Under the pieces are notes generated by a model. That model ran no database searches. It was not told the origin of the DNA and was given only the letters and a program-made list of their open reading frames with translations. A stretch of 64,000 nt of DNA from IMG/VR virus record IMGVR_UViG_3300044952_000182, positions 1,578-65,577 of that record. One strand, written 5' to 3'. This stretch comes from a virus. Both the position numbers and the translations under genes were made by a program. How positions within the stretch are numbered: position 1 is the first letter of the stretch; each line of letters begins with the position of its first letter. This document shows positions 1-64,000 of this stretch, piece after piece.

Positions 1-1475
1 TCTTTTACAAAGAAGTCTACATCAAACATCATTCCATTGGTTTGAATTCCTTTTCCTTGAGATGTATTAACTATACCTAAATAAGCTTTCTTGTCTGTAT
101 TAAAGGATTCATTAATAACACCTAAGTCTTTCTCATTTACAACTACATCATATGTGTTATAGAATGCACGTTTGTATCCTAGATCTTGAGCAGCTTTGAA
201 TCCATTATATAAGTTAGTAAGTACAGTGAGAGACTGATTACTATATTTCAATCCATTGATATTCACCTCAGCATAATAGTCATCTGTATGTCTATAGAAT
301 CTGCTGTAATAAGAATGATGTGTTAATGGATTATGTGCATCGTACACATAGTGATCCACCATACGTTGTATCTCCTCGTCCACAGGATAGTGACTGATTA
401 ACATGATGTTTCTACCTAAGGCTTTCATAGAGTTGATAGTATCCTTAGTTAATTGTGCACGAGATTTTAAATTAGGATAGGTGCCTATGATGATAAGTTC
501 TTCATCTTTCTTATCAAGGTTTAATTTTTTGATGATATTAGTAGCATCACTACCAATATCTCCAGTTAAATAAACCATATTCTCTGCATCATTATACTTG
601 TTACAATATACATCTAGGTTGTACATTACTTTGATCAAGTCATCATATTCCATAGCTTCTTTAATAGCAATAGGATTTAACTCCTTGTTACCTCTGTCTC
701 CTTTAGATGGGAAGAAGAATACATCAGAAGCTTCTAAGAACATGTCTACATCATCTCGCTCACCCCACACAACACAGTTGTCTGGTTTGTTAGCCATCAA
801 GGGCTTCCAATATGATTCAAAGTTACCAGCTTGGTTACCTAGGAAATGAAACTTAACCTTGTAGTTCTTAAGTCTTTCTGCTAGTTGGAATGCATAAGCT
901 TGATTCTTTCTAGGTGTAAACAACCCTACAGTTACAAAGTGTTTATAGTCATGCTCTAATCCTAACTTTTCTCTTATAGCATACTGGTTTCTTTCTTTCT
1001 TGTTTACAGGATACTCAATCACTTCTGTAGGTACATTTAATGTAATGTATTGAAATGAATTATATGAGCTAACAAATATAAACTTGTCAGGCAAATAGTA
1101 TTTGTTTTTAGGATTGAATGAACTATCATGTGTAGTTTCTACAATCTTCCATGGCTTCTCTGCATCGTATAGATAGTCAGCACATTCTTCATTCATAAAC
1201 ATCTCTGGAAACTCTTCCATAGAGATTACATCTGGTTTGAACTCTTGCAGAACTTGCAACAGTTCATCATATTTATTCTCTCCTAGTGAATGGAAGTTCT
1301 GATCTCCCACTAGTTTAATTATTCTATTTCTTTGCACAACAAACTGCCATGCTAGGAATGCATACTCTACCACCTTGATATCAAAGTCATTCTGTAGTAG
1401 TTCTACTTTGTTTACTGTTACCTGGGGTGCTCCTCCTGTTGATAGATGAGGAGTGATGATTAATAGTTTCTTCAT
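1..1475 (-). CDS. glycosyltransferase, GT-B fold (GT4/GT1-like); C-terminus beyond window edge
   Basis: Minus-strand frame is open from ATG at 1475-1473 to the window edge, so it is absent from the ORF track. N-terminus MKKLLIITPHLSTGGAPQV matches the Gly-rich N-terminal motif of GT-B glycosyltransferases. ATGA start/stop overlap with the upstream GT9 gene. Confidence 0.5.
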   Translation of the reverse strand, partial: MKKLLIITPHLSTGGAPQVTVNKVELLQNDFDIKVVEYAFLAWQFVVQRNRIIKLVGDQNFHSLGENKYDELLQVLQEFKPDVISMEEFPEMFMNEECADYLYDAEKPWKIVETTHDSSFNPKNKYYLPDKFIFVSSYNSFQYITLNVPTEVIEYPVNKKERNQYAIREKLGLEHDYKHFVTVGLFTPRKNQAYAFQLAERLKNYKVKFHFLGNQAGNFESYWKPLMANKPDNCVVWGERDDVDMFLEASDVFFFPSKGDRGNKELNPIAIKEAMEYDDLIKVMYNLDVYCNKYNDAENMVYLTGDIGSDATNIIKKLNLDKKDEELIIIGTYPNLKSRAQLTKDTINSMKALGRNIMLISHYPVDEEIQRMVDHYVYDAHNPLTHHSYYSRFYRHTDDYYAEVNINGLKYSNQSLTVLTNLYNGFKAAQDLGYKRAFYNTYDVVVNEKDLGVINESFNTDKKAYLGIVNTSQGKGIQTNGMMFDVDFFVK

Positions 1476-2401
1476 ATGTTATTGTTAATTGCGTGAATCA
1501 CCTGCTCTACAGATGGATGACACTCATAAGCTTCTTTCTTCTCTAAGCATCCAATCAGTGGCTGTACAGAGTCTATTGTAGGCCAATACTCAAGAGCATA
1601 TTTCATATTGGATGAACAGTGTAATCCACATGCTCCTCTTACGTATATATGTTTGCTAGTCTTTCTACGTGGTCTACGAAACTCTGGGTTGATAGGAGAT
1701 CCTAATTCAATTATAGGTGTTTCTGTTGTACCTGCTAAATGTAGGATACCTGAGTCCATTGTAATTACAACTGCAGCATCGTTAATCAGATGCCAGCTCT
1801 CAGAGATAGATGTTTGATTCATTAGATTGATAACATTTTGATTATCAATATCATGTACAGGTTTGTTTACATTAAAGAATCCTGTCTCAGAACTATCCTT
1901 ACCTATAGCCACCACTTTGTATCCCCACTTCACTAACTCTTCAGATAGCTTTAGCCAGTTCTCTTGTGACCATGTTCTATTAGGCCAGCTGTTAACAGGA
2001 TGTATTACAGCATACTTCTCATGTACAAAGTTCTTCTTAGGTTCTGTAGGTTTGTAATAACATTCTAGTTCATCTTCTCCAAGCATAAAGCCTAGGTGTA
2101 TGGCATGAAACTGTCTGATGTCCATCATGTTATGCTTCATCTCCACACCACGCTCGTCCTTCTTACCTACTAGATAGAATGAATTATGTACAATGTAATT
2201 ACTTTGTATGTACGTCATGTCTATAGAACTAGCTTTATAGCTCTTCTCTACATAGGGATTCGTTTTAAATAGCTCAGGCATCTGAGAGATGACAGTAATC
2301 TTTCTTTGATATGCATCATGTAGTTTCTTAATGGTGGGGGTGGCACATATCAGGTCTCCCAAACCATTACATTCTTCTAAGTTTAAGCAAACTGGTTTCA
2401 T
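1472..2401 (-). CDS. glycosyltransferase family 9 (heptosyltransferase-like)
   Basis: N-terminal LEECNGLGDLICATP matches the GT9 motif (lGDvvlttP). C-terminal VVITMDSGILHLAGTTETPIIELGSP matches the GT9 signature (DSGpmHLAaA...lfGpt). Confidence 0.75.
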   Translation of the reverse strand: MKPVCLNLEECNGLGDLICATPTIKKLHDAYQRKITVISQMPELFKTNPYVEKSYKASSIDMTYIQSNYIVHNSFYLVGKKDERGVEMKHNMMDIRQFHAIHLGFMLGEDELECYYKPTEPKKNFVHEKYAVIHPVNSWPNRTWSQENWLKLSEELVKWGYKVVAIGKDSSETGFFNVNKPVHDIDNQNVINLMNQTSISESWHLINDAAVVITMDSGILHLAGTTETPIIELGSPINPEFRRPRRKTSKHIYVRGACGLHCSSNMKYALEYWPTIDSVQPLIGCLEKKEAYECHPSVEQVIHAINNNI

Positions 2402-3042
2402 TGTATTGACATTAAAAAATCAGGAGTTGTATAGTCTCTTTTAACTGTTGTATATCCTAGTCTAGCTAAGAAATTTACAGCTGTACTTGTATTGTCCTCT
2501 AACCATATTAGAGGCTTATCTCTTTGTATTAATTTTATCATTCCTTCAAAAGCAGACATCTCATGACCCTCAATATCTATCTTGATAAACTTAACAGGCT
2601 CATCAAACCATACATCATCTAGAGCTAAGACAATGTTCTTATGTGCTCCATTAGGTACAATCTTTACCACACCACTGTTGGAACCATGTCCATCATCAAA
2701 TGAAACAATAGATGTTCTACTACCCACTCCTACATTTATTGCAGATACATCCTTGTATCTTTTTGTGTTTTGCTTTAGAACAGAATAGTTATCTGGATGT
2801 GGTTCAAATGCTATAATCTTTAAGTTAGGGAAGTGGTGTTTAAATTGTACACAATGTCCTCCTATATTAGCCCCAATATCTAACATTAGTCCTGTAGAAG
2901 GGAAATGTTCTTTCCAATCATTAAATAACTGAAATTCCCAGAAATCATTGTATTTAACTATGTCATCTGAGATACATTCAGGACTCTCAAATATAACCAT
3001 AGGTGTATTGTGAATACTTACTATCCTAGTTTCTCGTTTCAT
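2398..3042 (-). CDS. FkbM-family SAM-dependent methyltransferase
   Basis: LDIGANIGGHCVQF ... IIAFEPHPDNYSVLKQN fit the FkbM domain motifs (DiGAniG ... fEP.p..f..L..N). Confidence 0.7.
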   Translation of the reverse strand: MKRETRIVSIHNTPMVIFESPECISDDIVKYNDFWEFQLFNDWKEHFPSTGLMLDIGANIGGHCVQFKHHFPNLKIIAFEPHPDNYSVLKQNTKRYKDVSAINVGVGSRTSIVSFDDGHGSNSGVVKIVPNGAHKNIVLALDDVWFDEPVKFIKIDIEGHEMSAFEGMIKLIQRDKPLIWLEDNTSTAVNFLARLGYTTVKRDYTTPDFLMSIQ

Positions 3043-3075
3043 TTGTTGGTTATTTCCACAAATATACTATCTTTG
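3042..3075 (+). promoter_or_regulatory. Bacteroidota sigma-A type promoter (TTTG -33, TATCTTTG -7)
   Basis: TTTG at 3042-3045 and TAnnTTTG (TATCTTTG) at 3068-3075, 25 nt upstream of ATG 3100. Confidence 0.4.
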
Positions 3076-3099
3076 CTCAAAATAACAAAACGTTTTGCT

Positions 3100-3468
3100 A
3101 TGAAAATTGAAGTTTCTGTAGGAGAAGTAGTAGATAAATGGACTATACTTTCCATCAAAGCCCTGAACATTACAGACAAAGACAAACTAGTTAATGTTTT
3201 CAAAGAAAGAAATTATCTGAATGATGCTGTACATCCTGAGATCTTACATGACCCTATGACTGATGAACTTCTTAAGGTGAACCAGTTTCTTTGGAAGGTG
3301 GAAGATCTTCTAAGAGACTTTGAAAGAGCTAGTAGCTTTGGAGAAGAGTTTGTTGACTTAGCTAGATCTGTCTACAAATTAAATGATCAAAGAGCACATA
3401 TTAAAAAAGAAATTAATATTAAGTATGGCTCTGACTTTGTAGAGGAAAAGTCCTACCAGCCCTACTAA
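3100..3468 (+). CDS. hypothetical protein
   Basis: ORF-track frame 3010..3468 trimmed to ATG 3100 (MKIEVSVGEV) downstream of the promoter; the upstream part overlaps the FkbM gene. Confidence 0.5.
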   Translation: MKIEVSVGEVVDKWTILSIKALNITDKDKLVNVFKERNYLNDAVHPEILHDPMTDELLKVNQFLWKVEDLLRDFERASSFGEEFVDLARSVYKLNDQRAHIKKEINIKYGSDFVEEKSYQPY

Positions 3469-3559
3469 AAAAATATTTGGTAGTTTCAACTTTTTTACCT
3501 AGTTTTGCAATGAAGTAGAATTTAACCTAAATAGGTCAATCTGACCATGTTATACATCC

Positions 3560-3901
3560 ATGTCCTGGGTGTATTTTTATTTACACTCCTTTAAGAAAAT
3601 GATAAAAAGTAACCCTACACTTGAGGCTTTTAAAGTTTGGACATTCCCAACCTTAGTTTCTATATTAGCTATGATGATATGGAATGATGTAAACGAAATC
3701 AAAAGTGACGTCAAAGTCTTAATGGCTCAGTCCAATGTAGACAAGACACGTATAGACAACTTGGAAAGAGTAGTCTATAAAACAGCTGCTTCCTTTCCTA
3801 CTAGAATTCCTATAGAAACAGCAGTATTTAGAGAGATGGCTATACTTCCTAATAACAAATTAATTATAAAAAATGAAAAAGTTCTTTTCAGATCTATTTG
3901 A
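3560..3901 (+). CDS. membrane protein, lysis cassette (holin/antiholin candidate)
   Basis: One hydrophobic TM segment (FPTLVSILAMMIW); sits at the head of the lysis cluster. Confidence 0.4.
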   Translation: MSWVYFYLHSFKKMIKSNPTLEAFKVWTFPTLVSILAMMIWNDVNEIKSDVKVLMAQSNVDKTRIDNLERVVYKTAASFPTRIPIETAVFREMAILPNNKLIIKNEKVLFRSI

Positions 3902-4115
3902 TGATAGCAACTCAATTAATGAGAAAGCTATAATTGGTTTCGCTTCTTTTATAATCATGATCATTTTTGCAATAGTGGACATCATCACTGGCACTATGCA
4001 TAAAGAGTTGGTTGTCAATGAGTTCATATATGATTCATTCAAAATATTAACTATAGCTTGTTTTGGTATTGCTTCTGTAGACAAATGGATAAACAAAATA
4101 AAAGGTAATGAATAA
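3873..4115 (+). CDS. holin candidate (two TM segments)
   Basis: 80 aa with two hydrophobic helices (AIIGFASFIIMIIFAIVDIITG; FKILTIACFGIASV) and a charged C-terminus, immediately upstream of the endolysin region. Confidence 0.45.
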   Translation: MKKFFSDLFDDSNSINEKAIIGFASFIIMIIFAIVDIITGTMHKELVVNEFIYDSFKILTIACFGIASVDKWINKIKGNE

Positions 4116-4704
4116 AATTCTAGTATTTGTTGTAATGGTTTTACTGTTTACAGTGACTCTTCAACATAAAGGATGCGTTAGCTCTCAGATAAAAGCTGAT
4201 ACTGTAACGTTACACGATACAACCTGGCAAGTTCATGACTCATTGATTGTCAAGAAGTTAAAGGTTAAAGAGATAATACATGACACACTACCTGCAGAAT
4301 ATATTGCAGACACAAACTACCCTAAGCTAAAAGCACAATATGATGCTTTAGTCTTTGCTCATTTAGCAAAGAAAGTCTATACTGACACTGTCAAGATAGA
4401 TACCTTAGGCTATGTAGCTGTAGCTGATACAGTACATAAAAACGAGCTACAGAACAGATCTTATAAATACAACTATAAGATCCCAACAATTACTGTGACA
4501 ACCATCATCACTAAGCAAGCTCCTCCTAAGGGAGCTCTATTTATTGGTGGTGGATTCACTAACACAAAACAACTAGAACTTCAAACCATACAGGGGGGAG
4601 TGCTTTACAAGACTAAGAAAGATAAGATATTTGGTTTACATATTGGAATAAACAACAATAGTCAAGTTATATATGGGGTGAGTAGCTATTGGAAAATTAA
4701 ATAA
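4108..4704 (+). CDS. secreted/lipoprotein-like protein
   Basis: N-terminal signal peptide MNKILVFVVMVLLFTVTLQHKGC. Confidence 0.4.
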   Translation: MNKILVFVVMVLLFTVTLQHKGCVSSQIKADTVTLHDTTWQVHDSLIVKKLKVKEIIHDTLPAEYIADTNYPKLKAQYDALVFAHLAKKVYTDTVKIDTLGYVAVADTVHKNELQNRSYKYNYKIPTITVTTIITKQAPPKGALFIGGGFTNTKQLELQTIQGGVLYKTKKDKIFGLHIGINNNSQVIYGVSSYWKIK

Positions 4705-4706
4705 CT

Positions 4707-5312
4707 ATGAACGTTGATAAATTAAAAGGGCACATTCCTGATGGGGTGATTGCTCAAATCCCTAGTGTAGTAGATAAGTTTGAGATCAATACACCTTTAC
4801 GTTTAGCCCATTTTCTAGCACAAACAGGACATGAATCTGGCGGATTCAAAGCTGTTACAGAAAACTTAAACTATGGAGCTGCAGGTCTTTCAAGTATCTT
4901 TAAGAAATACTTTACACCTGAAAGTGCTAAAGAGTATGAACGCAAACCTGAAAAAATAGCAAATATAGTATATGCAAACAGAATGGGGAATGGTAACCAG
5001 GCTTCTGGTGAAGGTTATAAATTTCGTGGAAGGGGTTTTATCCAACTAACAGGAAAGGATAACTACGCTGCTTTTGACAAGACAGTTGATGATGATATCA
5101 TAGCTAACCCAGATCTTGTAGCTACAAAGTACCCACTTTTATCTGCAGCTTGGTTCTTCCATAAGAATGGATTACACAAGATTGCTGACGAGGGGGCTAC
5201 AGATGCAGTGGTAACCAAGGTAACCAAGCGTGTTAATGGTGGAACAATTGGTCTACCAGATCGTATTAAACACTTTAATGAATACAATAATCTTTTAAAT
5301 GGTAGTATATAA
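4707..5312 (+). CDS. endolysin, glycoside hydrolase family 19 (chitinase-like lysozyme)
   Basis: LAHFLAQTGHESGGF ... YKFRGRGFIQLTGKDNY match the GH19 catalytic-core motifs (lAaFlAQ.gHESggf ... RGRGpiQLTg..NY). Confidence 0.85.
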   Translation: MNVDKLKGHIPDGVIAQIPSVVDKFEINTPLRLAHFLAQTGHESGGFKAVTENLNYGAAGLSSIFKKYFTPESAKEYERKPEKIANIVYANRMGNGNQASGEGYKFRGRGFIQLTGKDNYAAFDKTVDDDIIANPDLVATKYPLLSAAWFFHKNGLHKIADEGATDAVVTKVTKRVNGGTIGLPDRIKHFNEYNNLLNGSI

Positions 5313-5614
5313 TGGCAGCGAAAAAAGAAACAAATATATCAGCAAACCCTTTACCTATATCGTTTAAGGAGTTTGCTAAAAACCCAATAGTGGGCACCCT
5401 TTTCTTGGTGCTCATTGCTATTTCATACCTATACGTAGATGTTCGTACAACATTTAAAGAGCAGGCAACTTCTCAAAACGTACGTATAGATAAGGTAGAA
5501 ACTAGATTAGATAAGGTACAGGAAGCTTTGAGAGTTAGCGATAGCACTAAAGCTGTGACTACCACTCAGTTACAAACATTACAACAATTAGGGGCCATAA
5601 AAAAGTTACACTAA
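5312..5614 (+). CDS. i-spanin candidate (N-terminal TM, coiled-coil periplasmic domain)
   Basis: N-terminal TM segment IVGTLFLVLIAISYLYV followed by a charged helical region; directly after the endolysin. Confidence 0.45.
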   Translation: MAAKKETNISANPLPISFKEFAKNPIVGTLFLVLIAISYLYVDVRTTFKEQATSQNVRIDKVETRLDKVQEALRVSDSTKAVTTTQLQTLQQLGAIKKLH

Positions 5615-5943
5615 TGAGAACATTAGCATTTTTAATATTAATAAGTCTATATGGATGTCAATATACCACAGCTCAGCACGTTGATGAAACAGTTAAAGAA
5701 GATAAAGAGTTTGAACTTCTACTTAACAAAGTTTCAGAAAATAATAAAAATAGTGCAGCTATACAAGAAGGTGCTACCAAAGCCCAAACAAAAATAGTAA
5801 ACCAAGCTGTTAACCAAATTGTATCGTTAAAAGCAGAAGTTAGTTCATTAAAATCTGAATTAAATGATGTTAAAAGTAAACTTGATAGTAATCTTACTGA
5901 CACTGGTGTCAAATTTAAGTTATTGCCAGTATCCAATCGTTAA
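5614..5943 (+). CDS. o-spanin candidate (lipoprotein)
   Basis: Signal peptide plus lipobox-like LISLYGC; small periplasmic coiled-coil protein; ATGA-type overlap with the preceding gene. Confidence 0.45.
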   Translation: MRTLAFLILISLYGCQYTTAQHVDETVKEDKEFELLLNKVSENNKNSAAIQEGATKAQTKIVNQAVNQIVSLKAEVSSLKSELNDVKSKLDSNLTDTGVKFKLLPVSNR

Positions 5944-6253
5944 GAAAATAGGCAATGACTCTGTTGTAATAATGACCTTAAAACAGGCAACAACTATAAA
6001 TAGTACGTTTCAATCTAATCAAAATACAATTGATTCGTTGAAAACACATGTCTATATAAAAGATAGCATTATAAATAATAAAAAAACAACATATGATAGC
6101 TTATACAAAATTACAGATCAGTATAAGATAAGATATGATGAAAGACTAAACATGCGTATTCCTGTTCCTAAAGATAATAGTGGATGGGACTTTGCTCAAA
6201 AAATGGTATTGATTTTTGTTATAATATTACAATTCTCCACTATAAAACAATAA
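5864..6253 (+). CDS. hypothetical membrane/lipoprotein-like protein
   Basis: N-terminal signal-like VILLTLVSNLSYC and a C-terminal TM segment. Overlaps the 3-prime 80 nt of the o-spanin candidate in another frame, so the start is uncertain. Confidence 0.3.
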   Translation: MMLKVNLIVILLTLVSNLSYCQYPIVKKIGNDSVVIMTLKQATTINSTFQSNQNTIDSLKTHVYIKDSIINNKKTTYDSLYKITDQYKIRYDERLNMRIPVPKDNSGWDFAQKMVLIFVIILQFSTIKQ

Positions 6254-6254
6254 A

Positions 6255-6377
6255 ATGGCAAAAGCAGTAGGTAACTCAAGAAAAATCTCCTTTGGAAAAC
6301 GTAAAAGAGGCAAAGCTTCTAAGTTTAAAGGTCCTAAGGACAAGGCTACTAAGCCTTACAACAGGCAGGGTAAGTAA
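6255..6377 (+). CDS. small lysine-rich basic protein (40 aa)
   Basis: MAKAVGNSRKISFGKRKRGKASKFKGPKDKATKPYNRQGK; below the track's size cutoff; composition resembles the K-rich family at 9.8-11.7 kb. Confidence 0.35.
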   Translation: MAKAVGNSRKISFGKRKRGKASKFKGPKDKATKPYNRQGK

Positions 6378-6400
6378 TAACTAAAAAAGTTAAAACACAT

Positions 6401-6466
6401 ATAACTAAAATTGTTATTGTAAATTATTGACACTCATTGTTAATATTAAAAAGTAACATATCTTTG
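6401..6466 (+). promoter_or_regulatory. promoter region with conserved 20-nt motif ATAACTAAAATTGTTATTGT and a TATCTTTG -7 box
   Basis: TTG at 6437-6439 and TATCTTTG at 6459-6466, 19 nt before ATG 6486. The 20-mer at 6401-6420 recurs at 46671-46690. Confidence 0.4.
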
Positions 6467-6485
6467 AACATTAATTTTTTATATC

Positions 6486-6656
6486 ATGGCAATACCATCA
6501 AGACAGATAGGTTGGAGTACAACAGATAACTTGCTTTGGCAGATATCTAAGCAATTAGAATATTTGACACAAGTAACAGCTAATTGTTGTCCTACAACAA
6601 CTACCACAACTACAGTAGCACCAACAACTACTACTACGACTACACCTGCTCCTTAA
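6486..6656 (+). CDS. small CC-polyThr protein (shortest member of the mucin-like paralog family)
   Basis: MAIPSRQIGWSTTDNLLWQISKQLEYLTQVTANCCPTTTTTTTVAPTTTTTTTPAP. Shares the CC-(NY-V)-P-Thr-run and the terminal TPAP with ORFs 7702..7989 and 8002..8808. Confidence 0.4.
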   Translation: MAIPSRQIGWSTTDNLLWQISKQLEYLTQVTANCCPTTTTTTTVAPTTTTTTTPAP

Positions 6657-6681
6657 TAAAGAGAAACCAACAAACTACATA

Positions 6682-7699
6682 TATGAAGGATCTTAAATTT
6701 ATCTGTGCACAGCCAGATGATGTATACTACACATGGCAGGTACATCTATGGTTGGAAAGTTTAAAGAAGCTTGGGCACTCAGACAAAGCAATTGTTTTAG
6801 TGTACACACCTAGTTTCAGAGAATATAATGGTAAATGGGAGAAGATAATGGAGCTGTATCCAGAAGCACAATTTGCTTTCTACAAGGATACAGGAGATGT
6901 TAGTCAGTATTTAGGAGTATATATTCCTATTCTACGTCCTTATTGCTTAATGAGATATTTCCAGGACAATCCTGAGATGGTATCCAAAGCAGTTTTTTAT
7001 TGTGATTGTGATGTAATCTTCACAGAAAAGTTTGATATAGATAAATTTAAAGATGATGATATAAACTACTTGTCTGATACAAACAGTTATATCAACGCTT
7101 CATATTTTGATAGTAAAGACAGAGATGTTCTACCAGACAAACTGGAAGAGTATAAGACTAGAGATGTCTTAGCTGAGCTTACAAGCTTAGTGGGTATAAC
7201 AAGAGAGATAGCTGAAGCTAACAATGATCATTCAGGAGGAGCTCAATACTTCCTTAAAAATATAGACAGTGAGTTTTGGAAGAAGGTGATGAATGACTGT
7301 ATATTAATACGTGTCTACCTTCAGAATATAAACAAACAGTTCTTCAAAAATGAAGACAAAGGGTTCCAAAGCTGGTGTGCAGATATGTGGGCTGTGCTAT
7401 GGAACGTTTGGCTTAGAGAGAAAGAAACAAAGAACATTCCTGAATTGGAATTCTGTTGGTCTTCAGATCCTATAGAGAAGCTAGATAGAACAACATTGTT
7501 ACATAATGCAGGGATTACAGGACAGAACACAATGGGTTATCCTGCCTTTTATAAAGGAGCATATCACGCTGGTAAAGATCCTTTTAAAGATACACAACTA
7601 TATGTAGTACGCACTGATGAGAAGTCTAAGAAATATGCAACTCATTACTATGTAAAACAACTATTAGAAATAAAAAACAAATATAATATAAATTATTAA
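6682..7699 (+). CDS. hypothetical protein (possible GT-A-like nucleotide-sugar transferase, DCD motif)
   Basis: Track ORF 6584..7699 trimmed to ATG 6682 (MKDLKFICAQPDD), because the upstream part overlaps the small ORF 6486..6656. Contains YCDCDVIF (DxD-like). No firm family assignment. Confidence 0.45.
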
Positions 7700-7701
7700 T
7701 T

Positions 7702-7989
7702 ATGGCCCAGAATACTAATCGCCCTCTCAAAGCTTATGTACGCTTTGATGGTACTGGAAGAATCGTTCCAAGCAGCCTAATCTTAAGAAGAAAGAAACCC
7801 AAGGTTGGTAAGTGGGTAGAGATCCCAGCTTATGAATGTTGCAATTACGTTCCTACAACAACTACTACAACCAGTAGTACAAGCACTAGCACAACTACTA
7901 GTACATCTACTAGCACAAGTACAAGTACAACAACAACTACTACGACTGCTACTCCAACAACAACAACAACAACAACTCCTGCACCTTAA
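7702..7989 (+). CDS. Thr/Ser-rich mucin-like protein (conserved N-domain + poly-Thr/(ST)n tail)
   Basis: N-terminus NRPLKAYVRFDGTGRIV...ECCNYVPTTTTTTSSTSTS is a paralog of the N-terminus of 8002..8808; ends ...TTTTTTPAP. Confidence 0.55.
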   Translation: MAQNTNRPLKAYVRFDGTGRIVPSSLILRRKKPKVGKWVEIPAYECCNYVPTTTTTTSSTSTSTTTSTSTSTSTSTTTTTTTATPTTTTTTTPAP

Positions 7990-8001
7990 AATTAAATAAA
8001 C

Positions 8002-8808
8002 ATGGCAAATAGCAACAATAGATTAAAAGCATATGTACGTTACGATGGTACAGGACGTGTCATAGCAGGTAGCTTGATCTTACAAAGATTCAAACCACAA
8101 GTGGGTAATTGGGTGGAGATAGATGCAAATGAGTGTTGTAATTATGTTCCAACAACCACTACAACTACGTCTTCTACTAGTACTAGTACAAGCACTTCTA
8201 CAAGCACTTCTACAAGTACTACAACAAGTACATCTACTTCTACAAGTACAAGCACTTCTACAAGTACAACAACAACAACAACAACAGCTGCACCAGCAGA
8301 ATGTCCTGAAGATTATACAATTGGTCAAGCTGCATTAGGTGGTAAAATTGCATACATCCTACAATCAGGTGACCCAGGATATGATTCAAATTTACAACAA
8401 GGATTAGTAGCTACAATAGCAGATATTTCAACAGGAGCAGCATGGGGATGTTTTGGAACAGCAATTGCAGGAGCAGATGGTACAGCTATTGGTACTGGTA
8501 ATCAAAATACTATAGATATTATGGCTGGTTGTGCTACAGCAGGTATTGCAGCTAGACTTTGTGGTGATTTAGTTCAGGGAGGATATTCTGATTGGTATTT
8601 ACCTAGTCAAGATGAATTAAATAAATTATACCTAAATAGAGTAGCTATTGGTGGTTTTACGAATAACGGCTATTGGAGTTCTACGGAGTACGCCACCATC
8701 TTCGCGTGGGACCAGAATTTCCTCACTGGCAGTCAGGACGGCAGCGATAAGACCTTCCCAAACTATGTTCGCGCCATTAGGGCTTTTGCATGTACAATTC
8801 CTAGATAA
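8002..8808 (+). CDS. mucin-like linker protein with C-terminal DUF1566 (Lcl C-terminal / Fib_succ_major-type) domain
   Basis: Same N-domain as 7702..7989, then a long T/(ST)n linker. C-terminal GGYSDWYLPSQDELNKLYLN...GYWSSTEY...YVRAIRAF matches the DUF1566 signature (DWRLPt.dEL..L ... yWSSt ... vRcVR). Confidence 0.65.
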   Translation: MANSNNRLKAYVRYDGTGRVIAGSLILQRFKPQVGNWVEIDANECCNYVPTTTTTTSSTSTSTSTSTSTSTSTTTSTSTSTSTSTSTSTTTTTTTAAPAECPEDYTIGQAALGGKIAYILQSGDPGYDSNLQQGLVATIADISTGAAWGCFGTAIAGADGTAIGTGNQNTIDIMAGCATAGIAARLCGDLVQGGYSDWYLPSQDELNKLYLNRVAIGGFTNNGYWSSTEYATIFAWDQNFLTGSQDGSDKTFPNYVRAIRAFACTIPR

Positions 8809-8823
8809 TAAAACTAAAACAGC

Positions 8824-9228
8824 ATGGCAAAATCATTATTCCCTGATGAGATGATGAAATCAGGAGAATTAAACTTGGAAACAATAGCTGGGAAGCTTAC
8901 ATATTTCCATGAGCAACTACATCTATTGCATTGGCAGACAACTAGTTATGCACAGCACAAGGCTCTTGGAAAGTTATATGAATATGTACAAGATTTTAAA
9001 GATGGTGTTGTTGAGAAGCTTATGGGTTATACAGGTAAACGTCCTGGTGCAATTAAACTAGAACAATTAACAGCTACAGATCCTAATGCAGTTGTCACAG
9101 CACTAATGGACTTCTCTAGTAACTTAAAAGCATATGGTGAGACTAATAAATTTCATGATATAGCTAATTTAGCTGATGCCTTAAGTGGTGAAGCTGCAAA
9201 AACTAAATACTTATTAACCTTGTCTTAA
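8824..9228 (+). CDS. hypothetical protein
   Basis: Compact MA-start ORF in a tightly packed plus-strand operon. Confidence 0.5.
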   Translation: MAKSLFPDEMMKSGELNLETIAGKLTYFHEQLHLLHWQTTSYAQHKALGKLYEYVQDFKDGVVEKLMGYTGKRPGAIKLEQLTATDPNAVVTALMDFSSNLKAYGETNKFHDIANLADALSGEAAKTKYLLTLS

Positions 9229-9518
9229 TGCAAATTAACAAGAAATTCTTTCCTGAGGTGATGCAAGATAATGAACTTGCTTATTTTGCTCACCTTGAAG
9301 GAATTATATCATCAGTTGATGAACTTTCTACGTTAGAGGTCACTAAGAACCCTCTATCGTATCACTTTAGATTAGCTCCATCATTGCCTATGTATAATGA
9401 GATGTTGTTACAGGAGATATTAAAACTACACAACCTGTTCAAGATTAAGCTAAACTTAAGTAAAAGTATTAAGAGTTCTGCAACTATAACATTTGAAATA
9501 AATTTGGAGGATACGTAA
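9228..9518 (+). CDS. hypothetical protein
   Basis: ORF with ATGA-type overlap to the previous gene. Confidence 0.45.
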   Translation: MQINKKFFPEVMQDNELAYFAHLEGIISSVDELSTLEVTKNPLSYHFRLAPSLPMYNEMLLQEILKLHNLFKIKLNLSKSIKSSATITFEINLEDT

Positions 9519-9558
9519 AACATACATATCTTCGTGACTAAACCAAAAATATAATTAT

Positions 9559-9831
9559 ATGGCAGAGATTATCAATTTCGAAGACGTTGCTAACCAAGCA
9601 TCTCAAGGTCCTAAGTTTGATCCAAAAAAGAAGTACACATGGTCTCCAGAGACAGTGTTTACAATTAATGGTCATGAATTTGGACTGTTATTGAACACAT
9701 TACGTTCTATTACAAGCACAAAGGAAGCACAGACTATTATCCTAGCACATGAAGCTGGTGATGCTCTTGAAAAGACATTATCAAGTGCAGTTGAAACAGG
9801 TATAGTGGTTGAACTTCCAGAAAACAAATAA
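9559..9831 (+). CDS. hypothetical protein
   Basis: MAEIINFEDV...; compact operon context. Confidence 0.45.
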   Translation: MAEIINFEDVANQASQGPKFDPKKKYTWSPETVFTINGHEFGLLLNTLRSITSTKEAQTIILAHEAGDALEKTLSSAVETGIVVELPENK

Positions 9832-9835
9832 GATT

Positions 9836-10201
9836 ATGGCAACAATTAAAAAAGCTCAATCTGGTATTACAAAAAGAGGAATGGCAGGTATGAAAAAACT
9901 TCCTTCTCTTAATCCTAAAATGGTTCCAGGTGAAATGACTGGTAAAATGTACAAGAAGTCTGAACTTGATGAGATTGGTAGAAAACAAGCTGCAGAATTA
10001 GATAAAGTTTCTATGCTTGGTAAAGCTGCTATGGCTAAGAAGAAGGCTCCTAAAGCTAAGAATGGTATGTTAAAGCGTGCTGATGGTTCATATTCTAAAA
10101 GAGGATTATGGGATAATATCAGGAATGCTAAAGGATCTGGAAAGAAGCCTACAGCTGCCATGTTAAAACAAGAGAAGAAAATTAAAGCTAAAACAAAATA
10201 A
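9836..10201 (+). CDS. lysine-rich basic protein, paralog family member 1
   Basis: Track ORF 9809 trimmed to MATIKKAQSG at 9836. Extremely K/A/G-rich. Shares KKAQ(S/D)G and KAKNG motifs with 11164..11532. Confidence 0.55.
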   Translation: MATIKKAQSGITKRGMAGMKKLPSLNPKMVPGEMTGKMYKKSELDEIGRKQAAELDKVSMLGKAAMAKKKAPKAKNGMLKRADGSYSKRGLWDNIRNAKGSGKKPTAAMLKQEKKIKAKTK

Positions 10202-10203
10202 TA

Positions 10204-10548
10204 ATGGCAAAGATTAAAAAATCTGGTATGGGTAGCATGTCAGGCTTAGATGCTTCTGATAAGCGTGTAGGTCCTATTGACCCACAAGGTGCTTGGACTA
10301 AAGTTCAAGAGGCTACTTTAGCAGGTGCTAGAATGAAAGCTACTTTAAAGAGAGATAAAGAACTAGGTGCTACTAAGATGGCAAAGAATGGACGTTCTGA
10401 AATGCAATTTGGTCTTAACAAGAAACAAAAAGCATCAAAAGAAGTTAATCCAGCAGGTTTTAGAAAAGCAGCATTAAAGCGTGAATCTGAACTAGTTGAG
10501 AAGCGTAGTGGTGAAATGGCTCCTAAGTTGAAATCTAAAAAGAAGTAA
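10204..10548 (+). CDS. lysine-rich basic protein, paralog family member 2
   Basis: MAKIKKSGMG...; K-rich low-complexity small protein; 2-nt gap to the previous gene. Confidence 0.55.
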   Translation: MAKIKKSGMGSMSGLDASDKRVGPIDPQGAWTKVQEATLAGARMKATLKRDKELGATKMAKNGRSEMQFGLNKKQKASKEVNPAGFRKAALKRESELVEKRSGEMAPKLKSKKK

Positions 10549-10551
10549 GAT

Positions 10552-10704
10552 ATGGCAACAGCTAAAAAGAATTGGATACAAGATGCTGTTAACCCTAAGC
10601 ATAAAGGTTATTGCACTCCTATGACCAAAGCTACATGTACTCCTAAGCGTAAAGCTTTAGCTAAGACATTCAAAGCAATGGGTAGAGCTAGAAAAGGAAA
10701 ATAA
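10552..10704 (+). CDS. small basic protein (50 aa)
   Basis: MATAKKNWIQDAVNPKHKGYCTPMTKATCTPKRKALAKTFKAMGRARKGK; below the track cutoff; exactly fills the gap between 10548 and 10706. Confidence 0.45.
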   Translation: MATAKKNWIQDAVNPKHKGYCTPMTKATCTPKRKALAKTFKAMGRARKGK

Positions 10705-10705
10705 T

Positions 10706-11143
10706 ATGGCTAAGATACCTAAGACAAAAGTATATAATCCACAGAAGGCTGAAGCCTATGTAGGTAAAGATGTTCTCAGAAATGGAGATACATTAAGTCC
10801 TATCAAAGGATCTATAACACCTGTTCCTAATGGTCATCTAATTAAAAAAGATGGTACATCGTTAAAGAATGGTGGTAAAACACCAGCCTGGACTCGTTCT
10901 GAAGGGAAAGATCCAAAAGGTGGTCTTAATAGAAAAGGTGTAGCTTCTTATAGAAGAGCTAATCCAGGATCTAAATTAAAGATGGCTGTTACAACCAAAC
11001 CTTCTAAACTTAAAGCTGGTTCTAAAGCAGCAGGTAGACGTAAGTCTTTTTGTGCTCGTATGTCAGGAGTCAAGGGTCCTGCAAAGAAACCTAATGGTGA
11101 ACCAACAAGAAAAACGTTAGCATTAAGAAAATGGAATTGTTAA
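10706..11143 (+). CDS. lysine-rich basic protein, paralog family member 3
   Basis: MAKIPKTKVY...; K/G-rich; C-terminus ...RKTLALRKWNC. Confidence 0.55.
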   Translation: MAKIPKTKVYNPQKAEAYVGKDVLRNGDTLSPIKGSITPVPNGHLIKKDGTSLKNGGKTPAWTRSEGKDPKGGLNRKGVASYRRANPGSKLKMAVTTKPSKLKAGSKAAGRRKSFCARMSGVKGPAKKPNGEPTRKTLALRKWNC

Positions 11144-11163
11144 AAAATTAAAATTATAATAAG

Positions 11164-11532
11164 ATGGCAAAGATGGTAAAAAAAGCTCAAGATGGTATGG
11201 AATCTCCTTTAAAATCAAGGATTGCACCAAAAGGACCAGCTTTAAGAGAAGGTCAAATAAAGCGTATGGATAGAATCTATAAATCTAATCCTGATAGAGC
11301 TATTAAAGTAGGTAAAAGAATGTTAAAAAGAGCTAATGCTAAAGCTGAACCTATTATGAAAAAAGGTGGTAAAGCTAAGAATGGTACATCATTTGGTATG
11401 TTATCAGTGAAAGCTGGTATTGACAAAAACCCAAAACCTACAGCAGCAGATAGAATTGCAGGTGCTAAGAAACAAGCTAAGTCTGGTACAAAAATGATGA
11501 AAAAAGGTGGCAAATGTAAAAATGGTTGCTAA
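11164..11532 (+). CDS. lysine-rich basic protein, paralog family member 4
   Basis: MAKMVKKAQDG...KAKNG...KKGGKCKNGC; clear paralog of 9836..10201. Confidence 0.55.
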   Translation: MAKMVKKAQDGMESPLKSRIAPKGPALREGQIKRMDRIYKSNPDRAIKVGKRMLKRANAKAEPIMKKGGKAKNGTSFGMLSVKAGIDKNPKPTAADRIAGAKKQAKSGTKMMKKGGKCKNGC

Positions 11533-11738
11533 TGAAATCAGCTAAAGTAAGCAGCAAACAAGCAAAGTCAGTAAAGCCAATGACTGCAGGGAAAGCTAAA
11601 GGATCAGGTACACCAAGACCAGCTCCAAAGGTGGCTCCTCCTAAACCAGTCAATGGTAATTATATGAAGGAAGCTGATACACCTCTTAGATTAAAAAGTA
11701 AGAATTGGCCTCTTAAACAAAAGAGGTTATCAAAATAA
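11526..11738 (+). CDS. lysine-rich basic protein, paralog family member 5
   Basis: MLMKSAKVSSKQAKSVKPMTAGKAKGSG...; K/P-rich. Confidence 0.45.
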   Translation: MLMKSAKVSSKQAKSVKPMTAGKAKGSGTPRPAPKVAPPKPVNGNYMKEADTPLRLKSKNWPLKQKRLSK

Positions 11739-11848
11739 CTGTCTTCTCCTGCATCCCTCGCTCTGCACGCTCAGGTTGTGGTAACTCAGTCTAGAATGAG
11801 CCCCTTAAAGAAGAATTTTCCCCCCTATAGTCTCAGTATTATAGGTCT

Positions 11849-11882
11849 AAAAAAGCCTCCCTTAAAAAAGGAGGCTTTTTTT
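11849..11882. terminator. bidirectional rho-independent terminator
   Basis: AAAAAGCCTCC-cttaaaaaa-GGAGGC-TTTTTTT: a 6-bp GC stem with an A-run upstream and a T-run downstream. Lies between the convergent plus-strand K-rich operon and the minus-strand gene 11881..12417. Confidence 0.6.
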
Positions 11883-12417
11883 ATGATACTAATGAATTGT
11901 ATACAGATAGTATCTTGTTTATGTAATGTTTATTCTTTGCTTTTTTATAACAGTTCTCAGCAAATACACCATCAGCATCTCTCCTTGATAGAACAAATCT
12001 TTCTTGATTCACTATAGATGTATGTACAATGAAGTTATGGCTATCTACATAGCTTAACTTAATTATGTTTCCATACAATCTATGTACACCACTGTTCCAC
12101 AGTTGATCAAATGATATAAAATCATTGTTTAAGTCTTTGATATTGTCCCACAACTCTGGATGCATAGTTGTATCATCATCGTTGAAATATATCCAACCCT
12201 CTGTTACTAGATTAATTGCTAGGTTTCTTTGTGCATTTCCACATACGCTTTTTACATCCTTTATACAATAAGCTTCACATTCAGGAATATCAGTTGGAAT
12301 AGTCTCTGAATCAAACACAACAATCCATCTGTAATTTTCTTTAGGTATGTTAATGCTTTCTGCAATTCTATGTAAAAAATGAGGTCTACTACAAGGAGTG
12401 ATAATATTTAAGAACAT
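11881..12417 (-). CDS. glycosyltransferase-like protein (GT-A-type, DDD motif)
   Basis: MFLNIITPCSRPHFL...WIYFNDDDTTMHPELW resembles the N-terminal beta strand and DxD region of GT-A fold transferases. Confidence 0.4.
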   Translation of the reverse strand: MFLNIITPCSRPHFLHRIAESINIPKENYRWIVVFDSETIPTDIPECEAYCIKDVKSVCGNAQRNLAINLVTEGWIYFNDDDTTMHPELWDNIKDLNNDFISFDQLWNSGVHRLYGNIIKLSYVDSHNFIVHTSIVNQERFVLSRRDADGVFAENCYKKAKNKHYINKILSVYNSLVS

Positions 12418-13061
12418 GGTTTGTCATTTCTATGTAAAACTAAAAGCTTATCATTGTCCCAACCTGGAGAAAACTTTAACTCATGATTAGCCATAATAAA
12501 TGTAGCAGATGAGAAGTATTCTTTAATGTGATCCATGGCTTCCATGTATCTGTTTTCATCTTCTCTAAGGAAGATATCTTCGATGATGATTATACCTCCT
12601 GGCTTAACACATTTGTATGCTATGTTTAAAAATCTAATCTGATCTTCAAACACGTGTGTAGAATCTTCTATGATTATGTCAAAGAAGTTATTTTTGTTGA
12701 ACACATTGTTAAGAGACTGTTCACTGGTAACATCTACATGAGTGTATGTAGCATTGTTAAGATTATCACGTATTCCTTTTTGCAACTTATCATCATGATA
12801 TTCATAACCAAACAATGTTGCATTAGGGAAGTACTCTCTCCAACATAACATAGAATGATTATCTAATATACCCACTTCACCTATTGTAATCTCTTTGTAA
12901 CGAAGATTTGAAAACAATAAGTTATATATGGAAGTGTAAGCATGTCTATGTAAATGAGGATGGTTATGATAAGGACACTTGTCTGTAGGATACTTAACAG
13001 CAAGTTTACACAAGTCTGTATTAGAATGTGTAGAGTCAATACTTAGTCTATTTATTTGCAT
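12408..13061 (-). CDS. class I SAM-dependent methyltransferase
   Basis: ITIGEVGILDNHSM (motif I-like) ... CVKPGGIIIIEDI (post-II); Rossmann-fold methyltransferase pattern. Confidence 0.65.
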   Translation of the reverse strand: MQINRLSIDSTHSNTDLCKLAVKYPTDKCPYHNHPHLHRHAYTSIYNLLFSNLRYKEITIGEVGILDNHSMLCWREYFPNATLFGYEYHDDKLQKGIRDNLNNATYTHVDVTSEQSLNNVFNKNNFFDIIIEDSTHVFEDQIRFLNIAYKCVKPGGIIIIEDIFLREDENRYMEAMDHIKEYFSSATFIMANHELKFSPGWDNDKLLVLHRNDKPCS

Positions 13062-13803
13062 TGATAAAATCTTTTAACAATTCTGAATAATCTTTATCCC
13101 AATGAGGATTTAGTTTAACTTCTCCTGTAGGAATCTTTCCTAAACGTCTTTCAGATTCAATGTGAGCACTGTGTCTTTGTATAGCATTGAGTTTTTTAGG
13201 ATGGTCTGTACCTTCTCCACTCATGTGGTATCCTCTTCCTCCCCACATGTAAAACCAGCTAGCTTCTTCTTTAGGTGGAGTAGCAAATAGTCTACCTCCA
13301 TGTTTATGTAGTCTTTCAATGAAAGTCATATCATATCCAGCATTTTCAAGAGGATGTCCCCCTATTGCTTTCCAAGCTGCTTTTCTAAACACAAGACCAG
13401 AATTACCTATCCAACCAACTTGCTCAATACCTGTAATGTGACACAACACACCTATTTGCCAATGAAGTATGTTAACTTCTTCTGTCATGTATTTAGCTAC
13501 ATTCTTTAAATGGTGTGGTAGAGCTACGTCATCATCGTCCCATTGACATATAATATCTCCTTGACACAGTTCTGTAGCAAAGTTTTCTTTCTCTCCTATG
13601 GTCTCAAAGGTCTTAACTAGGTTAACTATCTTAACTTGAGGATGCTCAAATATAAGAGTTTGTAAGGCATAGTCATTTACTATGATAAGTTCGCACTTAT
13701 CTGCAGGGTAGTCCTGCTTGAGGAAAGACTCAATGCTCTCCTCAAGCGTACTAACCCTTCCATAAGTTATACACTTACATGATATAAATGGATGTGAGTT
13801 CAT
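13048..13803 (-). CDS. glycosyltransferase family 2
   Basis: ISCKCITYGRVSTLEESIESFLKQDYP..CELIIVNDYA and the QWDDDDV DxD-type motif are typical of GT2. Confidence 0.7.
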   Translation of the reverse strand: MNSHPFISCKCITYGRVSTLEESIESFLKQDYPADKCELIIVNDYALQTLIFEHPQVKIVNLVKTFETIGEKENFATELCQGDIICQWDDDDVALPHHLKNVAKYMTEEVNILHWQIGVLCHITGIEQVGWIGNSGLVFRKAAWKAIGGHPLENAGYDMTFIERLHKHGGRLFATPPKEEASWFYMWGGRGYHMSGEGTDHPKKLNAIQRHSAHIESERRLGKIPTGEVKLNPHWDKDYSELLKDFINANK

Positions 13804-13804
13804 A

Positions 13805-14086
13805 TTACCAGATCATTATTACATCAAATGGAGATACTAATAGAACTTGCTCAGTTTCTGATAAGTCTACTAATGGAGCTTTTGCTAAAACACCTGGATC
13901 TACCAACACTACATCTCCTGCTTTTATAGTTGATATAGTATCACCCACTGTGTGTACAGTTAACTTAGAGAACGTCTTAAGCATTTCTCTTTGTAATGAT
14001 TCTTTTGTGTTCTCATCTACAACAATCTTGTTTTCTTCATTTTGCTTTGGCATCTCTAAATAGATGCGATTTCCTAATAGTTTCAT
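13805..14086 (-). CDS. GroES-like co-chaperonin (T4 gp31 analog)
   Basis: MKLLGNRIYLE (cf. GroES LHDRVIVK), IKAGDVVLV (cf. VKVGDIVIF), C-terminal EQVLLVSPFDVIMIW (cf. EVLIMSESDILAIV); 93 aa. Confidence 0.5.
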   Translation of the reverse strand: MKLLGNRIYLEMPKQNEENKIVVDENTKESLQREMLKTFSKLTVHTVGDTISTIKAGDVVLVDPGVLAKAPLVDLSETEQVLLVSPFDVIMIW

Positions 14087-14087
14087 G

Positions 14088-14351
14088 TTATTTATTTGCT
14101 AGGTTATGGAATCTTTCAATGTCGTTACCACTTAATGTGATTTCTGTTTGGAAAGTGTTACGTTCCCTTTTGGAACCAACCACTTTACCATTTTTAACAT
14201 CAGGTACTTGTTCAGAACGCTCATGTATGTCATCTAATACAAGGATTACTTTGTTTTCATCTATTTGCATAGACCTAACTACCTTGTTAATGTTAAAACT
14301 GTCTGTGTAGATCTTTCCATCTACTTCTCTTGTGTAAAAGAATAAATTCAT
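14088..14351 (-). CDS. hypothetical protein
   Basis: Compact ORF, 1-nt spacing to its neighbours. Confidence 0.4.
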   Translation of the reverse strand: MNLFFYTREVDGKIYTDSFNINKVVRSMQIDENKVILVLDDIHERSEQVPDVKNGKVVGSKRERNTFQTEITLSGNDIERFHNLANK

Positions 14352-14352
14352 G

Positions 14353-14613
14353 TTAATTTTGATTTGGGTTATTTAATATTGCCATTCTTTGGACTAAAAC
14401 ACCTTCATACATTTGCATAGATGCTAATTGCTCTTCTAGTAAACGTGAATGTCTGTAGTTTAATGCTTTAAATTCAGAATTCATTGTTATGAAGATTTTT
14501 AACTTTTCAATCTTCTCTGATAATTGAAGTCTTTCAATGTGAAGTTTAGATTGTAAAGGTAAATCTACTTCTTGTTTTTCTTCTGGAACATTATCCCATT
14601 CTGATGCAATCAT
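14353..14613 (-). CDS. hypothetical protein
   Basis: Compact ORF. Confidence 0.4.
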   Translation of the reverse strand: MIASEWDNVPEEKQEVDLPLQSKLHIERLQLSEKIEKLKIFITMNSEFKALNYRHSRLLEEQLASMQMYEGVLVQRMAILNNPNQN

Positions 14614-15065
14614 TTGGTTATATTTATTTGGTTATAAAAAGAATTTGTTAAATGTTGCACTTCATATGCAAACGCTTCCTCTGTATCTGAATTAAGTCCC
14701 ATACCTACCCAGTACATTATGTTCAAAGTTGTATGAAATATCTCATGTGCTATGACACCTTGATCTTCTGTGTTAGCCATCCATATGATAGGAGACTTAC
14801 CATCTATTGTAGAAAATGATACAGCTCTAGCATCAAAGTCTGCAGATGTCACTGTACTATCTAAGTTCTCACGTACATATTTAGTGGCAAATGCTATGTC
14901 TTCTGTAATAAGAACTTTGACATCAAGATCAAACGTGTCTCCTTTTAATATAAAGAGTTGATACTTAGTAGTTAGTTCAGATGGTGCAATCTCTGTAAGT
15001 TTAAATACAGTAAATATTACCACTCCTGCTAATGTTAGACCAATTGCCCAATTAACTAATTTCAT
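14610..15065 (-). CDS. membrane-anchored HExxH zinc-metallopeptidase-like protein
   Basis: N-terminal TM segment LAGVVIFTVF; VIAHEIFHT (HExxH) with a downstream Glu (TEEAFAYE) fits a gluzincin-type active site. Confidence 0.5.
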   Translation of the reverse strand: MKLVNWAIGLTLAGVVIFTVFKLTEIAPSELTTKYQLFILKGDTFDLDVKVLITEDIAFATKYVRENLDSTVTSADFDARAVSFSTIDGKSPIIWMANTEDQGVIAHEIFHTTLNIMYWVGMGLNSDTEEAFAYEVQHLTNSFYNQINITK

Positions 15066-15480
15066 ATTTCTTTTTTAATAGTTCACGTCTTTTGTTTACT
15101 TCTTCATATCTTGTTGGGTCCATCTCTACCTGGTCATGTTCTTCCCATGTCAAAAGTATAATATTTTCTTCATCTAAACTAGCTTCAGGATATTTTTCTT
15201 TTGGTAAAATGTGATGGAAATAAACTGAAAGGGGCTCCCCAACTAAAGGGAGTCCACTAACTTCAGATAAATGTAGTCTCTTCTTCCATATTTGTAAGAA
15301 AAACTCTCTCATTTCTTTAATTCTATCAGCCATCATTTCATCATATATCTCTTTAGCAACCCCAGATAGTTTTACCTTTCTCATGGGTTTACCATTTGAC
15401 ATAAGTTGTTTTCTAGGCTTGTGCTTAAAACAGTATTCTCCCTCACAGTTTTTACCACATGTCTTACATTGTGCTTTCAT
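15052..15480 (-). CDS. zinc-ribbon protein
   Basis: N-terminal CKTCGKNCEGEYC four-Cys cluster. Confidence 0.4.
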   Translation of the reverse strand: MKAQCKTCGKNCEGEYCFKHKPRKQLMSNGKPMRKVKLSGVAKEIYDEMMADRIKEMREFFLQIWKKRLHLSEVSGLPLVGEPLSVYFHHILPKEKYPEASLDEENIILLTWEEHDQVEMDPTRYEEVNKRRELLKKKYEIS

Positions 15481-15658
15481 TACATTGTTGATGCTGTAGT
15501 TAATGTATATGAGTTAGATGTAGGAGCACTGCTAGCTGTAAATGTATTTATTACATTATTTGTACTATAAGTGCCTCCACATACGTATTGTCCAACATTA
15601 GTTCCATTCTTGAGGTATCTATCGCTAGATCCCCTGTTGGTGTAATAAGATGGAACAT

Positions 15659-15859
15659 TTAAAAATTTCTTACCAAGATTTGAACGTTATCTGAGTTCTC
15701 AGCAAACTCTTCAGGAATTTCTCTAGTAATTTTAAACACAAGGTCTTTCTCTGATTTTGCTAAGGCAAACTTAGGTTCAATGATAATTTGTGAATCTACA
15801 TAATTGTCATCTGTGTCATGCTTGTGAAAAAGCACTGTGTACTGGAATAAACTTTTCAT
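15659..15859 (-). CDS. hypothetical protein
   Basis: Small ORF in the minus-strand operon. Confidence 0.3.
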   Translation of the reverse strand: MKSLFQYTVLFHKHDTDDNYVDSQIIIEPKFALAKSEKDLVFKITREIPEEFAENSDNVQILVRNF

Positions 15860-15877
15860 TTTTGTTTATTTTAATTG

Positions 15878-16330
15878 TTATTTAATACCTGTTGATCCAA
15901 AGCCTCCCTCACCTCTTTCAGAGTTCTCTAGCTCAGGCACCACTTCAAAAGCTATAGGTATTACAGGTTCAAAAAATATTTGACCCACTCTATCACCTAC
16001 ATTATAAGGAAATGATGTAAAACCATTATGAGATCCTAAAGGAACAGGGATTTGTGTAAAGATTGCCATCCACTCTCCTCTATAATCAGCATCAATTATA
16101 CCAAAGGAGTTATTCATCATCCAGAAATGTTTAGTTAAGTTACTGCGTGGAACTAGGATGCCTTTATATCCCTTAGGGATTTCAGTTTTAAATCCAAGTC
16201 CTACAGCCACCTTACCTTCTTCTTTACTTGTGATGCTATGTGCGTATACATCATAGCAAGCAGCATCAGAGGATGCCTTAAATGGCATGTTTGCATCCTC
16301 TGTTGTCTTTTGTAGTTTAATTTTCAACAT
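15878..16330 (-). CDS. dut: dUTP diphosphatase (dUTPase)
   Basis: AACYDVYA, VPRSNL and IIDADYRGE match dUTPase motifs 1-3; GDRVGQIFF is motif 4/5-like. Confidence 0.8.
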   Translation of the reverse strand: MLKIKLQKTTEDANMPFKASSDAACYDVYAHSITSKEEGKVAVGLGFKTEIPKGYKGILVPRSNLTKHFWMMNNSFGIIDADYRGEWMAIFTQIPVPLGSHNGFTSFPYNVGDRVGQIFFEPVIPIAFEVVPELENSERGEGGFGSTGIK

Positions 16331-17354
16331 CTGCTAATTCAATTTTAGGTTCTTCAACTTGTTTAATTTTGTTTACAATACTATTTCTAATATCATTATA
16401 AAACTCTTCATTATCTAATAACATGCGTTTGAATTCTTCAAGGTTGTATTTAACATCATTGAACGTCATTGTCTGGCCATACTTTCTACCAAGTTCAAAC
16501 TCATTAAGAAGGTCCATGATTTCTTTCACTTTATCAATACCTACACCATACACAATCTCAAATGTAGTCATTCTAAATGGAGGACTCATTCTATTCTTAG
16601 CACACTTCACTTTAGTAATATTACCATAAGTTACATCACCATCTTTAGCAGCTGACTTACTGACTTCTATACGAGCATCAGATGCAAACTTTAATGCATG
16701 TCCACCTTGTGTTGTAGTTGGATTACCAAACATCACACCAATCTTCTCACGATATTGAGAGATGACAATAACACATGTATTGTGTATGGATATTGCAGAT
16801 TTTAGTTTTGAATACACACTGCTATTCAATCTAGCTTTCAAACCAATTGATGAATCACCCACTTCACCATCTAATACCTTCTTAGGAATTAATGATGAGT
16901 CTGAGTCAATGATTACAAGATCCACTTCATTAGTCTTAATCATTTCTAATGCAATATTAAATCCTTCTTCACCACAACTTGGTTGAGAGATTAACATGTC
17001 TGCAGTGTTTACACCAATTGCTTCAAAGTAATTTTTATCTACAGCATGTTCGCCATCAATGTAAACCACTTTACCTCCTGCCTTCTGACATTCAGCAACA
17101 GCATGACCACATATAGTAGACTTACCTGAACCTTCCCATCCCATCAATTCATATAATTTTCCTTTAACAAATCCACCAGTACCTAATGTAATCCAATCAA
17201 ATCCAATTGAACCTGTACTAATAATGTCATAGTGACCATCTGTTTTGGAATCTAGTGCAAGAACTGTTCCTACACCATATGCTTTGTTTAATTTATCCAA
17301 AGCGTCTTGGAGTTTAGAGACACCACTGTCTGTTTGTTTTACTGCTTTCGCCAT
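16317..17354 (-). CDS. recA: RecA/UvsX-family recombinase
   Basis: Track ORF trimmed to MAKAVKQTDSG at 17354. Walker A GWEGSGKST and the RecA core KVVYIDGEHAVD, IIDSDSS. Confidence 0.85.
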   Translation of the reverse strand: MAKAVKQTDSGVSKLQDALDKLNKAYGVGTVLALDSKTDGHYDIISTGSIGFDWITLGTGGFVKGKLYELMGWEGSGKSTICGHAVAECQKAGGKVVYIDGEHAVDKNYFEAIGVNTADMLISQPSCGEEGFNIALEMIKTNEVDLVIIDSDSSLIPKKVLDGEVGDSSIGLKARLNSSVYSKLKSAISIHNTCVIVISQYREKIGVMFGNPTTTQGGHALKFASDARIEVSKSAAKDGDVTYGNITKVKCAKNRMSPPFRMTTFEIVYGVGIDKVKEIMDLLNEFELGRKYGQTMTFNDVKYNLEEFKRMLLDNEEFYNDIRNSIVNKIKQVEEPKIELADVEN

Positions 17355-17404
17355 AATTGTTAATTTTGTATACAAATTTACTATTTTTCTCTGATATTTC
17401 CATA

Positions 17405-17441
17405 CTTTTTCGTTAAAAAATAAAGCCCCCAAGATAGAAAT
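17405..17441 (-). terminator. rho-independent terminator (minus strand)
   Basis: Minus-strand hairpin AGCCCC...GGGGCT followed by TTATTTTTT, downstream of the small CxxC gene. Confidence 0.45.
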
Positions 17442-17516
17442 CCCAGGGGCTGACACAATTAACGAAAAACAGAGATGCAAACATACGCATATAAATGCAT
17501 ACACACGCAAAATATT

Positions 17517-17696
17517 TTATCCTTTATTATCATCTGCTATCATTTGGTTACCCTTGATAACAGGTTTTTCATATGGACAGTGTCTGCAGTTATTACCACA
17601 GCACTCTCCTTTCTCTCTGAGATAGCTTTCTGTAAAGATTACAAAACCATCTTCCAGATAGTAATCAATGTCTTTTATAAAATCTTTCTTTTCCAT
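17517..17696 (-). CDS. small CxxC protein (possible redox partner of NrdJ)
   Basis: Trimmed to MEKKDFIKD... (60 aa), ending ...GECCGNNCRHCPYEKP; immediately downstream of nrdJ. Confidence 0.4.
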   Translation of the reverse strand: MEKKDFIKDIDYYLEDGFVIFTESYLREKGECCGNNCRHCPYEKPVIKGNQMIADDNKG

Positions 17697-17697
17697 A

Positions 17698-19695
17698 TTA
17701 TTGTATTTCACAAGCACCACCAGCACAAGCTGCCACTTGACTAAATTCAACATTGTCATCTATTTCCATCACCTTGTTTAAGTCTATGGCTTTCAATGTG
17801 TTAATGCGTACATTGTATTCATCTTCTGTAATGTCTTCAAAAGGAGCTTGCTTATATGTATGATCAAATGCTGGTAATACAGAAAGACCATTATAGAATT
17901 CTCTATTCTCCCACATCCATTGACCTACAGCATCCCACTCATCATAGTTATAATTAGCCAAATCATGTTTCATTACATCTGACGCACTATGTCCTTCTGA
18001 TAAATAACCATTTTCATCACCAATGTCATACCTTTCTTTTACTGTTTCTAGAGAAAGAAATTGATCCATTTTATAAGTTCTATTTTTATCAATTGATATT
18101 GTAGCACTTACGTTATGTGTATTAGGACCATTTACATGGCCTGCTCTCACCCATTCTGTAGAGAATCTCTTAACACGCTCTAATGTATCAATTGCTGTCT
18201 CTGTTCTCAAGATAGATCCTTCTGGAGCCTTAACAGGAATTCTTACACATATTGTATCTTTAGGACGTAACACATCATCTTCAACTAGTTCAGGATGGTT
18301 AATCTCTAAGTATAAAGCTAAGTCTTCTGTCTTGTTAAATCTCATTGTTCTTAAGTAGTGTGGAGCATGCCAAGCATGAATACCACTTGCTGTACCTAAA
18401 ACTAATGATGTAGTTCCTGAAGGTTTGATACATGTAATACGAGCTGCTTCGTTGGTGCCAATAATCTCAGTGATTAATTGGTTTGTCTTCTTAGCAATAG
18501 CTGCTGCCACTTCTAGATTGTATTTCAATACTTCACCAGAAGCAATACCAGTCATTCCTATGCCTAATAGAGCGTCTCTGAAGGTTGTCATCTTCCATAC
18601 GTCACGTAGATAATGAAAGTCTGTAAAACCTGCCTGCAATGTACCAAAGAATGCAGCTGCTGTCACTCTATCATTAAGATCTTCTTGACATGTGATGTCA
18701 GATACATTCACTTCACATAGGTTACAGAACTGATAGGGTCTCAAAGCAATCTCACAACAAGGATTAGTTCCCCAATCTCTATCATTAGTCCAATAGATAC
18801 CTGGTTCACCAGAACCAGAAGCTTCAATTCTTTTCCATAGAGCGTTAAACTCTTCTTCACCTACTGATTCTCTCTCTAACACTGCAGAGTTATTAGCTCT
18901 ACCTCTTTGTTCATTTAGTTCCCACCAGTTACCATACTTACATGTAATCATCTCTTCATCGTCATGGCTGAATAGAGCAATCATTGCTGATCTTCTAATA
19001 CCACCAGCTAACACAGAGTTTGCAATGTAACATAAGATGTCATGAGACTCTAATGGTGTAAGCTTTGATCCATGTTCTTTACGCTCCATAATAGCATCAA
19101 TGTGTGCTAAACAGATCTTTAATGGTTCTGGACCAGGTGCTTTACCTCCTGCAGTCACTAATCTAGCTCCTTTGTGTCTAATAGCTCTAAAGTCAAACTT
19201 AGGCTTAAGACCTCCCTCAAAGTAAAACTTCATCAAGACCTTCACAGCATCAGCCCAGCCCATAATACTGTCTTCAATAAGCCAGTTTCTGTGCTTGTAA
19301 CGCTCATGCTTAATAATTGTAGGTAGTTGGTCTACGTGGTGCTTTTGTACAGAATAACCTACACCTGTACCTCCTAATAATAGAAACATAGTCTCACTGA
19401 AGCTATGAACACTATCAATTGGTAGGAAACAACAGTTGTAGATACGTGAGTTGTTCACTTCAGCTGCAGGTCCTGCAAACTGTAGAGCTCTCATAGAAGG
19501 AAGGACTTTCTTCTTTCTGATAAATGTAGCACTGTCTTTGATTTCTTGTTCTAGATTAGGATACTTCTTAACCATCATGTTCTCATATCTGTCTACTATC
19601 TCGTCCCAGGTCTCTCTTCTTTTTAGTTCAGGGATGTACTTTGCGTACTTACTAAAAATGGTAATTTTGCTCAAGGCTTCTAATCCTAAATCCAT
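17698..19695 (-). CDS. nrdJ: class II (adenosylcobalamin-dependent) ribonucleotide reductase NrdJ
   Basis: N-terminal RRETWDEIVDRY matches the NrdJ start motif (ETWeEvvdRv). 665 aa. C-terminal redox Cys pair CAGGACEIQ. Confidence 0.75.
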   Translation of the reverse strand: MDLGLEALSKITIFSKYAKYIPELKRRETWDEIVDRYENMMVKKYPNLEQEIKDSATFIRKKKVLPSMRALQFAGPAAEVNNSRIYNCCFLPIDSVHSFSETMFLLLGGTGVGYSVQKHHVDQLPTIIKHERYKHRNWLIEDSIMGWADAVKVLMKFYFEGGLKPKFDFRAIRHKGARLVTAGGKAPGPEPLKICLAHIDAIMERKEHGSKLTPLESHDILCYIANSVLAGGIRRSAMIALFSHDDEEMITCKYGNWWELNEQRGRANNSAVLERESVGEEEFNALWKRIEASGSGEPGIYWTNDRDWGTNPCCEIALRPYQFCNLCEVNVSDITCQEDLNDRVTAAAFFGTLQAGFTDFHYLRDVWKMTTFRDALLGIGMTGIASGEVLKYNLEVAAAIAKKTNQLITEIIGTNEAARITCIKPSGTTSLVLGTASGIHAWHAPHYLRTMRFNKTEDLALYLEINHPELVEDDVLRPKDTICVRIPVKAPEGSILRTETAIDTLERVKRFSTEWVRAGHVNGPNTHNVSATISIDKNRTYKMDQFLSLETVKERYDIGDENGYLSEGHSASDVMKHDLANYNYDEWDAVGQWMWENREFYNGLSVLPAFDHTYKQAPFEDITEDEYNVRINTLKAIDLNKVMEIDDNVEFSQVAACAGGACEIQ

Positions 19696-19716
19696 GTTAA
19701 TTTGTGTTTTATTAGT

Positions 19717-19745
19717 TAAAAAATGAAGGGCTGCAAATCTACTGC
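19717..19745 (-). terminator. rho-independent terminator (minus strand)
   Basis: Minus-strand hairpin GGGTTGCAGTAGATTTGCAGCCC followed by a T-run, between gene 19780..20031 and the nrdJ start. Confidence 0.4.
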
Positions 19746-19779
19746 AACCCTTCTAATAAACCAAGAGAATTTGAAAATT

Positions 19780-20031
19780 CTAACTAACTAAATTTCTTAT
19801 TTTCATTCCTAATTCTGCATTGTTTGGATGGTCTCTAACTAATTTAGTTAGTTCCTTGTCTAAGCTCATTAATTTCTGTAAATAGAGCGTAGCATCCATC
19901 AATTCTTCCTGTAGATGCTTAAGATAATTATCCTTATTGTTAGTCTCTAGAGTGGTGCCATACTTGGTAATCCCTATTTGACTTCTCTCTAAATATTTGT
20001 CAACAACATCTTCTACTATTTGATCTCTCAT
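19780..20031 (-). CDS. hypothetical protein
   Basis: ORF in the minus-strand operon. Confidence 0.4.
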   Translation of the reverse strand: MRDQIVEDVVDKYLERSQIGITKYGTTLETNNKDNYLKHLQEELMDATLYLQKLMSLDKELTKLVRDHPNNAELGMKIRNLVS

Positions 20032-20405
20032 AACTTGTTATTTAAGATTTGAAATGCTTCTTTAATAACTAATTTCTCAGCTTCTATTCTGGTAAAAAAT
20101 GTTTCTGCTGATCCAACTTCTGCTATATCACCCACTATAGAGTAATGAAACAAGCTATTAGGAAAAGCTGTAACGTTGATATAAATATCATTTTCATCAA
20201 ATACATCAAACAAAAACCTAGGATTTGAATCTATAAATGCTGCAACATATTCATTATCAAAGCTTTGTTGTTTTAGCATTTCTTTAAACTCTTCTGAAAC
20301 TCCTTCAGAAGAATCATTCATAGAGTCTATAAGTTTATTATTGTAAAACTCACCTATAACCTTAGCTGCTTTGGGATAGGTTTCTAATAGTTCTGCTCCT
20401 GTCAT
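20028..20405 (-). CDS. hypothetical protein
   Basis: ATGA overlap with its neighbours. Confidence 0.4.
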   Translation of the reverse strand: MTGAELLETYPKAAKVIGEFYNNKLIDSMNDSSEGVSEEFKEMLKQQSFDNEYVAAFIDSNPRFLFDVFDENDIYINVTAFPNSLFHYSIVGDIAEVGSAETFFTRIEAEKLVIKEAFQILNNKL

Positions 20406-20608
20406 ATTCTTTGTTTTAATTGTTTACCACTGTTAGCCCACCAATCCCTCTCAAACTTCCATTCGTTAGGTTCTGGGTGGTGCTGCTTGTCTTCATCTAC
20501 TGACTGTGCTAGGAGAGAGTTCTTTTCACTCTCCATATCACAGAATTTAATTACATCATCTATACCATATTTACTGATTAGATGGTCTAGTATATCACTG
20601 TTATACAT
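20402..20608 (-). CDS. hypothetical protein
   Basis: Small ORF with coupled overlaps. Confidence 0.35.
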   Translation of the reverse strand: MYNSDILDHLISKYGIDDVIKFCDMESEKNSLLAQSVDEDKQHHPEPNEWKFERDWWANSGKQLKQRI

Positions 20609-21152
20609 GTTCTTTAATTTTATTAAGGTCTAATGTTTCAAAGTCATCAAAGAAACCATACCAAACTTCTACATCGCTTGGAAGGTTTATATCTAATTTA
20701 TCTTCCCAAAATTTTACAAGGTCTTCTGTCTTATTAAAGACTCTGTACTGCAGAGATATCTCATCTCTACGCAGTCCATTCTTCTTAATTTGTACAACTT
20801 TAGGGAAAATTCCTTGGAAAGCAGGTGAAGTTTGAGAATATTTGCCTTGTTTTACTAATTCTATATCTCCTTTAAGTCTAGGATTAATTTCGTAGACAAC
20901 CACTACATAGCCATCTTCATAATCATAGTCATCTATGATTGACTTGGTACGTTCATACTCATTATCTAAAAAGTTTCTAAACTTATCCAAATCTTCTGGC
21001 TTAAATAAAAGATACACAGCATTTTCATACTGTATATCTCTCTTTACATCTTTTATATATCCATTTACAAATCCATTGTCCAATAGTTTCTCTTTGCCAA
21101 TGCTAAGAGTTGGGACAATGAATATGCTAGTGATTGTGTGCTTTCTCTCCAT
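20601..21152 (-). CDS. hypothetical protein
   Basis: 183-aa ORF. Confidence 0.45.
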   Translation of the reverse strand: MERKHTITSIFIVPTLSIGKEKLLDNGFVNGYIKDVKRDIQYENAVYLLFKPEDLDKFRNFLDNEYERTKSIIDDYDYEDGYVVVVYEINPRLKGDIELVKQGKYSQTSPAFQGIFPKVVQIKKNGLRRDEISLQYRVFNKTEDLVKFWEDKLDINLPSDVEVWYGFFDDFETLDLNKIKEHV

Positions 21153-21159
21153 ATGTGTT

Positions 21160-22203
21160 TTATCCTAGTTTTACAACCCCATTATTAATATGATTCTCTC
21201 TTGAAATGTTCCACACATCATTATCTAAAGCCCATTTAAGGTCTCCAATAAGTTGTGCAACACCTGGATATTCTCTTCCTTTGTATTCAAAACCATCAAG
21301 AGCATTGTTCATACTGTCTTGAGTCATTTCATATACTAATGGATTAGCATAGTTTGTACTGTCACAAACAATAAACTTAGGCAAGAGGATTTCATAATCT
21401 CCATATCCCATTTCACTAGCCCAAGACTCTGCAGCTTTATGATATAAAAATCCTTGGATGTAAGCTCTTCTATATAAATAATACTCACTATAAAAGTTCT
21501 CTACAGACCAGGTACACTTAAGGTCATACACTTGCCCTGTCTTTGCTTTGTGATCTAGAATTACCTTGTCCATCATAGACTTAAACATGTGACCAAACAC
21601 TTCATATCCTTCTACTTGTAACTGATTAAATACAGAATATTGTACATCATCTACTAAGTTTACAATCTCTGCTGTGGTAGGATTAGTCTTTAGTTCTATC
21701 ACTATCTTTTCAGCGTTTGCAATCTCTTGTGCAGCTACCACTGTAAGATGTTTAGGTCTAACTTCTCTAATTTCTTTGTAATATACTTCAGCATCAGATC
21801 CTATAAACTTTTTAAGAACAGCATCTAAGCCTATCTTAAATCCTGAATCTGCGTGTGCATCTTTACACATATCTTCAAAGCTTCTAGTAACTACACCATC
21901 TTCAGCTGTAGCTTCTACAGTGTGTTTATATAATGCTTCTACAAAATCCAACATCATAGCTGTTGGTGTAGAAAGACATGTAGATACATAAAATCTTTCA
22001 TCAAATAAATGTGGTTCCATCAATAATGTTTCCACCATTCTACCCATTGTAGCAGCTTTACTGTCTTCATCCTCAACTACTTCATTAAGGATATATTTCT
22101 TATGGTACTTTCTCCTATCTGTGGAGAATTCCTTTAGACTAGAACTACTGTCTAGATAGATTGCTCTATATTGAGCCTCTGTTTTCACTGTTCCCTGTAT
22201 CAT
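21160..22203 (-). CDS. PD-(D/E)XK-type nuclease candidate (phage exonuclease-like)
   Basis: GQVYDLKCTW contains a D-x-K arrangement consistent with the PD-(D/E)xK catalytic motif; size and placement fit a recombination exonuclease. Weak. Confidence 0.35.
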   Translation of the reverse strand: MIQGTVKTEAQYRAIYLDSSSSLKEFSTDRRKYHKKYILNEVVEDEDSKAATMGRMVETLLMEPHLFDERFYVSTCLSTPTAMMLDFVEALYKHTVEATAEDGVVTRSFEDMCKDAHADSGFKIGLDAVLKKFIGSDAEVYYKEIREVRPKHLTVVAAQEIANAEKIVIELKTNPTTAEIVNLVDDVQYSVFNQLQVEGYEVFGHMFKSMMDKVILDHKAKTGQVYDLKCTWSVENFYSEYYLYRRAYIQGFLYHKAAESWASEMGYGDYEILLPKFIVCDSTNYANPLVYEMTQDSMNNALDGFEYKGREYPGVAQLIGDLKWALDNDVWNISRENHINNGVVKLG

Positions 22204-22216
22204 ACTCTTTCTAATT

Positions 22217-22531
22217 TTACTTTTTTAAAAAATCTGTGTTTCTTCTTGCGTTTGCTGGTAGTTTACTTACAACATCAGGATCTGGAATCAAATCTTCTCC
22301 TGCAGTGGGATTACCATATACAGAAAGATCATTTTGATCAACTGTTCTAAGCTGTCCTGTGTTATAGAATCTTATAATAAACTGAGGATTGGAGTGAATA
22401 CTACCTACAATCATAAATAGTGCCACACCATATCCCAATTGTTTAACTTCTACATCAAATGGATTTAGAATTTCGTGTACTGTTTGAACTATCATCTTTT
22501 GCGTCTTTAAAATCGTTAATAATTTGATCAC
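22217..22531 (-). CDS. hypothetical protein
   Basis: ORF; the 5-prime region overlaps the next ORF, so the true start is probably internal (MIVQTVHE). Confidence 0.35.
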   Translation of the reverse strand: MIKLLTILKTQKMIVQTVHEILNPFDVEVKQLGYGVALFMIVGSIHSNPQFIIRFYNTGQLRTVDQNDLSVYGNPTAGEDLIPDPDVVSKLPANARRNTDFLKK

Positions 22532-22736
22532 TTAGTTTTCTTACTTCCATTGGTACCTGTTTGAACCACCATCTTACTTCCATTTCATACTCACGTCCTT
22601 GGTCATCAAGTCCTCTTGGATTAATAAGCCAGAACATAAAAGTTCTGCCATTAAAGTCAACAGATCCTTCATGCCATATTTCAGTGAAGGATGGTTGTCT
22701 GTTAATAGTTACTGTTAATTGTTTTTCGTCACTCAT
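22455..22736 (-). CDS. hypothetical protein
   Basis: MSDEKQLTVTINRQ...; 93 aa. Confidence 0.4.
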   Translation of the reverse strand: MSDEKQLTVTINRQPSFTEIWHEGSVDFNGRTFMFWLINPRGLDDQGREYEMEVRWWFKQVPMEVRKLSDQIINDFKDAKDDSSNSTRNSKSI

Positions 22737-23020
22737 TTCTCTGTTATTTTAGTGGGTTCCCAAAGATAGGATAGCAAATGATATGGCCTATCACCAAACT
22801 TTGGTACAGCAATATACTGTCTGCCAACACATTTTGTTTTGAGTTCTTCTGGGGTGAGAGTCATCACCTTACCTTTGTATTCAATTTCATAACTCTCTTT
22901 CTTTTGAATACATTCTCTTACACTGTGATCAATTAGATCAACATACTTCTTGTCATGAAGTTTTAAGATTGTCCTTTTCATGTTTATCTGCTTTTGTTTT
23001 TTTGTCGTGGCATTTTTCAC
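22733..23020 (-). CDS. hypothetical protein
   Basis: 95-aa basic protein. Confidence 0.4.
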   Translation of the reverse strand: MKNATTKKQKQINMKRTILKLHDKKYVDLIDHSVRECIQKKESYEIEYKGKVMTLTPEELKTKCVGRQYIAVPKFGDRPYHLLSYLWEPTKITEK

Positions 23021-23429
23021 ATAAGACTTGTAAGTTGTCTACCTCACAGAATAGTCTCTCTACAAATCCTGGTAAGTCTTTTGAACTCATCAAACTACCT
23101 GCAGGATGGATGTGATCAACATTAATCTTCTTCTCTATAAACCAATTCTTGCACACATTGCATTGATACTCATACTTTTGTCTCTTGTTTACACCCTTGT
23201 ACAATCTGCGTGCTTTAAGCTTGCATTCTGTAATAGGCTTCCAAAACCTGGACTTCTGTCTGAGAGCACTGCGTATGAAACTCCAGAATGCTGATTCTGT
23301 CATAGTTCCAGCACATCTTGGTTTACTTACTACTCTTCTAGGTTTTTTAGAGATTCTTTTTGTTGCGTTTTTTATCATAATATATATATAATCCCAGGGT
23401 GTTACCCCTGGGAATACAAATTTAATCAA
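22953..23429 (-). CDS. HNH endonuclease
   Basis: CNVCKNWFIEKKINVDHIHPAGSL ... CEKCHDKK: an HNH motif (CxxC ... H-N ... H) with the second zinc-binding pair. Confidence 0.6.
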   Translation of the reverse strand: MIKFVFPGVTPWDYIYIMIKNATKRISKKPRRVVSKPRCAGTMTESAFWSFIRSALRQKSRFWKPITECKLKARRLYKGVNKRQKYEYQCNVCKNWFIEKKINVDHIHPAGSLMSSKDLPGFVERLFCEVDNLQVLCEKCHDKKTKADKHEKDNLKTS

Positions 23430-24891
23430 TTTCTACAATTCTTTTAGATATTTCTTGCTTTATTTCATCAAGACTCTTAACAATTGTATACACTTCTACT
23501 GCAGATAGGGCAGGAAGATTGAAATCATATTTCATAGCCTCAGCTGTGAATCCTTCTTTAGCTTTCTCAGCCAAGTTATCCAACTCACGTACAGCATAAG
23601 ACTCATCTAACTCAAGAGTATCAAAGTCTAGGTCATGTAAGATTTCTGTTGCTTCCTCACGTGGCACAGTCATAATTGGTAAATACTCATAACATCTACC
23701 TTTTGACTCACCAATACCTACAACCTTCATTGGGTTGATAAGTATAAGAACACTTGTATCACCACAGCCTACATAATGAATCTCATCACTAGTAAAGTGT
23801 AATCCTGCATGTGCACAATCTGCTCTTGACCAATTGCATTCGTCCATAGGCATACTCACTGGTCTACCAATTCTGATGTCAAATGTTCTTGTGTGAGCAT
23901 CTGTAAATCTATTTTCTGCTCTATTAGGCAAGTCAAGATATAAGTCTGTTAAGTTACCAAGATTTTCACCTTTAACTGCAAGAACAAGATCTTCATATTC
24001 ACCTGTACCATCACACTCACAACACTCTTCACTATCTTCCCACTCATCACACTCAGGAATGGTTCCTGTACCATCACAATAAGAACATGTGCATGTTTCT
24101 TTTTTATACATAGCTTCTCCATGAACCATTTTATATTCACCATTCTCTAGGAATACAAAATACTCATCAGGCTTCTTCTTCCATACAGCCTTCACTTTAT
24201 TATATGCATTAGATACAAACTGTACTAATTCTGTAGAACCATGCAATGTAACTACATTTCTCAAAGCTACAAAGAAGCCTTGTTTAGTGATGCTGAAGCT
24301 ATTCTTCTTCAAGAAGTTGAATAGATCATTTGCAACCTCAGCTCTTGGATTCAAGCAGCACCACATAAAGAATCTATGCAAAGCATTGAATTCATCGCTA
24401 TCTGTGTTACCATGTTTACCAACCACTTCTAAGAATTCTTCCACTAATAATGGAGGTAGACTTCTATTGATACCCTTTAAATAAAGAGAACCATTTTTCA
24501 TCTCAAACTCAGGAAGTGTAGCTAAGAACTTGGCACCTGCTGTTATAGCCTTAATTTTCTCATACTCAGCTTCAGCTTTTCTTCTCTCATCTTTTATCTC
24601 CTGTGTGCTCACAAGATCAAATAGACAAGCTTCTGTTTTACAATCTCTAGCAGAATTAAAATGTTCTGATGTTGCTGGAGATTTGGTAATGATATTACCA
24701 TCGTTCATTACAATAGTCAATGTATCATTAACCATTTTAATGTTTAGATAGGGCTTTCCTGAAGAATGATAAGAAGGGGCTGTCTGCCCCTCCTCATTAT
24801 CCAACTGGTTAAAAGCCTGCTCAATTTTGTTTTCTACTACCTTTTCAATTGTGCGTTCAATTGCACCCTTAAACCATTTCAAACTTAGCAT
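23422..24891 (-). CDS. protein with DnaJ-type CxxCxGxG zinc-finger motifs
   Basis: CSYCDGTG and CCECDGTG (two CxxCxGxG repeats, i.e. one DnaJ-like Zn centre) inside a 489-aa protein of otherwise unknown fold; adjacent to the Hsp90-like gene. Confidence 0.5.
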   Translation of the reverse strand: MLSLKWFKGAIERTIEKVVENKIEQAFNQLDNEEGQTAPSYHSSGKPYLNIKMVNDTLTIVMNDGNIITKSPATSEHFNSARDCKTEACLFDLVSTQEIKDERRKAEAEYEKIKAITAGAKFLATLPEFEMKNGSLYLKGINRSLPPLLVEEFLEVVGKHGNTDSDEFNALHRFFMWCCLNPRAEVANDLFNFLKKNSFSITKQGFFVALRNVVTLHGSTELVQFVSNAYNKVKAVWKKKPDEYFVFLENGEYKMVHGEAMYKKETCTCSYCDGTGTIPECDEWEDSEECCECDGTGEYEDLVLAVKGENLGNLTDLYLDLPNRAENRFTDAHTRTFDIRIGRPVSMPMDECNWSRADCAHAGLHFTSDEIHYVGCGDTSVLILINPMKVVGIGESKGRCYEYLPIMTVPREEATEILHDLDFDTLELDESYAVRELDNLAEKAKEGFTAEAMKYDFNLPALSAVEVYTIVKSLDEIKQEISKRIVEID

Positions 24892-24901
24892 GTTTTTCTT
24901 T

Positions 24902-27250
24902 TTAAATTGTTTCTAATTCTGTAATTGTGTCTTGTGTTAATACTTCCTCTAAAGGAGCATCTTCTGTTAATATGAGCTTGTAATGCTCTAGGTTTACTCT
25001 ATGTTTGTGATATTTGAATAAATCAACTATAGCTGTTATCAATGGATTTTGTTTAACATTACTATAACCCATTGTACCTAATATAGCATCTAAGAATGGT
25101 AGCTTAGTAAACACTTCATTAACCTGTTTGTACACTAAATATGTAGGTTGGTCAAATAAATTGTTTGCTATGGCATGTTCTATAACTGCTTTTCTAGTGT
25201 CAGCATCACAATAACTTCTATACTGGCTATTATGATACTGATGTAATGTCTGTAATTTATCTGCTAAATCAATAGATACATCTCTAACTGTATTGATTCT
25301 TTTAAATGTATCACTATATGTTTCAATCAAATCCCTGATTAGAAACTCTGTAGCTATTGTTTTAAATGGTCTGTTTTTACCTTCCATAAATTTATCTATT
25401 GTTATCCAGTTATGTAAATCAGCTTTCTGTAAGTTATCATAGGTTGCTTGGGCCACTATTACAAATAATGCATGTTTATTAAAACAAGACCAAGCATTAT
25501 CCATTTTCTTCTTATCAGCTTCTTTAGCATAGACATTCAACGTAGACCTTTGATGGATCATTTCCATCTTAAATGTTGTAGGAACAAACTTGCAATGTTG
25601 ATCAGATAGATCTATTTGCATTTGTGTACCCACCTTACCAGAGAATTCACCTTTTAGTCTAACCTTCTTAGGACCTGCTACAGCTGCAACTGTTACCTTC
25701 ATTCTTTTAGCTTTCTGAGCATCCTTGAATGATTGTGGTACATCAATAGCATCTACATCTATAAAATCCTTAGCATATAATCCCACTACATATTGAAACT
25801 CTTGAATAAGCTGTCTCCATTGAGTTTTAGGATACATTCCTAAATTTAACACAGAATCATAATATTTAGCATAATCTATTTGACCAGTCTTGCTTCTAAG
25901 CTTAAATGCTGATTTCTTAACAAAATAACTAGTTTTATTATCTGGCAAAAGAGTCCTTAAATAGTCTTGCTTACCTTTAGGAAGAGAATCATCATAAATA
26001 TATACACCACCAACAGCATATCCTGTTAAATCTGACATTCTCAAATGCTCATAATAATAGTTCTTAGCATTTTGAAATTTACCATTACTAAATCTATATT
26101 TAAACTTATACTCAGCAAGTATATACTCTTTAGATTTTACAGCAAGTCTTTCTAGGTTTAATAGCTTTATGTTATCTAGTTTAGGCTGTGCTACAGATAC
26201 AGTAGAATGCTTTACAAGATCATCTATACAAATATCATCTTCTGTGCCTTTGTACCAGCATTTGATATGCTTACTATTTTGACTATAGAATTCCATAATA
26301 GCTTTGATATCGCTTTGTGTAGTGATGGCATCATTAAACTTGTCCATGAATACATTACCCACTGTAGCTATCTTCTTTAGAATGGTTTCTTTAGCTTCTT
26401 TAGTATATCTAATAGCTTCTCTGTTTGGTGTAGGAAATAATCCATCACTAAGACTAAATCTCAAAGCCATCTTCATACGTATTCTATCAATACCAAGCTT
26501 CTCCCAGTCAATTGGATAACTAACATTGTCCAAGCATAAATGCATGTCACTGTTCATAGCTATTTGAGAATATTGAAAATGTTCAGCTCTATGTATTGTA
26601 AAATCATTAGGAACATTATAGCTACCCATTGGTTCTACATCAAAGTAAACATTATCAAAATAAGCTAATTGCTCTTTAATCTTGTTGTGGAAATTATATC
26701 TATCAGAATAATCCACTGGAACAATAACCTTTACACCATTAGGTTCTGCTGTAGGCTTTTCATACAAAAGGTCAATACTGTTTGTATCTTCTCCTTCATA
26801 CATCATATACTTACGTTCCATAAAATCTTTTCTACATACAAAGTAGAAGCTAGAGCTATATGCCAATGGAGCCTTGAAACCAAGACCCATCATGCCTAAT
26901 TCTGTATTGCTATTACGCTTGGTTGACTTACCATACTTACTGATGATGTTACGCACATCATCTGCATCTAAGCCAATACCAAAGTCTTCAACAGCAAATT
27001 CATATGTATTTGCCTGATTGTTTCTTTTAAACGAAACAATAACAGGTTCGTCACATCCAGCTCTTCTGTGACTATCCAGTGCATTAGATGCACATTCTCT
27101 GATAGTAGAGCCTATTGAATCTGAATATAGATTCTTACTTAACATCTGCATCAAGACTTGTGCAGAATCTAAGTCTAGTGACATTTTCACAGTTTCCTGT
27201 GTTGTTCCTTCTTCAAGGATGTGTGCTTCTGTTTGTTTTTCTAAAATCAT
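24902..27250 (-). CDS. GHKL-superfamily ATPase, Hsp90 (HtpG)-like
   Basis: LMQMLSKNLYSDSIGSTIRECASNALDS vs Hsp90 [30 protein letters not shown] (N-box); VEDFGIGLDADDV vs DTGIGMTKADL (G1); LGMMGLGFKAPLAYSSSFYFVCRK vs [23 protein letters not shown] (G2). 782 aa. Confidence 0.6.
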   Translation of the reverse strand: MILEKQTEAHILEEGTTQETVKMSLDLDSAQVLMQMLSKNLYSDSIGSTIRECASNALDSHRRAGCDEPVIVSFKRNNQANTYEFAVEDFGIGLDADDVRNIISKYGKSTKRNSNTELGMMGLGFKAPLAYSSSFYFVCRKDFMERKYMMYEGEDTNSIDLLYEKPTAEPNGVKVIVPVDYSDRYNFHNKIKEQLAYFDNVYFDVEPMGSYNVPNDFTIHRAEHFQYSQIAMNSDMHLCLDNVSYPIDWEKLGIDRIRMKMALRFSLSDGLFPTPNREAIRYTKEAKETILKKIATVGNVFMDKFNDAITTQSDIKAIMEFYSQNSKHIKCWYKGTEDDICIDDLVKHSTVSVAQPKLDNIKLLNLERLAVKSKEYILAEYKFKYRFSNGKFQNAKNYYYEHLRMSDLTGYAVGGVYIYDDSLPKGKQDYLRTLLPDNKTSYFVKKSAFKLRSKTGQIDYAKYYDSVLNLGMYPKTQWRQLIQEFQYVVGLYAKDFIDVDAIDVPQSFKDAQKAKRMKVTVAAVAGPKKVRLKGEFSGKVGTQMQIDLSDQHCKFVPTTFKMEMIHQRSTLNVYAKEADKKKMDNAWSCFNKHALFVIVAQATYDNLQKADLHNWITIDKFMEGKNRPFKTIATEFLIRDLIETYSDTFKRINTVRDVSIDLADKLQTLHQYHNSQYRSYCDADTRKAVIEHAIANNLFDQPTYLVYKQVNEVFTKLPFLDAILGTMGYSNVKQNPLITAIVDLFKYHKHRVNLEHYKLILTEDAPLEEVLTQDTITELETI

Positions 27251-27254
27251 TGTG

Positions 27255-27617
27255 TTAGTATTTTACGTCTATGTTGAATTCTTTAAGAACTTCTTTATCT
27301 TCTAGAAGTTTTTCTATTGTTTCTTGGTCTGTAATGTTTTCTCTGTTTAATTTCATAATTCTATACTCATCTGGTGTATTAACGTAGTTCTTACCCATTT
27401 GAGAAATGGTAAGTGGTTTCATTGGTTTATCACCTTTCCATTGGCCTAGTTGTATCCCATGCCAATTCTTTTGTGATGAAGCAGAACCAGGCCATAGATA
27501 CTGGACTGTTCCTCCTTGTCCTCGTCCAAGATAAATACCAATGCTTATGTAATTATTACTAGCCACTGCTATGAGATCTCCTTTTTGGATGTCTCCTCCA
27601 TTTTTAACTTTAATCAT
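27255..27617 (-). CDS. hypothetical protein
   Basis: 120-aa ORF. Confidence 0.4.
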   Translation of the reverse strand: MIKVKNGGDIQKGDLIAVASNNYISIGIYLGRGQGGTVQYLWPGSASSQKNWHGIQLGQWKGDKPMKPLTISQMGKNYVNTPDEYRIMKLNRENITDQETIEKLLEDKEVLKEFNIDVKY

Positions 27618-27619
27618 AA

Positions 27620-27919
27620 TTAAATGCTTTTAATGATTTCTGATTTTCTGATTTCTATTTTTTCATCCATATGCATCATCAACATAACAAGCATTTCACG
27701 TGCTTCGTTATAATCTAGTTCTATTGCCTTCTTATTAGGAAATTTGAACTTAATACCATTACCATCATCTGTTAATGTTAATGCTGTTTCTCCTTCACAT
27801 GTCCAATCTTTATGGTTTGAGTAGTTTAATTTGCTTAATATGGCTCCTCTGTTAAGATCATAATCATAATCTAACTCTCCATTTCTATTATTCTGTACAT
27901 AGACTTGTAATTCTTCCAT
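27620..27919 (-). CDS. hypothetical protein
   Basis: 99-aa ORF. Confidence 0.4.
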   Translation of the reverse strand: MEELQVYVQNNRNGELDYDYDLNRGAILSKLNYSNHKDWTCEGETALTLTDDGNGIKFKFPNKKAIELDYNEAREMLVMLMMHMDEKIEIRKSEIIKSI

Positions 27920-27929
27920 AATTTTGTTT

Positions 27930-28646
27930 TTAAAAGGGTGTATCTAACATCCAATCTATCGCTAGGTTGTTGTTTTCCTTTAATAGTTTGTTAATTTTTG
28001 TAAATGTGCCTTCTGTATCCCAATCAGTTTGTTTATAAGACGCACTGGCAGGATGACTCATTGTGAATTCCCATGTAAATGGTGCAACATACTTTTTGTA
28101 TTTAGCTGCATCTTTACCTAGAAACACAACTGGTACTCCTGTAGTAGCCAACACTTCTTCAAACAGATACTTAGTAAAGGGTTCCCACAAATCAATGTGA
28201 GAGCCTGCTTTATTTATTTCTGTAGTCAAAGCTGCATTATACATAAGGATACCTTGTTTGGCTAAGAAAGATACATCTGGTGGTCTTTCACATGTTACGC
28301 AAAGACCATTGAACATCTCTTTCTCAATACCATCATAGAATTTTATTAGAGATGGTTGTAATATGCCTGTTGTTGAACAGCCCATTAACAGACCATCTGC
28401 TACGTATTCTCCATTCTTCATAGAGTGATAAGGACACATACCTACCATGACTAGTTTTAGTTCATCATAAGGTGTCTCATAAAAACATCTATAAACATTC
28501 TGAGAGAGAGGGGCAATCTTCTTGCCCCTCTGACTTTCAGCTTTGAGATATTTATAGATATTATCACATGCTTCACTTTCAATAAAAGGTTGCATAAACC
28601 TATGCCAAGAAGAATGAAACTGATCTTTAAATTTCTCCCAATTCAT
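27930..28646 (-). CDS. ung: uracil-DNA glycosylase (family 1 UDG)
   Basis: VMVGMCPYH (cf. VILGQDPYH), PPDVSFLAKQGILMYNAALT (cf. GDL.pWA.QGVLLLNtvLT), SHIDLWEPFT (cf. SHrgkGWE.FT), VVFLGKDA (cf. VVFLLWGs.A). Confidence 0.8.
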   Translation of the reverse strand: MNWEKFKDQFHSSWHRFMQPFIESEACDNIYKYLKAESQRGKKIAPLSQNVYRCFYETPYDELKLVMVGMCPYHSMKNGEYVADGLLMGCSTTGILQPSLIKFYDGIEKEMFNGLCVTCERPPDVSFLAKQGILMYNAALTTEINKAGSHIDLWEPFTKYLFEEVLATTGVPVVFLGKDAAKYKKYVAPFTWEFTMSHPASASYKQTDWDTEGTFTKINKLLKENNNLAIDWMLDTPF

Positions 28647-28647
28647 A

Positions 28648-29412
28648 TTAAAACATTGATAATTGATTAAGTACTATTTCTCCTTGCTCATAATCCATTG
28701 GTGTAGCATCATATGCATAGTTGTTGAAGAATGCATGTGCTTGTATATGACTCTCCATCCATTGAGATGGGTGTGTCTCTTTCATAGCAAATGTTGTATA
28801 GTTATATAACTCCCATAAGCTATCTTTAGCATTGTAATCATGTGTAGGGGCTTTTAACTCTCTACTGATGATGTTTAACTGTGTAGACGTAATAAACTGC
28901 TCTTCTAGCATCATTCTACCAACTAACTCAGCTTTGATACGTTTAGTGATTTCTATTTGCTTCATAGACTCTCTTTGCTGTTGCATAAGAGTGAATGCTT
29001 CACCTGCACCTTTGATGTAATCAGTGATAGCACCTGGTGTGAAGTCTTGGATGTCACCTTTATGTCTTTTCTTAAAGGCACCAAAGTCTCCTGATACACA
29101 ACCATTAGAGCATATCATAATTCTTGTACCAATAGCAAACTTTAAGCTCATGCTTCTGTCATAGCTATTCTGCCAACCAATTTGTAATTGCATCTCACTG
29201 TCTGCTACGTTGCTGATAGAGAATCTACCATTAGCAACACTACCATCTCTAGCTGCAGAATAAGTTTCTTTGTCTAAGATAAATCCTGCTTTCTCAATGC
29301 TGTTCAATGTAAGATCCATCAATGAAGAATGGCTAACTGGTTTATATGTACGTGTTTGTACTGGAACTGCTGTATTCATTAACAGTTCCTTTGTGGTGTT
29401 AAACGTCTCCAT
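28648..29412 (-). CDS. DUF932-like phage/plasmid protein
   Basis: WQNSYDRSMSLKFAIGTRIMICSNG resembles the DUF932 core (nShDgS.al.l..G.fRlvCsNG). Recalled from memory, not searched. Confidence 0.4.
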   Translation of the reverse strand: METFNTTKELLMNTAVPVQTRTYKPVSHSSLMDLTLNSIEKAGFILDKETYSAARDGSVANGRFSISNVADSEMQLQIGWQNSYDRSMSLKFAIGTRIMICSNGCVSGDFGAFKKRHKGDIQDFTPGAITDYIKGAGEAFTLMQQQRESMKQIEITKRIKAELVGRMMLEEQFITSTQLNIISRELKAPTHDYNAKDSLWELYNYTTFAMKETHPSQWMESHIQAHAFFNNYAYDATPMDYEQGEIVLNQLSMF

Positions 29413-29556
29413 CTTGTGTTAATTTAATTGGTGTTCCTAAATATTTACTTAATATGCCTTCTAGGTTTTCTATACCTATGCATTCTAAATCATCTCCTTC
29501 AGTGGTTTCAAACCATTCTATTTCGCTTTGAATAGCTTCTACTAAATCTTTTACTG

Positions 29557-30561
29557 TCATAAAATTTGTTTACTTTTTAAATAATCTTCAATCACTTTTA
29601 ATCCATGGACCTTTGCAAGATCTGCCCAATCTTTAATGCCTTCTGCTAGATACTGACGTGGGACGTTAGTATAGTCAAAGTCAAACATCTTTGTAATCTG
29701 TACAGAATTCTGTACACCTACATCATCAGCATCAAAGCTAAGTATTTGTCTATCAGAGTTTGCTTTTAGATATTCTACATTGTCATGTGAGAAACATCCA
29801 AGTCCTTCATTTTGGACAGCACAGCTGCATGGGAATATCTTCTTCATCACCATAAAGTCTTTTTTACTCTTGTTGATGAATGCTGTCTTACAGTCTTTTA
29901 TATTCTCTTTACCATCCATTGCTGTGATAGGAACATTGTTAGGCATCCACTTATGCTTCTTATCAGCATATGGCCTATATATCTTCCAATACTGTCCTTC
30001 ATAAAGGTAACCAAATCTAAGCTCGTCTTCTCCTAATGGGAACCTTTGCTTATTAAGATATAGTTCTTTGATAGAATACACATTGTTATCTCTGAGGTCC
30101 TGGAGATCCTGGTGATACTCTGCCCAATACTCAAGTTCTCTATTAGTGAACTTTCTAGTCTTGACCTGAATTAGGGAATATCTCTTCTCTATCTCAGGCT
30201 GTTTGTATTCAGATATAATCTTCTTGTACTCTCCTGTCATGACACCTGTAGAAAAACCTAGACCAAAGTCTCTGTCTATCATCTTCAAAGTATCACTGAC
30301 GCTAGGAAGGCTATGAAGCTTCTGAACAAAATTAAAACAATCACCACGAAGACTAGTATCAGCATAGTCTATAAACATTAGATAGCCCATTTTGTTACCA
30401 ATCATAAATGATGGATTGTTCTCATGCCTGAATGGAGAATAGGTCACTCTGTTAATTTTCCAATCTTGATTAGGCATGTAATACCTAAATATATCATACT
30501 CTGATATCCTACTTAGAATAGCTTCTATAGACATCTTTGTCTTTCTTTCTCCAGTAATCAT
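29557..30561 (-). CDS. DNA primase-like protein (degenerate CHC2 zinc-binding region + TOPRIM-like DxD)
   Basis: SPFRHENNPSFMIGNKMGYLMFIDYADTSLRGDCFNFV follows the DnaG zinc-binding-domain pattern (CPFHdEKTPSF.v...k..y.CFGCGagGD.i.F), with cysteines partly replaced. Later ILSFDADDVG. Confidence 0.4.
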   Translation of the reverse strand: MITGERKTKMSIEAILSRISEYDIFRYYMPNQDWKINRVTYSPFRHENNPSFMIGNKMGYLMFIDYADTSLRGDCFNFVQKLHSLPSVSDTLKMIDRDFGLGFSTGVMTGEYKKIISEYKQPEIEKRYSLIQVKTRKFTNRELEYWAEYHQDLQDLRDNNVYSIKELYLNKQRFPLGEDELRFGYLYEGQYWKIYRPYADKKHKWMPNNVPITAMDGKENIKDCKTAFINKSKKDFMVMKKIFPCSCAVQNEGLGCFSHDNVEYLKANSDRQILSFDADDVGVQNSVQITKMFDFDYTNVPRQYLAEGIKDWADLAKVHGLKVIEDYLKSKQIL

Positions 30562-30621
30562 AACTTAAGTTAATGAAAAGGCCCCACAATAGTGAGGCCA
30601 TTTCTTATTTAGAGGGGTATA

Positions 30622-31497
30622 CTAAAAATCACTATCATCTTCAGCAATCACCTTATCAGATGCTACCAAATTATCTTCAGAGCTATACTCTTTCAATTCC
30701 TTAAATGTAAAGAAGTCTTTACAACCATACTCACCCACTACGTTTAATACAAAACGCTCATGAGGTTTCAAGTCTTTAGAAGACTTCTGACGTAAGCCAC
30801 TGATAGTACCAGCTGCATTGTAATCTAACAATCTGAAAGCTTTGATGCTATATGGAGGTAAGAATGCTTTGTTATATATATTCTGAAACTCCTTTACACC
30901 ATCATCTGTTTCTTTTGTATTGATAGTAGCCAATGCTACAATGTTTGTAGCCCACTCACCATTGATTTGTTCTTTAAGTTCTTTAACATTACCCTTAATC
31001 AACTTATTGAATTCTAATTGTAATGTAGATTTCTTGCTGCTAAAGTCAATGTTACTTAACCAAGAGCGTAAGAAATTGTAAAGATCTTCCTCACCTACAA
31101 ATGATACACGATTCTCTCTTTCTTTGAACCATGTTGGTAAGTTGTTTGGACTGTCAGCCCATGTACAACGTCCAATGTTGTTGATGTATTGTTTCTTTGT
31201 TTGATCTCTGTTCTCTTTCTCTTTGTTCTCAATAAAGAAAGTTAATTTGAACTTCTCTTTTGATTTAACTTCCTCTAACCAGAAGTCTAAACGCAATCTA
31301 GCATTACCATCTTTACTAGTACCTAAGTACTCTGTAGCTTTGCTATCTTCTTTTAATTGTCTTCCCAATACATCAGCATATTCTTCTGTTGTAGGGTTAA
31401 CTGCAATTACTCTTGCTTCGAATAAGCCAACCTTCTTGGCAAATTCTTTGTCATCAAATACTGGGCTTTGTCTTTTTTCTCCTCCAATGTTACTCAT
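30622..31497 (-). CDS. ssDNA-binding protein candidate (DUF669-like N-terminus)
   Basis: N-terminal FDDKEFAKKVGLFEARVIAVNPT pattern, plus its position next to a Sak4-like ATPase. Weak. Confidence 0.3.
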   Translation of the reverse strand: MSNIGGEKRQSPVFDDKEFAKKVGLFEARVIAVNPTTEEYADVLGRQLKEDSKATEYLGTSKDGNARLRLDFWLEEVKSKEKFKLTFFIENKEKENRDQTKKQYINNIGRCTWADSPNNLPTWFKERENRVSFVGEEDLYNFLRSWLSNIDFSSKKSTLQLEFNKLIKGNVKELKEQINGEWATNIVALATINTKETDDGVKEFQNIYNKAFLPPYSIKAFRLLDYNAAGTISGLRQKSSKDLKPHERFVLNVVGEYGCKDFFTFKELKEYSSEDNLVASDKVIAEDDSDF

Positions 31498-31519
31498 TTT
31501 TTACTGATTTTATTTGTTA

Positions 31520-32191
31520 TTAATTGTAATATTCATCAATTGAATTGACTACTTGTTGTAAGTTGTTAGGTATTCTGATATCTGCAAACATTCCATCAGG
31601 ACTCTTTGCTGGATACTTCTTGAATCTGTTAGTTACAAAGTTATATGTGGCTGTGCCATCTTTGCTTTCTTCTACGTGTGTATATAAACAGATAGTAAGT
31701 AAACCTTCTAACACAATTTGGTTATCAATTAACTTACCTGCTGTCTTAATCTTGTATCCTATAATTTCACCTGAGTCTTCAATAGTCTCTGGGTGTGTGA
31801 AATAGAATACTTTTAAATCATCACGTAAACGTCTTGCTTCTCTGAATAGTTCCACCATATCTTTAGCCATAATGGTAAACTTGGTGAATCCTACTTCTGT
31901 AGCTCTCGCTAACATATTGAAACCCATAATGTAATTAGAGTCTTCAATAATAATGTTCTTAATGTGTGGTGCTTTGTCAGAGATAGTCTTTAATAGACGT
32001 GTAATCTCGTTAGCATCATCCACTTCTTTGTAGTTTTTAGCCTCAGCGTTATACAACTTCTCTGCTCCTTTAAAAGGTAATTCCTTTTTAGCAACATTGA
32101 TGATGTAAGTCTCTTTTGGATCTAAATGTTTTACTGATGTTGACTTGCCAGTGCCTGTAGCACCAACAATTCCAATTAATTTGCTTGCCAT
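31520..32191 (-). CDS. P-loop ATPase, Sak4-like (AAA_24-type recombination accessory) candidate
   Basis: Walker A GIVGATGTGKST, Walker B IIIEDS; ~220 aa RecA-fold size class. Confidence 0.5.
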   Translation of the reverse strand: MASKLIGIVGATGTGKSTSVKHLDPKETYIINVAKKELPFKGAEKLYNAEAKNYKEVDDANEITRLLKTISDKAPHIKNIIIEDSNYIMGFNMLARATEVGFTKFTIMAKDMVELFREARRLRDDLKVFYFTHPETIEDSGEIIGYKIKTAGKLIDNQIVLEGLLTICLYTHVEESKDGTATYNFVTNRFKKYPAKSPDGMFADIRIPNNLQQVVNSIDEYYN

Positions 32192-32196
32192 GTTTT

Positions 32197-32412
32197 TTAC
32201 TGATTTTGTTCTGATAAAGGTACTTCAATTTCTTGAGATTTCAAAATAATTTCCCTAGTTTTTGTTGCATCTATATTATTAATTATATCATCATAAATGG
32301 CATCTGCAATCACTTTATCTCTACTCCATTTTACTGATGTACCATTGACTCTTACACCATACCAAGCCTCATCACTAAATGGTTCATATTGTTCAACTAA
32401 TTCTACTTTCAT
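32197..32412 (-). CDS. hypothetical protein
   Basis: 71-aa ORF coupled to the helicase gene. Confidence 0.35.
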   Translation of the reverse strand: MKVELVEQYEPFSDEAWYGVRVNGTSVKWSRDKVIADAIYDDIINNIDATKTREIILKSQEIEVPLSEQNQ

Positions 32413-33503
32413 ATGTATTTAATTTTGTCTTTATCAAAGAATTCTAGTGCTCTTTTGAGCCACTTTCTCTCCACGTCTTCAACAGAAGATATGATGTATA
32501 TATAGGCTTTCTTTTCTGGAGTGTTATACTCCATGGCCATACATCTATTAATCTTCTGTGCTAGATTCTCACCATTACTATCAAAGTAATTAATAATCAC
32601 CCTATTGAGTGGTTTATATGTAACACCTGTATTACCTATCTTTACGACAGCCAGGTGGTTACCAACACCAGATGCAAAGTCATCAAACACTTGCTTGTCT
32701 CCTGCTTTGCTATGATAGACAGGAATTCCTAGGTCATCTGCTACCTTTGTGACACCACAGAATACTAGTACACGCTCATCTTTGTGCTTAACTAATAGCT
32801 CTTTTGTCTTATTAAGCTTAGCAAGACTGTTCTGAATGAGTCTCATTCTAGCCAAACGCAAGAACATGGTTGCTTTACCTTGCTTCTCTAGCTGATCTAT
32901 CACCCATCCATATGCAGCAAACTGAGTCTTTTCAGTCTTCCACTTACCTTTGTAGTTATTCTGCTGTGTGTTATCTAATGGTACTCCTACCACTGTGATT
33001 TCATAGTCAGAGACAACTCCTTCCTGAATAGCCTGATCTATGGAATAGGTAGCTAAGACAGATAGTCCTAGCTCTGTTCCTAATGTTTGTTCTGTATGTG
33101 ATGATAAGGTCCCTGTTAGACCTAACACCTTTGTGCATTGTAGCTCCTTTACAGCCTCCATTTGTGCCTCAGACAGTAAATGTACCTCATCTAAGATAAC
33201 AAGGTCATAAAAGGCAGCTGTATGCTTTTTTAGAGACAAATGGGTGGTATAAGTCATATTCCTATTCTTATACTTCCTAGCCAAGAAATGCTCTTCCCAT
33301 GCATTCTTAATCTTAAGATCAGGATATGCTATGAGAATGTTGATGTCTTTGTCCAGTTTTTCTAATATATTAATGGACACATTGATCTTACCAAACCTAG
33401 GACATAGGTTCAGGATACCAAACTTACCATTGTTCAGCCATACATCAGCAAACTCTGCTTGTCTCTTATCTCGTAGCGTAAGGGTGGGCTTGCTTTTTGC
33501 CAT
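32409..33503 (-). CDS. SF2 (DEAH-type) DNA helicase
   Basis: Motif I-like region, LVILDEVHLL (DEvH motif II), C-terminal helicase domain pattern; 364 aa. Confidence 0.65.
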   Translation of the reverse strand: MAKSKPTLTLRDKRQAEFADVWLNNGKFGILNLCPRFGKINVSINILEKLDKDINILIAYPDLKIKNAWEEHFLARKYKNRNMTYTTHLSLKKHTAAFYDLVILDEVHLLSEAQMEAVKELQCTKVLGLTGTLSSHTEQTLGTELGLSVLATYSIDQAIQEGVVSDYEITVVGVPLDNTQQNNYKGKWKTEKTQFAAYGWVIDQLEKQGKATMFLRLARMRLIQNSLAKLNKTKELLVKHKDERVLVFCGVTKVADDLGIPVYHSKAGDKQVFDDFASGVGNHLAVVKIGNTGVTYKPLNRVIINYFDSNGENLAQKINRCMAMEYNTPEKKAYIYIISSVEDVERKWLKRALEFFDKDKIKYI

Positions 33504-33674
33504 AACTTATTATTGTTGTTAATGACCAAAATAGATACTCTACATTTAGAGCTACATATGGATCATGTTTCTGTATGTTATTCATAACAGATACTGTTGG
33601 AAATAATACCACTTGCCACCAATGACTCTTTTCATTGGGCAATGTATTATATGCTTTAAAATTTAACTTCATTA

Positions 33675-34736
33675 TCATTTATTTAAAAAGAATGTTTTAT
33701 TAATAATATCATTATATATACTGTCGTTCATATACTTAACCTTAGGTAGTTCTTTGAACATACCAATCTGGCCAAGAAAACTTAATCCTATTCTCACATC
33801 ATCTTCTCCATAACTATTCTTTATTAGTCTCAATGATCTGAAATACTTTGCACCAAACTCATCTCTAAGTTTGTTTAGGTCATACCCTGAAGGGTCTGCC
33901 ACTTTATATCTCATGGGATCAAACAATGCTAGGACAACATCAGCATCATTCTGTGTCTGTGAACTCTCAGCAAAATCTTCTAGCTGTGGTTCTACATCAC
34001 CATTCTTTAGTCTCATTGGACTAGAAATGTCCCTATTAAACTGACTAACAATTACAGGACTATAGCCATACATGTCACGAGCATATCTCAGATCGTCAGA
34101 CATCTTGTCTATACACTGTTTCTTAGTAGAATAATCTTTTGTAGGTTTTAATAGGCCTATGTGGTCAATAACAACAATAGTTATTTCATTCTCATCATTG
34201 GGAATGTATTTCTTGTTATATTGATCTACATCTTCTATTACACCATTAGCTAATGCATAGTCTCTTAGCTGTTTGGCTATACCCACTGGATTCTCTGGTC
34301 CATCAATAAGAGTGATTGTTTCTTTCATTTGTCCCATATAATCCTCATACATCAGGAACAGATCATGTTCATCAGGTGTCATCTTATCTGTCCAACCTAA
34401 TAGCTTGGATACAGGAATAATTATACCTTGGTCAAGGAATATCTTTCTTGAGACCCATTTAGCATATTTGTATGTTCTACTACGCTCCATGGATCTGTAT
34501 ATGATCTTTAACTTAAGACCTGGAGTCTTCTGACTGATAAACCAATCAAATGGATTTAAAACATATGCGTCATCTAAGAAGCTTGTTTTACCTGATCCAG
34601 TGAGGCCACCTATCAGTGTGTACATAGACTTTCTGATGCCAATATATCTGTTCAATCTTTCAAAGCCCATAGGTATACCATTGTTCCTACCATCTAGGCC
34701 TGCTTGAACTTCTCGTTTTAAATCTTCAAAACTCAT
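33675..34736 (-). CDS. DnaB-like replicative helicase (RecA-fold C-domain)
   Basis: GFERLNRYIGIRKSMYTLIGGLTGSGKTSFLDDA matches the DnaB/gp41 Walker A region (G...L..i.ggrpsmGKTafaln.a); IVVIDHIGLL is Walker B. Confidence 0.7.
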   Translation of the reverse strand: MSFEDLKREVQAGLDGRNNGIPMGFERLNRYIGIRKSMYTLIGGLTGSGKTSFLDDAYVLNPFDWFISQKTPGLKLKIIYRSMERSRTYKYAKWVSRKIFLDQGIIIPVSKLLGWTDKMTPDEHDLFLMYEDYMGQMKETITLIDGPENPVGIAKQLRDYALANGVIEDVDQYNKKYIPNDENEITIVVIDHIGLLKPTKDYSTKKQCIDKMSDDLRYARDMYGYSPVIVSQFNRDISSPMRLKNGDVEPQLEDFAESSQTQNDADVVLALFDPMRYKVADPSGYDLNKLRDEFGAKYFRSLRLIKNSYGEDDVRIGLSFLGQIGMFKELPKVKYMNDSIYNDIINKTFFLNK

Positions 34737-34921
34737 AGCTTTTCTATTTCATTTTTTACATCTTGCCAATATATTTTTTCTAATTCATAATCATAACTTC
34801 CAATTATGACATTCATTATCTCATCTATTGCTATTAATGCACATTCTTTAGCTTGATAATAATTATTTGTTACCTCAAAATATTTATCAAATAATTCTTC
34901 TGCTTTTTCTTTTGGTGTCAT
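34733..34921 (-). CDS. small protein, tandem paralog A
   Basis: MTPKEKAEELFDKYFEV...CALIAIDEI; paralog of the adjacent ORF. Confidence 0.4.
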   Translation of the reverse strand: MTPKEKAEELFDKYFEVTNNYYQAKECALIAIDEIMNVIIGSYDYELEKIYWQDVKNEIEKL

Positions 34922-35157
34922 AATGCTTCTATCTCTTGTTTTACTTCAGCCCAATAGTCTTTCATTCCATATTTTGCACCACTATATTTTTCAATATTTC
35001 TTATTGAGGCATCATATATTGAATTAAAACTTTCAATTAATTCATCTACTGCTATTAACGCACATTGTTTAGAATTATTCCATGCATTATTTTCAAGGTA
35101 ATGCTGCAATTCCATAAACTTTTGATTTAAGTCCCATGCTTTTTCTTTTGGTGTCAT
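34918..35157 (-). CDS. small protein, tandem paralog B
   Basis: MTPKEKAWDLNQKFMEL...CALIAVDELI. Confidence 0.4.
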   Translation of the reverse strand: MTPKEKAWDLNQKFMELQHYLENNAWNNSKQCALIAVDELIESFNSIYDASIRNIEKYSGAKYGMKDYWAEVKQEIEAL

Positions 35158-35780
35158 ATGTCCATTCCTTTAATTGGTTCAGCAGATTCTTTGATAGTCT
35201 TACCCTCTCTTATCAACTCAATGAATGGTTCAAATGACCTCTGGTTGAGATAGGTGAGACTGTTCTGCATAAATGTAAGTCTATTGACTTTTGTCTTAAT
35301 TGAATTCTCTTTCTTCTGCAGTATTTCGTATTCTAATGCAGCTATGAGCTCTGTAGGTTTGTACTCGCCTTCTTCAACAATGCTGTTGAATTTGACTTTA
35401 CACTCATCTTTCTTTACACGCATACCACGTGTACCTGTAAATGATTGACTCTTATATGTGAAGGTGTCAGTACCTGGGTACATCATCCACCACTTATCAA
35501 AGTCTGAATCTGTTTTCTTCTTCTTAACTATCTTAGGTTGCTCTATCTTCTCATTAAGAAAAGACAAAACTTCATTACCTATGATAGTTATCTTATTTGA
35601 CTCTGACAATAGACCTTTTCTGCGTACAGTTTGATAGAGCATTTTCATCTTACTATCATCTGTACACATTTCGTCTACATCATTGCCTTCTTGAACAAGT
35701 GTTATGAAGCATAACATGTCTAAGCTGTAGCCAGCTTTAGTCAGCTCCTTAAAATGGGAGAACGTTAGCGTGAGGTTCAT
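35154..35780 (-). CDS. hypothetical protein
   Basis: 208-aa ORF. Confidence 0.45.
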   Translation of the reverse strand: MNLTLTFSHFKELTKAGYSLDMLCFITLVQEGNDVDEMCTDDSKMKMLYQTVRRKGLLSESNKITIIGNEVLSFLNEKIEQPKIVKKKKTDSDFDKWWMMYPGTDTFTYKSQSFTGTRGMRVKKDECKVKFNSIVEEGEYKPTELIAALEYEILQKKENSIKTKVNRLTFMQNSLTYLNQRSFEPFIELIREGKTIKESAEPIKGMDI

Positions 35781-35967
35781 TATGTTTCTCTAGGATTTTG
35801 TCTGTGTCTATTACTTCAATACGAGCAGGTTGCTTCTGATTTAATTCTCTCTGAATTGCTTCGTTCCACTCCTGTCCCTGTTCATGCAAATATATGAAAT
35901 CCTTGAGATATTCTCTCTCCCAATCCTCAATTATTTTTAGGTTTTTCATCTTTTTTATATTGTTCAT
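35749..35967 (-). CDS. hypothetical protein
   Basis: 72-aa ORF. Confidence 0.35.
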   Translation of the reverse strand: MNNIKKMKNLKIIEDWEREYLKDFIYLHEQGQEWNEAIQRELNQKQPARIEVIDTDKILEKHNEPHANVLPF

Positions 35968-36161
35968 TGTTCCAAAAATAAGAACAACTTAATGTTGCAA
36001 CACCAAGATTTGCTTGATGTTCATCAAACATAAAATTTAATTTATATGGAGGGTCTGAGAAATAACTTTGTCCTATCTCTTCAGGTTTTACTGTATATCT
36101 GTGGCAGTTCAGTCTTAATAGACAACTACCACCTTGGCAACATGAAATGTCTGGCATAATG
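35927..36161 (-). CDS. small Cys-rich protein with SDPPY motif (possible methyltransferase remnant)
   Basis: Trimmed to MPDISCCQGG...; contains SYFSDPPYKL, which resembles the DPPY catalytic motif IV of N6A/N4C DNA methyltransferases, but the protein is only ~78 aa. Confidence 0.3.
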
Positions 36162-36216
36162 TTTAATTTTATTTGTTTTGGATATGTTATCGCATATATA
36201 CAGATATATACGTATA

Positions 36217-36777
36217 TTATTCTGCTGCATAACCAAAGAATATCCACTCACCATCTCTTTCATTAGTGGCTTTCTTGTATGTTATTTTAGCTACTGTCTT
36301 ATTAGCTTTATCAAGAACCTTCTCCATTGTTATATATGTAGACTCTTGTGTCTTTTCTGTATGTACTCTTGCTTTGGTAACAGCTTCACCTTTAGTGAGA
36401 TATGCACCAATAAATGTATCATAATTAGCAAATACAAAATACTTAAGTATCCACTTCTTGGTACCAGGTGTTACAATGTGCTCCACTTGTGACTTAGTCT
36501 TGTTCTTATTACCAACAGGTTGTCTAACACATATAGCTGAACAATCACGTTTATTCATAGCATGACTATCAAATCTGTCACGTATGTAAGTAGATACATC
36601 ATTAAACTTACTTTTATTATATGCTTCTGTTTCATCTCTAAATCCATGAGTAGTACTGATTGTACCATTATAGCCATCTTGATGACCATATTCATTTTCA
36701 GCTATTTCACAAATTCTTTTATATGCTTCATCTGCTGTTTTACCACTACTTCTTTCTTTAAATTGACATGCTCCCAT
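36217..36777 (-). CDS. hypothetical protein
   Basis: 186-aa ORF. Confidence 0.45.
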   Translation of the reverse strand: MGACQFKERSSGKTADEAYKRICEIAENEYGHQDGYNGTISTTHGFRDETEAYNKSKFNDVSTYIRDRFDSHAMNKRDCSAICVRQPVGNKNKTKSQVEHIVTPGTKKWILKYFVFANYDTFIGAYLTKGEAVTKARVHTEKTQESTYITMEKVLDKANKTVAKITYKKATNERDGEWIFFGYAAE

Positions 36778-36788
36778 AATTGTGTGTT

Positions 36789-37043
36789 TTAATCTTTAAT
36801 ACGTAATCCAAATTCTAAATCAAACCATTGAAAGTTTGCTTCAGCCCTTGCTTTGTTTATTTTAAATACCTTTTTCATTAATGGTATAGCGTATGCTTTG
36901 AACTCCTCATGTTGTTCTTGAGTCATAGTCCATTTGCTGTACCACTCTTTTGTCATATATGCTTCTTGCATAGACTTACCAACCATACCTAATTGATAAT
37001 CAACTAGATGATTTCCTATATTTTCTCTATTTATCTTTGCCAT
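36789..37043 (-). CDS. hypothetical protein
   Basis: 84-aa ORF. Confidence 0.4.
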   Translation of the reverse strand: MAKINRENIGNHLVDYQLGMVGKSMQEAYMTKEWYSKWTMTQEQHEEFKAYAIPLMKKVFKINKARAEANFQWFDLEFGLRIKD

Positions 37044-37231
37044 TAGAATGTGTCTATAAGTTTAATAATTTCATCGTAGTCATACGTATCTCCTTCTTGT
37101 TGTGCTTTCATTAATAGCTTTGCAGCCACTTTACCACATTTCTTAGCTACATCTATACCTGTATATGGATCTTGTCCTATAATTGGTAGGAATTCCAATA
37201 CTAATTCTGCTGCTTTATGTTTATTGTCCAT
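37043..37231 (-). CDS. hypothetical protein
   Basis: 62-aa ORF coupled to polB. Confidence 0.35.
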   Translation of the reverse strand: MDNKHKAAELVLEFLPIIGQDPYTGIDVAKKCGKVAAKLLMKAQQEGDTYDYDEIIKLIDTF

Positions 37232-39183
37232 TAGAATAAATTTAATTGATTTGGGTTAATAATAATTTTACGTTTTCTACCTTCATACTGTATTTTGTGC
37301 ATGATTCTCTCAGCACGTTCTATATAATATGCATGATTGATGTTATCCAAAGGATGATCTGGTAATAGATGATTACATACTTTCATCACCCATTCACCTG
37401 CTTCAACTTGTGATACATCAACAGCTGTGCTATCTGAATTCTCATTCTTAACCTTCAATAACTTCTCACCTGTATTACTTACATAATATCTGATAAGTTT
37501 ATTGTAGACTGTTCTGTTTTCTTTCGAGTGGCCTTCGTAGTGAAAGTCTTTACTAGCTTTCTGCCTGAGACAATAGTCATAAATATTTGTGTGATTACAA
37601 ATAGTGGTAGCCACAGGCACATCATTAACAAAAAACTGCTCCAGTGCAATAGGTACAATCCTAGCACTCTTATTTTTGTGTAACTCAAAGTCAGTAAGGA
37701 AATCTCCTTTCTTTTTAATTTCTCCATTGGTTTTAATTGCTAAATAGTCATTTACTGTAGAGAATATAATCTTTTGATAATCAGTGCGTTCAAGCTCATA
37801 GCTAGTTATATTCATCCACCACTTGTTTATCTCATGCATCTTATCTATTAGTGATTTATTAACCATAATAGTTACACCATCTGTATTTGCAGATATAACA
37901 TGTATACCAGCTAATTCATATGCTTCGATGAGCATAAGAAGACTCAATTCACCTGTAATAGTTGTGAACATAGTTAGTTGTCTATCATAGATCCAAGACT
38001 GCATGTCACTACTTTTACCATACACAGAGTTAACTGCAAGCTTAAGAGCACCAACAATACCTGCTATCTTCTTATCCTTTTTAGCCATTGGTTTAAGTTC
38101 CAACCTTTTTTCAAACATTGCTTTATATCCAAGTAAGAATTCCTTACCCAGGTGACCAGGATATCTGCCATTGCTAATAATAATAGCAGGATAATAGCTA
38201 GACACATCCCAATCAATAATCTCATGATCCTCATCACATTCAAAAACCTTTGGTTTATTCTCTGTATGAAGACCTCCCTTTGCAAACGTGTAGGTATTTT
38301 CATAAAACACTAATGATTCTTTGAATTCATCCTTCATTGTTAAACGCTCCTTACTAACCTTCTTTAAGAATGCTTGTAGCTCTGGTGTCTGGAATGATAT
38401 GTAATCAGCAATACAATCTCTCACCTTTACCTCTGTTCTAAACAATCCTTTCTTTGGTAAATCAGAGTATTGTATACCTTTCTCCTGACAGTAGTATTTC
38501 TTAATCATCTCATCACCTATCTTACTATCTGAATAGTTTAAGCATGGTATGCCAAACTCTTCGTATATATCTTGTCTAAGCTCTATCTGATTGTTACCCT
38601 TGTATAGTGGATGGTTAGTGTTACCTGTTGTTACCTTATAGAATTCATACGTAGCCATAACATCATTACGACAGTAGTCTATTGTTATAGATATATCATC
38701 CTGAGTCATGTTCTCTTTAGTATGATGGATGGGCATCTCTTCAATGTTCTCCAGATCCATCTCAAACTCTAACCTTTTTAGTGAGACCATTCTATTCTTG
38801 TTATCATAATGATTAATCTTGAATAGGTCTAACTGTTTTAGTGATAACCATTCCTCTCTATATTCAGGGAATACATCATAATTAGCATCATGTATTGTGT
38901 CTGCAGCCTTCTGTGCTACGATAGCACATATCTCTAGCCCACTCAACTCATGCCAATTCTCATAGTTTCTAATTATATGCTCAACAACCTGACTATCAAA
39001 GCGTAAGTTATTGTAGCCCACCCAATAATGCTCATCGTGTTGTTCAGTGAATCTCATGAATCCATCTAATTGATTGGTCCACCTACTCACTTGAAACTCG
39101 TATGTTACATCACTCTCTGGATTGTATATAACAATAAGAAACAGTTCTTTCAGTGTTTCAATATCATAGATGAGTACGTTCAT
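37231..39183 (-). CDS. family B DNA polymerase (compact, with 3-prime-5-prime exonuclease)
   Basis: Exo I YDIETL; exo II-like GYNNLRFDSQV; Pol motif A DVSSYYPAIIISNG (DxxSLYPS); motif B KLAVNSVYGKSS (KxxxNSxYG); motif C SANTDGV (YGDTDS). Confidence 0.8.
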   Translation of the reverse strand: MNVLIYDIETLKELFLIVIYNPESDVTYEFQVSRWTNQLDGFMRFTEQHDEHYWVGYNNLRFDSQVVEHIIRNYENWHELSGLEICAIVAQKAADTIHDANYDVFPEYREEWLSLKQLDLFKINHYDNKNRMVSLKRLEFEMDLENIEEMPIHHTKENMTQDDISITIDYCRNDVMATYEFYKVTTGNTNHPLYKGNNQIELRQDIYEEFGIPCLNYSDSKIGDEMIKKYYCQEKGIQYSDLPKKGLFRTEVKVRDCIADYISFQTPELQAFLKKVSKERLTMKDEFKESLVFYENTYTFAKGGLHTENKPKVFECDEDHEIIDWDVSSYYPAIIISNGRYPGHLGKEFLLGYKAMFEKRLELKPMAKKDKKIAGIVGALKLAVNSVYGKSSDMQSWIYDRQLTMFTTITGELSLLMLIEAYELAGIHVISANTDGVTIMVNKSLIDKMHEINKWWMNITSYELERTDYQKIIFSTVNDYLAIKTNGEIKKKGDFLTDFELHKNKSARIVPIALEQFFVNDVPVATTICNHTNIYDYCLRQKASKDFHYEGHSKENRTVYNKLIRYYVSNTGEKLLKVKNENSDSTAVDVSQVEAGEWVMKVCNHLLPDHPLDNINHAYYIERAERIMHKIQYEGRKRKIIINPNQLNLF

Positions 39184-39306
39184 ATAATTCTATTAATTGT
39201 TCAACTTTTAAATACACAGTGGGAAATTGTGCTGGTTTGTACCATTTATCATCTTTATACCTAACATAATTGTTTTCTGTTATCCATTCTAATAAACTTA
39301 ACATAA

Positions 39307-39540
39307 TTAAAATGTTATTTGTGGTGTAACAAAACTGAATTTTATAGGCTCACCTAATTCATAAATTTTAATCTTATCCTTAGCATCTAAATATGTATCA
39401 GGATTTTCATTGAAATCATTAATTATGTCCTTTTTTGTACCTACTACCCATGCTTCTGTATTTTCATACATTACAACATATTGTTTTTGTTTAGCTGTTG
39501 ATAGTTCTTTAACTAAGTGAGCTGGTGTTTTCTTTCTCAT
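39307..39540 (-). CDS. hypothetical protein
   Basis: 77-aa ORF. Confidence 0.35.
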   Translation of the reverse strand: MRKKTPAHLVKELSTAKQKQYVVMYENTEAWVVGTKKDIINDFNENPDTYLDAKDKIKIYELGEPIKFSFVTPQITF

Positions 39541-39717
39541 ATGTTATTTGTTTTGGTTATTTACATATTCTTTTATTTCTTGTGCGGACATTGGTGGCTT
39601 ACCTTCTAATTCTTTTGATAACAAATAGTTATTTTCACTTATTTCATCCAAATCAGTTCTTTCAATTTCTTCAAATGTTTTAACAATTGGGAATAATAAA
39701 TCAAATAGTTTCATAGT

Positions 39718-39966
39718 TTATTTGTTTTGGTTATAGGTTTGGTTGTAGTATTTTTCTGCTTCTATATCTGTTGCACCACCAATATAATTACAAGATTTCG
39801 CTGCATTTATTATTTGCTCCTTTTCTTTTTCAAGTAAATGATTAGATATATAAATAGCTAAATCTATTCCTTGTTTAAACATTCTATCTTCTATATGGTC
39901 GTCTTTGGTAATAAAATTTGATTCTATTTTAAGTTTATCAATTAACTCTTGCATTGCTGTTTTCAT
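39718..39966 (-). CDS. hypothetical protein
   Basis: 82-aa ORF. Confidence 0.35.
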   Translation of the reverse strand: MKTAMQELIDKLKIESNFITKDDHIEDRMFKQGIDLAIYISNHLLEKEKEQIINAAKSCNYIGGATDIEAEKYYNQTYNQNK

Positions 39967-40175
39967 GCTGCTTTGTTTTTATCTTTATGTATACCATACT
40001 TCTTCAACCTAAATTCTAATGCAGATTGTTTATTATTAAGTTTGTCTCTTGTTTTATCAGTAAGGTTTAACTTACTAGTTTCTATTTCAAAATCAAACTT
40101 ATCATCATATGATAATGTATCTCTATGTTTTTTAATAGCTATCATTATGTCTATTTCTGATATATATGTCTCCAT
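39963..40175 (-). CDS. hypothetical protein
   Basis: 70-aa ORF. Confidence 0.35.
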   Translation of the reverse strand: METYISEIDIMIAIKKHRDTLSYDDKFDFEIETSKLNLTDKTRDKLNNKQSALEFRLKKYGIHKDKNKAA

Positions 40176-40286
40176 TATTTATATGTTTTAATGTATGCTT
40201 TGATGCACCATTTGATCATGTCCCAAATGTAATACCTCTGTTTTGATTTAGGAAGCTTATGTAAGCTCTCATAATAACTAAAATAT

Positions 40287-40793
40287 TCATTCATAATTGT
40301 TTACAATTTCTTTGATAAAATCTTTTGTCTGTTGGTCAGTCATATTGTTCTTCATATAGTTAATAGATGTAGAAACAAACTGTACATTACCTTTAATGTA
40401 TCCTTTAGATGAATCAATTCTATCTAATGAAGCAAGATATCTGTGATCGTTGTTTCTTTGTTTACGTTTAGCTACATATAATTTAACTCTAGTATATGGA
40501 CATGTACCTTTTTGTTTATTCCAAAGTTTAGATAAATATTCAGTATCTATATTCACTTCTAAATTTGCTTTTTCTCTTTTTCTTAAATTTGCTGTATGAA
40601 CATAACTATGAAAAGGTATTGCTGGTTTTCTATTACCTAAGCCAGTAGGACCAAAGTTAGGAATAGATACTTGCCCTACACATTTTGTAGAACAACATAC
40701 TCTCCAACCTTTTCTTATTCCATTATCATACTGACTTTTTTCTCTTTGAAATGTAATACTACAATTAGAACAAACTATATCTATTTTTGCCAT
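40287..40793 (-). CDS. HNH endonuclease (homing-endonuclease-like)
   Basis: N-terminal Cys cluster CSNCSITF; SLDRIDSSKGYIKGNVQFVS matches the HNH motif (sLDRid..kgY...Nv.wv). Confidence 0.6.
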   Translation of the reverse strand: MAKIDIVCSNCSITFQREKSQYDNGIRKGWRVCCSTKCVGQVSIPNFGPTGLGNRKPAIPFHSYVHTANLRKREKANLEVNIDTEYLSKLWNKQKGTCPYTRVKLYVAKRKQRNNDHRYLASLDRIDSSKGYIKGNVQFVSTSINYMKNNMTDQQTKDFIKEIVNNYE

Positions 40794-40834
40794 AATGTGT
40801 AATTTAATGCACTAAATTAGAAATATATTATTTT

Positions 40835-41113
40835 TTAGCCCTTTTTTACTGCTTTTGCAGGCTTTTTAGGCACTGTATTGCTCTTTTTAGAACTATATTT
40901 CTCTCTATTGAATTGTAATTCATGAGCAGCAATAGCTGTAGCAACAGCTAATATTTGTTGTACATCTTTTCCATCTTTATTTTCATCAAGAATAAGTGTT
41001 GCAAATGCTGCAGATATAATATTCTTATCACCTGAGCAATTTACATCTAATTCACCATTACAGATACTCATAAAGAAATACCCATCAATCTTTGTTTTTT
41101 TACTTGTTGCCAT
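40835..41113 (-). CDS. hypothetical protein
   Basis: 92-aa ORF. Confidence 0.4.
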   Translation of the reverse strand: MATSKKTKIDGYFFMSICNGELDVNCSGDKNIISAAFATLILDENKDGKDVQQILAVATAIAAHELQFNREKYSSKKSNTVPKKPAKAVKKG

Positions 41114-41227
41114 GTTGTTGTTTTTTCTTTTTAATTATGTTACCATCTCTATCCATGAATGGAGCCCTATGAATTTCATAGGACATCCATGCAAAGATTG
41201 ATAGTAACACAAATATAACTAAATATA

Positions 41228-41476
41228 TCATTTGTCAAAGTTTTTAACTCTGATTAGTAACTGATATGTGTCAGAACTGATGTACATATATTTGCGTCCT
41301 TTAATGTGTAAACGTTTAGATGGTGTGTAATGTGCTTTGGTAGCAAATATAGCATCTATTAGTTTAGAGCACGCTTTAAGTCCCCTAACATAAGGAGAAT
41401 CTTGTTGGTTTGGTTCGTAAACCTGGATTGTATGTGTGCAATGTGGTTTTGCACTGTAGACTAGGCTGTAAGACAT
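41228..41476 (-). CDS. hypothetical protein
   Basis: 82-aa ORF. Confidence 0.35.
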   Translation of the reverse strand: MSYSLVYSAKPHCTHTIQVYEPNQQDSPYVRGLKACSKLIDAIFATKAHYTPSKRLHIKGRKYMYISSDTYQLLIRVKNFDK

Positions 41477-41494
41477 GATGTGTTAGTTTATTAG

Positions 41495-41782
41495 TTAGAA
41501 ATAGAATGTCATACCTTGATCAGATATCTCTATCTTGGTTGGTCTACTACTAATTGTGTGTTTCTTACCTTCCACTACTGTTTTAGTACGCACAGTGTTG
41601 GTGATAACAGGCTCCACTTTTATCTGCTTACGCATAATCAATAGTTTAGCATACACCCCACCAAATGTTCTGTTGAACTGTTTAGCTAGTCTTTTAGCTA
41701 ATCTAGTTGTTGAAATAGGCTTCTTAGCCATTTCTTGCATTGTTGATAACTCTGCTTGAGAGTACATTTTCATGTTTTTCAT
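41495..41782 (-). CDS. hypothetical basic protein
   Basis: 95-aa ORF. Confidence 0.4.
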   Translation of the reverse strand: MKNMKMYSQAELSTMQEMAKKPISTTRLAKRLAKQFNRTFGGVYAKLLIMRKQIKVEPVITNTVRTKTVVEGKKHTISSRPTKIEISDQGMTFYF

Positions 41783-41786
41783 GTGC

Positions 41787-42119
41787 TTATTTTTTGTTTT
41801 TGTTTTTAAAATGTCTACTAGCTTCTTGCTGTCTAATCACCTGCTTTGGTATATCATTAACCCAATTAGGTATACTATCTAACATCTCTGCTATCTTTTT
41901 TGAAATAGGACTCATTGGTTTAAGTGGTAATGGTACTTTGTTGGAACTAAATCTACCTGTATCCACTCCATCTTTATATCTTTTGTCTATGGCTCTTTGG
42001 CCTGGTTTAAGTATAGTGCTATATATTATACCACTCTTTATTCTTCTTCTCATAACAATGGGTTTAAGAAAAGCCCCACATTTCTGCAGGGCTTTCTCGT
42101 TTACTAACCACACACACAT
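41787..42119 (-). CDS. hypothetical protein
   Basis: 110-aa ORF. Confidence 0.4.
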   Translation of the reverse strand: MCVWLVNEKALQKCGAFLKPIVMRRRIKSGIIYSTILKPGQRAIDKRYKDGVDTGRFSSNKVPLPLKPMSPISKKIAEMLDSIPNWVNDIPKQVIRQQEASRHFKNKNKK

Positions 42120-42404
42120 CTAACCTAATCTCTTATTATTTAAATCATAAATCAATTTATACCATTCATTTTCATCTAATTGCTCATCAGGTGTAGCAGT
42201 AGACATAAGCTTTATCTCAAGCTTTAATGGTTGTTGTTCAGGCTTTTTATCTTCAAATAAAATTTCATATAACTTCTTCATCTCTTTGGTTTTAAAGGGT
42301 TTATTAATCTGGGTCATTGTCTGTCTTGTCTTTAGGGTGATCGTGTGGCCATTCAGGATTGTCATAATCAGTGAGGTCATCCATATCATCAAAGTTTTCT
42401 TCAT
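42120..42404 (-). CDS. hypothetical protein
   Basis: ORF; the upstream part overlaps the acidic-protein ORF, so the true start is probably internal (MKKLYEILFED). Confidence 0.3.
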   Translation of the reverse strand: MKKTLMIWMTSLIMTILNGHTITLKTRQTMTQINKPFKTKEMKKLYEILFEDKKPEQQPLKLEIKLMSTATPDEQLDENEWYKLIYDLNNKRLG

Positions 42405-42942
42405 CTTCTAATCTATCATCTTCAATAAACCCTGCACTATCATATTCTGGTTCATCATCCTCATCTACAAAGTCAGCTTGTTTAATCATCACCTTATTGG
42501 TGTCTTCATATAACAATGGCTCTCTAGTCTCATCATCTACCTCAAGGGCTATGAGACCATCATTATCACCATTCTCACCATATAACCAATCATTGATAAT
42601 CTTGGGACTAATGTCTTCCAATGTAGTGTGATCTGTCCATGTACCATCTTCATTCTCTTCAGCAAGGTTATCTTCCCACCAACCTATGTGCTCAGGACGT
42701 ACAAGTATTTCTTCTACATCATCAGGGTTGGTCATTGGTTGAATAATGAAGGGTTCAACTGGTGCACCACTAGTAGACATATATTCGTACATGTCATATG
42801 GTATTTCTTTTAATTCATATATGGTAAAATAGTTATATACTTTACCATAGACCACATCACTGTGATCTCTTTTAAACCACATACCTACTTCCAATTGCTT
42901 GGGCATATATGATTTAAATATAAGTTTTGCTAATATAAACAT
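42304..42942 (-). CDS. highly acidic Asp/Glu-rich protein (DNA-mimic anti-restriction candidate)
   Basis: The C-terminal ~120 aa are dominated by D/E (…FVDEDDEPEYDSAGFIEDDRLEDEENFDDMDDLTDYDNPEW…). Confidence 0.45.
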   Translation of the reverse strand: MFILAKLIFKSYMPKQLEVGMWFKRDHSDVVYGKVYNYFTIYELKEIPYDMYEYMSTSGAPVEPFIIQPMTNPDDVEEILVRPEHIGWWEDNLAEENEDGTWTDHTTLEDISPKIINDWLYGENGDNDGLIALEVDDETREPLLYEDTNKVMIKQADFVDEDDEPEYDSAGFIEDDRLEDEENFDDMDDLTDYDNPEWPHDHPKDKTDNDPD

Positions 42943-43027
42943 AATTGTTTGTTTTTGCAGCTAGAGGTGTAAATAAGGACCCTGCTAGGGGAAGCAGAGT
43001 CCTATTATCTAACACACATATTACCAA

Positions 43028-43219
43028 CTAGCCAATCTTTTTTGTGTTTTGTTTGTAATTGTAAACAAATAATGCTGCTAATGTATATCCTACAGAAGAT
43101 ACAAATGTAAGTATACTCCATCCAAGATTACTCTCTTCAAAAGTATATAATATCCATAGGATAAGAGTTGTCGTAATTAAAGTCATCATAATGGCCATAA
43201 ATAAATTAAATAGTTTCAT
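43028..43219 (-). CDS. small membrane protein
   Basis: Two TM segments. Confidence 0.35.
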   Translation of the reverse strand: MKLFNLFMAIMMTLITTTLILWILYTFEESNLGWSILTFVSSVGYTLAALFVYNYKQNTKKIG

Positions 43220-43223
43220 ATAA

Positions 43224-43445
43224 CTAATTGGTTTTGTGTGTTTTGTTCAATTTGTTTCCTATTATAATGAGAAATACGCTAAATACTGTTAATCCCACCC
43301 AACTCAATGCTATCCAATTAGGAAGATTTTGTTGTGGTTCATCATCAAATGTTGGTTCAGCCATTGTTAATAATACAACTGGCATAATTAAAACAATGAA
43401 CAAGCACCAGCCTGTCCATTCAATTCTGTTAAATAATTTGTTCAT
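43224..43445 (-). CDS. small membrane protein
   Basis: Two TM segments; preceded by the ATTAATAATGTGT motif at 43466-43478. Confidence 0.4.
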   Translation of the reverse strand: MNKLFNRIEWTGWCLFIVLIMPVVLLTMAEPTFDDEPQQNLPNWIALSWVGLTVFSVFLIIIGNKLNKTHKTN

Positions 43446-43567
43446 AAATGTGTGTTAAATGATTGATTAATAATGTGTTATAATATGTCTCCGACATGTA
43501 TGTCGTGAACATAAGAGCAAATATATATCGCCTTTGGCACGCTAAAGGCTAATAGCAGAGATATATA

Positions 43568-43909
43568 TTATTTTAATTCAAGAGGAATACCAGGATATCT
43601 ATGTATGTCCCAATATTCTGAGCCATCATATTCATGTCTATCCATCCAAATATCATTTGTGAACCATACTGTACCAAACAGCTGTTGACTACCATAACCT
43701 GAATCATAGTCAAAGTCAAGACTATTTAAGAACTCTGCAAGTTCAACAGGTGTATAACTCAGTTTGAGAATATGTGGCTTTGGTTTATAATCTTCATCAT
43801 TCCAATAACCATATGGTTCATGAGTAATAGTAGCACATCGTATTTGTGTACCATCTAACCATCTAGTAATTTGTTCTATTTTACCTAATAACTCTTCTTT
43901 AGCGTTCAT
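43568..43909 (-). CDS. hypothetical protein
   Basis: 113-aa ORF; a candidate terminator hairpin GCCTTTGGCACGCTAAAGGC lies downstream at 43522-43541. Confidence 0.45.
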   Translation of the reverse strand: MNAKEELLGKIEQITRWLDGTQIRCATITHEPYGYWNDEDYKPKPHILKLSYTPVELAEFLNSLDFDYDSGYGSQQLFGTVWFTNDIWMDRHEYDGSEYWDIHRYPGIPLELK

Positions 43910-44509
43910 AACTAATTGATTTTAAAGCGAATATATAGCCTAATGTTGCCTCAGCTTATATATTCTAATGTATTCATATGCAACAAATAATGTATTAGCA
44001 TAGGTTCTCAACTAATACTTGTAGCGTTTTCATCCACTATTATAATACTCTTGTACTCAATGTACGTATGACATATCTTTTTGTCAGAGCATTATATTCG
44101 TAGCTACATTAACAATAATAGATATAGTTACCACGTAGGATTAAATGTATTGTTATGCAAGGATTTCATAGCCCTTGAACCACTTTTGTGTCATAACCAT
44201 TATAATCTATCTACTGTAACCCTTATGTGTGACTCGCAACACATAAGCTATGAACTTCATCTATTAGAAATAATAACAAGGCATAGTCCACTTAAGGTAG
44301 GTATGAGCTGAATTGTTTTCCTTGTTATTATATAAAATCCCTCTGTACTCAGATGTAATGCTGAAAGGAACAACCTTTCTCTATTGCAATGTCTCTGTTA
44401 ATTGTTATAAACCTTTATGATTAGTGAGTACCATATCGAGTTTAACATACTGCATTACATAAATTGTATTACATCTGTCTATCCTTGGGAAATAGAAATA
44501 CAGAGGTTG

Positions 44510-44667
44510 TAGTGAGGACAGGATTTGAACCTGTATGTTATACCAAATGGTTAGGGTTATATTGCTTTCTTGCGTCCAAGAAATAATGTAGTAGTTCCCA
44601 TCTACGCCTCACCCTCTGTGTTTGATAGTATAACTCCATTAGCGTCTACCAATTCCGCCACCTCACT
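44510..44667 (-). tRNA. tRNA-like gene (type-II Leu-like D-arm) with a ~80-nt insertion between the anticodon-stem halves
   Basis: Minus strand: acceptor AGTGAGG…CCTCACT (perfect 7 bp) plus discriminator A; D-arm TGGCGGAATTGGTAGACGC identical to bacterial tRNA-Leu; T-arm ACAGG-TTCAAAT-CCTGT. Candidate anticodon stem AATGG…CCATT is separated by ~84 nt that contains its own hairpins. Confidence 0.4.
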
Positions 44668-45195
44668 ATATTGGGAAATAGAAATGGTACATTAAAACAT
44701 AAGACTATTCCATCTATGTGTAATATCTCCAATGGTAAATCTTATATATCCATTGTATGATGTAAATATCTTACCCAAATCCTTGTGTTCTCCTTGTACA
44801 TATCCATTATCTAATAGGTATGCAATCTTTTGTTCTGTTGTCATATAAATATGATTTAATTAATTAATAATGTGTCTCATAGTCAATAATATCATCCCAA
44901 TCAAGACCAGAAGTCTCAATCATCTTATCAGTAGGATAACTATCAAACACCCTAGTGCTAATAGATCCATCTTTCATAAAGAATATCGTATTGTACATAT
45001 AAATGCTATTTAATGCTATATATATTGTATTGTATAGCGTGAATTAATAATGTGTCAATAAGTGGTAATAAGTGGGAATGGAGTACACACCACCTCTCAC
45101 ATTCATGCAGAATGTGTTGAGTTTCAGTGAGTTATATAATTATTCCCACCCAGATGTGTTGCTAACACCCACCCTTATATACGAATAAGGGAAAA

Positions 45196-45232
45196 CAAGA
45201 GCTTGGATGATGTTCCAAGCCCTTGTTAAGTG
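45196..45232 (-). terminator. rho-independent terminator (minus strand)
   Basis: Minus-strand hairpin GCTTGGAACATCATCCAAGC followed by TCTTGTTTT, immediately after the stop of gene 45238..45663. Confidence 0.45.
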
Positions 45233-45237
45233 TGAGA

Positions 45238-45663
45238 TTAAGCCCCTGCCAACTCTTCAAGCTCTGCTTCGCTTGTGATGCCCACAGCAGTGTACTCTTT
45301 CTTGATAGCCTGTGCAACTTCTGCATCTAATGTAGCGTCTATCACGTGAGCGTCAATGTACTCTTTCTTGGTCTTGAACACTGCAGTTGCAGTATCACGA
45401 GTCATTGTGAACTTTCCATCTGCATAAGGAATGTAGATTGGATTGTTGTCTGCATCAACCATTGGTTGCTTGGTTGTAGGGTCAAGCTTTGGTCTTGCAC
45501 CATAAGTCTTCTTTGCAACAATAGCAAAGAATTGCTTAAATTCTTCATCTTTCTTAATGCCCAATGCATCCATCTGACGCTTGTAGATGTGGATTCTTTC
45601 GCCTTTAGTGTTGTAACCATTGAAGTTACCATTTGGTGAGAAGTTGCCTGAATTGATTACCAT
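45238..45663 (-). CDS. hypothetical protein (isolated gene in the control region)
   Basis: 141-aa ORF with protein-like composition and its own terminator. Confidence 0.55.
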   Translation of the reverse strand: MVINSGNFSPNGNFNGYNTKGERIHIYKRQMDALGIKKDEEFKQFFAIVAKKTYGARPKLDPTTKQPMVDADNNPIYIPYADGKFTMTRDTATAVFKTKKEYIDAHVIDATLDAEVAQAIKKEYTAVGITSEAELEELAGA

Positions 45664-45723
45664 AACGAATTTTACAGTTTTGTAGTGGTGTCTCCACTAT
45701 AGGTTTGTTAATTGTGAGCCATA

Positions 45724-45749
45724 GGGGGGATATGTCAACCCCCTTTTTT
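45724..45749 (+). terminator. rho-independent terminator-like hairpin (plus strand)
   Basis: GGGGGG-atatgtcaa-CCCCC-TTTTTT. Confidence 0.4.
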
Positions 45750-45945
45750 GTACACGGAGGTGCAATCTGGGTTACCCTCCTCCCCCATGGATACAATAAG
45801 AATGGGGGCTATGTAAAATTTTGGGGGGCTAGAGGGGGATGGGCTGATAAGACTGGGGGCATATAGAAAATTGTGTACATAGTCAAAGCACAGGATAGTT
45901 CCACAAGGAACGTTTGCATGAATTTTTCCAAAAGTTTCATGCATA

Positions 45946-46021
45946 TTGTGTCACAGTTTTTCAAATATTTGTGACATATTTATATAGGTATTTGTTACAG
46001 ATTTATATATATAGGTAACAA
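45946..46021. promoter_or_regulatory. two operator-like inverted repeats
   Basis: TGTCACA-14 nt-TGTGACA (45949-45976) and TTGTTAC-16 nt-GTAACAA (45992-46021), both with AT-rich spacers. Confidence 0.35.
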
Positions 46022-46405
46022 TGACTTCCTGGTTTGGCTGTGTTTCACTTCTTGATTTGGCAAGTTATAGCTTGATTATATTCTGCCAAAAGTCAATCTA
46101 TAGCTTTACATAATGTGTCTTATAAGGGACACGCTCAGCTTAACAATGTTGCTTTTATGACACATTATGATATGTCTTTACATATAATGATGGAATTAGT
46201 TTACATATTATATGTTATAGCATATTGTTGCTCCCAACAAAATGGACCAATATTATAATATCCTGTTGTATCAAAACTAGAAAATCCTGCAAGTTTTGAT
46301 AATAGGAAAAAATAAATTTGGCTGGTAAATTTATTTAGCAGTATCTTTGGGGGGGATTTAGGGGGGGCCCTGCTAATACCTCCTCATTAATAAAAGCTTA
46401 GATAT

Positions 46406-46651
46406 ATGGTAGTAGTAAATGTGTTGTTGGTTATAGTGACGTTACTTAGTATGGCAGTGATTGTATGGGGGTTAGTCTGCTTTGAGGAGTATGAGATAGG
46501 TATAGAGTTTCTCCCTAAAGACTACAATAGTTTTGAACTAGGGGTGTCTAATAGAAACTACAAGCTAGATGATGGAGGATTAGAACAAGAGCTTAGGATA
46601 GGACTGTTGTTATTCAGTGTTATTTTCCTGTTTAGGAGATTTGATGCATAA
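46406..46651 (+). CDS. small membrane protein
   Basis: N-terminal TM segment; first plus-strand gene after the control region; preceded by G7-ATTTA-G7 at 46349-46370. Confidence 0.4.
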   Translation: MVVVNVLLVIVTLLSMAVIVWGLVCFEEYEIGIEFLPKDYNSFELGVSNRNYKLDDGGLEQELRIGLLLFSVIFLFRRFDA

Positions 46652-46670
46652 TATAGCATTAAGTTTTATA

Positions 46671-46717
46671 ATAACTAAAATTGTTATTTGTAGATAGGTA
46701 AGATATACATACCTTTG
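46671..46717 (+). promoter_or_regulatory. Bacteroidota sigma-A promoter (TTTG, 19 nt spacer, TACCTTTG) embedded in the conserved ATAACTAAAATTGTTATTTG motif
   Basis: TTTG 46687-46690; TAnnTTTG 46710-46717; ATG 46730. Confidence 0.45.
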
Positions 46718-46729
46718 TATCAACTAATT

Positions 46730-47089
46730 ATGGAAACCAAACCTAAATCTCCCATTGTACAACGACTGAAAAAATCAGTGGAGGACAGTTACGTCCTGGC
46801 TGAGAAGTATTATAGAATCTTGTCATCTGTCAACGACCTTAAGTTGACAAACAGGGAGATACAGCTTATTGCGTTTGCTGCTATGAAGGGTAATATATCC
46901 TATGCTAACATACGTAAGGAGTTTTGTGAGAAATACGACAGTACGTCTCCTGCAATCAATAACATTATTAGTAAGCTGAAGAAGATGGGTGTGTTTGTAA
47001 AGGATGGGACAAAGGTGAAGGTCAATCCTCTTATTCTGCTCAACTTCGACAAGGATATTGTATTACAAATAAGTCTAATACATGGATAA
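46730..47089 (+). CDS. hypothetical protein
   Basis: Track ORF 46715 (TTG start) trimmed to ATG 46730 (METKPKSP). Confidence 0.45.
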   Translation: METKPKSPIVQRLKKSVEDSYVLAEKYYRILSSVNDLKLTNREIQLIAFAAMKGNISYANIRKEFCEKYDSTSPAINNIISKLKKMGVFVKDGTKVKVNPLILLNFDKDIVLQISLIHG

Positions 47090-47483
47090 GCCTATAAGCA
47101 TGTCTGTCAAAGACTTCCTAGTTAGGACCCTTGCAGTTAAGATGATGATGAGTGAAAAGATGATTGAGGCTGTGGTGAACCATCAGTTTCAGTCTGCCAA
47201 TGAGGCAATGGATCTTAACAATAGTCTAGAGATATCTGGCTTTGGTAAGTTCTATTTCAATGAGAAGAAAGCTGTAAAACGACTTGGACAGTTGAATGCT
47301 AAGAAGCAGGCAATACAAAAGATAATAATAGATGAAACTACATCTGAACAAAAGAAACGTTCATCTAAGGTGACACTAGAGAAAACAGAAGCTCTGATCA
47401 ATTTGCTAACAACAAAAACTATATATGAAGATCAACTTCTCTCAGATATACGAGGGGTGGAAGAACAACCTCTTTCCAGCTGA
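47082..47483 (+). CDS. HU/IHF-family DNA-binding protein
   Basis: MSVKDFLVRTLAVKMMMSEKMIEAVVNHQF...LEISGFGKFYFNEKKA matches the HU-family pattern (…aveavf..i.eal..g..v.l.GFGkFevrera). Confidence 0.6.
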   Translation: MDKPISMSVKDFLVRTLAVKMMMSEKMIEAVVNHQFQSANEAMDLNNSLEISGFGKFYFNEKKAVKRLGQLNAKKQAIQKIIIDETTSEQKKRSSKVTLEKTEALINLLTTKTIYEDQLLSDIRGVEEQPLSS

Positions 47484-47772
47484 TGAAATAAAAGAACAAA
47501 TTAGACAAGTGAGCCAGGAACGTATGGCCATTTGTGATCAATGCGAATGGTGTTCTGAGAACAAACCTAAGAAGCCTCGTAGATTTGATAAGCATTGCAC
47601 TCATTGTGGATGTGTCCTATCAGCCAAAACTAAGTGTTTATCTTGTAGCTGTCCTATAGACAAATGGGGACCAGAAATGGAATCTAAGGAAGATGAAGAT
47701 CAATTAATACAAACAATATATGGAAAACAGGGAAGTGAAAATAGAGAAGATTCCACTGGACAGGCTAATTGA
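47425..47772 (+). CDS. Cys-rich zinc-finger protein
   Basis: CDQCEWC … CTHCGC … CLSCSC clusters; the start is uncertain because the 5-prime end overlaps the HU-like gene. Confidence 0.4.
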   Translation: MKINFSQIYEGWKNNLFPADEIKEQIRQVSQERMAICDQCEWCSENKPKKPRRFDKHCTHCGCVLSAKTKCLSCSCPIDKWGPEMESKEDEDQLIQTIYGKQGSENREDSTGQAN

Positions 47773-47974
47773 TACGCTTGTTGACTTATATAATAAGGGT
47801 ATAGACTATGTTGATATAGTGGGAGTTCCTGGGGTTGAGTTTGATAGAATGGGAATAGCCTTTACAAAAGACTATATGACAGAACATGGAAAAGAAAACT
47901 TTGGAGAAATAGGTGTTGACTTAGAGATTACATCTTCAAAGCTAACAGATGATGATTTAAATGAATTAATATAA
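47720..47974 (+). CDS. hypothetical protein
   Basis: 84-aa ORF. Confidence 0.4.
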   Translation: MENREVKIEKIPLDRLIDTLVDLYNKGIDYVDIVGVPGVEFDRMGIAFTKDYMTEHGKENFGEIGVDLEITSSKLTDDDLNELI

Positions 47975-47979
47975 AACTA

Positions 47980-48264
47980 ATGAGTAAAAAGACTCACTAT
48001 ACAGAAGTCATTAATATACTACAAGAACTACATAGTGATTTTCCAACATATAACATTGGAAGACATCTAGCTACAGCTCTTGCAGATTATGGTGATATTT
48101 GGGGAATAACAGATAAAGAACTTGCTTTTGCTCTAAGTAAATATAAGAGCGAGATTGAGATGGATGTTCCACATACAGATGACTCTGAACTTGAAAAAAT
48201 AATTAAAGAGGGAATGGACCTTGATAATATCCTTAAGGAGGAGGAAGAAGATGGCAACTATTAA
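47980..48264 (+). CDS. hypothetical protein
   Basis: 94-aa acidic ORF. Confidence 0.4.
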   Translation: MSKKTHYTEVINILQELHSDFPTYNIGRHLATALADYGDIWGITDKELAFALSKYKSEIEMDVPHTDDSELEKIIKEGMDLDNILKEEEEDGNY

Positions 48265-48583
48265 AAAAACTACATATGTAAATACAGAGCTTGAATGGGC
48301 TGAGTCACAACTCGTTTCATGGAAAGCTTATGTAAATGCTAACCCACTGCATGAATTGAAAGATAGGATTGAGTGGAAACCTACAGCAAAAGGAGGACTA
48401 TTACCTATGGTGATAGCATCTATTGAAGCTCAAGGTAAATTTGTCCAAGAGACAATGAAAAACTATCTAGCATTGATAGAGGTGGTAGATAAGCTAAGAA
48501 ACATGGAAGAAGCTAAGGTGGAAGTGAGAGGTAAAGGTGAGTTGTCAGGAGCTGCTGCTGAGTTCTTAGCAAATAGAAAATAA
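48251..48583 (+). CDS. small terminase subunit candidate
   Basis: 110-aa ORF (trimmed to MATIKKTTYV) directly upstream of and overlapping (TAATG) the large terminase. Assigned by position only. Confidence 0.3.
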   Translation: MATIKKTTYVNTELEWAESQLVSWKAYVNANPLHELKDRIEWKPTAKGGLLPMVIASIEAQGKFVQETMKNYLALIEVVDKLRNMEEAKVEVRGKGELSGAAAEFLANRK

Positions 48584-50622
48584 TGGAACTACAAAGTATA
48601 GACTACAAAGACTGGTTTATAAATCAGAAGCGTATTCCTGATAAAGAATCTCAGGAGTGTAAGCCATTCTTTGACTTCCACAGAGAGCTATGCTTAAATG
48701 GAGCTATGATGGGAGGTACATATATTAACCCTTTCCTTTACTGGCACCTTAATATATGGCATACAGAAGTAGATATAATAGATAGTTATGGGAGGATTGC
48801 ACAGAAATATGCCAATCCCCTATTGAGAGATAATGAATGGCTTGTGACGAACGAAATTGACAGAGCTCAACAAGAAAAGAGGGGCTTAGTCATTCTAGGT
48901 ATTAGACGTTTTGCCAAGTCTGTTCTTGAAGCATCCTATATTGCATGGGGTGCGACCTTTGATGAAAACAGTCAGAATATCATAGCAGGCTTAAATGCCC
49001 CAGATATAAAACTGATTACTGATAAGATTGACAAAGGATTGAATTTCATTCCTGAGTATTGGAGGTGGCAGAGAATTGAGGATAACTGGAAGAACCAAGT
49101 GACTCTAGGTATAAAGACCAAGTCTGGTGAACGTATCCCATTCTCTTCCATTCTAATACGTAACCTTGATGAAGGTAATAATGAAGAGGCAATTGCAGGT
49201 ACAAAACCACGTAAATTAATTATAGATGAGATTGGTAAAGGGAATTTTCTTAGAGGCTTACAAGCTGCTATTCCAGGTTTCACTACACCCTATGGCTGGG
49301 GATGTAGTCCCATTCTTACTGGTACAGGTGGGGACATGAAGAAATTCATGGATGCCAAAAGTTTAATGTTTGACGTAGACAACTTTAATTTCCTTACATA
49401 TAATAATGCTAAAGATGACAAACGTATACATGGTTTGTTTATCTCCCATAAATATAGAATGGAGGCAAAGGAGGATTCTACACTAGGAGAATATTTAAAC
49501 GAGCCAACTAGTTCAGACTTACATAATGTTAAAATGCTTGTAAGTAATGAAGATAAGGCTACAGAAATTACTAACAAAAACCTAGAAAGACTTAAGAAAG
49601 CTGGTGATCGTATAGCCTATTTAAAAGAAAAGATGTACTATCCTCAAGAAGTAGATGATATCTTCTTGAACGAGGACACAAATATATTTGACATTGAGAG
49701 TGCTAAGAGACAGAAGACTAGACTGTTACAACAAGAAAGAACAGGAACTCCTGTTATATTGTTTAATGATGGAGAGAAGATAGCTCATGAGTTTACAGAT
49801 AAACTACCTATATCTAACTTCCCTCTAAAGAACTCAGACTTAAAAGAAGCACCTATTGTTATATATGAATTCCCTATAGATAATCCACCTTATGGATTGT
49901 ATGTAGCAGGAGTCGATCCATATAGACAAGGTAAGTCTGCATATTCAACTTCACTTGGATCTGTATACATATACAAGAGGATGCATGAAATTAGTGGTGA
50001 GAAGTATCAAGATATGTTTGTAGCTTCGTATTGTGCAAGACCTGATAAGAAAGAAACTTGGGAAGAACAAGCTAGACTTCTTATAAAGTATTATAACGCT
50101 AGAGCTCTTTGTGAGAATGATGATATATCCTTTATTGAATATATGAAAGCTAAAGGAGATGCTCACTTTTTAGAAAGACAACCTGACTGGTTGAAAGAGA
50201 TTGTACCAAATACCACTGTAAAAAGAGATTATGGTATTCATCGTTCAAGTCAGAAGATAATTGACTATCTTCACACTTGTTTAAAGAAGTATATGGAATC
50301 TCCAATCTTTGTAGAAAAGAATGATGCAGGAGAAGTGATTAGAGAAGTGTTAGGTGTGAGTAAGATATTTGATCCTGTATTGCTTGAAGAGATTATTCAA
50401 TATAATGATTCAGGTAACTTTGATAGAATCATAGCTGCAGAGTTAGCCATAGCACAAGCTTTAAAGATGGACCCAATAATGGGTAAGATAGGTGGAACAA
50501 GTGATGAACGAGTTGCTTCTATGTTTAAGAAGAAGAGAGGAAACATACTCTTCACTGACTCTAGAAATAACATGTTTGGACAATCAAAAAATAAATATAA
50601 ACGAAATAAATTGTTTTCATAA
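48583..50622 (+). CDS. terminase large subunit
   Basis: 679 aa immediately upstream of the portal. Deviant Walker A region LVILGIRRFAKSV, Walker B KLIIDEIG; acidic residues in the C-terminal half consistent with the RNase H-like nuclease domain. Confidence 0.7.
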   Translation: MELQSIDYKDWFINQKRIPDKESQECKPFFDFHRELCLNGAMMGGTYINPFLYWHLNIWHTEVDIIDSYGRIAQKYANPLLRDNEWLVTNEIDRAQQEKRGLVILGIRRFAKSVLEASYIAWGATFDENSQNIIAGLNAPDIKLITDKIDKGLNFIPEYWRWQRIEDNWKNQVTLGIKTKSGERIPFSSILIRNLDEGNNEEAIAGTKPRKLIIDEIGKGNFLRGLQAAIPGFTTPYGWGCSPILTGTGGDMKKFMDAKSLMFDVDNFNFLTYNNAKDDKRIHGLFISHKYRMEAKEDSTLGEYLNEPTSSDLHNVKMLVSNEDKATEITNKNLERLKKAGDRIAYLKEKMYYPQEVDDIFLNEDTNIFDIESAKRQKTRLLQQERTGTPVILFNDGEKIAHEFTDKLPISNFPLKNSDLKEAPIVIYEFPIDNPPYGLYVAGVDPYRQGKSAYSTSLGSVYIYKRMHEISGEKYQDMFVASYCARPDKKETWEEQARLLIKYYNARALCENDDISFIEYMKAKGDAHFLERQPDWLKEIVPNTTVKRDYGIHRSSQKIIDYLHTCLKKYMESPIFVEKNDAGEVIREVLGVSKIFDPVLLEEIIQYNDSGNFDRIIAAELAIAQALKMDPIMGKIGGTSDERVASMFKKKRGNILFTDSRNNMFGQSKNKYKRNKLFS

Positions 50623-53207
50623 TGGCAATTATAAGGTACACGAAAGACGCAACAATAAGATATGCTTATCTGAATATCTTTCCTGATCAGTTTAAAACTG
50701 AGAAGGAAAAGATGGATGAAAGCTGGATAAAGAATTCAATGGACTACTTTGCAAACAAAGCTTATGCTGAGTATGTCAAAGCTAGAGATACATTTGTAAA
50801 AAACTATGATCTTGTTAAAGGTATTTTAAGAAGAGAAGATTTCTTTGTAGAACCAGAAGTTAGAAGTTTTACAGATGTGCTTACATCAGATCTTGAACTT
50901 CCTGCTTATGTAAAACATTATTCTATAATGACCACTCCTATTAATGAGTTAGTAGGAGAGATATCAAAGCGACCTGATGCTTTCCTAGTAAAAGCATTTG
51001 ATGATGATAGTCAAGCTGAAGAGTTACAATTTAAGACTCAGATACTAAATGAATATGTAATTAATCAAGCAAAACAAAAGATAGAAGAACAAGCAATGGC
51101 TCAAGGTCAAGAAATTGATCCTGAAGAGTTAGATCAAATGACCATGGAACAAGTGAAAGATGAAATAGATAACTATACATCTGTAGCAGAGAAATGGGCA
51201 AATCATATTCTTTCAGCTCAAAAGATTGAATTTAATCTTAAAGAAAAAGGAGAAGATTCATTTAGAGACTTATTGATATCTGCTAGAGAGTTCTTTCATA
51301 TCTATGAGGACAACTCTAAGCTAGGATTTAATATAGAAGTAGCTAATCCAAAGAACACTTGGTTCTTAACTACTCCAGATAGAAAGTGGATATCTGATAC
51401 TACAGGACGTGCACAAGGAGCGTATGCTGCTGGCACTGTACAAGTGTTAGAATTATCTGAAATTATTGAAGCAGTTCCTGACTTAACTAAAGATGAGATT
51501 GATCACTTACGTAGTTCATTACAAGACTATGGATTGATTAATGTACGTGAATCTAACTTAGGTAATCCTAATGCTGTTCCAGGTAATGACTCTATTCAAT
51601 ACGATACATATGATCCATTAGTATTACAAACTAGAATGCTTATTGAATCAGAAATGAAAGAGAACAATGATGGTCTTAAGGACTTCTTAGGACTTACATC
51701 TAACGTATCTTCATTTGGTTATAAGTATGTTGTGGTAAGAGCTTATTGGATTTCTAAAAAGAAGATAGGTAAAGTAATATATACAGATGAGATGGGTAAT
51801 GAACAATCTATGTTAGTAGATGAGAATTATAAGTCTGGAACTATTCCTACACAAGAATCATTAGAGTGGGGATGGATTAACCAATGGTATCAAGGTATTA
51901 AGATTGGTCCAGATATCTACCATATCAAACCTTATAAGTTATTACCTTATTGTCCAATCATTGGTCAAACGTTTGAAGTTAAGAATACAGAGGCTAAGAG
52001 CTTAGTAGATATGATGAAACCTTTCCAAGTTATATACAATGTTTGTATGAACCAATTGTATAAGTTACTTGAGAAGGAAGTAGGTAAGGTGCAGTTAATG
52101 TCTATTAGACACATTCCTATTCCTAAGGATGGTGATGCTCAAGATGCATTAGATATCTGGGAAATGGAAGCACGTAATAGAGGAGTTGTGTTTGTTGATG
52201 ATAGTCCTGAGAACTTAAAGAGTCCATCTAGCTTCAACCAATATACAAGCTTAGATCTTACACGTACTACAGAGATCCAAGCAAGATATACTCTAGCACA
52301 ACAAATAAAGAATGAATGTTGGGAATTGATTGGTATGTCTAAGCAAAGACTTGGATCTGTGTCTGCTAGTGAATCAGCCACAGGTACCAATGCAGCTATT
52401 ACACAATCTTATTCTCAAACAGAACCTTTGTTTGTAGCTCATGAATATATCATGGGTCAGTTATACCAAGCTGTTATTGATGCAGCTTTATATGTAGAAG
52501 CTAAGAAGCCACAATCAACTATATCTTATATCACTAATGAAGGTGAATCTGCTTTTGTAACTGTAAATGGTACAGACTTAAGATTTAGAGATTTAAAAGT
52601 TTATTTAACTAACAGACCTGAAGATAGAAAAGCATTTGAGGAAATTAGAGGATTGTCTCAAGCAGTTCTTCAAAATGGTGGTAGCTTACATGATGTAATT
52701 GAATTGTATAGTACTAACTCCATGAGACAAATGAAGAAGGTATTTAAGACTCTTAAAGAAAGACAAGAGCAATTGCAAAATACTCAAATGCAACAAAAGC
52801 AACAAGAACTTGAACAACAACAACAAATAGGTCAAGCTCAATTAGCTCAGGCTCAACAACAAGCTGAAGAGAAAATAGCTAATGATAATTACAATGCTGA
52901 GTTAGATAGAATTAATAAGAAAGAGATTGCCCTTATTGCAGCTGAATCTAAAGCAGGACCTTTATCAGATATAGATGCATCTGGAGCTCCTGATGTTTTA
53001 GAAATTGAAAAATTATCAGCAGAAAAAGATAATGCATCTAGAGAATATCAAATGAAGACGCAAGATGCTATGACTAAAAATAGACTTGCTTCTGAGAAAT
53101 TACAATTAGAGAAAGAAAAATTACAAGTAGCTAGAGAAAACCAAGCAAATGATTTAGCTGTTGCTAAAGAAAATGCTAAAGGAAGATCTACTAAAAAACC
53201 TAAATAA
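50622..53207 (+). CDS. portal protein
   Basis: 861 aa between the terminase and the scaffold/capsid genes; Q-rich coiled C-terminal region; TAATG coupling to terL. Confidence 0.65.
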   Translation: MAIIRYTKDATIRYAYLNIFPDQFKTEKEKMDESWIKNSMDYFANKAYAEYVKARDTFVKNYDLVKGILRREDFFVEPEVRSFTDVLTSDLELPAYVKHYSIMTTPINELVGEISKRPDAFLVKAFDDDSQAEELQFKTQILNEYVINQAKQKIEEQAMAQGQEIDPEELDQMTMEQVKDEIDNYTSVAEKWANHILSAQKIEFNLKEKGEDSFRDLLISAREFFHIYEDNSKLGFNIEVANPKNTWFLTTPDRKWISDTTGRAQGAYAAGTVQVLELSEIIEAVPDLTKDEIDHLRSSLQDYGLINVRESNLGNPNAVPGNDSIQYDTYDPLVLQTRMLIESEMKENNDGLKDFLGLTSNVSSFGYKYVVVRAYWISKKKIGKVIYTDEMGNEQSMLVDENYKSGTIPTQESLEWGWINQWYQGIKIGPDIYHIKPYKLLPYCPIIGQTFEVKNTEAKSLVDMMKPFQVIYNVCMNQLYKLLEKEVGKVQLMSIRHIPIPKDGDAQDALDIWEMEARNRGVVFVDDSPENLKSPSSFNQYTSLDLTRTTEIQARYTLAQQIKNECWELIGMSKQRLGSVSASESATGTNAAITQSYSQTEPLFVAHEYIMGQLYQAVIDAALYVEAKKPQSTISYITNEGESAFVTVNGTDLRFRDLKVYLTNRPEDRKAFEEIRGLSQAVLQNGGSLHDVIELYSTNSMRQMKKVFKTLKERQEQLQNTQMQQKQQELEQQQQIGQAQLAQAQQQAEEKIANDNYNAELDRINKKEIALIAAESKAGPLSDIDASGAPDVLEIEKLSAEKDNASREYQMKTQDAMTKNRLASEKLQLEKEKLQVARENQANDLAVAKENAKGRSTKKPK

Positions 53208-53737
53208 TGTTTGATAAACTAATTGATGTATTGATTGAATGGTGGAATCATATTCTACCATTCATCATTATCAGAGACTATGAACAAGCTGTACTCCTTA
53301 GATTTGGAAAGTTTAATCGAGTGCTATTACCAGGTATACATTTTAAGATACCTTTCTTTGATGAGGCAATTGATCAGCATGTAGTAGTTACAACACTTAG
53401 TCTTGATGCTCAATCTTTATATACAAAGGATAAGCAAAACATTGTAGTCAAAGGACTTGTCAAATATAAGATAGCAGATGTTAAGATATTCCTATTAGAA
53501 GTCTATGATGCACAGGATGCCCTGTCAGATATGTCTCAAAGTATTATAAAAAATATTATTATGTCTATGACCTTAGAAGAATGTACAGATTCTGAACTTG
53601 ATAATATTTTGACAAAGAAAGTTAGGGTGGAAGCACGCAAGTGGGGAGTTGAAGTTCAACAAGTTACGCTTACGGATCTTGCTCCAATAAGAAGCTATAG
53701 GCTTATAAATGACAATTTTCTTAACAAATTAGATTAG
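53207..53737 (+). CDS. SPFH/band-7 (stomatin-prohibitin-like) domain protein, no TM anchor
   Basis: YEQAVLLRFGKFNRVLLPGIHFKIPFFDEAIDQHVV...TKDKQNIVVKGLVKYKIAD matches the SPFH core (e.gvv.rfGk....l.PGlhf.iPfid.v..vd.r...d.....tkD...v.vd.vv.yrv.d). Confidence 0.7.
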   Translation: MFDKLIDVLIEWWNHILPFIIIRDYEQAVLLRFGKFNRVLLPGIHFKIPFFDEAIDQHVVVTTLSLDAQSLYTKDKQNIVVKGLVKYKIADVKIFLLEVYDAQDALSDMSQSIIKNIIMSMTLEECTDSELDNILTKKVRVEARKWGVEVQQVTLTDLAPIRSYRLINDNFLNKLD

Positions 53738-53855
53738 AGTAAAAAATATTAATGCTATATTATATTGAATAATAGCCTATATAGAGCCTTGTCTCTTTGC
53801 TGTTAATTTAACTTGATATACTTTTACATTGAAAACCAAATAAATACAACTACAT

Positions 53856-55139
53856 ATGGCTGAAAATCTAGATATGCCTCAAATAGGCAACTTTAGTATT
53901 CAAGATACTATGGACATGGGTATGGGTAACCAAGAGTTATTAAATGATTTAATGTCTCCTGAAAGTGCTACATCTAATCCTGATGACATTCAGGATATCA
54001 AAGATGAACCTGCTCCTGCTCCAACAAAGAAAACTACTTCTAAACAACAAGCTATCCCAGATCCTGCAGAACCTGCAGACGATAAGAAAGACGAACCTGT
54101 TAAAGGGATTCAAGATTTCTTATATGGTGAAGATGATGATGAGGATGGTGAAGATAATGACAAACCAGCAACTGCACCAGCTAAGAAAGCTACGCAACCT
54201 GCTGATAATCAAGAAGATAGTAAAGATAATAATGATGATGATGAAGAAGGAGCTCCTGAGAGTCAATTCACTGCATTATCAAATGACCTTTTCAAACTAG
54301 GTGTTTTCTCTAAAGAAGACGAAGAAGAAGAAACTGCAATAGATACTCCTGAAGCATTCTTAGAACGCTTCCAAGCAGAAAAGAAAAAAGGAGCTATTGA
54401 AATTGTAGATAATTTCATTGGACAGTTTGGAGAAGATTATCAAAAAGCATTTGATGCCATATTTGTAAAAGGAGTTGATCCTAAAGATTACTTTGGTGCA
54501 TTTAGCCAAATACAATCTTTTGCTGAAATGGACTTAACTCAAGAGAACAATCAAGTGGCTGTTATTAAACAAGCTTTGACTGATCAAGGATTTGAGCCTG
54601 AAGATGTTATAACAGAAGTAGAAAGATTAAAAAACTATGGTGATTTAGAAAGTGTTGCTACTAAACATCATAAAGTCCTAATAAAGAAAGAAGGCCAAAA
54701 GCTTCAACAAATGGAGCAACAAAAAGAGGTCCAATTACAACAGCAACAAGCCATCAAGCAACAATATCATCAAAATGTAAACAACGTTTTACAAGAGAAG
54801 ATTAAAGCTAAAGAATTTGATGGCATACCAATTAACCCTAAATTAGCTGGTGAACTACAAGATTTCCTAGTAACAGATAAGTACAAAACAAATTCAGGTG
54901 AAACTCTCACTGATTTTGATCGTACAATTCTGGAGCTGAAACGTCCTGAGAATCATGCAACCAAAGTAAAGCTTGCGTTGATCATGAAGATAATGGAGAA
55001 AGATCCTACATTATCTACTATTCAAAAGACAGGTATCACCAAAAAGTCTAATGAATTATTTGGTGAAGTTGCCAGACAAGCCCAGAAAAGTTCAGTGAAA
55101 TCTAAACCATCAACTAAACCCAATTCTTGGTTTCAATAA
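53856..55139 (+). CDS. scaffolding protein candidate (acidic, Gln/Glu-rich coiled coil)
   Basis: 427 aa, very acidic N-terminal half, Q-rich helical C-terminal half; located directly before the capsid gene. Confidence 0.5.
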   Translation: MAENLDMPQIGNFSIQDTMDMGMGNQELLNDLMSPESATSNPDDIQDIKDEPAPAPTKKTTSKQQAIPDPAEPADDKKDEPVKGIQDFLYGEDDDEDGEDNDKPATAPAKKATQPADNQEDSKDNNDDDEEGAPESQFTALSNDLFKLGVFSKEDEEEETAIDTPEAFLERFQAEKKKGAIEIVDNFIGQFGEDYQKAFDAIFVKGVDPKDYFGAFSQIQSFAEMDLTQENNQVAVIKQALTDQGFEPEDVITEVERLKNYGDLESVATKHHKVLIKKEGQKLQQMEQQKEVQLQQQQAIKQQYHQNVNNVLQEKIKAKEFDGIPINPKLAGELQDFLVTDKYKTNSGETLTDFDRTILELKRPENHATKVKLALIMKIMEKDPTLSTIQKTGITKKSNELFGEVARQAQKSSVKSKPSTKPNSWFQ

Positions 55140-55174
55140 ACAATTTATATAACAAAAATTAAAAAAGGATAAAA

Positions 55175-56728
55175 ATGGCAATTCAAACAATCCCAGGTTT
55201 AACTGGTTTTACCTATGCTAGAGTAGCTTCTATGGACAAGCGTGCAGTAGGTAAATTGACTGACTCGAACCATCTAGAGAGCTTTCACTCAACTGAGCCT
55301 GCTGATTATGATAAAAAAATCATCAGCTTGTACACTCAGAGTTCTCTTTATAGTAATGACTTCTTGGATATGATTAACAAGAGCACACCTTACTATATCG
55401 ACAATAATAGTGATGCTTGGAAATGGCAAGTACAAGTACCTTACAAGTTCCCAAAAATCATTGACGTTCCAACTTCAACACAGGAATTAAACAAGCCTGG
55501 TATTGATGGACAAGAGTTTCAAATCATCGTTGACACTAATGAGTTTTCTAAGAACGCAATTGTATCTGTTGGTACTCGTCAATATGGTCCACGTTTCTAT
55601 GTAGTAAAAGATCCAGTTCCTTGGAACGTTGGATACTTATACACTGTTACCTTAGTAAGTGACAATCCAACTGTTGATTTCGTAAGCCCTATCTTCTTGC
55701 AAGTGGGTGTTGAATTAGAGTTAGTTGATGCTGCTATTGGTGAGTTCGATCAAGACTTATTAGGTCTTCCTCGTTTGGGTGAGCAAATCACAATGTTTGA
55801 ATCTTTAGGTTCTGCATATGGTTATGAGCACAAAATTACTGAGTGGGCTGATGACAAGATGATGAGAGATGCTTCTGGCAAACCTTTAGACATCTTAGTA
55901 TATGCTCCTCAAAGACGTAACCAATTACCTTTAACTCGTAACGATGTTAAGTGGGAACCATTTATTGAGTTCTGGATGCGTAAGTCTATGTTAGAATTAA
56001 AAGTTAAGCGTATGATCTGGGCTCGTCCTGGAACTGTGAAGACTAATGGTTCTAAGCAAGAATTAAAGCGTACTTCTGCTGGTGTATATCACAGAATGCG
56101 TAACAATGGTAACTTAGTACAATACAATCGTGGTGAGTTTACAGCTAACTTGATTCGTTCTGTATTTGGTGACTTATTCTACAGACGTGTGGATGTTAAA
56201 GACAGACGTGTTAAAATGTACACTAATGAAGCTGGCTTTGACGTATTCCAACAAGCTTTAAAAACAGATGCTTTGAATTCTGGTCTTACTTTCATGGCTG
56301 ATTCTGGTAACAGATACATGCAAGGTGAAGGTCAACATATCACTTACAACTTTGCATTCGATGCAATGGTAACTCGTGAGACTGGTCGTGTTGAATTAAT
56401 TCACTTGAAAGAATTAGACTTACCTCAAACAAACTTAGAATTTGGACAAAACAAGAAGTCAACTCCAGTATTTATGGTGTTTGATGTATCTCCAATGTCT
56501 GATGGTTCTATGATCAACAATATTCGTGAAGTACGTATGAAGGGTGCACCTTCTATGACTTGGGGTTATATCGATGGTACTCGTCACCACTTAGGCTTTG
56601 CTAAGTCTCAAGGTATGAGTTCTGCAAATAAATTCCCTGGATATGAGATTTGGATGAAAGATCGTTGTGATGTGTTCATTGAAGATTTGTCTCGTACAGT
56701 CTTGATTGAGGAAATACCACAATTCTAA
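55175..56728 (+). CDS. major capsid protein candidate
   Basis: 517-aa ORF after the scaffold in the canonical terL-portal-scaffold-MCP order. A structured GC-rich element and the next gene's start context follow. Confidence 0.55.
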   Translation: MAIQTIPGLTGFTYARVASMDKRAVGKLTDSNHLESFHSTEPADYDKKIISLYTQSSLYSNDFLDMINKSTPYYIDNNSDAWKWQVQVPYKFPKIIDVPTSTQELNKPGIDGQEFQIIVDTNEFSKNAIVSVGTRQYGPRFYVVKDPVPWNVGYLYTVTLVSDNPTVDFVSPIFLQVGVELELVDAAIGEFDQDLLGLPRLGEQITMFESLGSAYGYEHKITEWADDKMMRDASGKPLDILVYAPQRRNQLPLTRNDVKWEPFIEFWMRKSMLELKVKRMIWARPGTVKTNGSKQELKRTSAGVYHRMRNNGNLVQYNRGEFTANLIRSVFGDLFYRRVDVKDRRVKMYTNEAGFDVFQQALKTDALNSGLTFMADSGNRYMQGEGQHITYNFAFDAMVTRETGRVELIHLKELDLPQTNLEFGQNKKSTPVFMVFDVSPMSDGSMINNIREVRMKGAPSMTWGYIDGTRHHLGFAKSQGMSSANKFPGYEIWMKDRCDVFIEDLSRTVLIEEIPQF

Positions 56729-56812
56729 AAAACCTAGAGCAAGGTTAGAACTACGCTCTACAAATACAAAGAAGAATTCCCCCCCACATCCCAGTGGGGG
56801 AGTCTTCTAACA

Positions 56813-56870
56813 CAGATGGACAGGTCAGGGCTTCATGCCTCACCGTGTTTCCTTCGATGGAAACCATCTG
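56813..56870 (+). ncRNA. structured GC-rich RNA element (three-helix, tRNA-minihelix-like)
   Basis: Closing stem CAGATGG…CCATCTG (7 bp) encloses hairpins GGTCAGG-gcttcatg-CCTCACC and GTTTCC-ttcgat-GGAAAC (T-loop-like TTCGAT). A CCCCC-acatcccagt-GGGGG hairpin sits upstream at 56781-56800. Confidence 0.3.
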
Positions 56871-56898
56871 CAAATAAACCAACAAAAATTAACTACAT

Positions 56899-57864
56899 AT
56901 GGGTAAGATAGGAAAAATCTCTACTATTAAGAAAGAGTACAACAACTCACAATTGCAAACAATGCAAGGTGGACTGGCTATGAAAGGTTATACAAGAATC
57001 CCTGGTACAGGTGTATTTAAGTATCCTTATAAAGAACTTGATGGACAGTATAGAACAGGCTTAGATCCTAAAGCTGCTTACATTAGAAGAATCCAAGACC
57101 CTTTAGAAAGGGAATTAGAAACTGAAAGAGTAACAGAGTTAAAGGAAAAACTTGAATCAGCATTGAATGCTGACTTAGGTCCTCGTTCTACATTCTGGAA
57201 TTATGGCTTATCAACTTCTGTTGATGATTCATTGCACGTTCAACCAGTTAAGTTGTTAGATGGTGATAACTATTTTGACTTTACATTGCCATTGCAAGAA
57301 TTAGCATTCTCATGGTTGAGAGTTCATCCAACAATTGCTTCTAGCTACCAAGCTTGGGAGCGTGGTGAATTCCCTGCTGATATTCAGTACTACGTTGCTG
57401 ATGATGATATTGAGAACAAGGTAATGTTTAAGAAGAAGCAACTTATTAATAAAGCAATTGTTAAGTTTGATAGTATGACTCCTGAAAAGAAGAAGAAAGT
57501 GGCTCGTCTACTTGGTCTTCCAGTATCAGATGATTCCAAAGAAGAATCAGTTTACAATCAAGTAGATAACATATTGAAACAAACTGAATTCAAGAATGGC
57601 AAATATCAAGGTTTGAATCCAATTGAGGTATTCAACAGATTTGCAGATATGAAAGAAAACTTACTCCATATTAAAGACTTGGTTAAACAAGCTGTTGCTC
57701 ATTCAGTTTATAGAGTTAGACCTAATGGAAGAGTCTATGAAGGTGAATTTGAAATAGCTGCTGATGAAGATGAATTAGTGAAGTTCTTAGCAGATGAAGA
57801 TAACCAAGACCAATTGTTAGTTTTAGAAGGTAAATTGAAAGGTAAAAAAATAGCTGCAATATGA
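56899..57864 (+). CDS. virion structural/head-completion protein (hypothetical)
   Basis: 321-aa ORF in the late module. Confidence 0.45.
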   Translation: MGKIGKISTIKKEYNNSQLQTMQGGLAMKGYTRIPGTGVFKYPYKELDGQYRTGLDPKAAYIRRIQDPLERELETERVTELKEKLESALNADLGPRSTFWNYGLSTSVDDSLHVQPVKLLDGDNYFDFTLPLQELAFSWLRVHPTIASSYQAWERGEFPADIQYYVADDDIENKVMFKKKQLINKAIVKFDSMTPEKKKKVARLLGLPVSDDSKEESVYNQVDNILKQTEFKNGKYQGLNPIEVFNRFADMKENLLHIKDLVKQAVAHSVYRVRPNGRVYEGEFEIAADEDELVKFLADEDNQDQLLVLEGKLKGKKIAAI

Positions 57865-58592
57865 TCCCAGTAGATAGTTTATTATATAAGATTGATCAGA
57901 AACTAAATAAACTATCCACTAATGAGCATCAAGAGATTCCTGTAGAAGATAAGATCTTAGCAGTGAATGAAGCTCAAATTAAGCTGATAAAGCAAAAGGT
58001 TGATGGGTTTAGTACAGTTTCTGGATTAGGTATGGATGCGTTTAAGAAGCGTTACGAAGACTTACAAAGTCTTGTACAGCCCTACAACCACCAACCTCTT
58101 CCCCTAGCATTGAAGAATGCTGAACTAAATCAATGGTTTGCAAATATCCATCTTCTTGTACCTCAGTACATGTTCTATATAGATAGTTATATATTAGCTG
58201 ATAAAGGAAGATGTATAGATAGAAAGGTTTGGATTAATAGAGATCTTGCTAAGCATGGTGACTTACAGTTTTGCTTAAACAACACTCACTATAGACCTTC
58301 TTTTGAATACCAAGAGACATTCAACTTTATATCTTCTGATGAGATCTCCATATTTACAGATGGTACATTTACACCTAAGGATATATATATATCTTACATG
58401 AGATATCCTCAATATATAAATAAGACAGGATATATCATGCTTGATGGCTTACCATCTTTTGATCAGGATTGTGAACTTGAACTATACCTAGAAGATGAAC
58501 TATTAGATCTGACAGTACAAAACTTGGCTATGTATACAGAAAACCAAAGTGCTGTTCAAAGCTCAATTTATAGAATACAAACAAACGAATAA
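57861..58592 (+). CDS. virion structural protein (hypothetical)
   Basis: 243-aa ORF, ATGA-coupled. Confidence 0.45.
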   Translation: MIPVDSLLYKIDQKLNKLSTNEHQEIPVEDKILAVNEAQIKLIKQKVDGFSTVSGLGMDAFKKRYEDLQSLVQPYNHQPLPLALKNAELNQWFANIHLLVPQYMFYIDSYILADKGRCIDRKVWINRDLAKHGDLQFCLNNTHYRPSFEYQETFNFISSDEISIFTDGTFTPKDIYISYMRYPQYINKTGYIMLDGLPSFDQDCELELYLEDELLDLTVQNLAMYTENQSAVQSSIYRIQTNE

Positions 58593-58618
58593 TTTTTAAC
58601 AATTAAATATAAAGCAAA

Positions 58619-59779
58619 ATGGCTGATTTTTCCCTAACCACGCTCTTTGTTGTACCAGTAGGAAACACATTACCTAGCTCTGGATCAACACAAGACTTAA
58701 CAGCAGGTCAAGTAGGAATATTCCTAAATGACTATAGTGTTGCCACAGCTGGTAACATTGCTGCTGCCCCTTATTTTTATGTAGCTCAAGGTAGAGTTAA
58801 CACCTACTTACAAGGTTCTAAGCGTTCAGACAAAATCTCTGGATGTCCTGGTGGATCTTCTTGTAAGACAAACGTAACTGAATGGTACAAGTCTAATGGC
58901 TGTGCTACTGTTGTAAACCAAGTAACTGATGTAGTTGATTTCACTGTAAAATGTGGTGAAATTGTTACATTAACTTTACGTGGTTTCTCTAGCTACTTAA
59001 ACACATTGTACTTCAATGGTTTCACTCGTAGTGTAACTGTTAATGCACCTTGTTGTGATTGTGGTGGAGATCCTTGTACAGATACTGATGTTCCTGCTTT
59101 GATTGATTCATTAATCATCAAGTTAGAGGAGCATGCACCTGGTGATAACCCAGACAACATTTATTTGACTCAGTTCTATCAGTTCCAAAGAATTGGTAAC
59201 GATTCATCTGCGTTGTTACGTATCACTGGTAAACCTTTGACTGCTTATGGACAACCTTGTGACGTTGCTGCATTCCCTTGGGAGTATGACAGATTCTACT
59301 TTAGAACTTTCATCTTCTCTGGTCCAGCTACAACTGCTGACTTTATTGTTGACGATCCTTGTAACAGAGTTGCTCAACCTGTAATCACTCAACGTTCTAA
59401 CTATCCTGCTGGTACTTCTGCTGAGGTTCAACAATTAGAAAAGAACTTCTATAGCTACCAAGCTGGTTACTTAAAGCATTTATACAGAATGAATGGTTAC
59501 AACGAGAACTTTGAGTCTTGGGTAACTGATGGTACAATCTATGATTTGTATTACATCAAATTCAATGAGTATGACAAGAGTGCTTACCAATGGGGTGATT
59601 ACATCATGGAAGATTCAACTGTAATCATTGCTGTTCCTAACAACCAAACAACTGCTATCGAAGCTATCTTAGAAGCTGGTTTAGGAACTGTTGCAGGTGA
59701 CACAGCTTGTCTTACTACTACTAGTACTACAACTACTGTATGGCCTAGCACTTCAACAACAACTACTTTGATCCCTTAA
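58619..59779 (+). CDS. virion structural protein with C-terminal poly-Thr tail
   Basis: 386-aa ORF with Cys-rich patches, ending …CLTTTSTTTTVWPSTSTTTTLIP. Confidence 0.5.
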   Translation: MADFSLTTLFVVPVGNTLPSSGSTQDLTAGQVGIFLNDYSVATAGNIAAAPYFYVAQGRVNTYLQGSKRSDKISGCPGGSSCKTNVTEWYKSNGCATVVNQVTDVVDFTVKCGEIVTLTLRGFSSYLNTLYFNGFTRSVTVNAPCCDCGGDPCTDTDVPALIDSLIIKLEEHAPGDNPDNIYLTQFYQFQRIGNDSSALLRITGKPLTAYGQPCDVAAFPWEYDRFYFRTFIFSGPATTADFIVDDPCNRVAQPVITQRSNYPAGTSAEVQQLEKNFYSYQAGYLKHLYRMNGYNENFESWVTDGTIYDLYYIKFNEYDKSAYQWGDYIMEDSTVIIAVPNNQTTAIEAILEAGLGTVAGDTACLTTTSTTTTVWPSTSTTTTLIP

Positions 59780-59807
59780 GGAAAAAGGTAGCATCATATT
59801 AACCTAT

Positions 59808-59850
59808 GCCAGAGGGTGAGAGGATATCTCAAATCCTCTGGCATTTTTAT
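59808..59850 (+). terminator. rho-independent terminator
   Basis: GCCAGAGG … CCTCTGGC (8-bp stem) followed by ATTTTTATT, directly after gene 58619..59779. Confidence 0.55.
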
Positions 59851-59861
59851 TAAAAAAAATC

Positions 59862-60419
59862 ATGACATTAGATTTTTTAGTAATTAATACTTACACCACT
59901 GAGACATTAGCAATAGCTGATACTTCTGTATATGATACAGATCCACCAGTTGTTAGTGCTCCCACTATGCAAATCACTGTACCTGGTTACACTTCTCCTG
60001 TTGCTATTCCTTTTAATGTTCAACAAATAAATACTTATAACTCAACTATATTGGGTTTGACTGTTTTTCCTGCTACAGCTCCTTTACCTGATGGTGTATA
60101 TTTCATGAGATATTCAGTTGCTCCTGCTACTGTAAATTATGTAGAGAAAAATATCATGCGTACAGCAGCTATACAAGAAAAGTTTGATAGTGCATTTATG
60201 AAACTTGACATGATGGAATGTGATTCAGCTATTAGAACCCAAGCAAAAGTAGTTTTAAGTAGTATCAACTTTATGATTCAAGGCTCCATAGCAGCAGCTA
60301 ATAACTGTGCTATTGATACAGCCAACAAATTATACATGCAAGCTAACAGACAATTAGATTATTTTATTGCAAACCAATGTGGTTGTACAGGAAACAACTA
60401 TATAATTAATTTTCCTTAA
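59862..60419 (+). CDS. virion structural protein (hypothetical)
   Basis: 185-aa ORF. Confidence 0.45.
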   Translation: MTLDFLVINTYTTETLAIADTSVYDTDPPVVSAPTMQITVPGYTSPVAIPFNVQQINTYNSTILGLTVFPATAPLPDGVYFMRYSVAPATVNYVEKNIMRTAAIQEKFDSAFMKLDMMECDSAIRTQAKVVLSSINFMIQGSIAAANNCAIDTANKLYMQANRQLDYFIANQCGCTGNNYIINFP

Positions 60420-60420
60420 T

Positions 60421-60573
60421 ATGGCAAACTGTAGAGACTGTGGCATGAAGGTAGGATGTGGCTGTCAATTAATTAATGGCCTATGTTCAGCATGCAACAA
60501 TAAACTTAAAACTGCTACAAATAGAATAAAAGATGTTATCACCAAGATTAACAAATTGTGTAATCAATGGTAG
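60421..60573 (+). CDS. small Cys-rich protein (50 aa)
   Basis: MANCRDCGMKVGCGCQLINGLCSACNNKLK...; below the track cutoff; fills the gap after 60419. Confidence 0.35.
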   Translation: MANCRDCGMKVGCGCQLINGLCSACNNKLKTATNRIKDVITKINKLCNQW

Positions 60574-60808
60574 TATTCCAGCTACATTGACAAAAATTGA
60601 TGAAAGACTGACTTACTGGGCAAATCGCCAGTATAACAATATTATATTCTCTATGAATAATTATATTCCTGGAGAAGTAATTGATGATCTATTAACTTAC
60701 AAACAAATATTAACATACAGACTTTGTAACACAACCTATGCTATGGTATGTGGTGTTCCTACTGATTCTCAGATTATAAGTAGAGTTATAGTGTTAATTA
60801 ATAAATAA
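60533..60808 (+). CDS. hypothetical protein
   Basis: 91-aa ORF. Confidence 0.4.
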   Translation: MLSPRLTNCVINGSIPATLTKIDERLTYWANRQYNNIIFSMNNYIPGEVIDDLLTYKQILTYRLCNTTYAMVCGVPTDSQIISRVIVLINK

Positions 60809-60816
60809 ATTATAAA

Positions 60817-62010
60817 ATGCCAGAAGATACCACTACTACTAGCACTACAAGTACAACTTCTACCATTACAACAACAAGACCTTGTGATGCCTGTTATAAT
60901 GGATGTGTACAAATTGTATCTGATCAATGTGTTAGATATACAGGTCTTGACAGCATCCCTTTAGATATAACATATGGAGATAACCTTCAGCTTGTATTAG
61001 ATAATATAATTAATAACTTAGTCCCTCTCTTAACTGGAGAAGGAGATAAGATTCTTATATTAGAAAGTATACGTTGTGCAATTATAAATGGTTATTTACC
61101 TACTCCAAGTGAAGCAGATACTTGGACATCTGCACAGTTGTTTAATGCTTTAGTACAAGTAGTTTGTGATTTACAAGCTCAGATTGATGCAATTGATGCT
61201 GAAATAACTATACTAAATGCTGACTATGATATTGATTGTTTGACTGGTGTAACAACTAGCTCAGATACGCATGCTATTGTCCAAGCTATTATAACAAGGC
61301 TATGTGATACTATAGCTGATCTTGCTGCTCTTGAACTTGATGTAGCTACAAACTATGTTAAACTATCAGATCTTGATGCTTTGATTGCAGCTTATTTAGC
61401 TAGTCAAGCAGGAAGTGGAAGCATACAACAATATTTAAAAATGGTTCCATTTGTAGCATATGAATATTATGGACCATTGAGTAACTTTGATGGATCAGGT
61501 GTTGGTTTTCCAAGTCTTGGTTTCTATAAGGTGTATCTATGTAATGGTCTTAATGCCACTCCTGATAAAAGAGGACGTGTTGCTGTTGGAGCTATTGATA
61601 ATGTTCCTCCTATTAATATTGGCCTTGATGCTTCTGTAAATCCTGCTTTTGTTGGAAATCCAAACTATGCATTATTCACCACAGCAGGTGCAAATAGTGT
61701 AACACTTATTACATCACAATTGCCTTCTCACTCACACACTGCAGTAGGAACAACAAATGTTACATTAAATGATCCTGGTCACTTCCATTTTGGTGGAAAA
61801 ACAAATGATTTTGGTGGAGCAAGTGGAAGTATAGGTTTATCTAAAAACCTTCCTCAAAATTATGCAACAACAACTAGTACAACTGGAATAACAGTTACTT
61901 CTAATACTCCTGGTAACGTATCTATTGGAATTGACAATACAGGTAGTGGACAAGCTCACGCAAACATCCAACCTGTTATTGCTGCGTATTATATAATGTA
62001 TATTCCTTAA
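60817..62010 (+). CDS. tail fibre/receptor-binding protein candidate with N-terminal poly-Thr segment
   Basis: Begins MPEDTTTTSTTSTTSTITTTRPCDACYNGC; Cys-rich N-terminal region; Gly/Asn/Thr-rich, beta-like C-terminal half typical of fibre tips. Confidence 0.45.
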   Translation: MPEDTTTTSTTSTTSTITTTRPCDACYNGCVQIVSDQCVRYTGLDSIPLDITYGDNLQLVLDNIINNLVPLLTGEGDKILILESIRCAIINGYLPTPSEADTWTSAQLFNALVQVVCDLQAQIDAIDAEITILNADYDIDCLTGVTTSSDTHAIVQAIITRLCDTIADLAALELDVATNYVKLSDLDALIAAYLASQAGSGSIQQYLKMVPFVAYEYYGPLSNFDGSGVGFPSLGFYKVYLCNGLNATPDKRGRVAVGAIDNVPPINIGLDASVNPAFVGNPNYALFTTAGANSVTLITSQLPSHSHTAVGTTNVTLNDPGHFHFGGKTNDFGGASGSIGLSKNLPQNYATTTSTTGITVTSNTPGNVSIGIDNTGSGQAHANIQPVIAAYYIMYIP

Positions 62011-62031
62011 TTTATCTAAACTAATAATAAA

Positions 62032-64000
62032 ATGGCTTGCAATCCTGGCGATCCTTGTTATAACGCATATTATCAACCTAGTGAAAACTGTGGTTCTATC
62101 CCTTGTGAAACTACAGCAGATCGTGTTATATATAATGGACCTAACCTTCCTTGTTCAGGAATTCAAACTGGAGAAAACTTAGACTGTGCTCTATCAAAAA
62201 TAGATGATGCTCTTTGTAATGGTGTTGTTGGTCTTAATGGTACCTCTGGTACTTCAGGTATATCTGGCTCGTCTGGCATATCTGGAACCAATGGAACATC
62301 TGCAACTTCTGGTGTTACAGGTCCTTCTGGAACAAATGGTACTTCTGGTTCATCTGGAATTACAGGTACATCTGGAACATCATCAAGTGGTTCTAGTGGT
62401 ACTAGTGGCTCTTCTGGTAGAGCTGGTTCAAATGGCACTAGTGGTTCTGCTGGTGTGAGTGGCACAGGTGGTACAAGTGGTACTTCAGGTACTTCTGCTA
62501 CTAGTGGTACTTCAGGTACTGATGGTTCAAATGGAACTTCTGCTACTTCTGGAACAGATGGAAGTAGTGGAACTAGTGGTAGAGATGCCACAGCAGGAAC
62601 ATCTGGTCAAGATGGAACATCTGGTACAAGTGCAAGTTCTGGTACCTCTGCTTCTAGTGGATTAACTGGTACAGCTGGAACATCTGGAACATCTGGCACA
62701 TCAGCATCTTCTGGAACTGCAGGTCAAGATGGAGATAGATATTTAACAAGTTCTACAACTTCTTTATTAATAGGAACAGGATCAAAAAGTTTAACAGTAG
62801 GAACAGGGTTAGCATATAGTGTTGCACAGACAGCTATCATAGTATATGATGTAAGTAATACAATGCAAGGAACTGTTACCTCTTATAATAGTGGAACAGG
62901 TGCATTAGTAATTAATGTCACCACCATAGCAGGTGCAGGAACCTATGCTGTATGGACAGTAAATCTGTTTGGTGCATCTGGTGGTAATGGTACTTCTGGA
63001 ATAGCTGGTACTTCTGGCACAGCTGGTACGTCTGCTTCTTCAGGTTCATCTGGTTCTTCAGGGTCATCTGGTACTTCAGGTACCACAGGTACATCTGGAA
63101 CATCTGCTTCTTCAGGTAGCTCAGGAAGTTCAGGTAGCTCAGGATCAACAGGTACATCAGGTACTGCTGCCACTTCTGGTACAAGTACTGGTACAAGTGG
63201 TACAAGTGGTGTAAATGCAACTTCAGGAACTGCAGGTATAAATGGTTCTTCTGGAACTGCAGGTACAAGCGGAGCGAGTGTGACAGGTCCTTCAGGATCT
63301 TCAGGTACCTCAGGGTCATCAGGATCATCAGGCTCCTCTGGATCTTCTGGATCTTCAGGTACTTCTGCTTCTTCTGGTTCAAGTGGATCAAGTGGATCAA
63401 GTGGATCATCTGGTTCTAGTGGGTCAAGTGGTACAGCTGGAGCTAATGGTGCTGTTGGTTCTTCAGGAACATCAGGATCTTCAGGATCTTCAGGAACAAG
63501 TGGAGCTAATGGAACAAGTGGTTCATCTGGATCTTCTGGATCTTCTGGTTCAAGTGGCACTAGTGGTGCTAATGGAGCAAATGGTTCATCTGGTACTTCT
63601 GGAGCATCTGGTACAAGTGGTTCTTCAGGATCAAGTGGATCAAGTGGATCAAGTGGATCTAGTGGAACATCTGGAGCTAGTGGTACATCTGGATCATCTG
63701 GTAGTTCTGGTTCTAGTGGCTCTTCTGGATCTTCAGGAACATCTGGAGCTAATGGTGGTAATGGTTCCTCTGGAACATCTGGTGCTACTGGTGGTCCTGG
63801 ATCACCAGGAACAAGTGGGTCGTCTGGTTCTAGTGGTTCTTCTGGATCTTCTGGAACATCTGGTGCTACTGGTGGTCCTGGAGGAAATGGTTCTAGTGGT
63901 ACAAGTGGAGCTAACGGAGGGAATGGTAGCAGTGGAACAAGTGGAACAAGTGGTGCAAGTGGTTCTTCTGGAACTGCAGGTACATCTGGTGCGAATGGAG
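62032..64000 (+). CDS. collagen-like (Gly-X-Y) tail fibre protein; 3-prime end beyond window
   Basis: Frame 62032 onward has no stops. N-terminal Cys-rich region, then >500 aa of GTS/GSS/GTA triplets. These are interrupted by a ~75-aa non-collagenous segment (DRYLTSSTTSLLIGTG…VWTVNLF). Confidence 0.7.
   Translation, partial: MACNPGDPCYNAYYQPSENCGSIPCETTADRVIYNGPNLPCSGIQTGENLDCALSKIDDALCNGVVGLNGTSGTSGISGSSGISGTNGTSATSGVTGPSGTNGTSGSSGITGTSGTSSSGSSGTSGSSGRAGSNGTSGSAGVSGTGGTSGTSGTSATSGTSGTDGSNGTSATSGTDGSSGTSGRDATAGTSGQDGTSGTSASSGTSASSGLTGTAGTSGTSGTSASSGTAGQDGDRYLTSSTTSLLIGTGSKSLTVGTGLAYSVAQTAIIVYDVSNTMQGTVTSYNSGTGALVINVTTIAGAGTYAVWTVNLFGASGGNGTSGIAGTSGTAGTSASSGSSGSSGSSGTSGTTGTSGTSASSGSSGSSGSSGSTGTSGTAATSGTSTGTSGTSGVNATSGTAGINGSSGTAGTSGASVTGPSGSSGTSGSSGSSGSSGSSGSSGTSASSGSSGSSGSSGSSGSSGSSGTAGANGAVGSSGTSGSSGSSGTSGANGTSGSSGSSGSSGSSGTSGANGANGSSGTSGASGTSGSSGSSGSSGSSGSSGTSGASGTSGSSGSSGSSGSSGSSGTSGANGGNGSSGTSGATGGPGSPGTSGSSGSSGSSGSSGTSGATGGPGGNGSSGTSGANGGNGSSGTSGTSGASGSSGTAGTSGANG

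Follow-up and report, generated by a model that had tools for sequence, protein, structure and literature searches.

The window, the whole 64,000-nt stretch analysed here, represents about 55% of a genome of about 117 kb whose source is an aquatic crAss-like phage; its MCP, P22-like portal and TerL genes, located in one block (Table 1), mark it by sequence as Crassvirales-like. On the + strand, between positions 9836 and 11738, lie six back-to-back ORFs (o1 to o6), separated by 2, 3, 1, 20 and -1 nt and with only 4 nt between o1 and the gene upstream. The JGI and Logan gene callers independently predicted the same six genes, including o6 at its full 68 aa. These coordinates, sizes and gaps confirm the claim of a first-pass annotation that at least six consecutive, tightly coupled genes encode proteins of 50-145 aa. 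Its description of the products as lysine-rich and highly basic also holds, as the six ORFs (pI 10.4-11.05, K+R 24-28%) are extreme for the window, where the 52 remaining ORFs that reach 120 aa have a K+R content of 11.6 +/- 4.1% and a median pI of 5.84. Among window ORFs of at least 40 aa, a K+R content of at least 22% combined with a pI above 10.3 is found in the six array ORFs, in the 40-aa ORF at 6255 (o0) and in a 48-aa ORF (5651-5797) that we take to be a putative spurious call, located inside the ORF 5614-5943 in another frame.

Table 1. Array genes, their modules and neighbouring features in the window.
Feature	Position	Strand	Description
Lysis cassette	4707-6253	+	GH19 endolysin, TM/lipoprotein ORFs
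o0, module H	6255..6377	+	40 aa, pI 11.7; directly after lysis cassette
Upstream gene	8824-9228	+	DUF5856, Dps-like 'starvation-inducible' protein, phrog_858
Two further upstream genes	9228-9518, 9559-9831	+	syntenic with array
o1	9836..10201	+	121 aa, pI 10.5
o1 leader	9836-9865	+	MATIKKAQSG, then variable middle
o1 junction	10052-10066	+	KAKNG, directly before module A
o1 module A	10067-10198	+	C-terminal; MLKRADGSYSKRGLWDNIRNAKGSGKKPTAAMLKQEKKIKAKTK
o2	10204..10548	+	114 aa, pI 10.4; degenerate leader MAKIKKSGMG
o2 module B	~10225-10389	+	GS.SGL.AS.KRVGP.DP.GAWTKVQE.TLAGA...LGATKM
o2 after module B		+	junction AKNG, then C-terminal tail of lower conservation
o3	10552..10704	+	50 aa, pI 10.7; N-terminus MATAKKNWIQ; module C is the entire protein
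o4	10706..11143	+	145 aa, pI 10.8; N-terminus MAKIPKTKVY
o4 module D	~10793-10873	+	N-terminal part; ITPVPNGHLIKKDGTSLKNGG
o4 junction	between modules D and E	+	LKNGGKTP
o4 module E	10904-11134	+	Pfam DUF6321 match
o5	11164..11532	+	122 aa, pI 10.7
o5 leader	11164-11196	+	MAKMVKKAQDG
o5 module F0	between leader and junction	+	GQIKRMDRIYKSNPDRAIKVGKRMLKR
o5 junction	11356-11385	+	MKKGGKAKNG
o5 module F	11392-11469	+	FGMLSVKAGIDKNPKPTAADRIAGAK
o5 C-terminus	11497-11529	+	invariant MKKGGKCKNGC
o6	11532..11738	+	68 aa, pI 11.05; N-terminus MKSAKVSSKQ; ATG overlaps o5 stop codon by 1 nt
Hairpin	11849..11881		GCCUCC...GGAGGC with A- and U-run flanks; terminator-like
TerL	48583-50622		phrog_6681, E=5e-85
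P22_portal	50622-53207		E=8.7e-15
Crass_capsid MCP	55175-56728		E=1.2e-27, 97 bits vs cut-off 27

Purifying selection acts on all six array ORFs and on the 40-aa ORF at 6255. Against orthologues, dN/dS is mostly 0.08-0.5 (0.23-0.52 for o1, 0.21-0.27 for o2, 0.13-0.40 for o3, 0.22-0.28 for o4, 0.15-0.27 for o6 and 0.08-0.09 for o0), with one o5 comparison at 0.92. Across diverged loci the modules have a pN of 0.07-0.16, far below a pS that is saturated at 0.62-0.69. The array genes are therefore real as well as tightly coupled, and the coding conservation whose absence the first-pass annotation would have counted against them is present. The same annotation had proposed the ORF at 6255 as a seventh candidate. 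It is indeed basic and under purifying selection, but it lacks the leader described below and sits 3.5 kb upstream of the array; its homologues are found in 17-21 loci with their relative position kept, and it may belong to the array set.

Only one of the modules, module E of o4, is present in Pfam. Residues 67-143 of o4 cover positions 1-72 of the 72 of DUF6321 (PF19846; E=6.2e-21, with 75.3 bits where the cut-off is 28.5), which makes o4 a member of this family, and PF19846 is precomputed on all 120 listed o4 homologues; the Pfam search gave no DUF6321 match in the other five array ORFs or in o0. The PHROG matches of o4 include phrog_4689, phrog_727, phrog_3477 and others, and module E, plus an A-like relative, is the only one of the modules with a PHROG family. 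At E<=1, Pfam returned in addition to DUF6321 only chance-level, sub-threshold matches to DUF4890 and Gas_vesicle_C, NCBIfam returned nothing, and the consensus sequences of the seven modules other than E retrieved nothing from Pfam at E<=10. DUF3008, to which a link had been suggested earlier, gave no Pfam match at these thresholds (1 for the proteins, 10 for the module consensuses), and histone H1, protamine, bacterial histone-like and ribosomal families gave none in Pfam or NCBIfam. The AF2 models are of low confidence (pLDDT 54-65; helical for o1), and no fold or PDB match was obtained, the PDB having been searched for four proteins.

Every array protein has a different short module, strongly conserved among uncultured aquatic phages. 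Module A is near-invariant over 58 aligned homologues; none of the 2037 homologues of o1 is named and a single one carries a Pfam domain (PF19846). Homologues of o2 occur in 48 of 160 IMG/VR loci, and in most relatives module B forms the C-terminal end of proteins of 100-270 aa (147 representative clusters). Module C (W.Q.AV....KG.CTP.TK..CT.KRKALAKTFK.M, with a conserved Cys pair) is found in 50-51 loci, either as stand-alone genes of 46-53 aa or as the C-terminus of proteins of 106-155 aa. For o5, none of 1783 homologues has a Pfam domain, and the sole name beyond 'hypothetical protein' is a JGI label, 'lambda repressor-like predicted transcriptional regulator' (P0231). Its invariant columns comprise F77-V82, G85, D87, N89, P90 and others as well as G116-C122, and a protein identical to o5 is present on 21 contigs, the longest of 117,586 bp. 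Module G of o6 (KP.KAPKV.PPKP.NGNYMKEADT.LRLKSK.WP.KQKRLSK) has homologues in 50 loci.

The genes at 9836 and 11164 had been described as clear paralogs within a multi-copy family. With composition-corrected BLASTP, however, this pair gives E=3.6, and even the best array pair reaches only E=0.03 in a database of seven sequences. Profile-profile comparison of eight trimmed module alignments gave an hhalign probability of at most 3.1% in all 28 pairs. An apparent hhalign match between A1 and A3 owes more, as we read the alignment, to the C-terminal tail in a small number of fused rows than to modules A and F, and in the trimmed module-level comparison its probability was 0.4%. Each gene has instead its own orthologous family, a distinct module found in 48-110 of 160 loci. 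At the level of sequence comparison, the array is thus a fixed set of at least eight unrelated mini-domains (A, B, C, D, E, F0, F and G).

What the array proteins do share are short peptides: a leader at the N-terminus, M-x(1-6)-K-K-A-Q-x-G, and a junction between modules, [M/K/L]-[K/R]-x-G-G, which stands before nearly every internal module. Only the genes at 9836 and 11164 have the complete MA(K/T)..KKAQ.G start noted previously; the gene at 10204 has a degenerate version, and the remaining three lack it. The KAKNG and KKGGK motifs exist as well, but as junctions between modules rather than as parts of homologous bodies. In a six-frame search of the 64 kb, neither KKAQxG nor [MKL][KRM]xGG[KST] occurs outside the array. 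Across relatives, the leader (M-x(1-6)-KK[AS][QE]xG) is found at 52 distinct gene starts, preceding modules A, B, C, E, F, F0 or no defined module. Its codons vary synonymously (AAA/AAG, GCT/GCA/GCC/GCG, CAA/CAG, GGT/GGA), so that it is the peptide that is selected; the junction, too, is conserved as a peptide.

These results bear on the idea of tandem paralogous, protamine- or H1-like low-complexity condensers that arose by local duplication and whose copy number is selected. The K/A/G/P-rich composition, the MA.KKAQ.G starts common to two genes and the KAKNG and KKGGK motifs would fit it; the lack of significant pairwise and profile-profile similarity, the separate family of each gene and the restriction of the common motifs to leader and junctions make it very improbable. 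Indeed, the modules are specific, near-invariant sequences and not protamine- or H1-like low-complexity tracts.

In about 48 related genomes of about 100-125 kb, at least 25 gene orders or fusion states were found. Modules appear there as stand-alone genes of 45-66 aa, reordered or fused, and form arrays in every case: the module set is retained, while its order and fusion state vary. Module D stands immediately before E, or is fused to it, in nearly all arrangements, the two being encoded separately in many loci, and o6/module G is the terminal gene wherever it was detected among the at least 25 arrangements (23 of the 25 listed). The first-pass annotation had considered such an array unusual for a phage, which the searches contradict, as they returned 2037 (o1), 1783 (o5) and at least 8000 (o4) protein clusters, and DUF6321 is present in 537 isolate phage records. 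Modules A-D and F-H had zero matches in 50,697 isolate phage records. Strong protein-level conservation spans phages of unrelated hosts (SAR11, cyanobacteria, OM43 and Bacteroidota).

In the window, the trio of genes at 8824..9831 accompanies the array in about 51 loci and is probably co-transcribed with it. Its Dps-like DUF5856 gene is a conserved array neighbour, which we count in favour of an internal head protein role. Downstream, the region 11730-11885 folds with -36.3 kcal/mol (z = -2.9), and the hairpin it contains looks like a bidirectional intrinsic terminator closing the + block against a convergent - block. Of the Bacteroidota-type promoters reported earlier (TTTG..TAnnTTTG), none lies directly upstream of the array, and the nearest + strand copy is at 3476-3507. 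The array neighbours are lysis, glycosyltransferase and Lcl_C genes, with portal and MCP at least 35 kb away within the window; this location outside the head module counts against an internal head protein role, as does the codon usage of the array, which shows no clear match to that of the capsid genes.

The adjacency of the lysis cassette suggested that the products could be lysis-associated cationic peptides, disruptin- or antimicrobial-like, attacking the outer membrane or cell wall late in infection. They are small and cationic, the same + block encodes the endolysin and the TM/lipoprotein ORFs, and the basic ORF at 6255 directly follows them. Nevertheless, the array products have few hydrophobic residues, are not obviously amphipathic by eye, lack signal peptides and TM segments and are encoded 3.5 kb from the lysis genes, and elsewhere the modules occur in head/packaging clusters or in structural-module proteins of more than 1000 aa, so that we give this explanation little credence.

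Relatives of the modules occupy head and packaging clusters of several other phage lineages. In the T7-like pelagiphage Eistla, gp43, gp44 and gp45 are encoded between scaffold and capsid, gp45 being a DUF6321 protein; gp44 (KKGLYANIHAKRKR...) is A-like by eye only, a likeness that hhalign did not support (11 columns aligned with module A, probability 4.6%). In the cyanomyoviruses P-SSM2, S-SM1, S-E7 and ACG-2014i, such relatives lie between or after gp15 and gp16. Among the IMG/VR loci, one type has the order major head protein (phrog_11589, E=5e-33), 338-aa gene, two small genes and then E/F/C genes (L021), another locus the order TerL, F-module protein, 679-aa protein and portal (L062), and a third carries modules A and E 2.5 kb upstream of the portal (L110). 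Module A is also found inside proteins of 1000-1570 aa encoded directly after 'virion structural protein' genes (phrog_28748, E=5e-36; phrog_15100, E=3e-163). Counting against an internal head protein role, the DUF6321 gene lies away from head genes in HTVC034P, P-SSM4 and P-SSM7.

Experimental data on virions come from cyanophages. Proteomics of purified S-SM1 virions gave 13 peptide counts for the T4-GC119 'Structural protein' (PMC3037559 Table S8), and the Syn9 homologue was undetected in virion proteomics (PMC3037559). The S-SM1 protein, SSM1_115, is a 495-aa mosaic (pI 9.9) with a C-terminal DUF6321 (E=4e-32), the only part it has in common with o4. In P-SSM7, PSSM7_194 fuses an A-like module (A-HMM E=5e-5) to module E and may also hold a D-like stretch, noticed by eye and not significant with the D-HMM (E=0.09). 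It starts with MKTYSQFIEE, which is identical in 7 of 10 residues to the MKTYQEFIAE of T4 ipII/ipIII, including residues 4, 7, 8 and 10, those important for targeting and processing in T4 (PMC9026906). No other cyanophage homologue clearly has such a targeting sequence, most of their N-termini being different. Small basic proteins are absent from the list of the phiCrAss001 virion proteome (PMC10172136).

Taken together, the best-supported reading, drawn indirectly from head-module neighbourhoods in several other phage groups, one virion proteome and one T4-type capsid-targeting sequence (CTS), is that the array products would be leader-tagged internal head proteins bound to packaged DNA, to which we assign about even chances. 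Besides the points already named, it is weakened by the low-confidence AF2 models and the missing fold matches, the lack of isolate-phage matches for modules A-D and F-H, the restriction of the virion data to a mosaic protein with only DUF6321 in common with o4, the undetected Syn9 homologue, the single clear CTS, the phiCrAss001 proteome and the failure to find a protease among the scanned window proteins. In this respect, the earlier guess of DNA-associated or ejected virion proteins is the one best supported, while a paralog family, low complexity and rarity among phages were wrong.

A less probable alternative is that the modules are unpackaged nucleic-acid- or ribosome-binding factors working within the infected cell, with possible roles in shielding or compacting replicating phage DNA or the host nucleoid, in RNA chaperoning or in ribosomal-protein-like tuning of translation. 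Their size and charge resemble those of small ribosomal or nucleoid proteins, their conservation over unrelated hosts points to a specific, widely conserved partner, the array lies outside the head module and beside the Dps-like gene, and several isolate DUF6321 genes stand among non-structural small genes. Against it, no ribosomal, histone-like or nucleoid match was found in Pfam or NCBIfam, or in the PDB for the four proteins searched; module genes recur between scaffold and MCP, TerL and portal, and gp15 and gp16; and a DUF6321 protein is present in virions, with a CTS-like start in P-SSM7. For its part, the internal head protein reading has against it that near-invariant sequences of 26-45 aa are not needed by a non-specific polycation, suggesting a specific partner, which is not necessarily DNA.

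The internal head protein reading finds its closest parallel in T4, whose head holds about 1000 internal protein molecules with lysines touching DNA phosphates (PMC3012670). These proteins are diverse, with the targeting sequence as their only common feature (PMC3012670), are embedded in the packaged DNA and leave the head with it (PMC3012670, PMC9026906), and show no high conservation among related phages (PMC3012670, PMC9026906). Like IPI, IPII and IPIII, the array products are small, basic and lysine-rich, with unrelated bodies and adjoining genes (as for T4 ipII and ipIII), and the common N-terminal peptide of about 10 residues in T4 has its counterpart in the short peptide shared in the window by o1 and o5. 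In contrast, the leader M..KKAQxG is unlike MKTYQEFIAE and has no L/I-x-E cleavage site, such a start being absent from the window N-termini and present in the relative PSSM7_194 only. The window phage is crAss-like, there is no sequence homology, and no prohead protease was found among the scanned window proteins. The T4 internal proteins are also less basic (pI 9.3-9.5, K+R 18-19%) and vary among relatives, whereas the array modules are near-invariant.

The T4-GC119/DUF6321 proteins are likewise mosaics of basic mini-modules with a C-terminal DUF6321, encoded beside gp15/gp16, and some hold an A-like module (KKGLWDNIHAKRKRG) and possibly, by eye, a D-like one (D-HMM E=0.09). However, they are single 'beads-on-a-string' chains of 172-839 aa, most of whose modules are absent from the window, where the modules are spread over six small genes with the KKAQxG leader. 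Isolate phages contain nothing that corresponds to modules B, C, F, G and H. Runs of K-rich ORFs of 34-101 aa including DUF6321 occur in Eistla (gp43-45), HTVC034P, MEP402 and P-GSP1. They include a GL(Y/W)(A/D)NI(H/R) module that phrog_11180 and phrog_28131 fuse with DUF6321, and the A-HMM, in a small search space, matched P-GSP1 with E=0.004 as compared with E=5e-5 for P-SSM7. The other members of these runs are different families, and every member is annotated as hypothetical.

Adenovirus proteins VII, V and Mu are highly basic, arginine-rich core proteins that compact the viral genome within an icosahedral capsid, and core precursors are trimmed by adenain at Gly-Gly sites, (M/I/L)XGG|X. 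The array junction is reminiscent of this site, but the array is lysine-rich, shows no homology and has its hydrophobic residue at P5, not P4. Neither an adenain-like protease nor any protease-annotated match was found in the 64 kb by scanning about 20 large ORFs with Pfam and eight structural-block ORFs with PHROGs. Regarding crass-type capsids, these offer a cargo space of about 5 MDa, and in phiCrAss001 the cargo (gp45, gp46 and RNAP subunits) shares the capsid with the DNA and leaves it first (PMC10172136). The window phage, with its Crass_capsid MCP, would have a capsid of this type with a large cargo zone, although the known cargo proteins are of 60-277 kDa, not markedly basic as far as reported and encoded in the structural/RNAP block.

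As internal head proteins, the array products would be expressed late, together with the lysis and other + strand genes, and would either enter the procapsid or be packaged along with the genome. There they would sit on the packaged DNA as internal ('core') proteins, their lysines neutralising phosphate charge, and on infection would probably exit together with the DNA. The leader could act as a sorting and/or cleavage tag, like the T4 capsid-targeting sequence, and the junctions as flexible linkers or as processing sites releasing modules of 25-85 aa. Packaging in the window phage, binding to DNA, leader function, cleavage and ejection with DNA are steps that we infer, and cleavage at the GG junctions in these proteins is pure conjecture.

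More broadly, and more doubtfully, crAss-, T4-, T7- and Zobellviridae-like aquatic phages could have in common a hitherto unrecognised 'core protein' toolkit of at least eight near-invariant, exchangeable, signal-tagged, genome-organising basic mini-domains. The crAss-like lineage would tag these domains with KKAQxG, K-x-G-G junctions would serve as capsid-sorting and proteolytic signals, and the released peptides of 25-85 aa would arrange the DNA within the capsid and accompany it into the cell. Such a system would be the phage counterpart to adenoviral VII/Mu or the T4 internal proteins, made of specific modules rather than generic polycations.

Whatever their function, a large set of families is defined here for annotation: for three of the proteins the searches returned between about 1,800 and more than 8,000 clusters, and seven of the eight modules are absent from Pfam. 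If the modules are internal and DNA-bound, pelagiphages, cyanophages and aquatic crAss-like phages, which are among the most abundant viruses on Earth, would share unannotated modular proteins of the capsid interior. This would bear on how DNA charge is balanced when phages package their genomes in waters poor in nutrients; the polyamine gene speD is also carried by cyanophages. It would equally bear on what accompanies the genome into the cell, for example as protection from host nucleases, and on cargo sorting into crass-type capsids, for which the conserved leader would provide a practical tag for loading foreign proteins.

The six consecutive genes that form the array (o1-o6) lie almost end to end, with intergenic gaps of 2, 3, 1, 20 and -1 nt, and the gene upstream ends 4 nt before the start of o1. 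The same six genes were called by the JGI and Logan gene callers on near-identical contigs. Their products have 24-28% K+R and a pI of 10.4-11.05, against 11.6 +/- 4.1% and a median pI of 5.84 in the 52 other window ORFs of at least 120 aa. Among window ORFs of at least 40 aa, K+R >= 22% combined with pI > 10.3 is found only in o1-o6, in the conserved and basic o0, and in a 48-aa ORF (5651-5797) that overlaps entirely, in a different reading frame, with the 5614-5943 ORF and was taken as spurious. Therefore, the array of small basic genes exists as the first-pass annotation described it, and its composition exceeds by far what AT-richness would produce. The minus-strand replication block holds another basic ORF (22953-23378, minus strand, 141 aa, pI 9.97, K+R 24%).

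By its Crass_capsid MCP, P22-like portal and TerL, the window is part of a crAss-like phage, and a protein identical to o5 was found on 21 contigs, the longest of 117,586 bp. The array is the last part of a plus-strand block in which o0 comes straight after the lysis cassette. The DUF5856 gene of this block, two genes upstream of the array, is kept in ~51 related loci. The two genes with Thr/Ser-rich linkers just upstream of the array are genuine paralogs with a common N-terminal domain (MA.N.NR.LKAYVR.DGTGR...CCNYVPTTTT) followed by the long linkers, and the second product carries an Lcl_C domain at its C-terminus. At 6486-6656 there is a further Thr-rich ORF. Beyond the array, glycosyltransferase and methyltransferase genes occupy 11881-13803, and a precomputed Pfam match to 'Sequestin' (PF21825) falls, on near-identical contigs, on a gene at ~14353-14613 (minus strand). 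The final kilobase (63001-64000) has a GC content of 0.48, against ~0.34 elsewhere in the window. An Rfam tRNA match at 44510-44667 (minus strand; 36.7 bits, gathering score 29) has 85 extra nt in the region of the anticodon loop as well as a long variable arm. ARAGORN did not call any tRNA in the window, and the match may represent a tRNA that is interrupted or contains an intron.

Array genes, their conserved modules and other features of the window
Feature	Position	Strand	Length	Modules or remarks
Lysis cassette	4707-6253			GH19 (chitinase class I-like) endolysin followed by a trio of small ORFs that show TM or lipoprotein-signal features
o0	6255-6377		40 aa	H
Gene with Thr/Ser-rich linker	7702-7989	+		paralogous to the next gene
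Gene with Thr/Ser-rich linker	8002-8808	+		paralogous to the previous gene
DUF5856 / phrog_858 gene	8824-9228	+		Dps-like, annotated 'starvation-inducible'
o1	9836-10201	+	121 aa	A (aa 73-121)
o2	10204-10548	+	114 aa	B (aa ~8-62)
o3	10552-10704	+	50 aa	C (whole)
o4	10706-11143	+	145 aa	D (aa ~30-56), E = DUF6321 (aa 61-145)
o5	11164-11532	+	122 aa	F0 (aa ~28-56), F (aa 77-102)
o6	11532-11738	+	68 aa	G
TerL	48583-50622
P22-like portal	50622-53207
Crass_capsid MCP	55175-56728			E=1e-27

The array had also been placed behind Bacteroidota-type promoters, which does not hold: neither a promoter of this type nor a sigma-70-like one was found directly upstream, and the nearest plus-strand match to TTTG..TAnnTTTG is at 3476-3507. 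Between the array and the convergent minus-strand block, a strong GCCUCC..GGAGGC hairpin bordered by A- and U-runs (11849-11881) is likely a bidirectional terminator; a consensus terminator scan did not pick it up. Codon usage, taken as a proxy for expression and scored as structural-like versus early-like, gave a log-likelihood ratio of +0.014 per codon for the array, that is, near zero.

The reading of these genes as a family of paralogs, with o1 and o5 as a clear pair, is rejected by our comparisons. Composition-corrected BLASTP among the seven proteins (o0-o6) gave no significant pair (best E=0.03 in the 7-sequence database; E=3.6 for o1 versus o5), and paralogy was rejected with and without the correction. 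With trimmed module alignments, hhalign probabilities were at most 3.1% in 28 of 28 pairs, and 0.4% for A versus F. Full alignments of the o1 and o5 families (A1 versus A3) matched at 98.7%, but, judging by the printed alignment, this match seems to come largely from a small number of fused rows and their C-terminal tail, and we do not take it as homology. Each protein instead belongs to its own family. In a set of 160 IMG/VR loci, retrieved by using o1 and o5 as queries, matches were found to o1 in 101, o2 in 48, o3 in 50, o4 in 110, o5 in 93, o6 in 50 and o0 in 17.

What these proteins contain is a set of eight conserved modules (A-H, with F0 listed together with F), whose borders were set from coverage plots and alignments. 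In related genomes, the modules occur as stand-alone genes of 45-66 aa, reordered, or fused (D-E, D-A, B-C, B-F), giving at least 25 arrangements among ~48 loci. Wherever G was detected, it closes the array, and in nearly all arrangements D either is fused to E or lies immediately 5' of it. The synteny of the window is common to ~51-63 loci, from contigs of ~100-125 kb, and the remaining ~97 loci, which represent other phage backgrounds, have between one and three modules each. In most of its 147 representative clusters, module B forms the C-terminus of a 100-270-aa protein. Conserved Cys pairs recur, as seen in the invariant C-terminal GKCKNGC of the o5 family, the terminal ..WNC of DUF6321 and the CTP.TKPGCTG of module C.

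The ORFs are conserved as coding in related genomes, with dN/dS of 0.08-0.52 for orthologues in four related IMG/VR genomes (one o5 comparison reached 0.92) and of 0.08-0.09 for the 40-aa o0. Across all fetched loci, module A has 46 nucleotide versions (pS 0.67, pN 0.13), and module F has 61 nucleotide but just 18 protein versions (pS 0.62, pN 0.07). Synonymous sites are therefore saturated while the protein is little changed, showing that conservation acts on the protein; neither recent transfer nor an RNA or DNA element explains why the modules are so alike.

The recurring KKAQ.G and KAKNG/KKGGK motifs noted earlier are present in the array, where they mark leaders and junctions. The leader, M-x(1-6)-K-K-[A/S]-[Q/E]-x-G, starts 52 distinct genes carrying A, B, C, E, F or F0, or no defined module, and the synonymous variation of its codons indicates a peptide signal. 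The junction, [M/K/L]-[K/R]-x-G-G(-S/K-T), almost always directly precedes internal modules (e.g., KMKAGG before MIKRADG, MKSGGSTP before AW, MAKGGST before FGML); in the window it takes the forms KAKNG (o1), AKNG (o2), LKNGGKTP (o4) and two MKKGGK (o5). No other copy of either motif was found in the 64 kb beyond the array's junctions and two leaders. The leader could act as a sorting tag and the junction as a cleavage site; no protease was seen among the window proteins scanned, the window being about half of the genome.

Only module E matches Pfam (DUF6321, 75 bits, cut-off 28.5). Besides DUF6321, searches of Pfam, PHROGs and NCBIfam with the proteins and module consensus sequences gave only chance-level matches below curated cut-offs, with nothing found in NCBIfam. 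In a PHROGs scan of nine sequences (the consensus of A, B, C, D, F, G and H, and gp43 and gp44 of pelagiphage Eistla), only gp44 matched. Homologues are numerous (2037 for o1, 1783 for o5, at least 8000 for o4) and, except for a single o5 homologue labelled by JGI, none has a name more specific than 'hypothetical protein'. Phmmer and profile searches of the PDB reached at best E=0.12. The AF2 models of o1 and o4 are helical and of low confidence (pLDDT 64.6 and 54.0), and the best Foldseek match of the o4 model to the PDB (E=3.7) is meaningless. Tblastn of o1, o5 and o2+o3+o6+o0 against isolate phages gave zero matches. DUF6321 and the cyanophage family T4-GC119 are already catalogued, as unknowns. 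In the literature we found no account of DUF6321 or of small basic lysine-rich marine phage proteins, and no description of the multi-module set or its fusion, fission and shuffling, of the KKAQxG leader, of the K-x-G-G junction, or of a crAss-like occurrence.

DUF6321 is present in 537 isolate phage records and, among the records listed, the hosts are almost all marine (T4-like and T7-like cyanophages, pelagiphages, OM43 phages). In Eistla, gp43, gp44 (KKGLYANIHAKRKR...) and gp45 (DUF6321) are tiny basic ORFs between the scaffold and capsid genes, and the gp44-type module is fused to DUF6321 in PHROG families 11180 and 28131. Homology between module A and gp44 was considered and rejected, the hhalign match spanning 11 columns (GL(W/Y)(D/A)NI) and not being significant. 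In MEP402 and HTVC034P (loci L164, L165), DUF6321 is adjoined by other small basic ORF families, none in Pfam, including NKAGNYTKP..RK.LF..IKA....G.WSARKAQ.LAK.YKA.GGGY and an 82-aa SLKAWGRQKWRTKSGK... protein.

In cyanomyoviruses, T4-GC119 is a basic protein that strings together many mini-modules and finishes with DUF6321; its gene usually adjoins gp15 or gp16. These and related proteins (loci L161, L166-L170, L178, L188-L190) look like 'beads on a string', with additional basic mini-modules outside Pfam such as KDACYHKVKSRYSVWPSAYASGALVKCRK, CWKGY..KG.K.KGGK.VPNCV and LRDWFSKSKSSDGKPGWVQLGGKYAGKPC. The 172-aa member of P-SSM7 combines an A-like module (KKGLWDNIHAKRKRG; A-HMM E=5e-5) with DUF6321, and a possible D-like stretch was seen by eye (D-HMM E=0.09). 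Its N-terminus, MKTYSQFIEE, keeps all four functional positions (4, 7, 8 and 10; PMC9026906) of the capsid-targeting sequence MKTYQEFIAE of T4 ipII and ipIII. T4-GC119 was reported as a structural protein, detected in the virions of S-SM1 (13 peptide counts) and undetected in Syn9 (Sullivan et al., 2010, Table S8; PMC3037559). The S-SM1 protein, SSM1_115, has 495 aa, a pI of 9.9 and DUF6321 at its C-terminal end.

In uncultured phages, module A lies inside proteins of 1000-1570 aa, alongside other mini-modules bounded by x-G-G, and their genes come directly after 'virion structural protein' genes. One phage group has the order major head protein (phrog_11589), a 338-aa gene, two small genes, then E, F and C genes; a further group encodes an F-module protein at a site between TerL and portal. 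Contigs of ~20, 82 and 112 kb from Bacteroidota MAG bins (Bacteroidia, Sediminibacterium, Sphingobacteriales) also carry module A. So do Aquiluna and Polynucleobacter MAGs, names that we take to denote freshwater taxa, with one record from Lake Lanier. From these Bacteroidota-binned and freshwater-named occurrences, the module set appears to be aquatic and not strictly marine.

The repeated occurrence of the modules within head or packaging clusters in several lineages of unrelated phages, together with the S-SM1 virion detection and the T4-type targeting sequence of P-SSM7, makes internal, DNA-associated head proteins the best-supported function of the array products. We give this reading about an even chance, since the array lies far from the head genes in the window, the proteomic support reaches DUF6321 only and comes from another phage, and the near-invariant modules imply a specific partner, possibly other than DNA. 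The T4 precedent also argues for internal head proteins, as its diverse basic internal proteins have the N-terminal tag alone in common and contact DNA through their lysines (PMC3012670). Crass-type capsids contain a large cargo zone (PMC10172136). The array would then resemble the known phage internal proteins that carry a common targeting peptide.

Follow-up and report, generated by a model that had tools for sequence, protein, structure and literature searches.

A divergent rIIA–rIIB gene pair in the replication module of an uncultured phage

Two adjacent genes form an rIIA–rIIB pair

The window analysed here, a stretch of 64,000 nucleotides from an uncultured phage, about 117 kb in size and distant kin of crAss-like and Cellulophaga phages, carries a divergent version of rIIA–rIIB, a classical pair of genes already known and common in large phages. 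Two open reading frames, of 782 and 489 amino acids (aa), very probably make up this pair as an early counter-defence module, in which rIIA would be an ATP-driven clamp and rIIB its partner. Both lie at the coordinates given by an earlier, sequence-only reading of the window:

24902..27250, minus strand: rIIA orthologue, 782 aa, uninterrupted (PHROG, BLASTP, tblastn)
23422..24891, minus strand: divergent rIIB orthologue, 489 aa (PHROG, BLASTP, Foldseek BFVD, Pfam on a homologue)
23392..23413, minus strand: GC-rich hairpin of 8 pairs (6 G-C), then TTATATATAT (terminator-like scan)

The locus sits inside the replication module of the phage genome. The junction sequence places the rIIB start 10 nt past the rIIA stop codon, on the same strand. 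The hairpin starts 9 nt past the rIIB stop codon, is intergenic if the HNH gene begins at its second Met (the gene caller's start), and possibly marks the end of the transcription unit. A megablast comparison of the 20-32 kb region of the window with GenBank phages gave zero matches, and PADLOC defence models found nothing in rIIA, rIIB and two small upstream ORFs. The source records label both proteins 'hypothetical'.

Homology to rIIA extends over most of the 782-aa protein. Residues 1-730 aligned with positions 1-709 of the 725 in the PHROG 612 profile, 'RIIA lysis inhibitor', at an E-value of 1.6e-58 (T4 rIIA itself scores 9e-250 on this model), and BLASTP aligned the protein to T4 rIIA with an E-value of 2e-17 and about 23% identity. 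The 489-aa protein matched three PHROG RIIB families (609, 2.8e-15; 11221, 5.4e-9; 36818, 3.9e-6), and T4 rIIB aligned to it in two colinear BLASTP blocks (E 2e-6 and 3e-6, 28-30% identity). Foldseek searches of BFVD yielded 30 matches at E<=1e-3, of which all the named ones were rIIB, and the homologue P0150 bears the Pfam domain PF26926 (Phage_T4_rIIB). Searches of PDB sequences returned nothing at E<=1 with the 489-aa protein alone, and nothing at E<=10 with a 105-sequence profile.

The order rIIA then rIIB is kept in T4 and in jumbo, actinophage, Caulobacter and crAss-like phages; fusions of rIIA with rIIB also occur naturally, as in the RB43 type. Genomic co-occurrence, which had been proposed as a check on the pairing, was found: the two genes are adjacent on the same strand in six reference phages and three metagenomic relatives. 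The pair had also been described as not a standard phage component; this view is not borne out, since rIIA–rIIB is common in large phages and tblastn found homologues of the 782-aa protein in 2,557 phage records annotated rIIA.

rIIA carries a predicted GHL-type ATPase module with intact motifs

Three regions were distinguished in rIIA:

26666..27172, minus strand: residues 27-195, GHKL (Bergerat-fold) ATPase domain
26261..26665, minus strand: residues 196-330, second domain of the GHL-type module
24905..26260, minus strand: residues 331-782, variable C-terminal region (PHROG 612 covers to residue 730)

To judge from its sequence, the N-terminal GHKL ATPase domain is present with its motifs intact: an N-box (E52-x3-N56-x2-D59), a G1 box (D89-F-G91-I-G93) and a G2 box (G119-x2-G122-x-G124). 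The stretches earlier proposed as GHKL motifs, KNLYSDSIGSTIRECASNALDS, FGIGLDADD and GMMGLGFKAPLAYSSSFYFVCRK, are all in the translation, and they are beyond chance, as none of the residues E52, N56, D59, D89, G119, G122 and G124 varies among 114 diverse homologues. In the BLASTP alignment, E52 and N56 correspond to E47 and N51 of T4 rIIA. Pfam GHKL scores for the 782-aa sequence alone fell just under the gathering thresholds. In the second domain R277 is invariant and E278 nearly so. This anatomy suggests a two-domain GHL-type ATPase module in which the predicted ATP-binding and catalytic residues are all intact, followed by a variable C-terminal half; E52 would be the catalytic base, N56 would bind Mg2+ and R277 is a candidate sensor of the gamma-phosphate. 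By the same anatomy rIIA may dimerise as a clamp driven by ATP, as other GHL ATPases do. Residues 331-782 were poorly modelled, with low AF2 confidence, and are more variable among close relatives; the rIIA C-terminus has been described as highly variable (PMC7824862).

Across the rIIA family, the nearest relative of the ATPase module is the Hsp90 N-domain; an ATPase domain of the type found at the N-terminus of TRAP1, HtpG, GRP94 and Hsp90 is present in rIIA. When profiles were aligned to full-length TRAP1 and HtpG, the match stopped at about position 185-189, and the Hsp90 middle and C-terminal dimerisation domains (PF00183) had no match at E<=1 in six diverse rIIAs. The proposal that the 782-aa protein is Hsp90-like is supported for its N-terminal ATPase domain; the protein as a whole is an rIIA. 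A search of the available literature for rIIA together with Hsp90 found nothing relevant, which does not in itself establish novelty.

The GHL fold also allows for a DNA-directed ATPase, a clamp like MORC, Topo VI-B or MutL that would act with a DNA-binding partner on phage replication, recombination or transcription. Such a role fits the position of the locus in the replication module as well. However, MORC, Topo VI-B, MutL and the type II topoisomerases have family-specific partner domains that were not detected in rIIA, and the neighbouring gene is rIIB rather than Topo VI-A. Toprim, endonuclease and DNA-gate domains were undetectable; Toprim, CW/coiled-coil and MutL C-terminal endonuclease models had no Pfam match in the 782-aa protein and five other rIIAs. 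No helix–turn–helix (HTH) could be detected in the 489-aa rIIB, and the best-documented phenotype of the rII family is resistance to RexAB. We consider a DNA-directed role unlikely.

rIIB has a conserved core and a predicted, clade-specific zinc knuckle

The organisation of rIIB is as follows:

23662..23907, minus strand: residues 329-410, conserved C-terminal core (aligns with T4 rIIB residues 221-301)
23908..24252, minus strand: residues 214-328, inserted domain (gap opposite in seven of seven reference rIIBs)
23992..24099, minus strand: residues 265-300, clade-specific Cys4 zinc knuckle, predicted (insertion of ~40 aa)

The core contains columns that are invariant across eight diverse rIIBs (the 489-aa protein and seven references), its conserved positions being TDAH333, GLH365F, P387, K397-x-R399 and Y403, and its pLDDT exceeds 90 over most of its length. 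An ADP-ribosyltransferase-like, NAD-binding fold of this core would make rIIB an enzymatic effector. This is highly improbable. An hhalign comparison of the rIIB family with a PARP-domain protein of a related contig detected no relationship. Nothing relevant was found in the available literature on rIIB with ADP-ribosyltransferase, which again does not establish novelty.

The inserted domain is kept within the metagenomic family and absent from T4-type and crAss-type rIIB; across 105 representatives of the family, the region aligned to it has a median length of 76 aa (range 67-148 aa). It holds the two CxxCxGxG motifs noted in the sequence-only reading, CSYCDGTG from residue 269 and CCECDGTG from residue 290, whose cysteines (C269, C272, C290 and C293) constitute one predicted Cys4 zinc knuckle. 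Their occurrence is beyond chance, since 119 of the 120 close relatives have both, with zero entropy at seven of the eight Cys/Gly positions and 0.07 at the other; the remaining cysteines of rIIB are not conserved. The spacer between the motifs has an entropy of 1.06, against a protein mean of 0.32 and 0-0.07 for the motifs. The knuckle therefore flanks a hypervariable, fast-evolving acidic loop at the hairpin tip of the inserted domain. The motifs were not found in the rIIBs of T4, Xoo-sp13, RsoM2USA, Dorin, Seuss, IAS and cr116_1. Because only two of 105 near-full-length representatives carry them, and the loop at the knuckle site is just 0-10 aa in 100 of the 105, the zinc motif is not a family-wide property of rIIB.

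These motifs had been taken as the signature of a DnaJ/Hsp40 co-chaperone. The DnaJ cysteine-rich domain and the Anti-TRAP knuckle likewise have CxxCxGxG pairs whose four cysteines would bind a single Zn, and profile matches of the rIIB knuckle to DnaJ_CXXCXGXG, Anti-TRAP and DnaJ equivalogs were found, although these were weak (E 0.16-0.93 for the NCBIfam DnaJ models, confined to the Cys motifs). DnaJ, however, has four repeats and two Zn sites, whereas rIIB has two repeats and one predicted site. The J domain, G/F region and C-terminal domains of DnaJ are all missing from rIIB, in which neither a DnaJ Pfam match nor an HPD tripeptide was present, and the rIIB knuckle, unlike the zinc domain of DnaJ, is inserted at the tip of an rIIB-domain hairpin in one clade only. 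The DnaJ assignment was therefore not upheld. That an Hsp90 paralogue and a DnaJ-type zinc-finger co-chaperone fold or remodel proteins together is accordingly very doubtful, the supposed chaperone module being rIIA–rIIB.

Proposed function and significance

The likeliest role of the rII pair is that of a counter-defence module driven by ATP, as in T4. By analogy with the T4 literature, rIIA and rIIB would act jointly, early in infection, to let the phage survive abortive-infection systems of the host or of prophages, in the way that the T4 proteins counter RexAB. Their anatomy points to rIIB as a partner or adaptor of rIIA, and the knuckle loop may be a surface contact site under an arms race. 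The low identity to T4 means that rII function may have drifted here. As both proteins lack transmembrane segments, this pair gives no ground for inferring the membrane association that is reported for T4.

We also entertain, with little confidence, a chaperone-like remodelling machine in which rIIA would be an Hsp90-derived ATP-driven clamp and rIIB a client adaptor with an independently acquired knuckle, its acidic loop recognising a host defence protein. If so, the earlier idea of a remodelling module would be mechanistically right and the neutralisation of Rex-like systems by rII would be explained.

As an identification the finding is ordinary: phage genetics has no more classical pair of genes, and here it has been found again in an unannotated metagenomic phage. 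In a system known for 70 years, an rIIA module that is nearest to Hsp90 and keeps its catalytic residues and R277 offers concrete mutants with which to ask whether counter-defence needs ATP hydrolysis. The rIIB core tolerates swaps of accessory domains, an HTH in T4 and an inserted knuckle domain with a fast-evolving loop here, and this swapping hints at the part of rIIB by which targets may be recognised.

Comparison with known systems

T4 rIIA and rIIB constitute Benzer's rII locus and bear the name 'protector from prophage-induced early lysis'. By family profile, rIIA is homologous to T4 rIIA over its full length, and the rIIB core is homologous in both sequence and fold. T4 likewise has rIIA then rIIB, adjacent on one strand, and its rIIA has the same architecture of an N-terminal GHKL ATPase and a variable C-terminus. 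Identity is low, however, at about 23-30%, and rIIB is 312 aa in T4 as against 489 aa here. T4 rIIB has an N-terminal HTH-like region that the 489-aa protein lacks, and it lacks the inserted domain of ~115 aa with its predicted zinc knuckle. Unlike that of T4, the present locus lies in a genome related to crAss and Cellulophaga phages, within the replication module. The T4 proteins are needed on hosts with RexAB-type exclusion and their mutants show rapid lysis, phenotypes known for T4 only (PMC8594841; bioRxiv 10.1101/2025.11.20.689424).

Among annotated proteins, the nearest relatives of rIIA and rIIB alike are those of crAss-like phages (IAS virus and cr116_1; Steigviridae), with identities of 44% in the rIIA N-domain and 27-28% in the rIIB core. 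The neighbourhood is also held in common, with primase, rIIA-rIIB, UDG, a PD-(D/E)XK exonuclease and RNR. The crAss-like rIIBs, at 320 aa, are without the inserted domain and knuckle, and the rIIA of cr116_1 is split at the G2 box by an endonuclease gene, whereas the 782-aa rIIA described here is intact.

Identity of the 782- and 489-residue proteins

Both open reading frames (ORFs) lie where the sequence-only reading had placed them, and every motif string quoted from their products was found:

24902..27250, minus strand: rIIA ORF, 782 aa
23422..24891, minus strand: rIIB ORF, 489 aa

All opposite-strand ORFs across the rII region are shorter than 80 aa and without support.

Pfam assigned residues 46-141 of the 782-aa protein to generic GHKL families (HATPase_c_3, E = 4.4e-5; HATPase_c, E = 8.1e-5), and the HSP90 family was absent from its Pfam matches. 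The PHROGs family phrog_612, 'RIIA lysis inhibitor', matched it end to end (E = 1.6e-58, residues 1-730); T4 rIIA matches the same family at 9e-250. A BLASTP comparison with T4 rIIA gave E = 2e-17 over residues 1-294. Homologues were detected by tblastn in 2,557 of 50,697 phage records; among the matches listed most were annotated rIIA, and, by organism name, phages of Escherichia (900 records) and of Klebsiella (332) predominate. Because of its matches to PHROG 612, to T4 rIIA and in tblastn, the 782-aa protein is identified by sequence as an rIIA orthologue.

For the 489-aa protein, Pfam returned nothing beyond Anti-TRAP (E = 0.84) at the Cys motifs. Three PHROGs RIIB families matched (609 at 2.8e-15, 11221 at 5.4e-9 and 36818 at 3.9e-6), and BLASTP aligned T4 rIIB in two colinear blocks (105-213 with T4 118-217; 329-403 with T4 221-301), leaving residues 214-328 (~115) to face just three T4 residues. 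This inserted block was missing from all seven other rIIBs in an eight-member alignment, in which N181-P182, G205, H333, G363-x-H365, P387, K397, R399 and Y403 are invariant. An AlphaFold2 model, built with 105 diverse homologues as alignment, was confident (pLDDT 87.9, pTM 0.80) and gave 30 BFVD matches at E<=1e-3 and probability 1.00. All the named ones are rIIB, including those of Caulobacter Seuss, Aeromonas phages, N4-like phages, PhiW-14 and the RB43 rIIA–rIIB fusion. Pfam PF26926, 'Phage_T4_rIIB', is present on a 39% identical metagenomic homologue (P0150). Sequence and model together identify the 489-aa protein as a divergent rIIB.

The ATPase module of rIIA

Searches with the single 782-aa sequence left the kinship of the predicted ATPase ambiguous. 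In the PDB, phmmer matched Topo VI-B (0.013) and MORC2 (0.078). NCBIfam's matches, each far short of its cut-off, were to Topo VI-B (2.2e-7), an HSP90-family model (5.4e-7) and, at 8.5e-7, the ATP-binding domain of sacsin. A profile built from 114 diverse rIIAs clearly settles the matter, at the level of sequence, in favour of the Hsp90 family: the best 23 PDB sequences all belong to it (TRAP1 2.9e-8, Hsp83 1.2e-6, HtpG 2.5e-6), with Topo VI-B next at 6.8e-4. The alignment begins before the N-box and takes in the 'LYS..RE...N..D' helix, in agreement with the preceding helix cited from the sequence at the outset.

The first ~310 residues of rIIA are a two-domain GHL-type ATPase module. In the structural comparison Hsp90 is followed by ParE (15.9), Topo II (15.8), MORC2 (15.7) and T6 topo II (15.4), then MORC3 (14.9), MutL (14.8), SMCHD1 (14.6) and Topo VI-B (14.4), with histidine kinases at 9 or below. 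The module is thus closest to Hsp90, narrowly so in structure and more widely in sequence profiles. Even with full-length TRAP1 and HtpG as targets, the profile matches run no further than about position 185-189, and Pfam HSP90, which covers the middle and C-terminal domains, matched none of six diverse rIIAs. The proposed Hsp90-type N-terminal ATPase stands, and membership of the Hsp90 family fails on the middle and C-terminal domains.

All 114 rIIAs, without exception, have Y42, R51, E52, N56, D59, D89, K111, G119, G122, G124, G172, Y245 and R277. This conservation of the ATPase residues and R277 argues for an active ATPase in which the second domain supplies a conserved Arg; R277 would be that contribution.

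A probable zinc knuckle in rIIB

A representative search with the 489-aa protein yielded 1,211 relatives, mostly as two-stretch matches skipping residues ~259-305. Two CxxCxGxG motifs occur in only two of 105 near-full-length representatives; 100 have a loop of 0-10 residues at this site, and two further ones carry long inserts without Cys. The model places the segment, at lower confidence, at the tip of a hairpin whose strands are 262-268 and 298-304. Both motifs recur in 119 of 120 close relatives; the additional cysteines C267, C281 and C291 are not conserved. Entropy is zero at seven of the eight Cys/Gly positions and 0.07 at the other, and the acidic spacer between the motifs is the most variable stretch of rIIB (H 1.06 vs 0.32 overall). 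The two divergent knuckle-bearing representatives retain the four CxxC cysteines around a wholly different spacer and match DnaJ_CXXCXGXG weakly (best E = 1.3e-3). The motif pair is best read, from these patterns, as one Cys4 zinc knuckle of DnaJ-CR/Anti-TRAP type displaying a fast-evolving loop. The insertion is a minor lineage-specific variation.

The DnaJ-type zinc motif is present and conserved in close relatives, and the protein fails DnaJ membership on all defining features but the motif. Lacking a J domain, an HPD motif and the DnaJ C-terminal domain, it is ruled out as a DnaJ.

Pairing and genomic context

Co-occurrence of the two genes extends to named phages and to metagenomic relatives. 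Xoo-sp13, RsoM2USA (unannotated), Rhodococcus phage Dorin and Caulobacter phage Seuss each encode an rIIA of 660-800 aa with an rIIB of 310-375 aa as the very next gene; in T4 the two genes are arranged likewise, on either side of the record's ends. The pair is also found in crAss-like IAS virus and cr116_1, with wider synteny common to the window, and each of three divergent relatives of its rIIB from metagenomes is immediately preceded by an rIIA-like gene. Natural fusions (phrog_609 covers both proteins; RB43 has 'RIIA-RIIB') support the view that rIIA and rIIB are physical partners.

In the window, 4 nt separate the rIIA ATG from the preceding gene's stop codon, and 10 nt separate the rIIB ATG from the rIIA stop; a GC-rich hairpin with a T-rich tail follows 9 nt past the rIIB stop. 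The spacers before rIIA (27251-27254, 'caca') and rIIB (24892-24901, 'aaagaaaaac') are short and A-rich. Neither contains a Shine-Dalgarno-like sequence, which may fit a host without reliance on Shine-Dalgarno-led initiation.

The window is clearly of phage origin. Genes for terminase, portal and major head proteins lie on its right arm; the left arm, a replication module running leftward, encodes DNA polymerase, helicases, primase, RNR and a UvsX-like recombinase and includes the rII pair. Across 20601-30561 (minus strand) the order is primase, DUF932, UDG-like, two small ORFs, rIIA, rIIB and HNH, then small ORFs, a PD-(D/E)XK exonuclease and, further on, RNR. Two features deserve separate listing:

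22953-23378, minus strand: HNH endonuclease gene (PHROG 1985, E = 2.4e-23), directly downstream of rIIB, past the hairpin
44510-44667, minus strand: tRNA match (Rfam), 36.7 bits, above gathering score

The HNH gene is probably a free-standing homing endonuclease. It probably does not start at the TTG listed for it (23429), because the gene caller takes the second Met, giving a 141-aa product. In two other lineages a homing/intron-type endonuclease gene interrupts rIIA at the same place (cr116_1, record L004 1327-4533; the contig of rIIB homologue P0122). In cr116_1 the 125-aa fragment stops exactly at the counterpart of the first Gly (G119) in the G2 ATP-binding box; on the contig of P0122, a 122-aa HATPase_c fragment is followed by a LAGLIDADG gene and then a 602-aa remainder. 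Unlike these, the window's rIIA is unsplit. On the contigs of a divergent relative, that of rIIB homologue P0213, the rII pair is followed ~2.7 kb downstream by the gene for a 399-aa protein with Pfam PARP (PF00644; L014 9038-10237, L015 7714-8913); this protein has no profile relationship to rIIB.

The tRNA match sits in the strand-switch region between replication and structural modules and spreads the full 71-position model over 158 nt, leaving an insertion of ~87 nt that may be an intron; no tRNA was detected by ARAGORN across the whole window. GC rises steadily from ~0.33 to 0.49 over 62400-64000, at the right end, against ~0.34 elsewhere, and GC skew is strongly positive there, unlike the remainder.

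A 117,556-bp JGI metagenome contig encodes an identical 782-aa protein, with both rII proteins labelled 'hypothetical'. DNA-level comparison with GenBank phages gave no close match. By terminase, the nearest cultured relative is Leptolyngbya phage Lbo-JY46 (39.6%), followed by Cellulophaga phages phi4:1 and phi17:2 (31%) and crAss-like phages (27%).

Discussion

For the window's pair, the analysis establishes identity, architecture, motif conservation and linkage; published work on function concerns T4 and its relatives. Growth of T4 amid RexAB abortive infection needs both rIIA and rIIB (PMC8594841; bioRxiv 10.1101/2025.11.20.689424), and a CARD/gasdermin defence system is triggered by RIIB expression alone (PMC10312443). 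The rII locus has been termed 'long-known yet poorly understood'. By extension from T4, the window's pair is probably an early-expressed counter-defence module. GHL ATPases are generally ATP-driven dimerising clamps; by analogy rIIA would act as such a clamp and rIIB as its partner, and the clade-specific knuckle loop is probably a surface for contacts, subject to diversifying pressure. The sequence-only reading, a folding or remodelling module of Hsp90-like and DnaJ-like proteins, had the domains right but was mistaken on the system, which is rIIA–rIIB, and on how rare it is.

Compared with known systems, the window's rIIA shares the N-terminal ATPase module of Hsp90 and is 'like' it in that sense only, and its rIIB has two CxxCxGxG motifs where DnaJ has four. 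Relative to T4 rIIB, it carries the ~115-residue insertion at 214-328. The replication-module gene order of crAss-like Steigviridae (IAS virus, cr116_1) is mirrored by 20601-30561, although the UDG-like gene is placed differently relative to the rII pair. Since the defining features open to testing were found, the pair belongs to the rIIA and rIIB families, as a divergent addition to known families.

Follow-up and report, generated by a model that had tools for sequence, protein, structure and literature searches.

The element and its parts

The stretch of DNA analyzed here (the window) comprises 64,000 nt of a phage genome with about 34% G+C, whose host is probably in the Bacteroidota. Only one tRNA-like match is found in these 64 kb. 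It lies on the minus strand at 44510–44667 and reaches 36.7 bits with the Rfam tRNA model (RF00005, gathering score 29), covering model positions 1–71, with E=4.6e-4 when the whole window is compared to all families. This confirms what an earlier sequence-only reading of this DNA had noticed. No ORF directly follows the element, and the distance to the next gene downstream is about 600 nt. The features of the locus, most of them within 44485–44685, are the following:

44510–44667, minus strand: putative tRNA-Leu-derived RNA gene, 158 nt, with a tRNA "chassis" that carries a cargo (Rfam tRNA match with an 85-nt insert)
44661–44667, minus strand: 5' strand of the acceptor stem, AGUGAGG (AGTGAGG, 44667–44661), perfectly paired with 44511–44517
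44642–44658, minus strand: Leu-type D-arm, GCGGAATTGGTAGACGC / GCGGAAUUGGUAGACGC, with A14, A15, G18G19 and A20a, equal to the family consensus
44535–44641, minus strand: cargo domain, 107 nt, substituting for the anticodon and variable arms
44566–44583, minus strand: cargo hairpin UUUCUUG-GACG-CAAGAAA, with one compensatory change (U-A to C-G) among relatives
44588–44605, minus strand: cargo hairpin GUAG-A-UGG-GAA-CUA-CUAC, present in single-sequence and consensus folds
44518–44534, minus strand: T-arm ACAGG-UUCAAAU-CCUGU, with U48 just before it, at 44535
44510–44517, minus strand: 3' strand of the acceptor stem, CCUCACU (CCTCACT, 44517–44511), and discriminator A73 (44510)
44500–44670, minus strand: inserted unit, 171 bp (TAT + element + CAACCTCTGT), missing from the related contigs L157 and L158
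44671–44685, minus strand: 15-bp duplication, copy on the upstream side, ATTTCTATTTCCCAA, equal to the intergenic motif cut off after its left half
44470–44499, minus strand: complete conserved intergenic motif, ATTTCTATTTCCCAAGGATAGACAGATGTA, whose first 15 bp are the downstream repeat (44499–44485)

The upper part of the element is that of a class II leucine tRNA: a 7-bp acceptor stem followed by A73, the D-arm, U8, A14, the A15-U48 pair, G18G19 and the T-arm, including U54U55C56 and A58. The sequence-only reading had described a perfect acceptor stem (AGTGAGG/CCTCACT), a D-arm identical to that of bacterial tRNA-Leu and a canonical T-arm (ACAGG-TTCAAAT-CCTGT, 44534–44518). All three are present: the D-arm is the same as in canonical tRNA-Leu genes in IMG/VR, and matches annotated phage tRNA-Leu genes at 88–90% over about 30 nt. 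The two halves were also said to be some 85 nt too far apart. The RF00005 alignment is only obtained by skipping 85 nt at the place of the 7-nt anticodon loop.

The lower part is different. The element has 158 nt, instead of the 80–87 nt of tRNA-Leu or the 70–95 nt or so of tRNAs in general. A canonical anticodon arm, with its stem of 5 bp and a loop of 7 nt comprising U33, the anticodon and a purine at 37, is not found, no Leu anticodon (NAG or YAA) appears in a loop context, and the 11 nt which precede the T-stem (UGGUAUAACAU) do not form a class II variable hairpin. ARAGORN in its default mode calls no tRNA in the window.

The 107-nt cargo is predicted to fold as a closing helix, an AGGGU/ACCCU helix and two hairpins, with a folding z of about -3; two alternative closing helices are possible. 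Both hairpins noticed in the sequence-only reading are present in the minimum-free-energy fold (z=-2.6), and the fold proposed for the subfamily is supported by very few substitutions. TTTCTTG/CAAGAAA shows one compensatory change among relatives; one substitution in L001 breaks the top pair of the 44588–44605 hairpin. A permissive Rfam scan of the locus and the whole window gives tRNA only, so we discard the presence of any known ribozyme, intron or sRNA there. The insert of the window contains a frame of 33 codons, from ATG to TAA, but it has a premature stop in L145, and an encoded peptide is also discarded. Complementarity between the insert and other parts of the window reaches at most 12 nt, and shuffled inserts typically give 11–13 nt: no antisense target is found there.

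The insertion site

The element is bracketed by exact direct repeats of ATTTCTATTTCCCAA, at 44685–44671 and 44499–44485 (minus strand). Exact repeats had been reported from the sequence alone, as 14 bp located 5–10 nt from the ends of the element. They do bracket it, but they have 15 bp, and the distance to the element is 3 nt for the upstream repeat and 10 nt for the downstream one. No other window site matches the 14-mer with two mismatches or fewer, and matches with three mismatches are found at chance level (18 against 13.9 expected).

Two relatives, L157 and L158, are 92–97% identical to the window on both sides and have a single uninterrupted site with no element. Compared to them, the window has gained 171 bp plus the 15-bp duplication, in the middle of a conserved palindromic motif. 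This motif holds an imperfect palindrome, TCTAT(TT)CC-CAA-GGATAGA, and is found once per site, uninterrupted, in 25 IMG/VR contigs, where the sequences on either side of it are mosaic. Judging from these comparisons, the window copy is a recent insertion into a recombination hotspot, and the repeats are its footprint. Such a footprint was one of three explanations previously offered for the repeats. The other two, processing signals and termination signals, do not agree with relatives which carry the motif once, uninterrupted and without the element, nor with the lack of a terminator-like site: a scan for intrinsic terminators and sigma-70 promoters (a promoter type which does not cover those of Bacteroidota) finds nothing above chance beside the element. 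No uninterrupted tRNA is present in L157 and L158 either, their site being empty.

In another relative, L173, this site is occupied by a homing endonuclease gene (2897–3463), inserted within 1 nt of the left junction of the window, between CCCA and AGG. The protein has a GIY-YIG domain (E=3e-10), a NUMOD3 and a weaker NUMOD1, below the cut-off. A GIY-YIG gene and mosaic flanks at a conserved intergenic site fit break-induced recombination, and the insertion probably took place after a break at the hotspot motif. The 15-bp duplication is not the direct product of a GIY-YIG cut, which leaves a 2-nt overhang, and homing does not normally produce a duplication of this size. The site may be compared with the hotspots of free-standing homing endonucleases, such as SegB in the tRNA region of T4 (PMC2330249). 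It shares with them the conserved intergenic position, with a GIY-YIG gene in L173 and mosaic flanks in other relatives; it differs in that the window insert is an RNA gene without an endonuclease gene, bracketed by a 15-bp duplication. The locus, with its empty-site controls, shows an RNA gene captured where a sister phage has a homing endonuclease gene: a concrete example of the movement of a non-coding gene between phages.

Flanking repeats are not a general feature of these elements. Among about 113 copies with scorable flanks, repeats of at least 15 nt are only found in the window and in L051, and only the window has a genuine duplication. The L051 repeat is a conserved spacer which precedes each of three tandem units.

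A family with conserved ends and variable middles

About 160 distinct copies of elements of this kind have been fetched from IMG/VR, and 14 are found on MAG contigs. They are found within phage tRNA arrays, with multiple copies per genome. Their ends are near-invariant (AGTCAGG-UG-GCGGAAUUGGUAGACGC ... ACAGGUUCGAAUCCUGU-CCUGACU-A). The middle has 30–150 nt, lacks a canonical anticodon loop and corresponds to roughly 160 unrelated types: about 163 cargo clusters are found among 197 elements. They form a large family of phage RNA genes, apparently undescribed, which keep the "top half" of a leucine tRNA. No description of such a family has been found in full-text searches of the literature, and the main text of a 2023 survey of viral structured RNAs is generic on tRNA-like candidates. 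Rfam scans of 13 related loci give only tRNA and one tmRNA.

The family appears to be restricted to phages. In a search of about 185,000 species genomes, the exact 3' half is only found in 14 MAG contigs, with no isolate among them, so we reject an origin from host tRNAs. Among the phages deposited in GenBank the element is not found, the only matches being D-arm or T-arm fragments of ordinary tRNAs, and the window DNA has no match.

The positions that matter for the shape of a tRNA are conserved. In 159 distinct elements U8 is present in 100%, U48 in 89%, the T-arm positions in 83–100% and A73 in 91%. In the 144 long members, the values are 93% for A14A15, 88% for G18G19, 97% for U54U55C56 and 99% for A58, and the Leu-type positions of the window D-arm are kept in 74–93%. 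Taking both profiles, U48 is found in 89–91% and A73 in 87–91% of the members. The stems covary: 12 of the 15 pairs have changes on both sides, including compensatory changes in four of the five T-stem pairs, and none of 500 shuffles is as high. The overall proportion of paired cells is 98.7%, a figure inflated by a parser which demanded complementarity of the acceptor and T stems. Anchoring the searches on the conserved end sequences also introduces an ascertainment bias; in a scan anchored on the 5' 22 nt alone, 117 of 131 matches have a corresponding 3' acceptor strand which covaries.

Compared to shuffled sequences, the middles have only a moderate excess of structure (mean z -1.2, with 19% below -2), and a simple closing helix is found in 25 of 124, so some cargos may be filler. 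Many short members have a tetraloop hairpin at the position of the anticodon loop. There is no coding signal in the middles of the family, the ORF coverage being 0.143 against 0.133 in shuffles.

The cargo of the window is a different case. We have found eight copies of this type, at least 96% identical, in at least five unrelated flanking contexts. The copies in L001, L009, L142 and L144–L147 are 96–99% identical and the similarity ends at the ends of the element; for L001 and L009 it begins and ends within 2–3 nt of them. Such conservation across unrelated contexts, together with the compensatory change in the hairpin, indicates that this 107-nt middle is not filler. The acceptor stem has a double change which keeps the pairing, G4:C69 in the window and C4:G69 in the seven other copies. 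An exchange of cassettes is indicated by L044 and L104, which share both flanks up to the conserved ends and have a different cargo and a different number of units.

The bases next to the elements are those found at the genuine tRNA genes of the same phage arrays. There is a U at -1 in 86% of the family members (73% of genuine tRNAs) and a C at +1 in 96% (94% of genuine tRNAs), and CAA is the commonest trailer in both. An ORF of at least 40 amino acids is found within 120 nt downstream in 60 of 111 members, its start codon typically 15–21 nt away. These ORFs fall into 52 clusters among 60, which rules out a dedicated partner gene, and their Pfam matches are unrelated: NinG, SPL, terminase, DNA ligase and DnaA_C. 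Neither a transposase nor a reverse transcriptase has been found among the genes near the elements.

Possible function and alternative readings

The reading we consider probable is a stand-alone, unspliced small-RNA gene, a member of a phage-borne family derived from tRNA-Leu in which a cargo replaces the anticodon and variable arms. The part kept would be the top half: acceptor stem, D-arm, T-arm and tertiary core. The cargo of the window would be a 107-nt domain folding into a multi-hairpin arm. A tRNA-derived non-coding RNA had been one of three suggestions of the sequence-only reading, and it is the one supported here.

As to function, from its sequence the product is most likely a scaffold RNA matured like a tRNA, possibly leucylatable, with a cargo domain. 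RNase P would cut after U-1, the 3' end would be trimmed at A73-C74 and CCA would be completed, leaving a stable L-shaped RNA. The chassis would provide processing, stability and possibly charging, and the cargo a specific function in trans. The conserved ends may double as homology arms, allowing cargos and neighboring DNA to be swapped between phages.

The element may be leucylated. The identity elements of E. coli LeuRS include A73, A15-U48, G18G19 and A20a, and charging does not require the anticodon and variable arms (PMC9976931). The window copy contains the whole set, with U8:A14 and the tertiary pairs of the D and T loops, and in the family these positions are conserved at 74–100%. Every known E. 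coli LeuRS determinant is thus kept, and variation is limited to parts which LeuRS does not need. Nevertheless, these determinants are not specific to leucylation: they may be inherited from an ancestral tRNA-Leu, and they are also required by RNase P, RNase Z and the CCA-adding enzyme. A bolder proposal, which we put forward tentatively as a possibility with less than even chances, is that uncultured phages of freshwater and marine Bacteroidota carry a large natural library of tRNA scaffolds: anticodon-less, chargeable by LeuRS, matured and stabilized by the tRNA machinery of the host, each with one of hundreds of structured cargos, and shuffled between phages by recombination at the invariant ends. 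The cargos would then be diverse and act in trans, for instance as protein sponges, as aptamers or as decoys against defences which target tRNAs, and the aminoacylated 3' end could bring a function of its own.

Three known systems may be compared with the element. The first one is artificial: in the engineered tRNA scaffold, the RNA of interest replaces the anticodon arm for recombinant RNA expression (PMC3753655). The architecture is identical, with tRNA acceptor, D and T arms around a foreign structured RNA, which the enzymes of tRNA maturation then process and stabilize. One is a laboratory design; the other would be a natural family, with more than 150 cargo types, which may follow the same principle, and which we have not found described in the searchable literature. 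If the elements are expressed as we propose, phages have evolved the design of RNA engineers, foreign RNA in a tRNA body, with well over 100 cargo types. The family would then provide a catalogue of small structured RNAs likely to play a role in infection, and a natural experiment on the parts of a tRNA which processing and LeuRS recognition require.

The second system is tmRNA (SsrA), whose ends form a tRNA-like acceptor and T-arm module, with a large internal domain replacing the anticodon arm. Its synthetase charges it regardless of the anticodon. tmRNA has about 350 nt, lacks a full Leu-type D-arm and contains the alanine identity pair G3-U70, a tag ORF and a resume codon. The window element, on the other hand, has a full Leu-type D-arm, U-A at 3-70, no conserved tag ORF and a size of about 160 nt, and the tmRNA model has no Rfam match in the window. 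A tmRNA is encoded by phages in our set (L009).

The third system is found in phage T4, whose small stable RNAs C and D (species 1 and 2; rnaC, rnaD), of unknown function, are encoded in a tRNA cluster beside the GIY-YIG gene segB (PMC3014915, PMC9697503). At the end of rnaC there is a canonical T-arm, accompanied by an acceptor-like helix. Unlike our elements, rnaC is below every tRNA-model threshold (17.5 bits to tRNA-Sec) and has no Leu-type D-arm, and T4 has two such RNAs instead of a hypervariable multi-copy family. We have rejected a homology to rnaC or rnaD, since nothing is shared beyond the T-arm of rnaC. If our reading is correct, the family may still offer a handle on unexplained small stable RNAs of phage tRNA clusters, RNAC and RNAD among them.

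Four other explanations have to be weighed against a stand-alone RNA gene. The elements might be cis-acting punctuation only: RNase P and RNase Z would cut polycistronic transcripts, releasing mRNAs with short A-rich leaders, and the middle would be filler. We consider this unlikely. The closely spaced downstream ORFs of 60 of the 111 members, mutually unrelated, are what it predicts, as are the flanking bases typical of genuine tRNA genes and the weak average structure of the middles. However, no ORF follows the window element, whose cargo is conserved beyond what is expected of filler, and punctuation does not require the Leu-specific A73, A15-U48 and A20a.

A non-functional relic, a decaying phage tRNA-Leu pseudogene whose ends are conserved by gene conversion and by the anchoring of our searches, is decidedly improbable. 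Every search is anchored on the conserved ends. Decayed copies do exist, such as L064, with an internal deletion of 63 nt; members with diverged D-arms are present in the arrays; and the elements score 31–46 bits with the tRNA model, compared to 47–77 bits for genuine tRNAs in related loci. Against decay, the scan anchored on the 5' end alone still recovers covarying acceptor strands, 12 of 15 stem pairs show compensatory changes, and the double change of the window (C4:G69 to G4:C69) keeps the pairing. A disrupted tRNA, the second suggestion of the sequence-only reading, is not supported either, with a cargo which stays at least 96% identical in at least five contexts with dissimilar flanks. 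The window phage has gained a precise unit, with no other tRNA gene in its 64 kb.

Selfish mobile DNA would be a tRNA-derived element similar to a MITE or a SINE, with ends read by a transposase, a nuclease or the machinery of a retro-element, and an incidental RNA shape. This is very unlikely, even if the discrete transfer seen in L001 and L009, the 15-bp target duplication with verified empty sites, the multiple copies per genome and the acceptor stem as a 7-bp terminal inverted repeat all fit such an element. The duplication is genuine at a single copy among some 113, no transposase or reverse transcriptase is associated and the downstream genes are heterogeneous. Moreover, U8, A14, G18G19, U48 and U54-A58, conserved in the family, matter only to a folded RNA, and the stems covary instead of keeping a fixed sequence.

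The remaining suggestion, an intron, can hardly be sustained. It would make the element a tRNA-Ile(UAU) gene with a 76-nt intron at 37/38, spliced by some phage or host activity to an 82-nt class-II-like tRNA reading AUA, a codon likely common in an AT-rich phage with this G+C content. ARAGORN makes this call when introns are allowed (loop G-U-UAU-A/A, with U33 and A37 present), the junction may be drawn by eye as a helix, a 3-nt bulge and a 4-bp helix (GUUA/UAAC, UAC bulge), loosely like a bulge-helix-bulge, and a genuine tRNA-Lys(UUU) in L027 has the same acceptor stem and T-arm. The call is uninformative, since an intron call is also obtained in 481 of 605 controls with shuffled middles (80%), compared to 84% of real members, and the anticodons assigned across the family are scattered, including the unnatural A34 and Stop/SeC/Pyl. 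The proposed anticodon stem contains an A-A mismatch, as well as G32, and the alternative fold is more stable by about 7 kcal/mol; the D-arm and A73 are of the Leu type. The middles of the other members (about 160) are unrelated, many of them without a possible anticodon loop. No tRNA-splicing endonuclease is known in bacteria. Group I introns, known in tRNA-Leu(UAA) and other bacterial tRNA genes, also place extra sequence in the region of the anticodon loop. In the element, the insert (76–85 nt) lacks a group I core, its sequence is hypervariable within the family and the "exons" on either side rebuild no credible anticodon loop; no group I or group II intron or ribozyme family is found at E<=10 in 44300–44900. 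It is also, as had been remarked from the sequence alone, too short: the group I introns of bacterial tRNA genes are reported to have 184–894 bp (PMC13011429).

Elements of this kind are prone to faulty annotation: the default mode of ARAGORN misses them, and its intron mode wrongly labels them as tRNAs with introns.

Architecture of the element and the intron reading

The tRNA-like RNA gene, which we call the element, is placed as follows:

44510–44667, minus strand: the element, 158 nt
44535–44641, minus strand: its 107-nt middle (the cargo), in place of the anticodon and variable arms

On the minus strand it reads AGUGAGG-UG-GCGGAAUUGGUAGACGC-[107 nt]-ACAGGUUCAAAUCCUGU-CCUCACU-A; its acceptor stem, D-arm and T-arm form the chassis. 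The Rfam tRNA model aligns over the full length with 36.7 bits (gathering score, 29), though only by skipping 85 nt at the place of the 7-nt anticodon loop. No other tRNA-like match to Rfam occurs across the 64 kb of the window, even with the cut-off relaxed to E ≤ 10. The sequence-only reading had proposed a tRNA-like gene with a long insertion that forms two hairpins: The sequence and the Rfam match agree with the first claim, and both hairpins appear in the computed fold, which is more stable than that of shuffled sequence (z = −2.6).

The same reading had suggested an unusual tRNA intron, a disrupted tRNA or a tRNA-derived regulatory RNA. ARAGORN finds no tRNA in the window in default mode; when introns are allowed, it calls a tRNA-Ile(UAU) and places an intron of 76 nt at 37/38. 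Nevertheless, among the phage RNA genes with tRNA-Leu-like ends and a variable middle (the family), intron mode gives full-length intron calls for 102 of 121 real members and also for 481 of 605 controls (80%) made by shuffling the middle alone. Its anticodon calls are scattered and include unnatural A34 anticodons and Stop/SeC/Pyl, so the call has no evidential value. The insert has no Rfam match, and bacterial tRNA genes have longer group I introns, of 184–894 bp (PMC13011429). An intron is very improbable, and the earlier interpretation is supported in part: The tRNA-derived RNA stands, the intron does not. We read the element as a mobile phage-specific RNA gene, made of a tRNA-Leu-derived chassis and a cargo, and recently inserted at a homing hotspot.

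A family with conserved ends and variable middles

We scanned IMG/VR for the two arms, D and T, with a long gap between them, and found near-identical copies in two viral contigs, L001 and L009, and the same ends with wholly different middles in other contigs. With a 22-nt anchor from the 5' end only, the scan gave at least 119 loci, which split cleanly into two groups:

Group 1: ordinary tRNA-Leu genes, 80–86 nt, with proper anticodon loops
Group 2: the "AGTCAGG" family, with nearly invariant ends (about 26 nt at the 5' side, 25 nt at the 3' side) and a middle of about 30 to 150 nt

We have collected 159 distinct family elements; when grouped by similarity, the middles of 197 elements fall into about 163 clusters. 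Many short members carry a tetraloop hairpin or other non-canonical loop at the place of the anticodon loop. A few genuine tRNAs use the same chassis. For example, contig L027 contains a bona fide tRNA-Lys(UUU) (1217–1287 in minus-strand coordinates, 66 bits) with the AGUCAGG acceptor stem and T-arm of the family, therefore the chassis is common to real tRNAs and cargo units in at least one phage. Family elements are located within phage tRNA arrays, sometimes with ten or more on one contig, and score 31–46 bits with the tRNA model, against 47–77 bits for true tRNAs. No other Rfam family matched them in the scan of related loci. L009, which holds the copy nearest to the window element, also has a tmRNA beside a tRNA array (2333–2709, Rfam 77.5 bits, tag peptide ADEYAYAA).

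In a search of about 185,000 species genomes, the exact 3' half was found in 14 contigs, all from MAGs and several binned as Bacteroidota, and in no isolate genome. No deposited phage has both halves. Judging from this distribution, the family is phage-borne and not a host tRNA. Full-text literature searches found no published description of it.

The conserved positions are those of a tRNA: U8 (100%), A14A15 (93%), G18G19 (88%), U48 (89–91%), U54U55C56 (97%), A58 (99%) and A73 (87–91%). Covariation is seen in the acceptor, D and T stems: Both sides have changed in 12 of 15 pairs and 98.7% of cells are paired, a level reached by none of 500 shuffles; the percentage paired is inflated by the complementarity which the stem parser required. 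In E. coli, leucine identity depends on A73, A15-U48, G18G19, A20a, U8:A14 and D/T-loop pairs, and charging still takes place in tRNA-Leu variants without the anticodon and variable arms (PMC9976931). The family keeps this identity set and confines its variation to what LeuRS does not need. tRNA-Leu is its probable ancestor.

Base −1 is U in 86% of the family and 73% of genuine tRNAs at the same loci; the corresponding values are 96% and 94% for C at +1, and 73% and 74% for A at +3. CAA is the commonest trailer in both. The window copy conforms to this pattern, with AATAT before AGUGAGG and CAA after CACUA. This agreement with the flanks of genuine tRNA genes supports the proposal that the family is matured by the ordinary tRNA pathway.

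The window's middle is present at 96% identity or more in eight elements (window, L001, L009, L142, L144–L147). Similarity begins and ends no more than 2–3 nt from the element edges, and the flanks of the window and the copies share none, at either DNA or protein level. Among the copies, the UUUCUUG/CAAGAAA hairpin has one compensatory change (U-A to C-G); the other substitutions are one G-C to G-U, two in loops and one which breaks a terminal pair. The acceptor stem shows a double change, C4:G69 to G4:C69, in the window copy only. Two closing helices compete, GUUAUACUA/UGGUAUAAC at −41.5 kcal/mol versus the tRNA-style AAUGG/CCAUU at −34.7 kcal/mol; the inner AGGGU/ACCCU helix and both hairpins are present under either. 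Structure is moderate in family middles overall (mean z −1.2), and z is near −3 in the window's cargo subfamily. No antisense target of the cargo was found within the window. One frame of the cargo is open from ATG to TAA for 33 codons (MELYYQTQRVRRRWELLHYFLDARKQYNPNHLV); a premature stop in L145 and the lack of a coding signal in the family give no support for coding, and the frame is probably due to chance.

Two contigs, L044 and L104, have both flanks in common up to the conserved ends. Between these, L044 carries a single unit and cargo; L104 carries two units, whose two cargos both differ from that of L044, and a 160-nt spacer. This is the expected product of recombination through invariant ends. 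Decayed copies also exist (for example in L064). The genes downstream of the elements are heterogeneous, with no dedicated partner gene among them.

The insertion site

The surroundings of the element comprise the following features:

44470–44499, minus strand: complete copy of a conserved intergenic motif
44671–44685, minus strand: partial copy of the motif
44685–44671 and 44499–44485, minus strand: exact direct repeat, ATTTCTATTTCCCAA
44500–44670: 171 bases, made of TAT, the element and CAACCTCTGT

The repeats had been described as exact and 14 bp long; they are exact, but extend to 15 bp. No further window site matches the 14-mer with two mismatches or fewer. In 25 IMG/VR contigs (L148–L172), TAATG[T/C]ACC-ATTTCTATTTCCCAAGGATAGACAGATGTA is found as a single, unbroken copy, with varied flanks on both sides. 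L157 and L158 are 92–97% identical to the window for kilobases either side and have no element, only the unbroken motif. The end of the upstream ORF is identical in the window and these two contigs, and the downstream flank is also found in L149 and L169. Compared with these contigs, the window has the 171 bases as an extra segment, flanked on both sides by the duplicated 15-mer. Such empty sites support the suggestion that the repeats are an insertion footprint.

The motif holds an imperfect palindrome, TCTAT(TT)CC-CAA-GGATAGA, with the insertion junction at its centre. Contig L173, whose identity to the window reaches 97%, has an insertion of about 590 bp at the same point, between CCCA and AGG. 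Its predicted protein (L173:2897–3463) matches GIY-YIG (E = 3e-10), NUMOD3 and, below the cut-off, NUMOD1, which identifies a free-standing homing endonuclease gene at the motif centre. Because this gene occupies the same point, we regard the motif as a hotspot of mobile DNA and mosaic recombination. Break repair with template switching is one possibility for the origin of the 15-bp duplication.

Flanking duplications are not general in the family. The only other repeat case is L051, a conserved spacer ahead of tandem units: Three successive tRNA-like units (about 9650–10460, minus strand) each follow the same spacer of about 30 nt (GATGTAAAAGTTATTTGAAATAATAAAYAT), which may be their dedicated promoter. 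The motif itself, about 40 nt and intergenic, starts with the stop codon of whichever gene comes before. The genes on both sides vary between the 25 contigs, so it marks a mosaic boundary. A TATAAT-like hexamer is often found just after it. Possible roles for the motif are those of promoter, protein-binding site or nuclease target.

Known systems, proposed mode of action and genome context

The closest precedents are tRNA-Leu, tmRNA, T4 RNAC/RNAD and the engineered tRNA scaffold, none of which is the same family. tmRNA has the topology of the element, but membership tests do not place the element among tmRNAs. T4 RNAC and RNAD are stable RNAs in the T4 tRNA cluster, adjoining the GIY-YIG gene segB; rnaC has a T-arm and no match to the tRNA model. 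The engineered scaffold is identical in design. A natural, highly diversified family of tRNA scaffolds would be unexpected, and is directly testable.

We propose that the element would be transcribed together with the surrounding operon. RNase P would cut after U-1, the 3' end would be trimmed and CCA completed, yielding a stable L-shaped RNA with a possibly leucylated chassis. The specific function would reside in the cargo, and the conserved ends would serve as recombination arms.

The window codes for rIIA/rIIB, ribonucleotide reductase, DNA polymerase, terminase, portal and major head proteins, with a G+C content of about 34%. It has no DNA-level match to any deposited phage. The host is probably in Bacteroidota, since its phage's terminase most resembles the terminases of Cellulophaga, Flavobacterium, Bacteroides and crAss-like phages. 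The element shares its strand with the neighbouring small ORFs and starts 24 nt past a 50-aa ORF; about 600 nt without ORFs follow. Other features of the window are:

43910–44485, minus strand, especially 43989–44271: ORF-free stretch
43568–43909, minus strand: 113-aa ORF, next after it
11807–11924, both strands: cluster of sub-threshold Rfam matches (STnc230, STnc370, Phe and Thr leaders)

The 283-nt core of the ORF-free stretch is 99% identical to L173, with 86–97% in adjacent coding DNA, and its fold is more stable than that of shuffles (z = −2.8); a conserved non-coding RNA or a regulatory region may lie here. The 113-aa ORF has about 73% DNA similarity to T5-like Escherichia/Salmonella phages, the sole part of its neighbourhood to do so; it is annotated as hypothetical there and has no Pfam match. 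The cluster at 11807–11924 lies near a change of GC-skew sign, and hints at a strong hairpin or a structure resembling a terminator.
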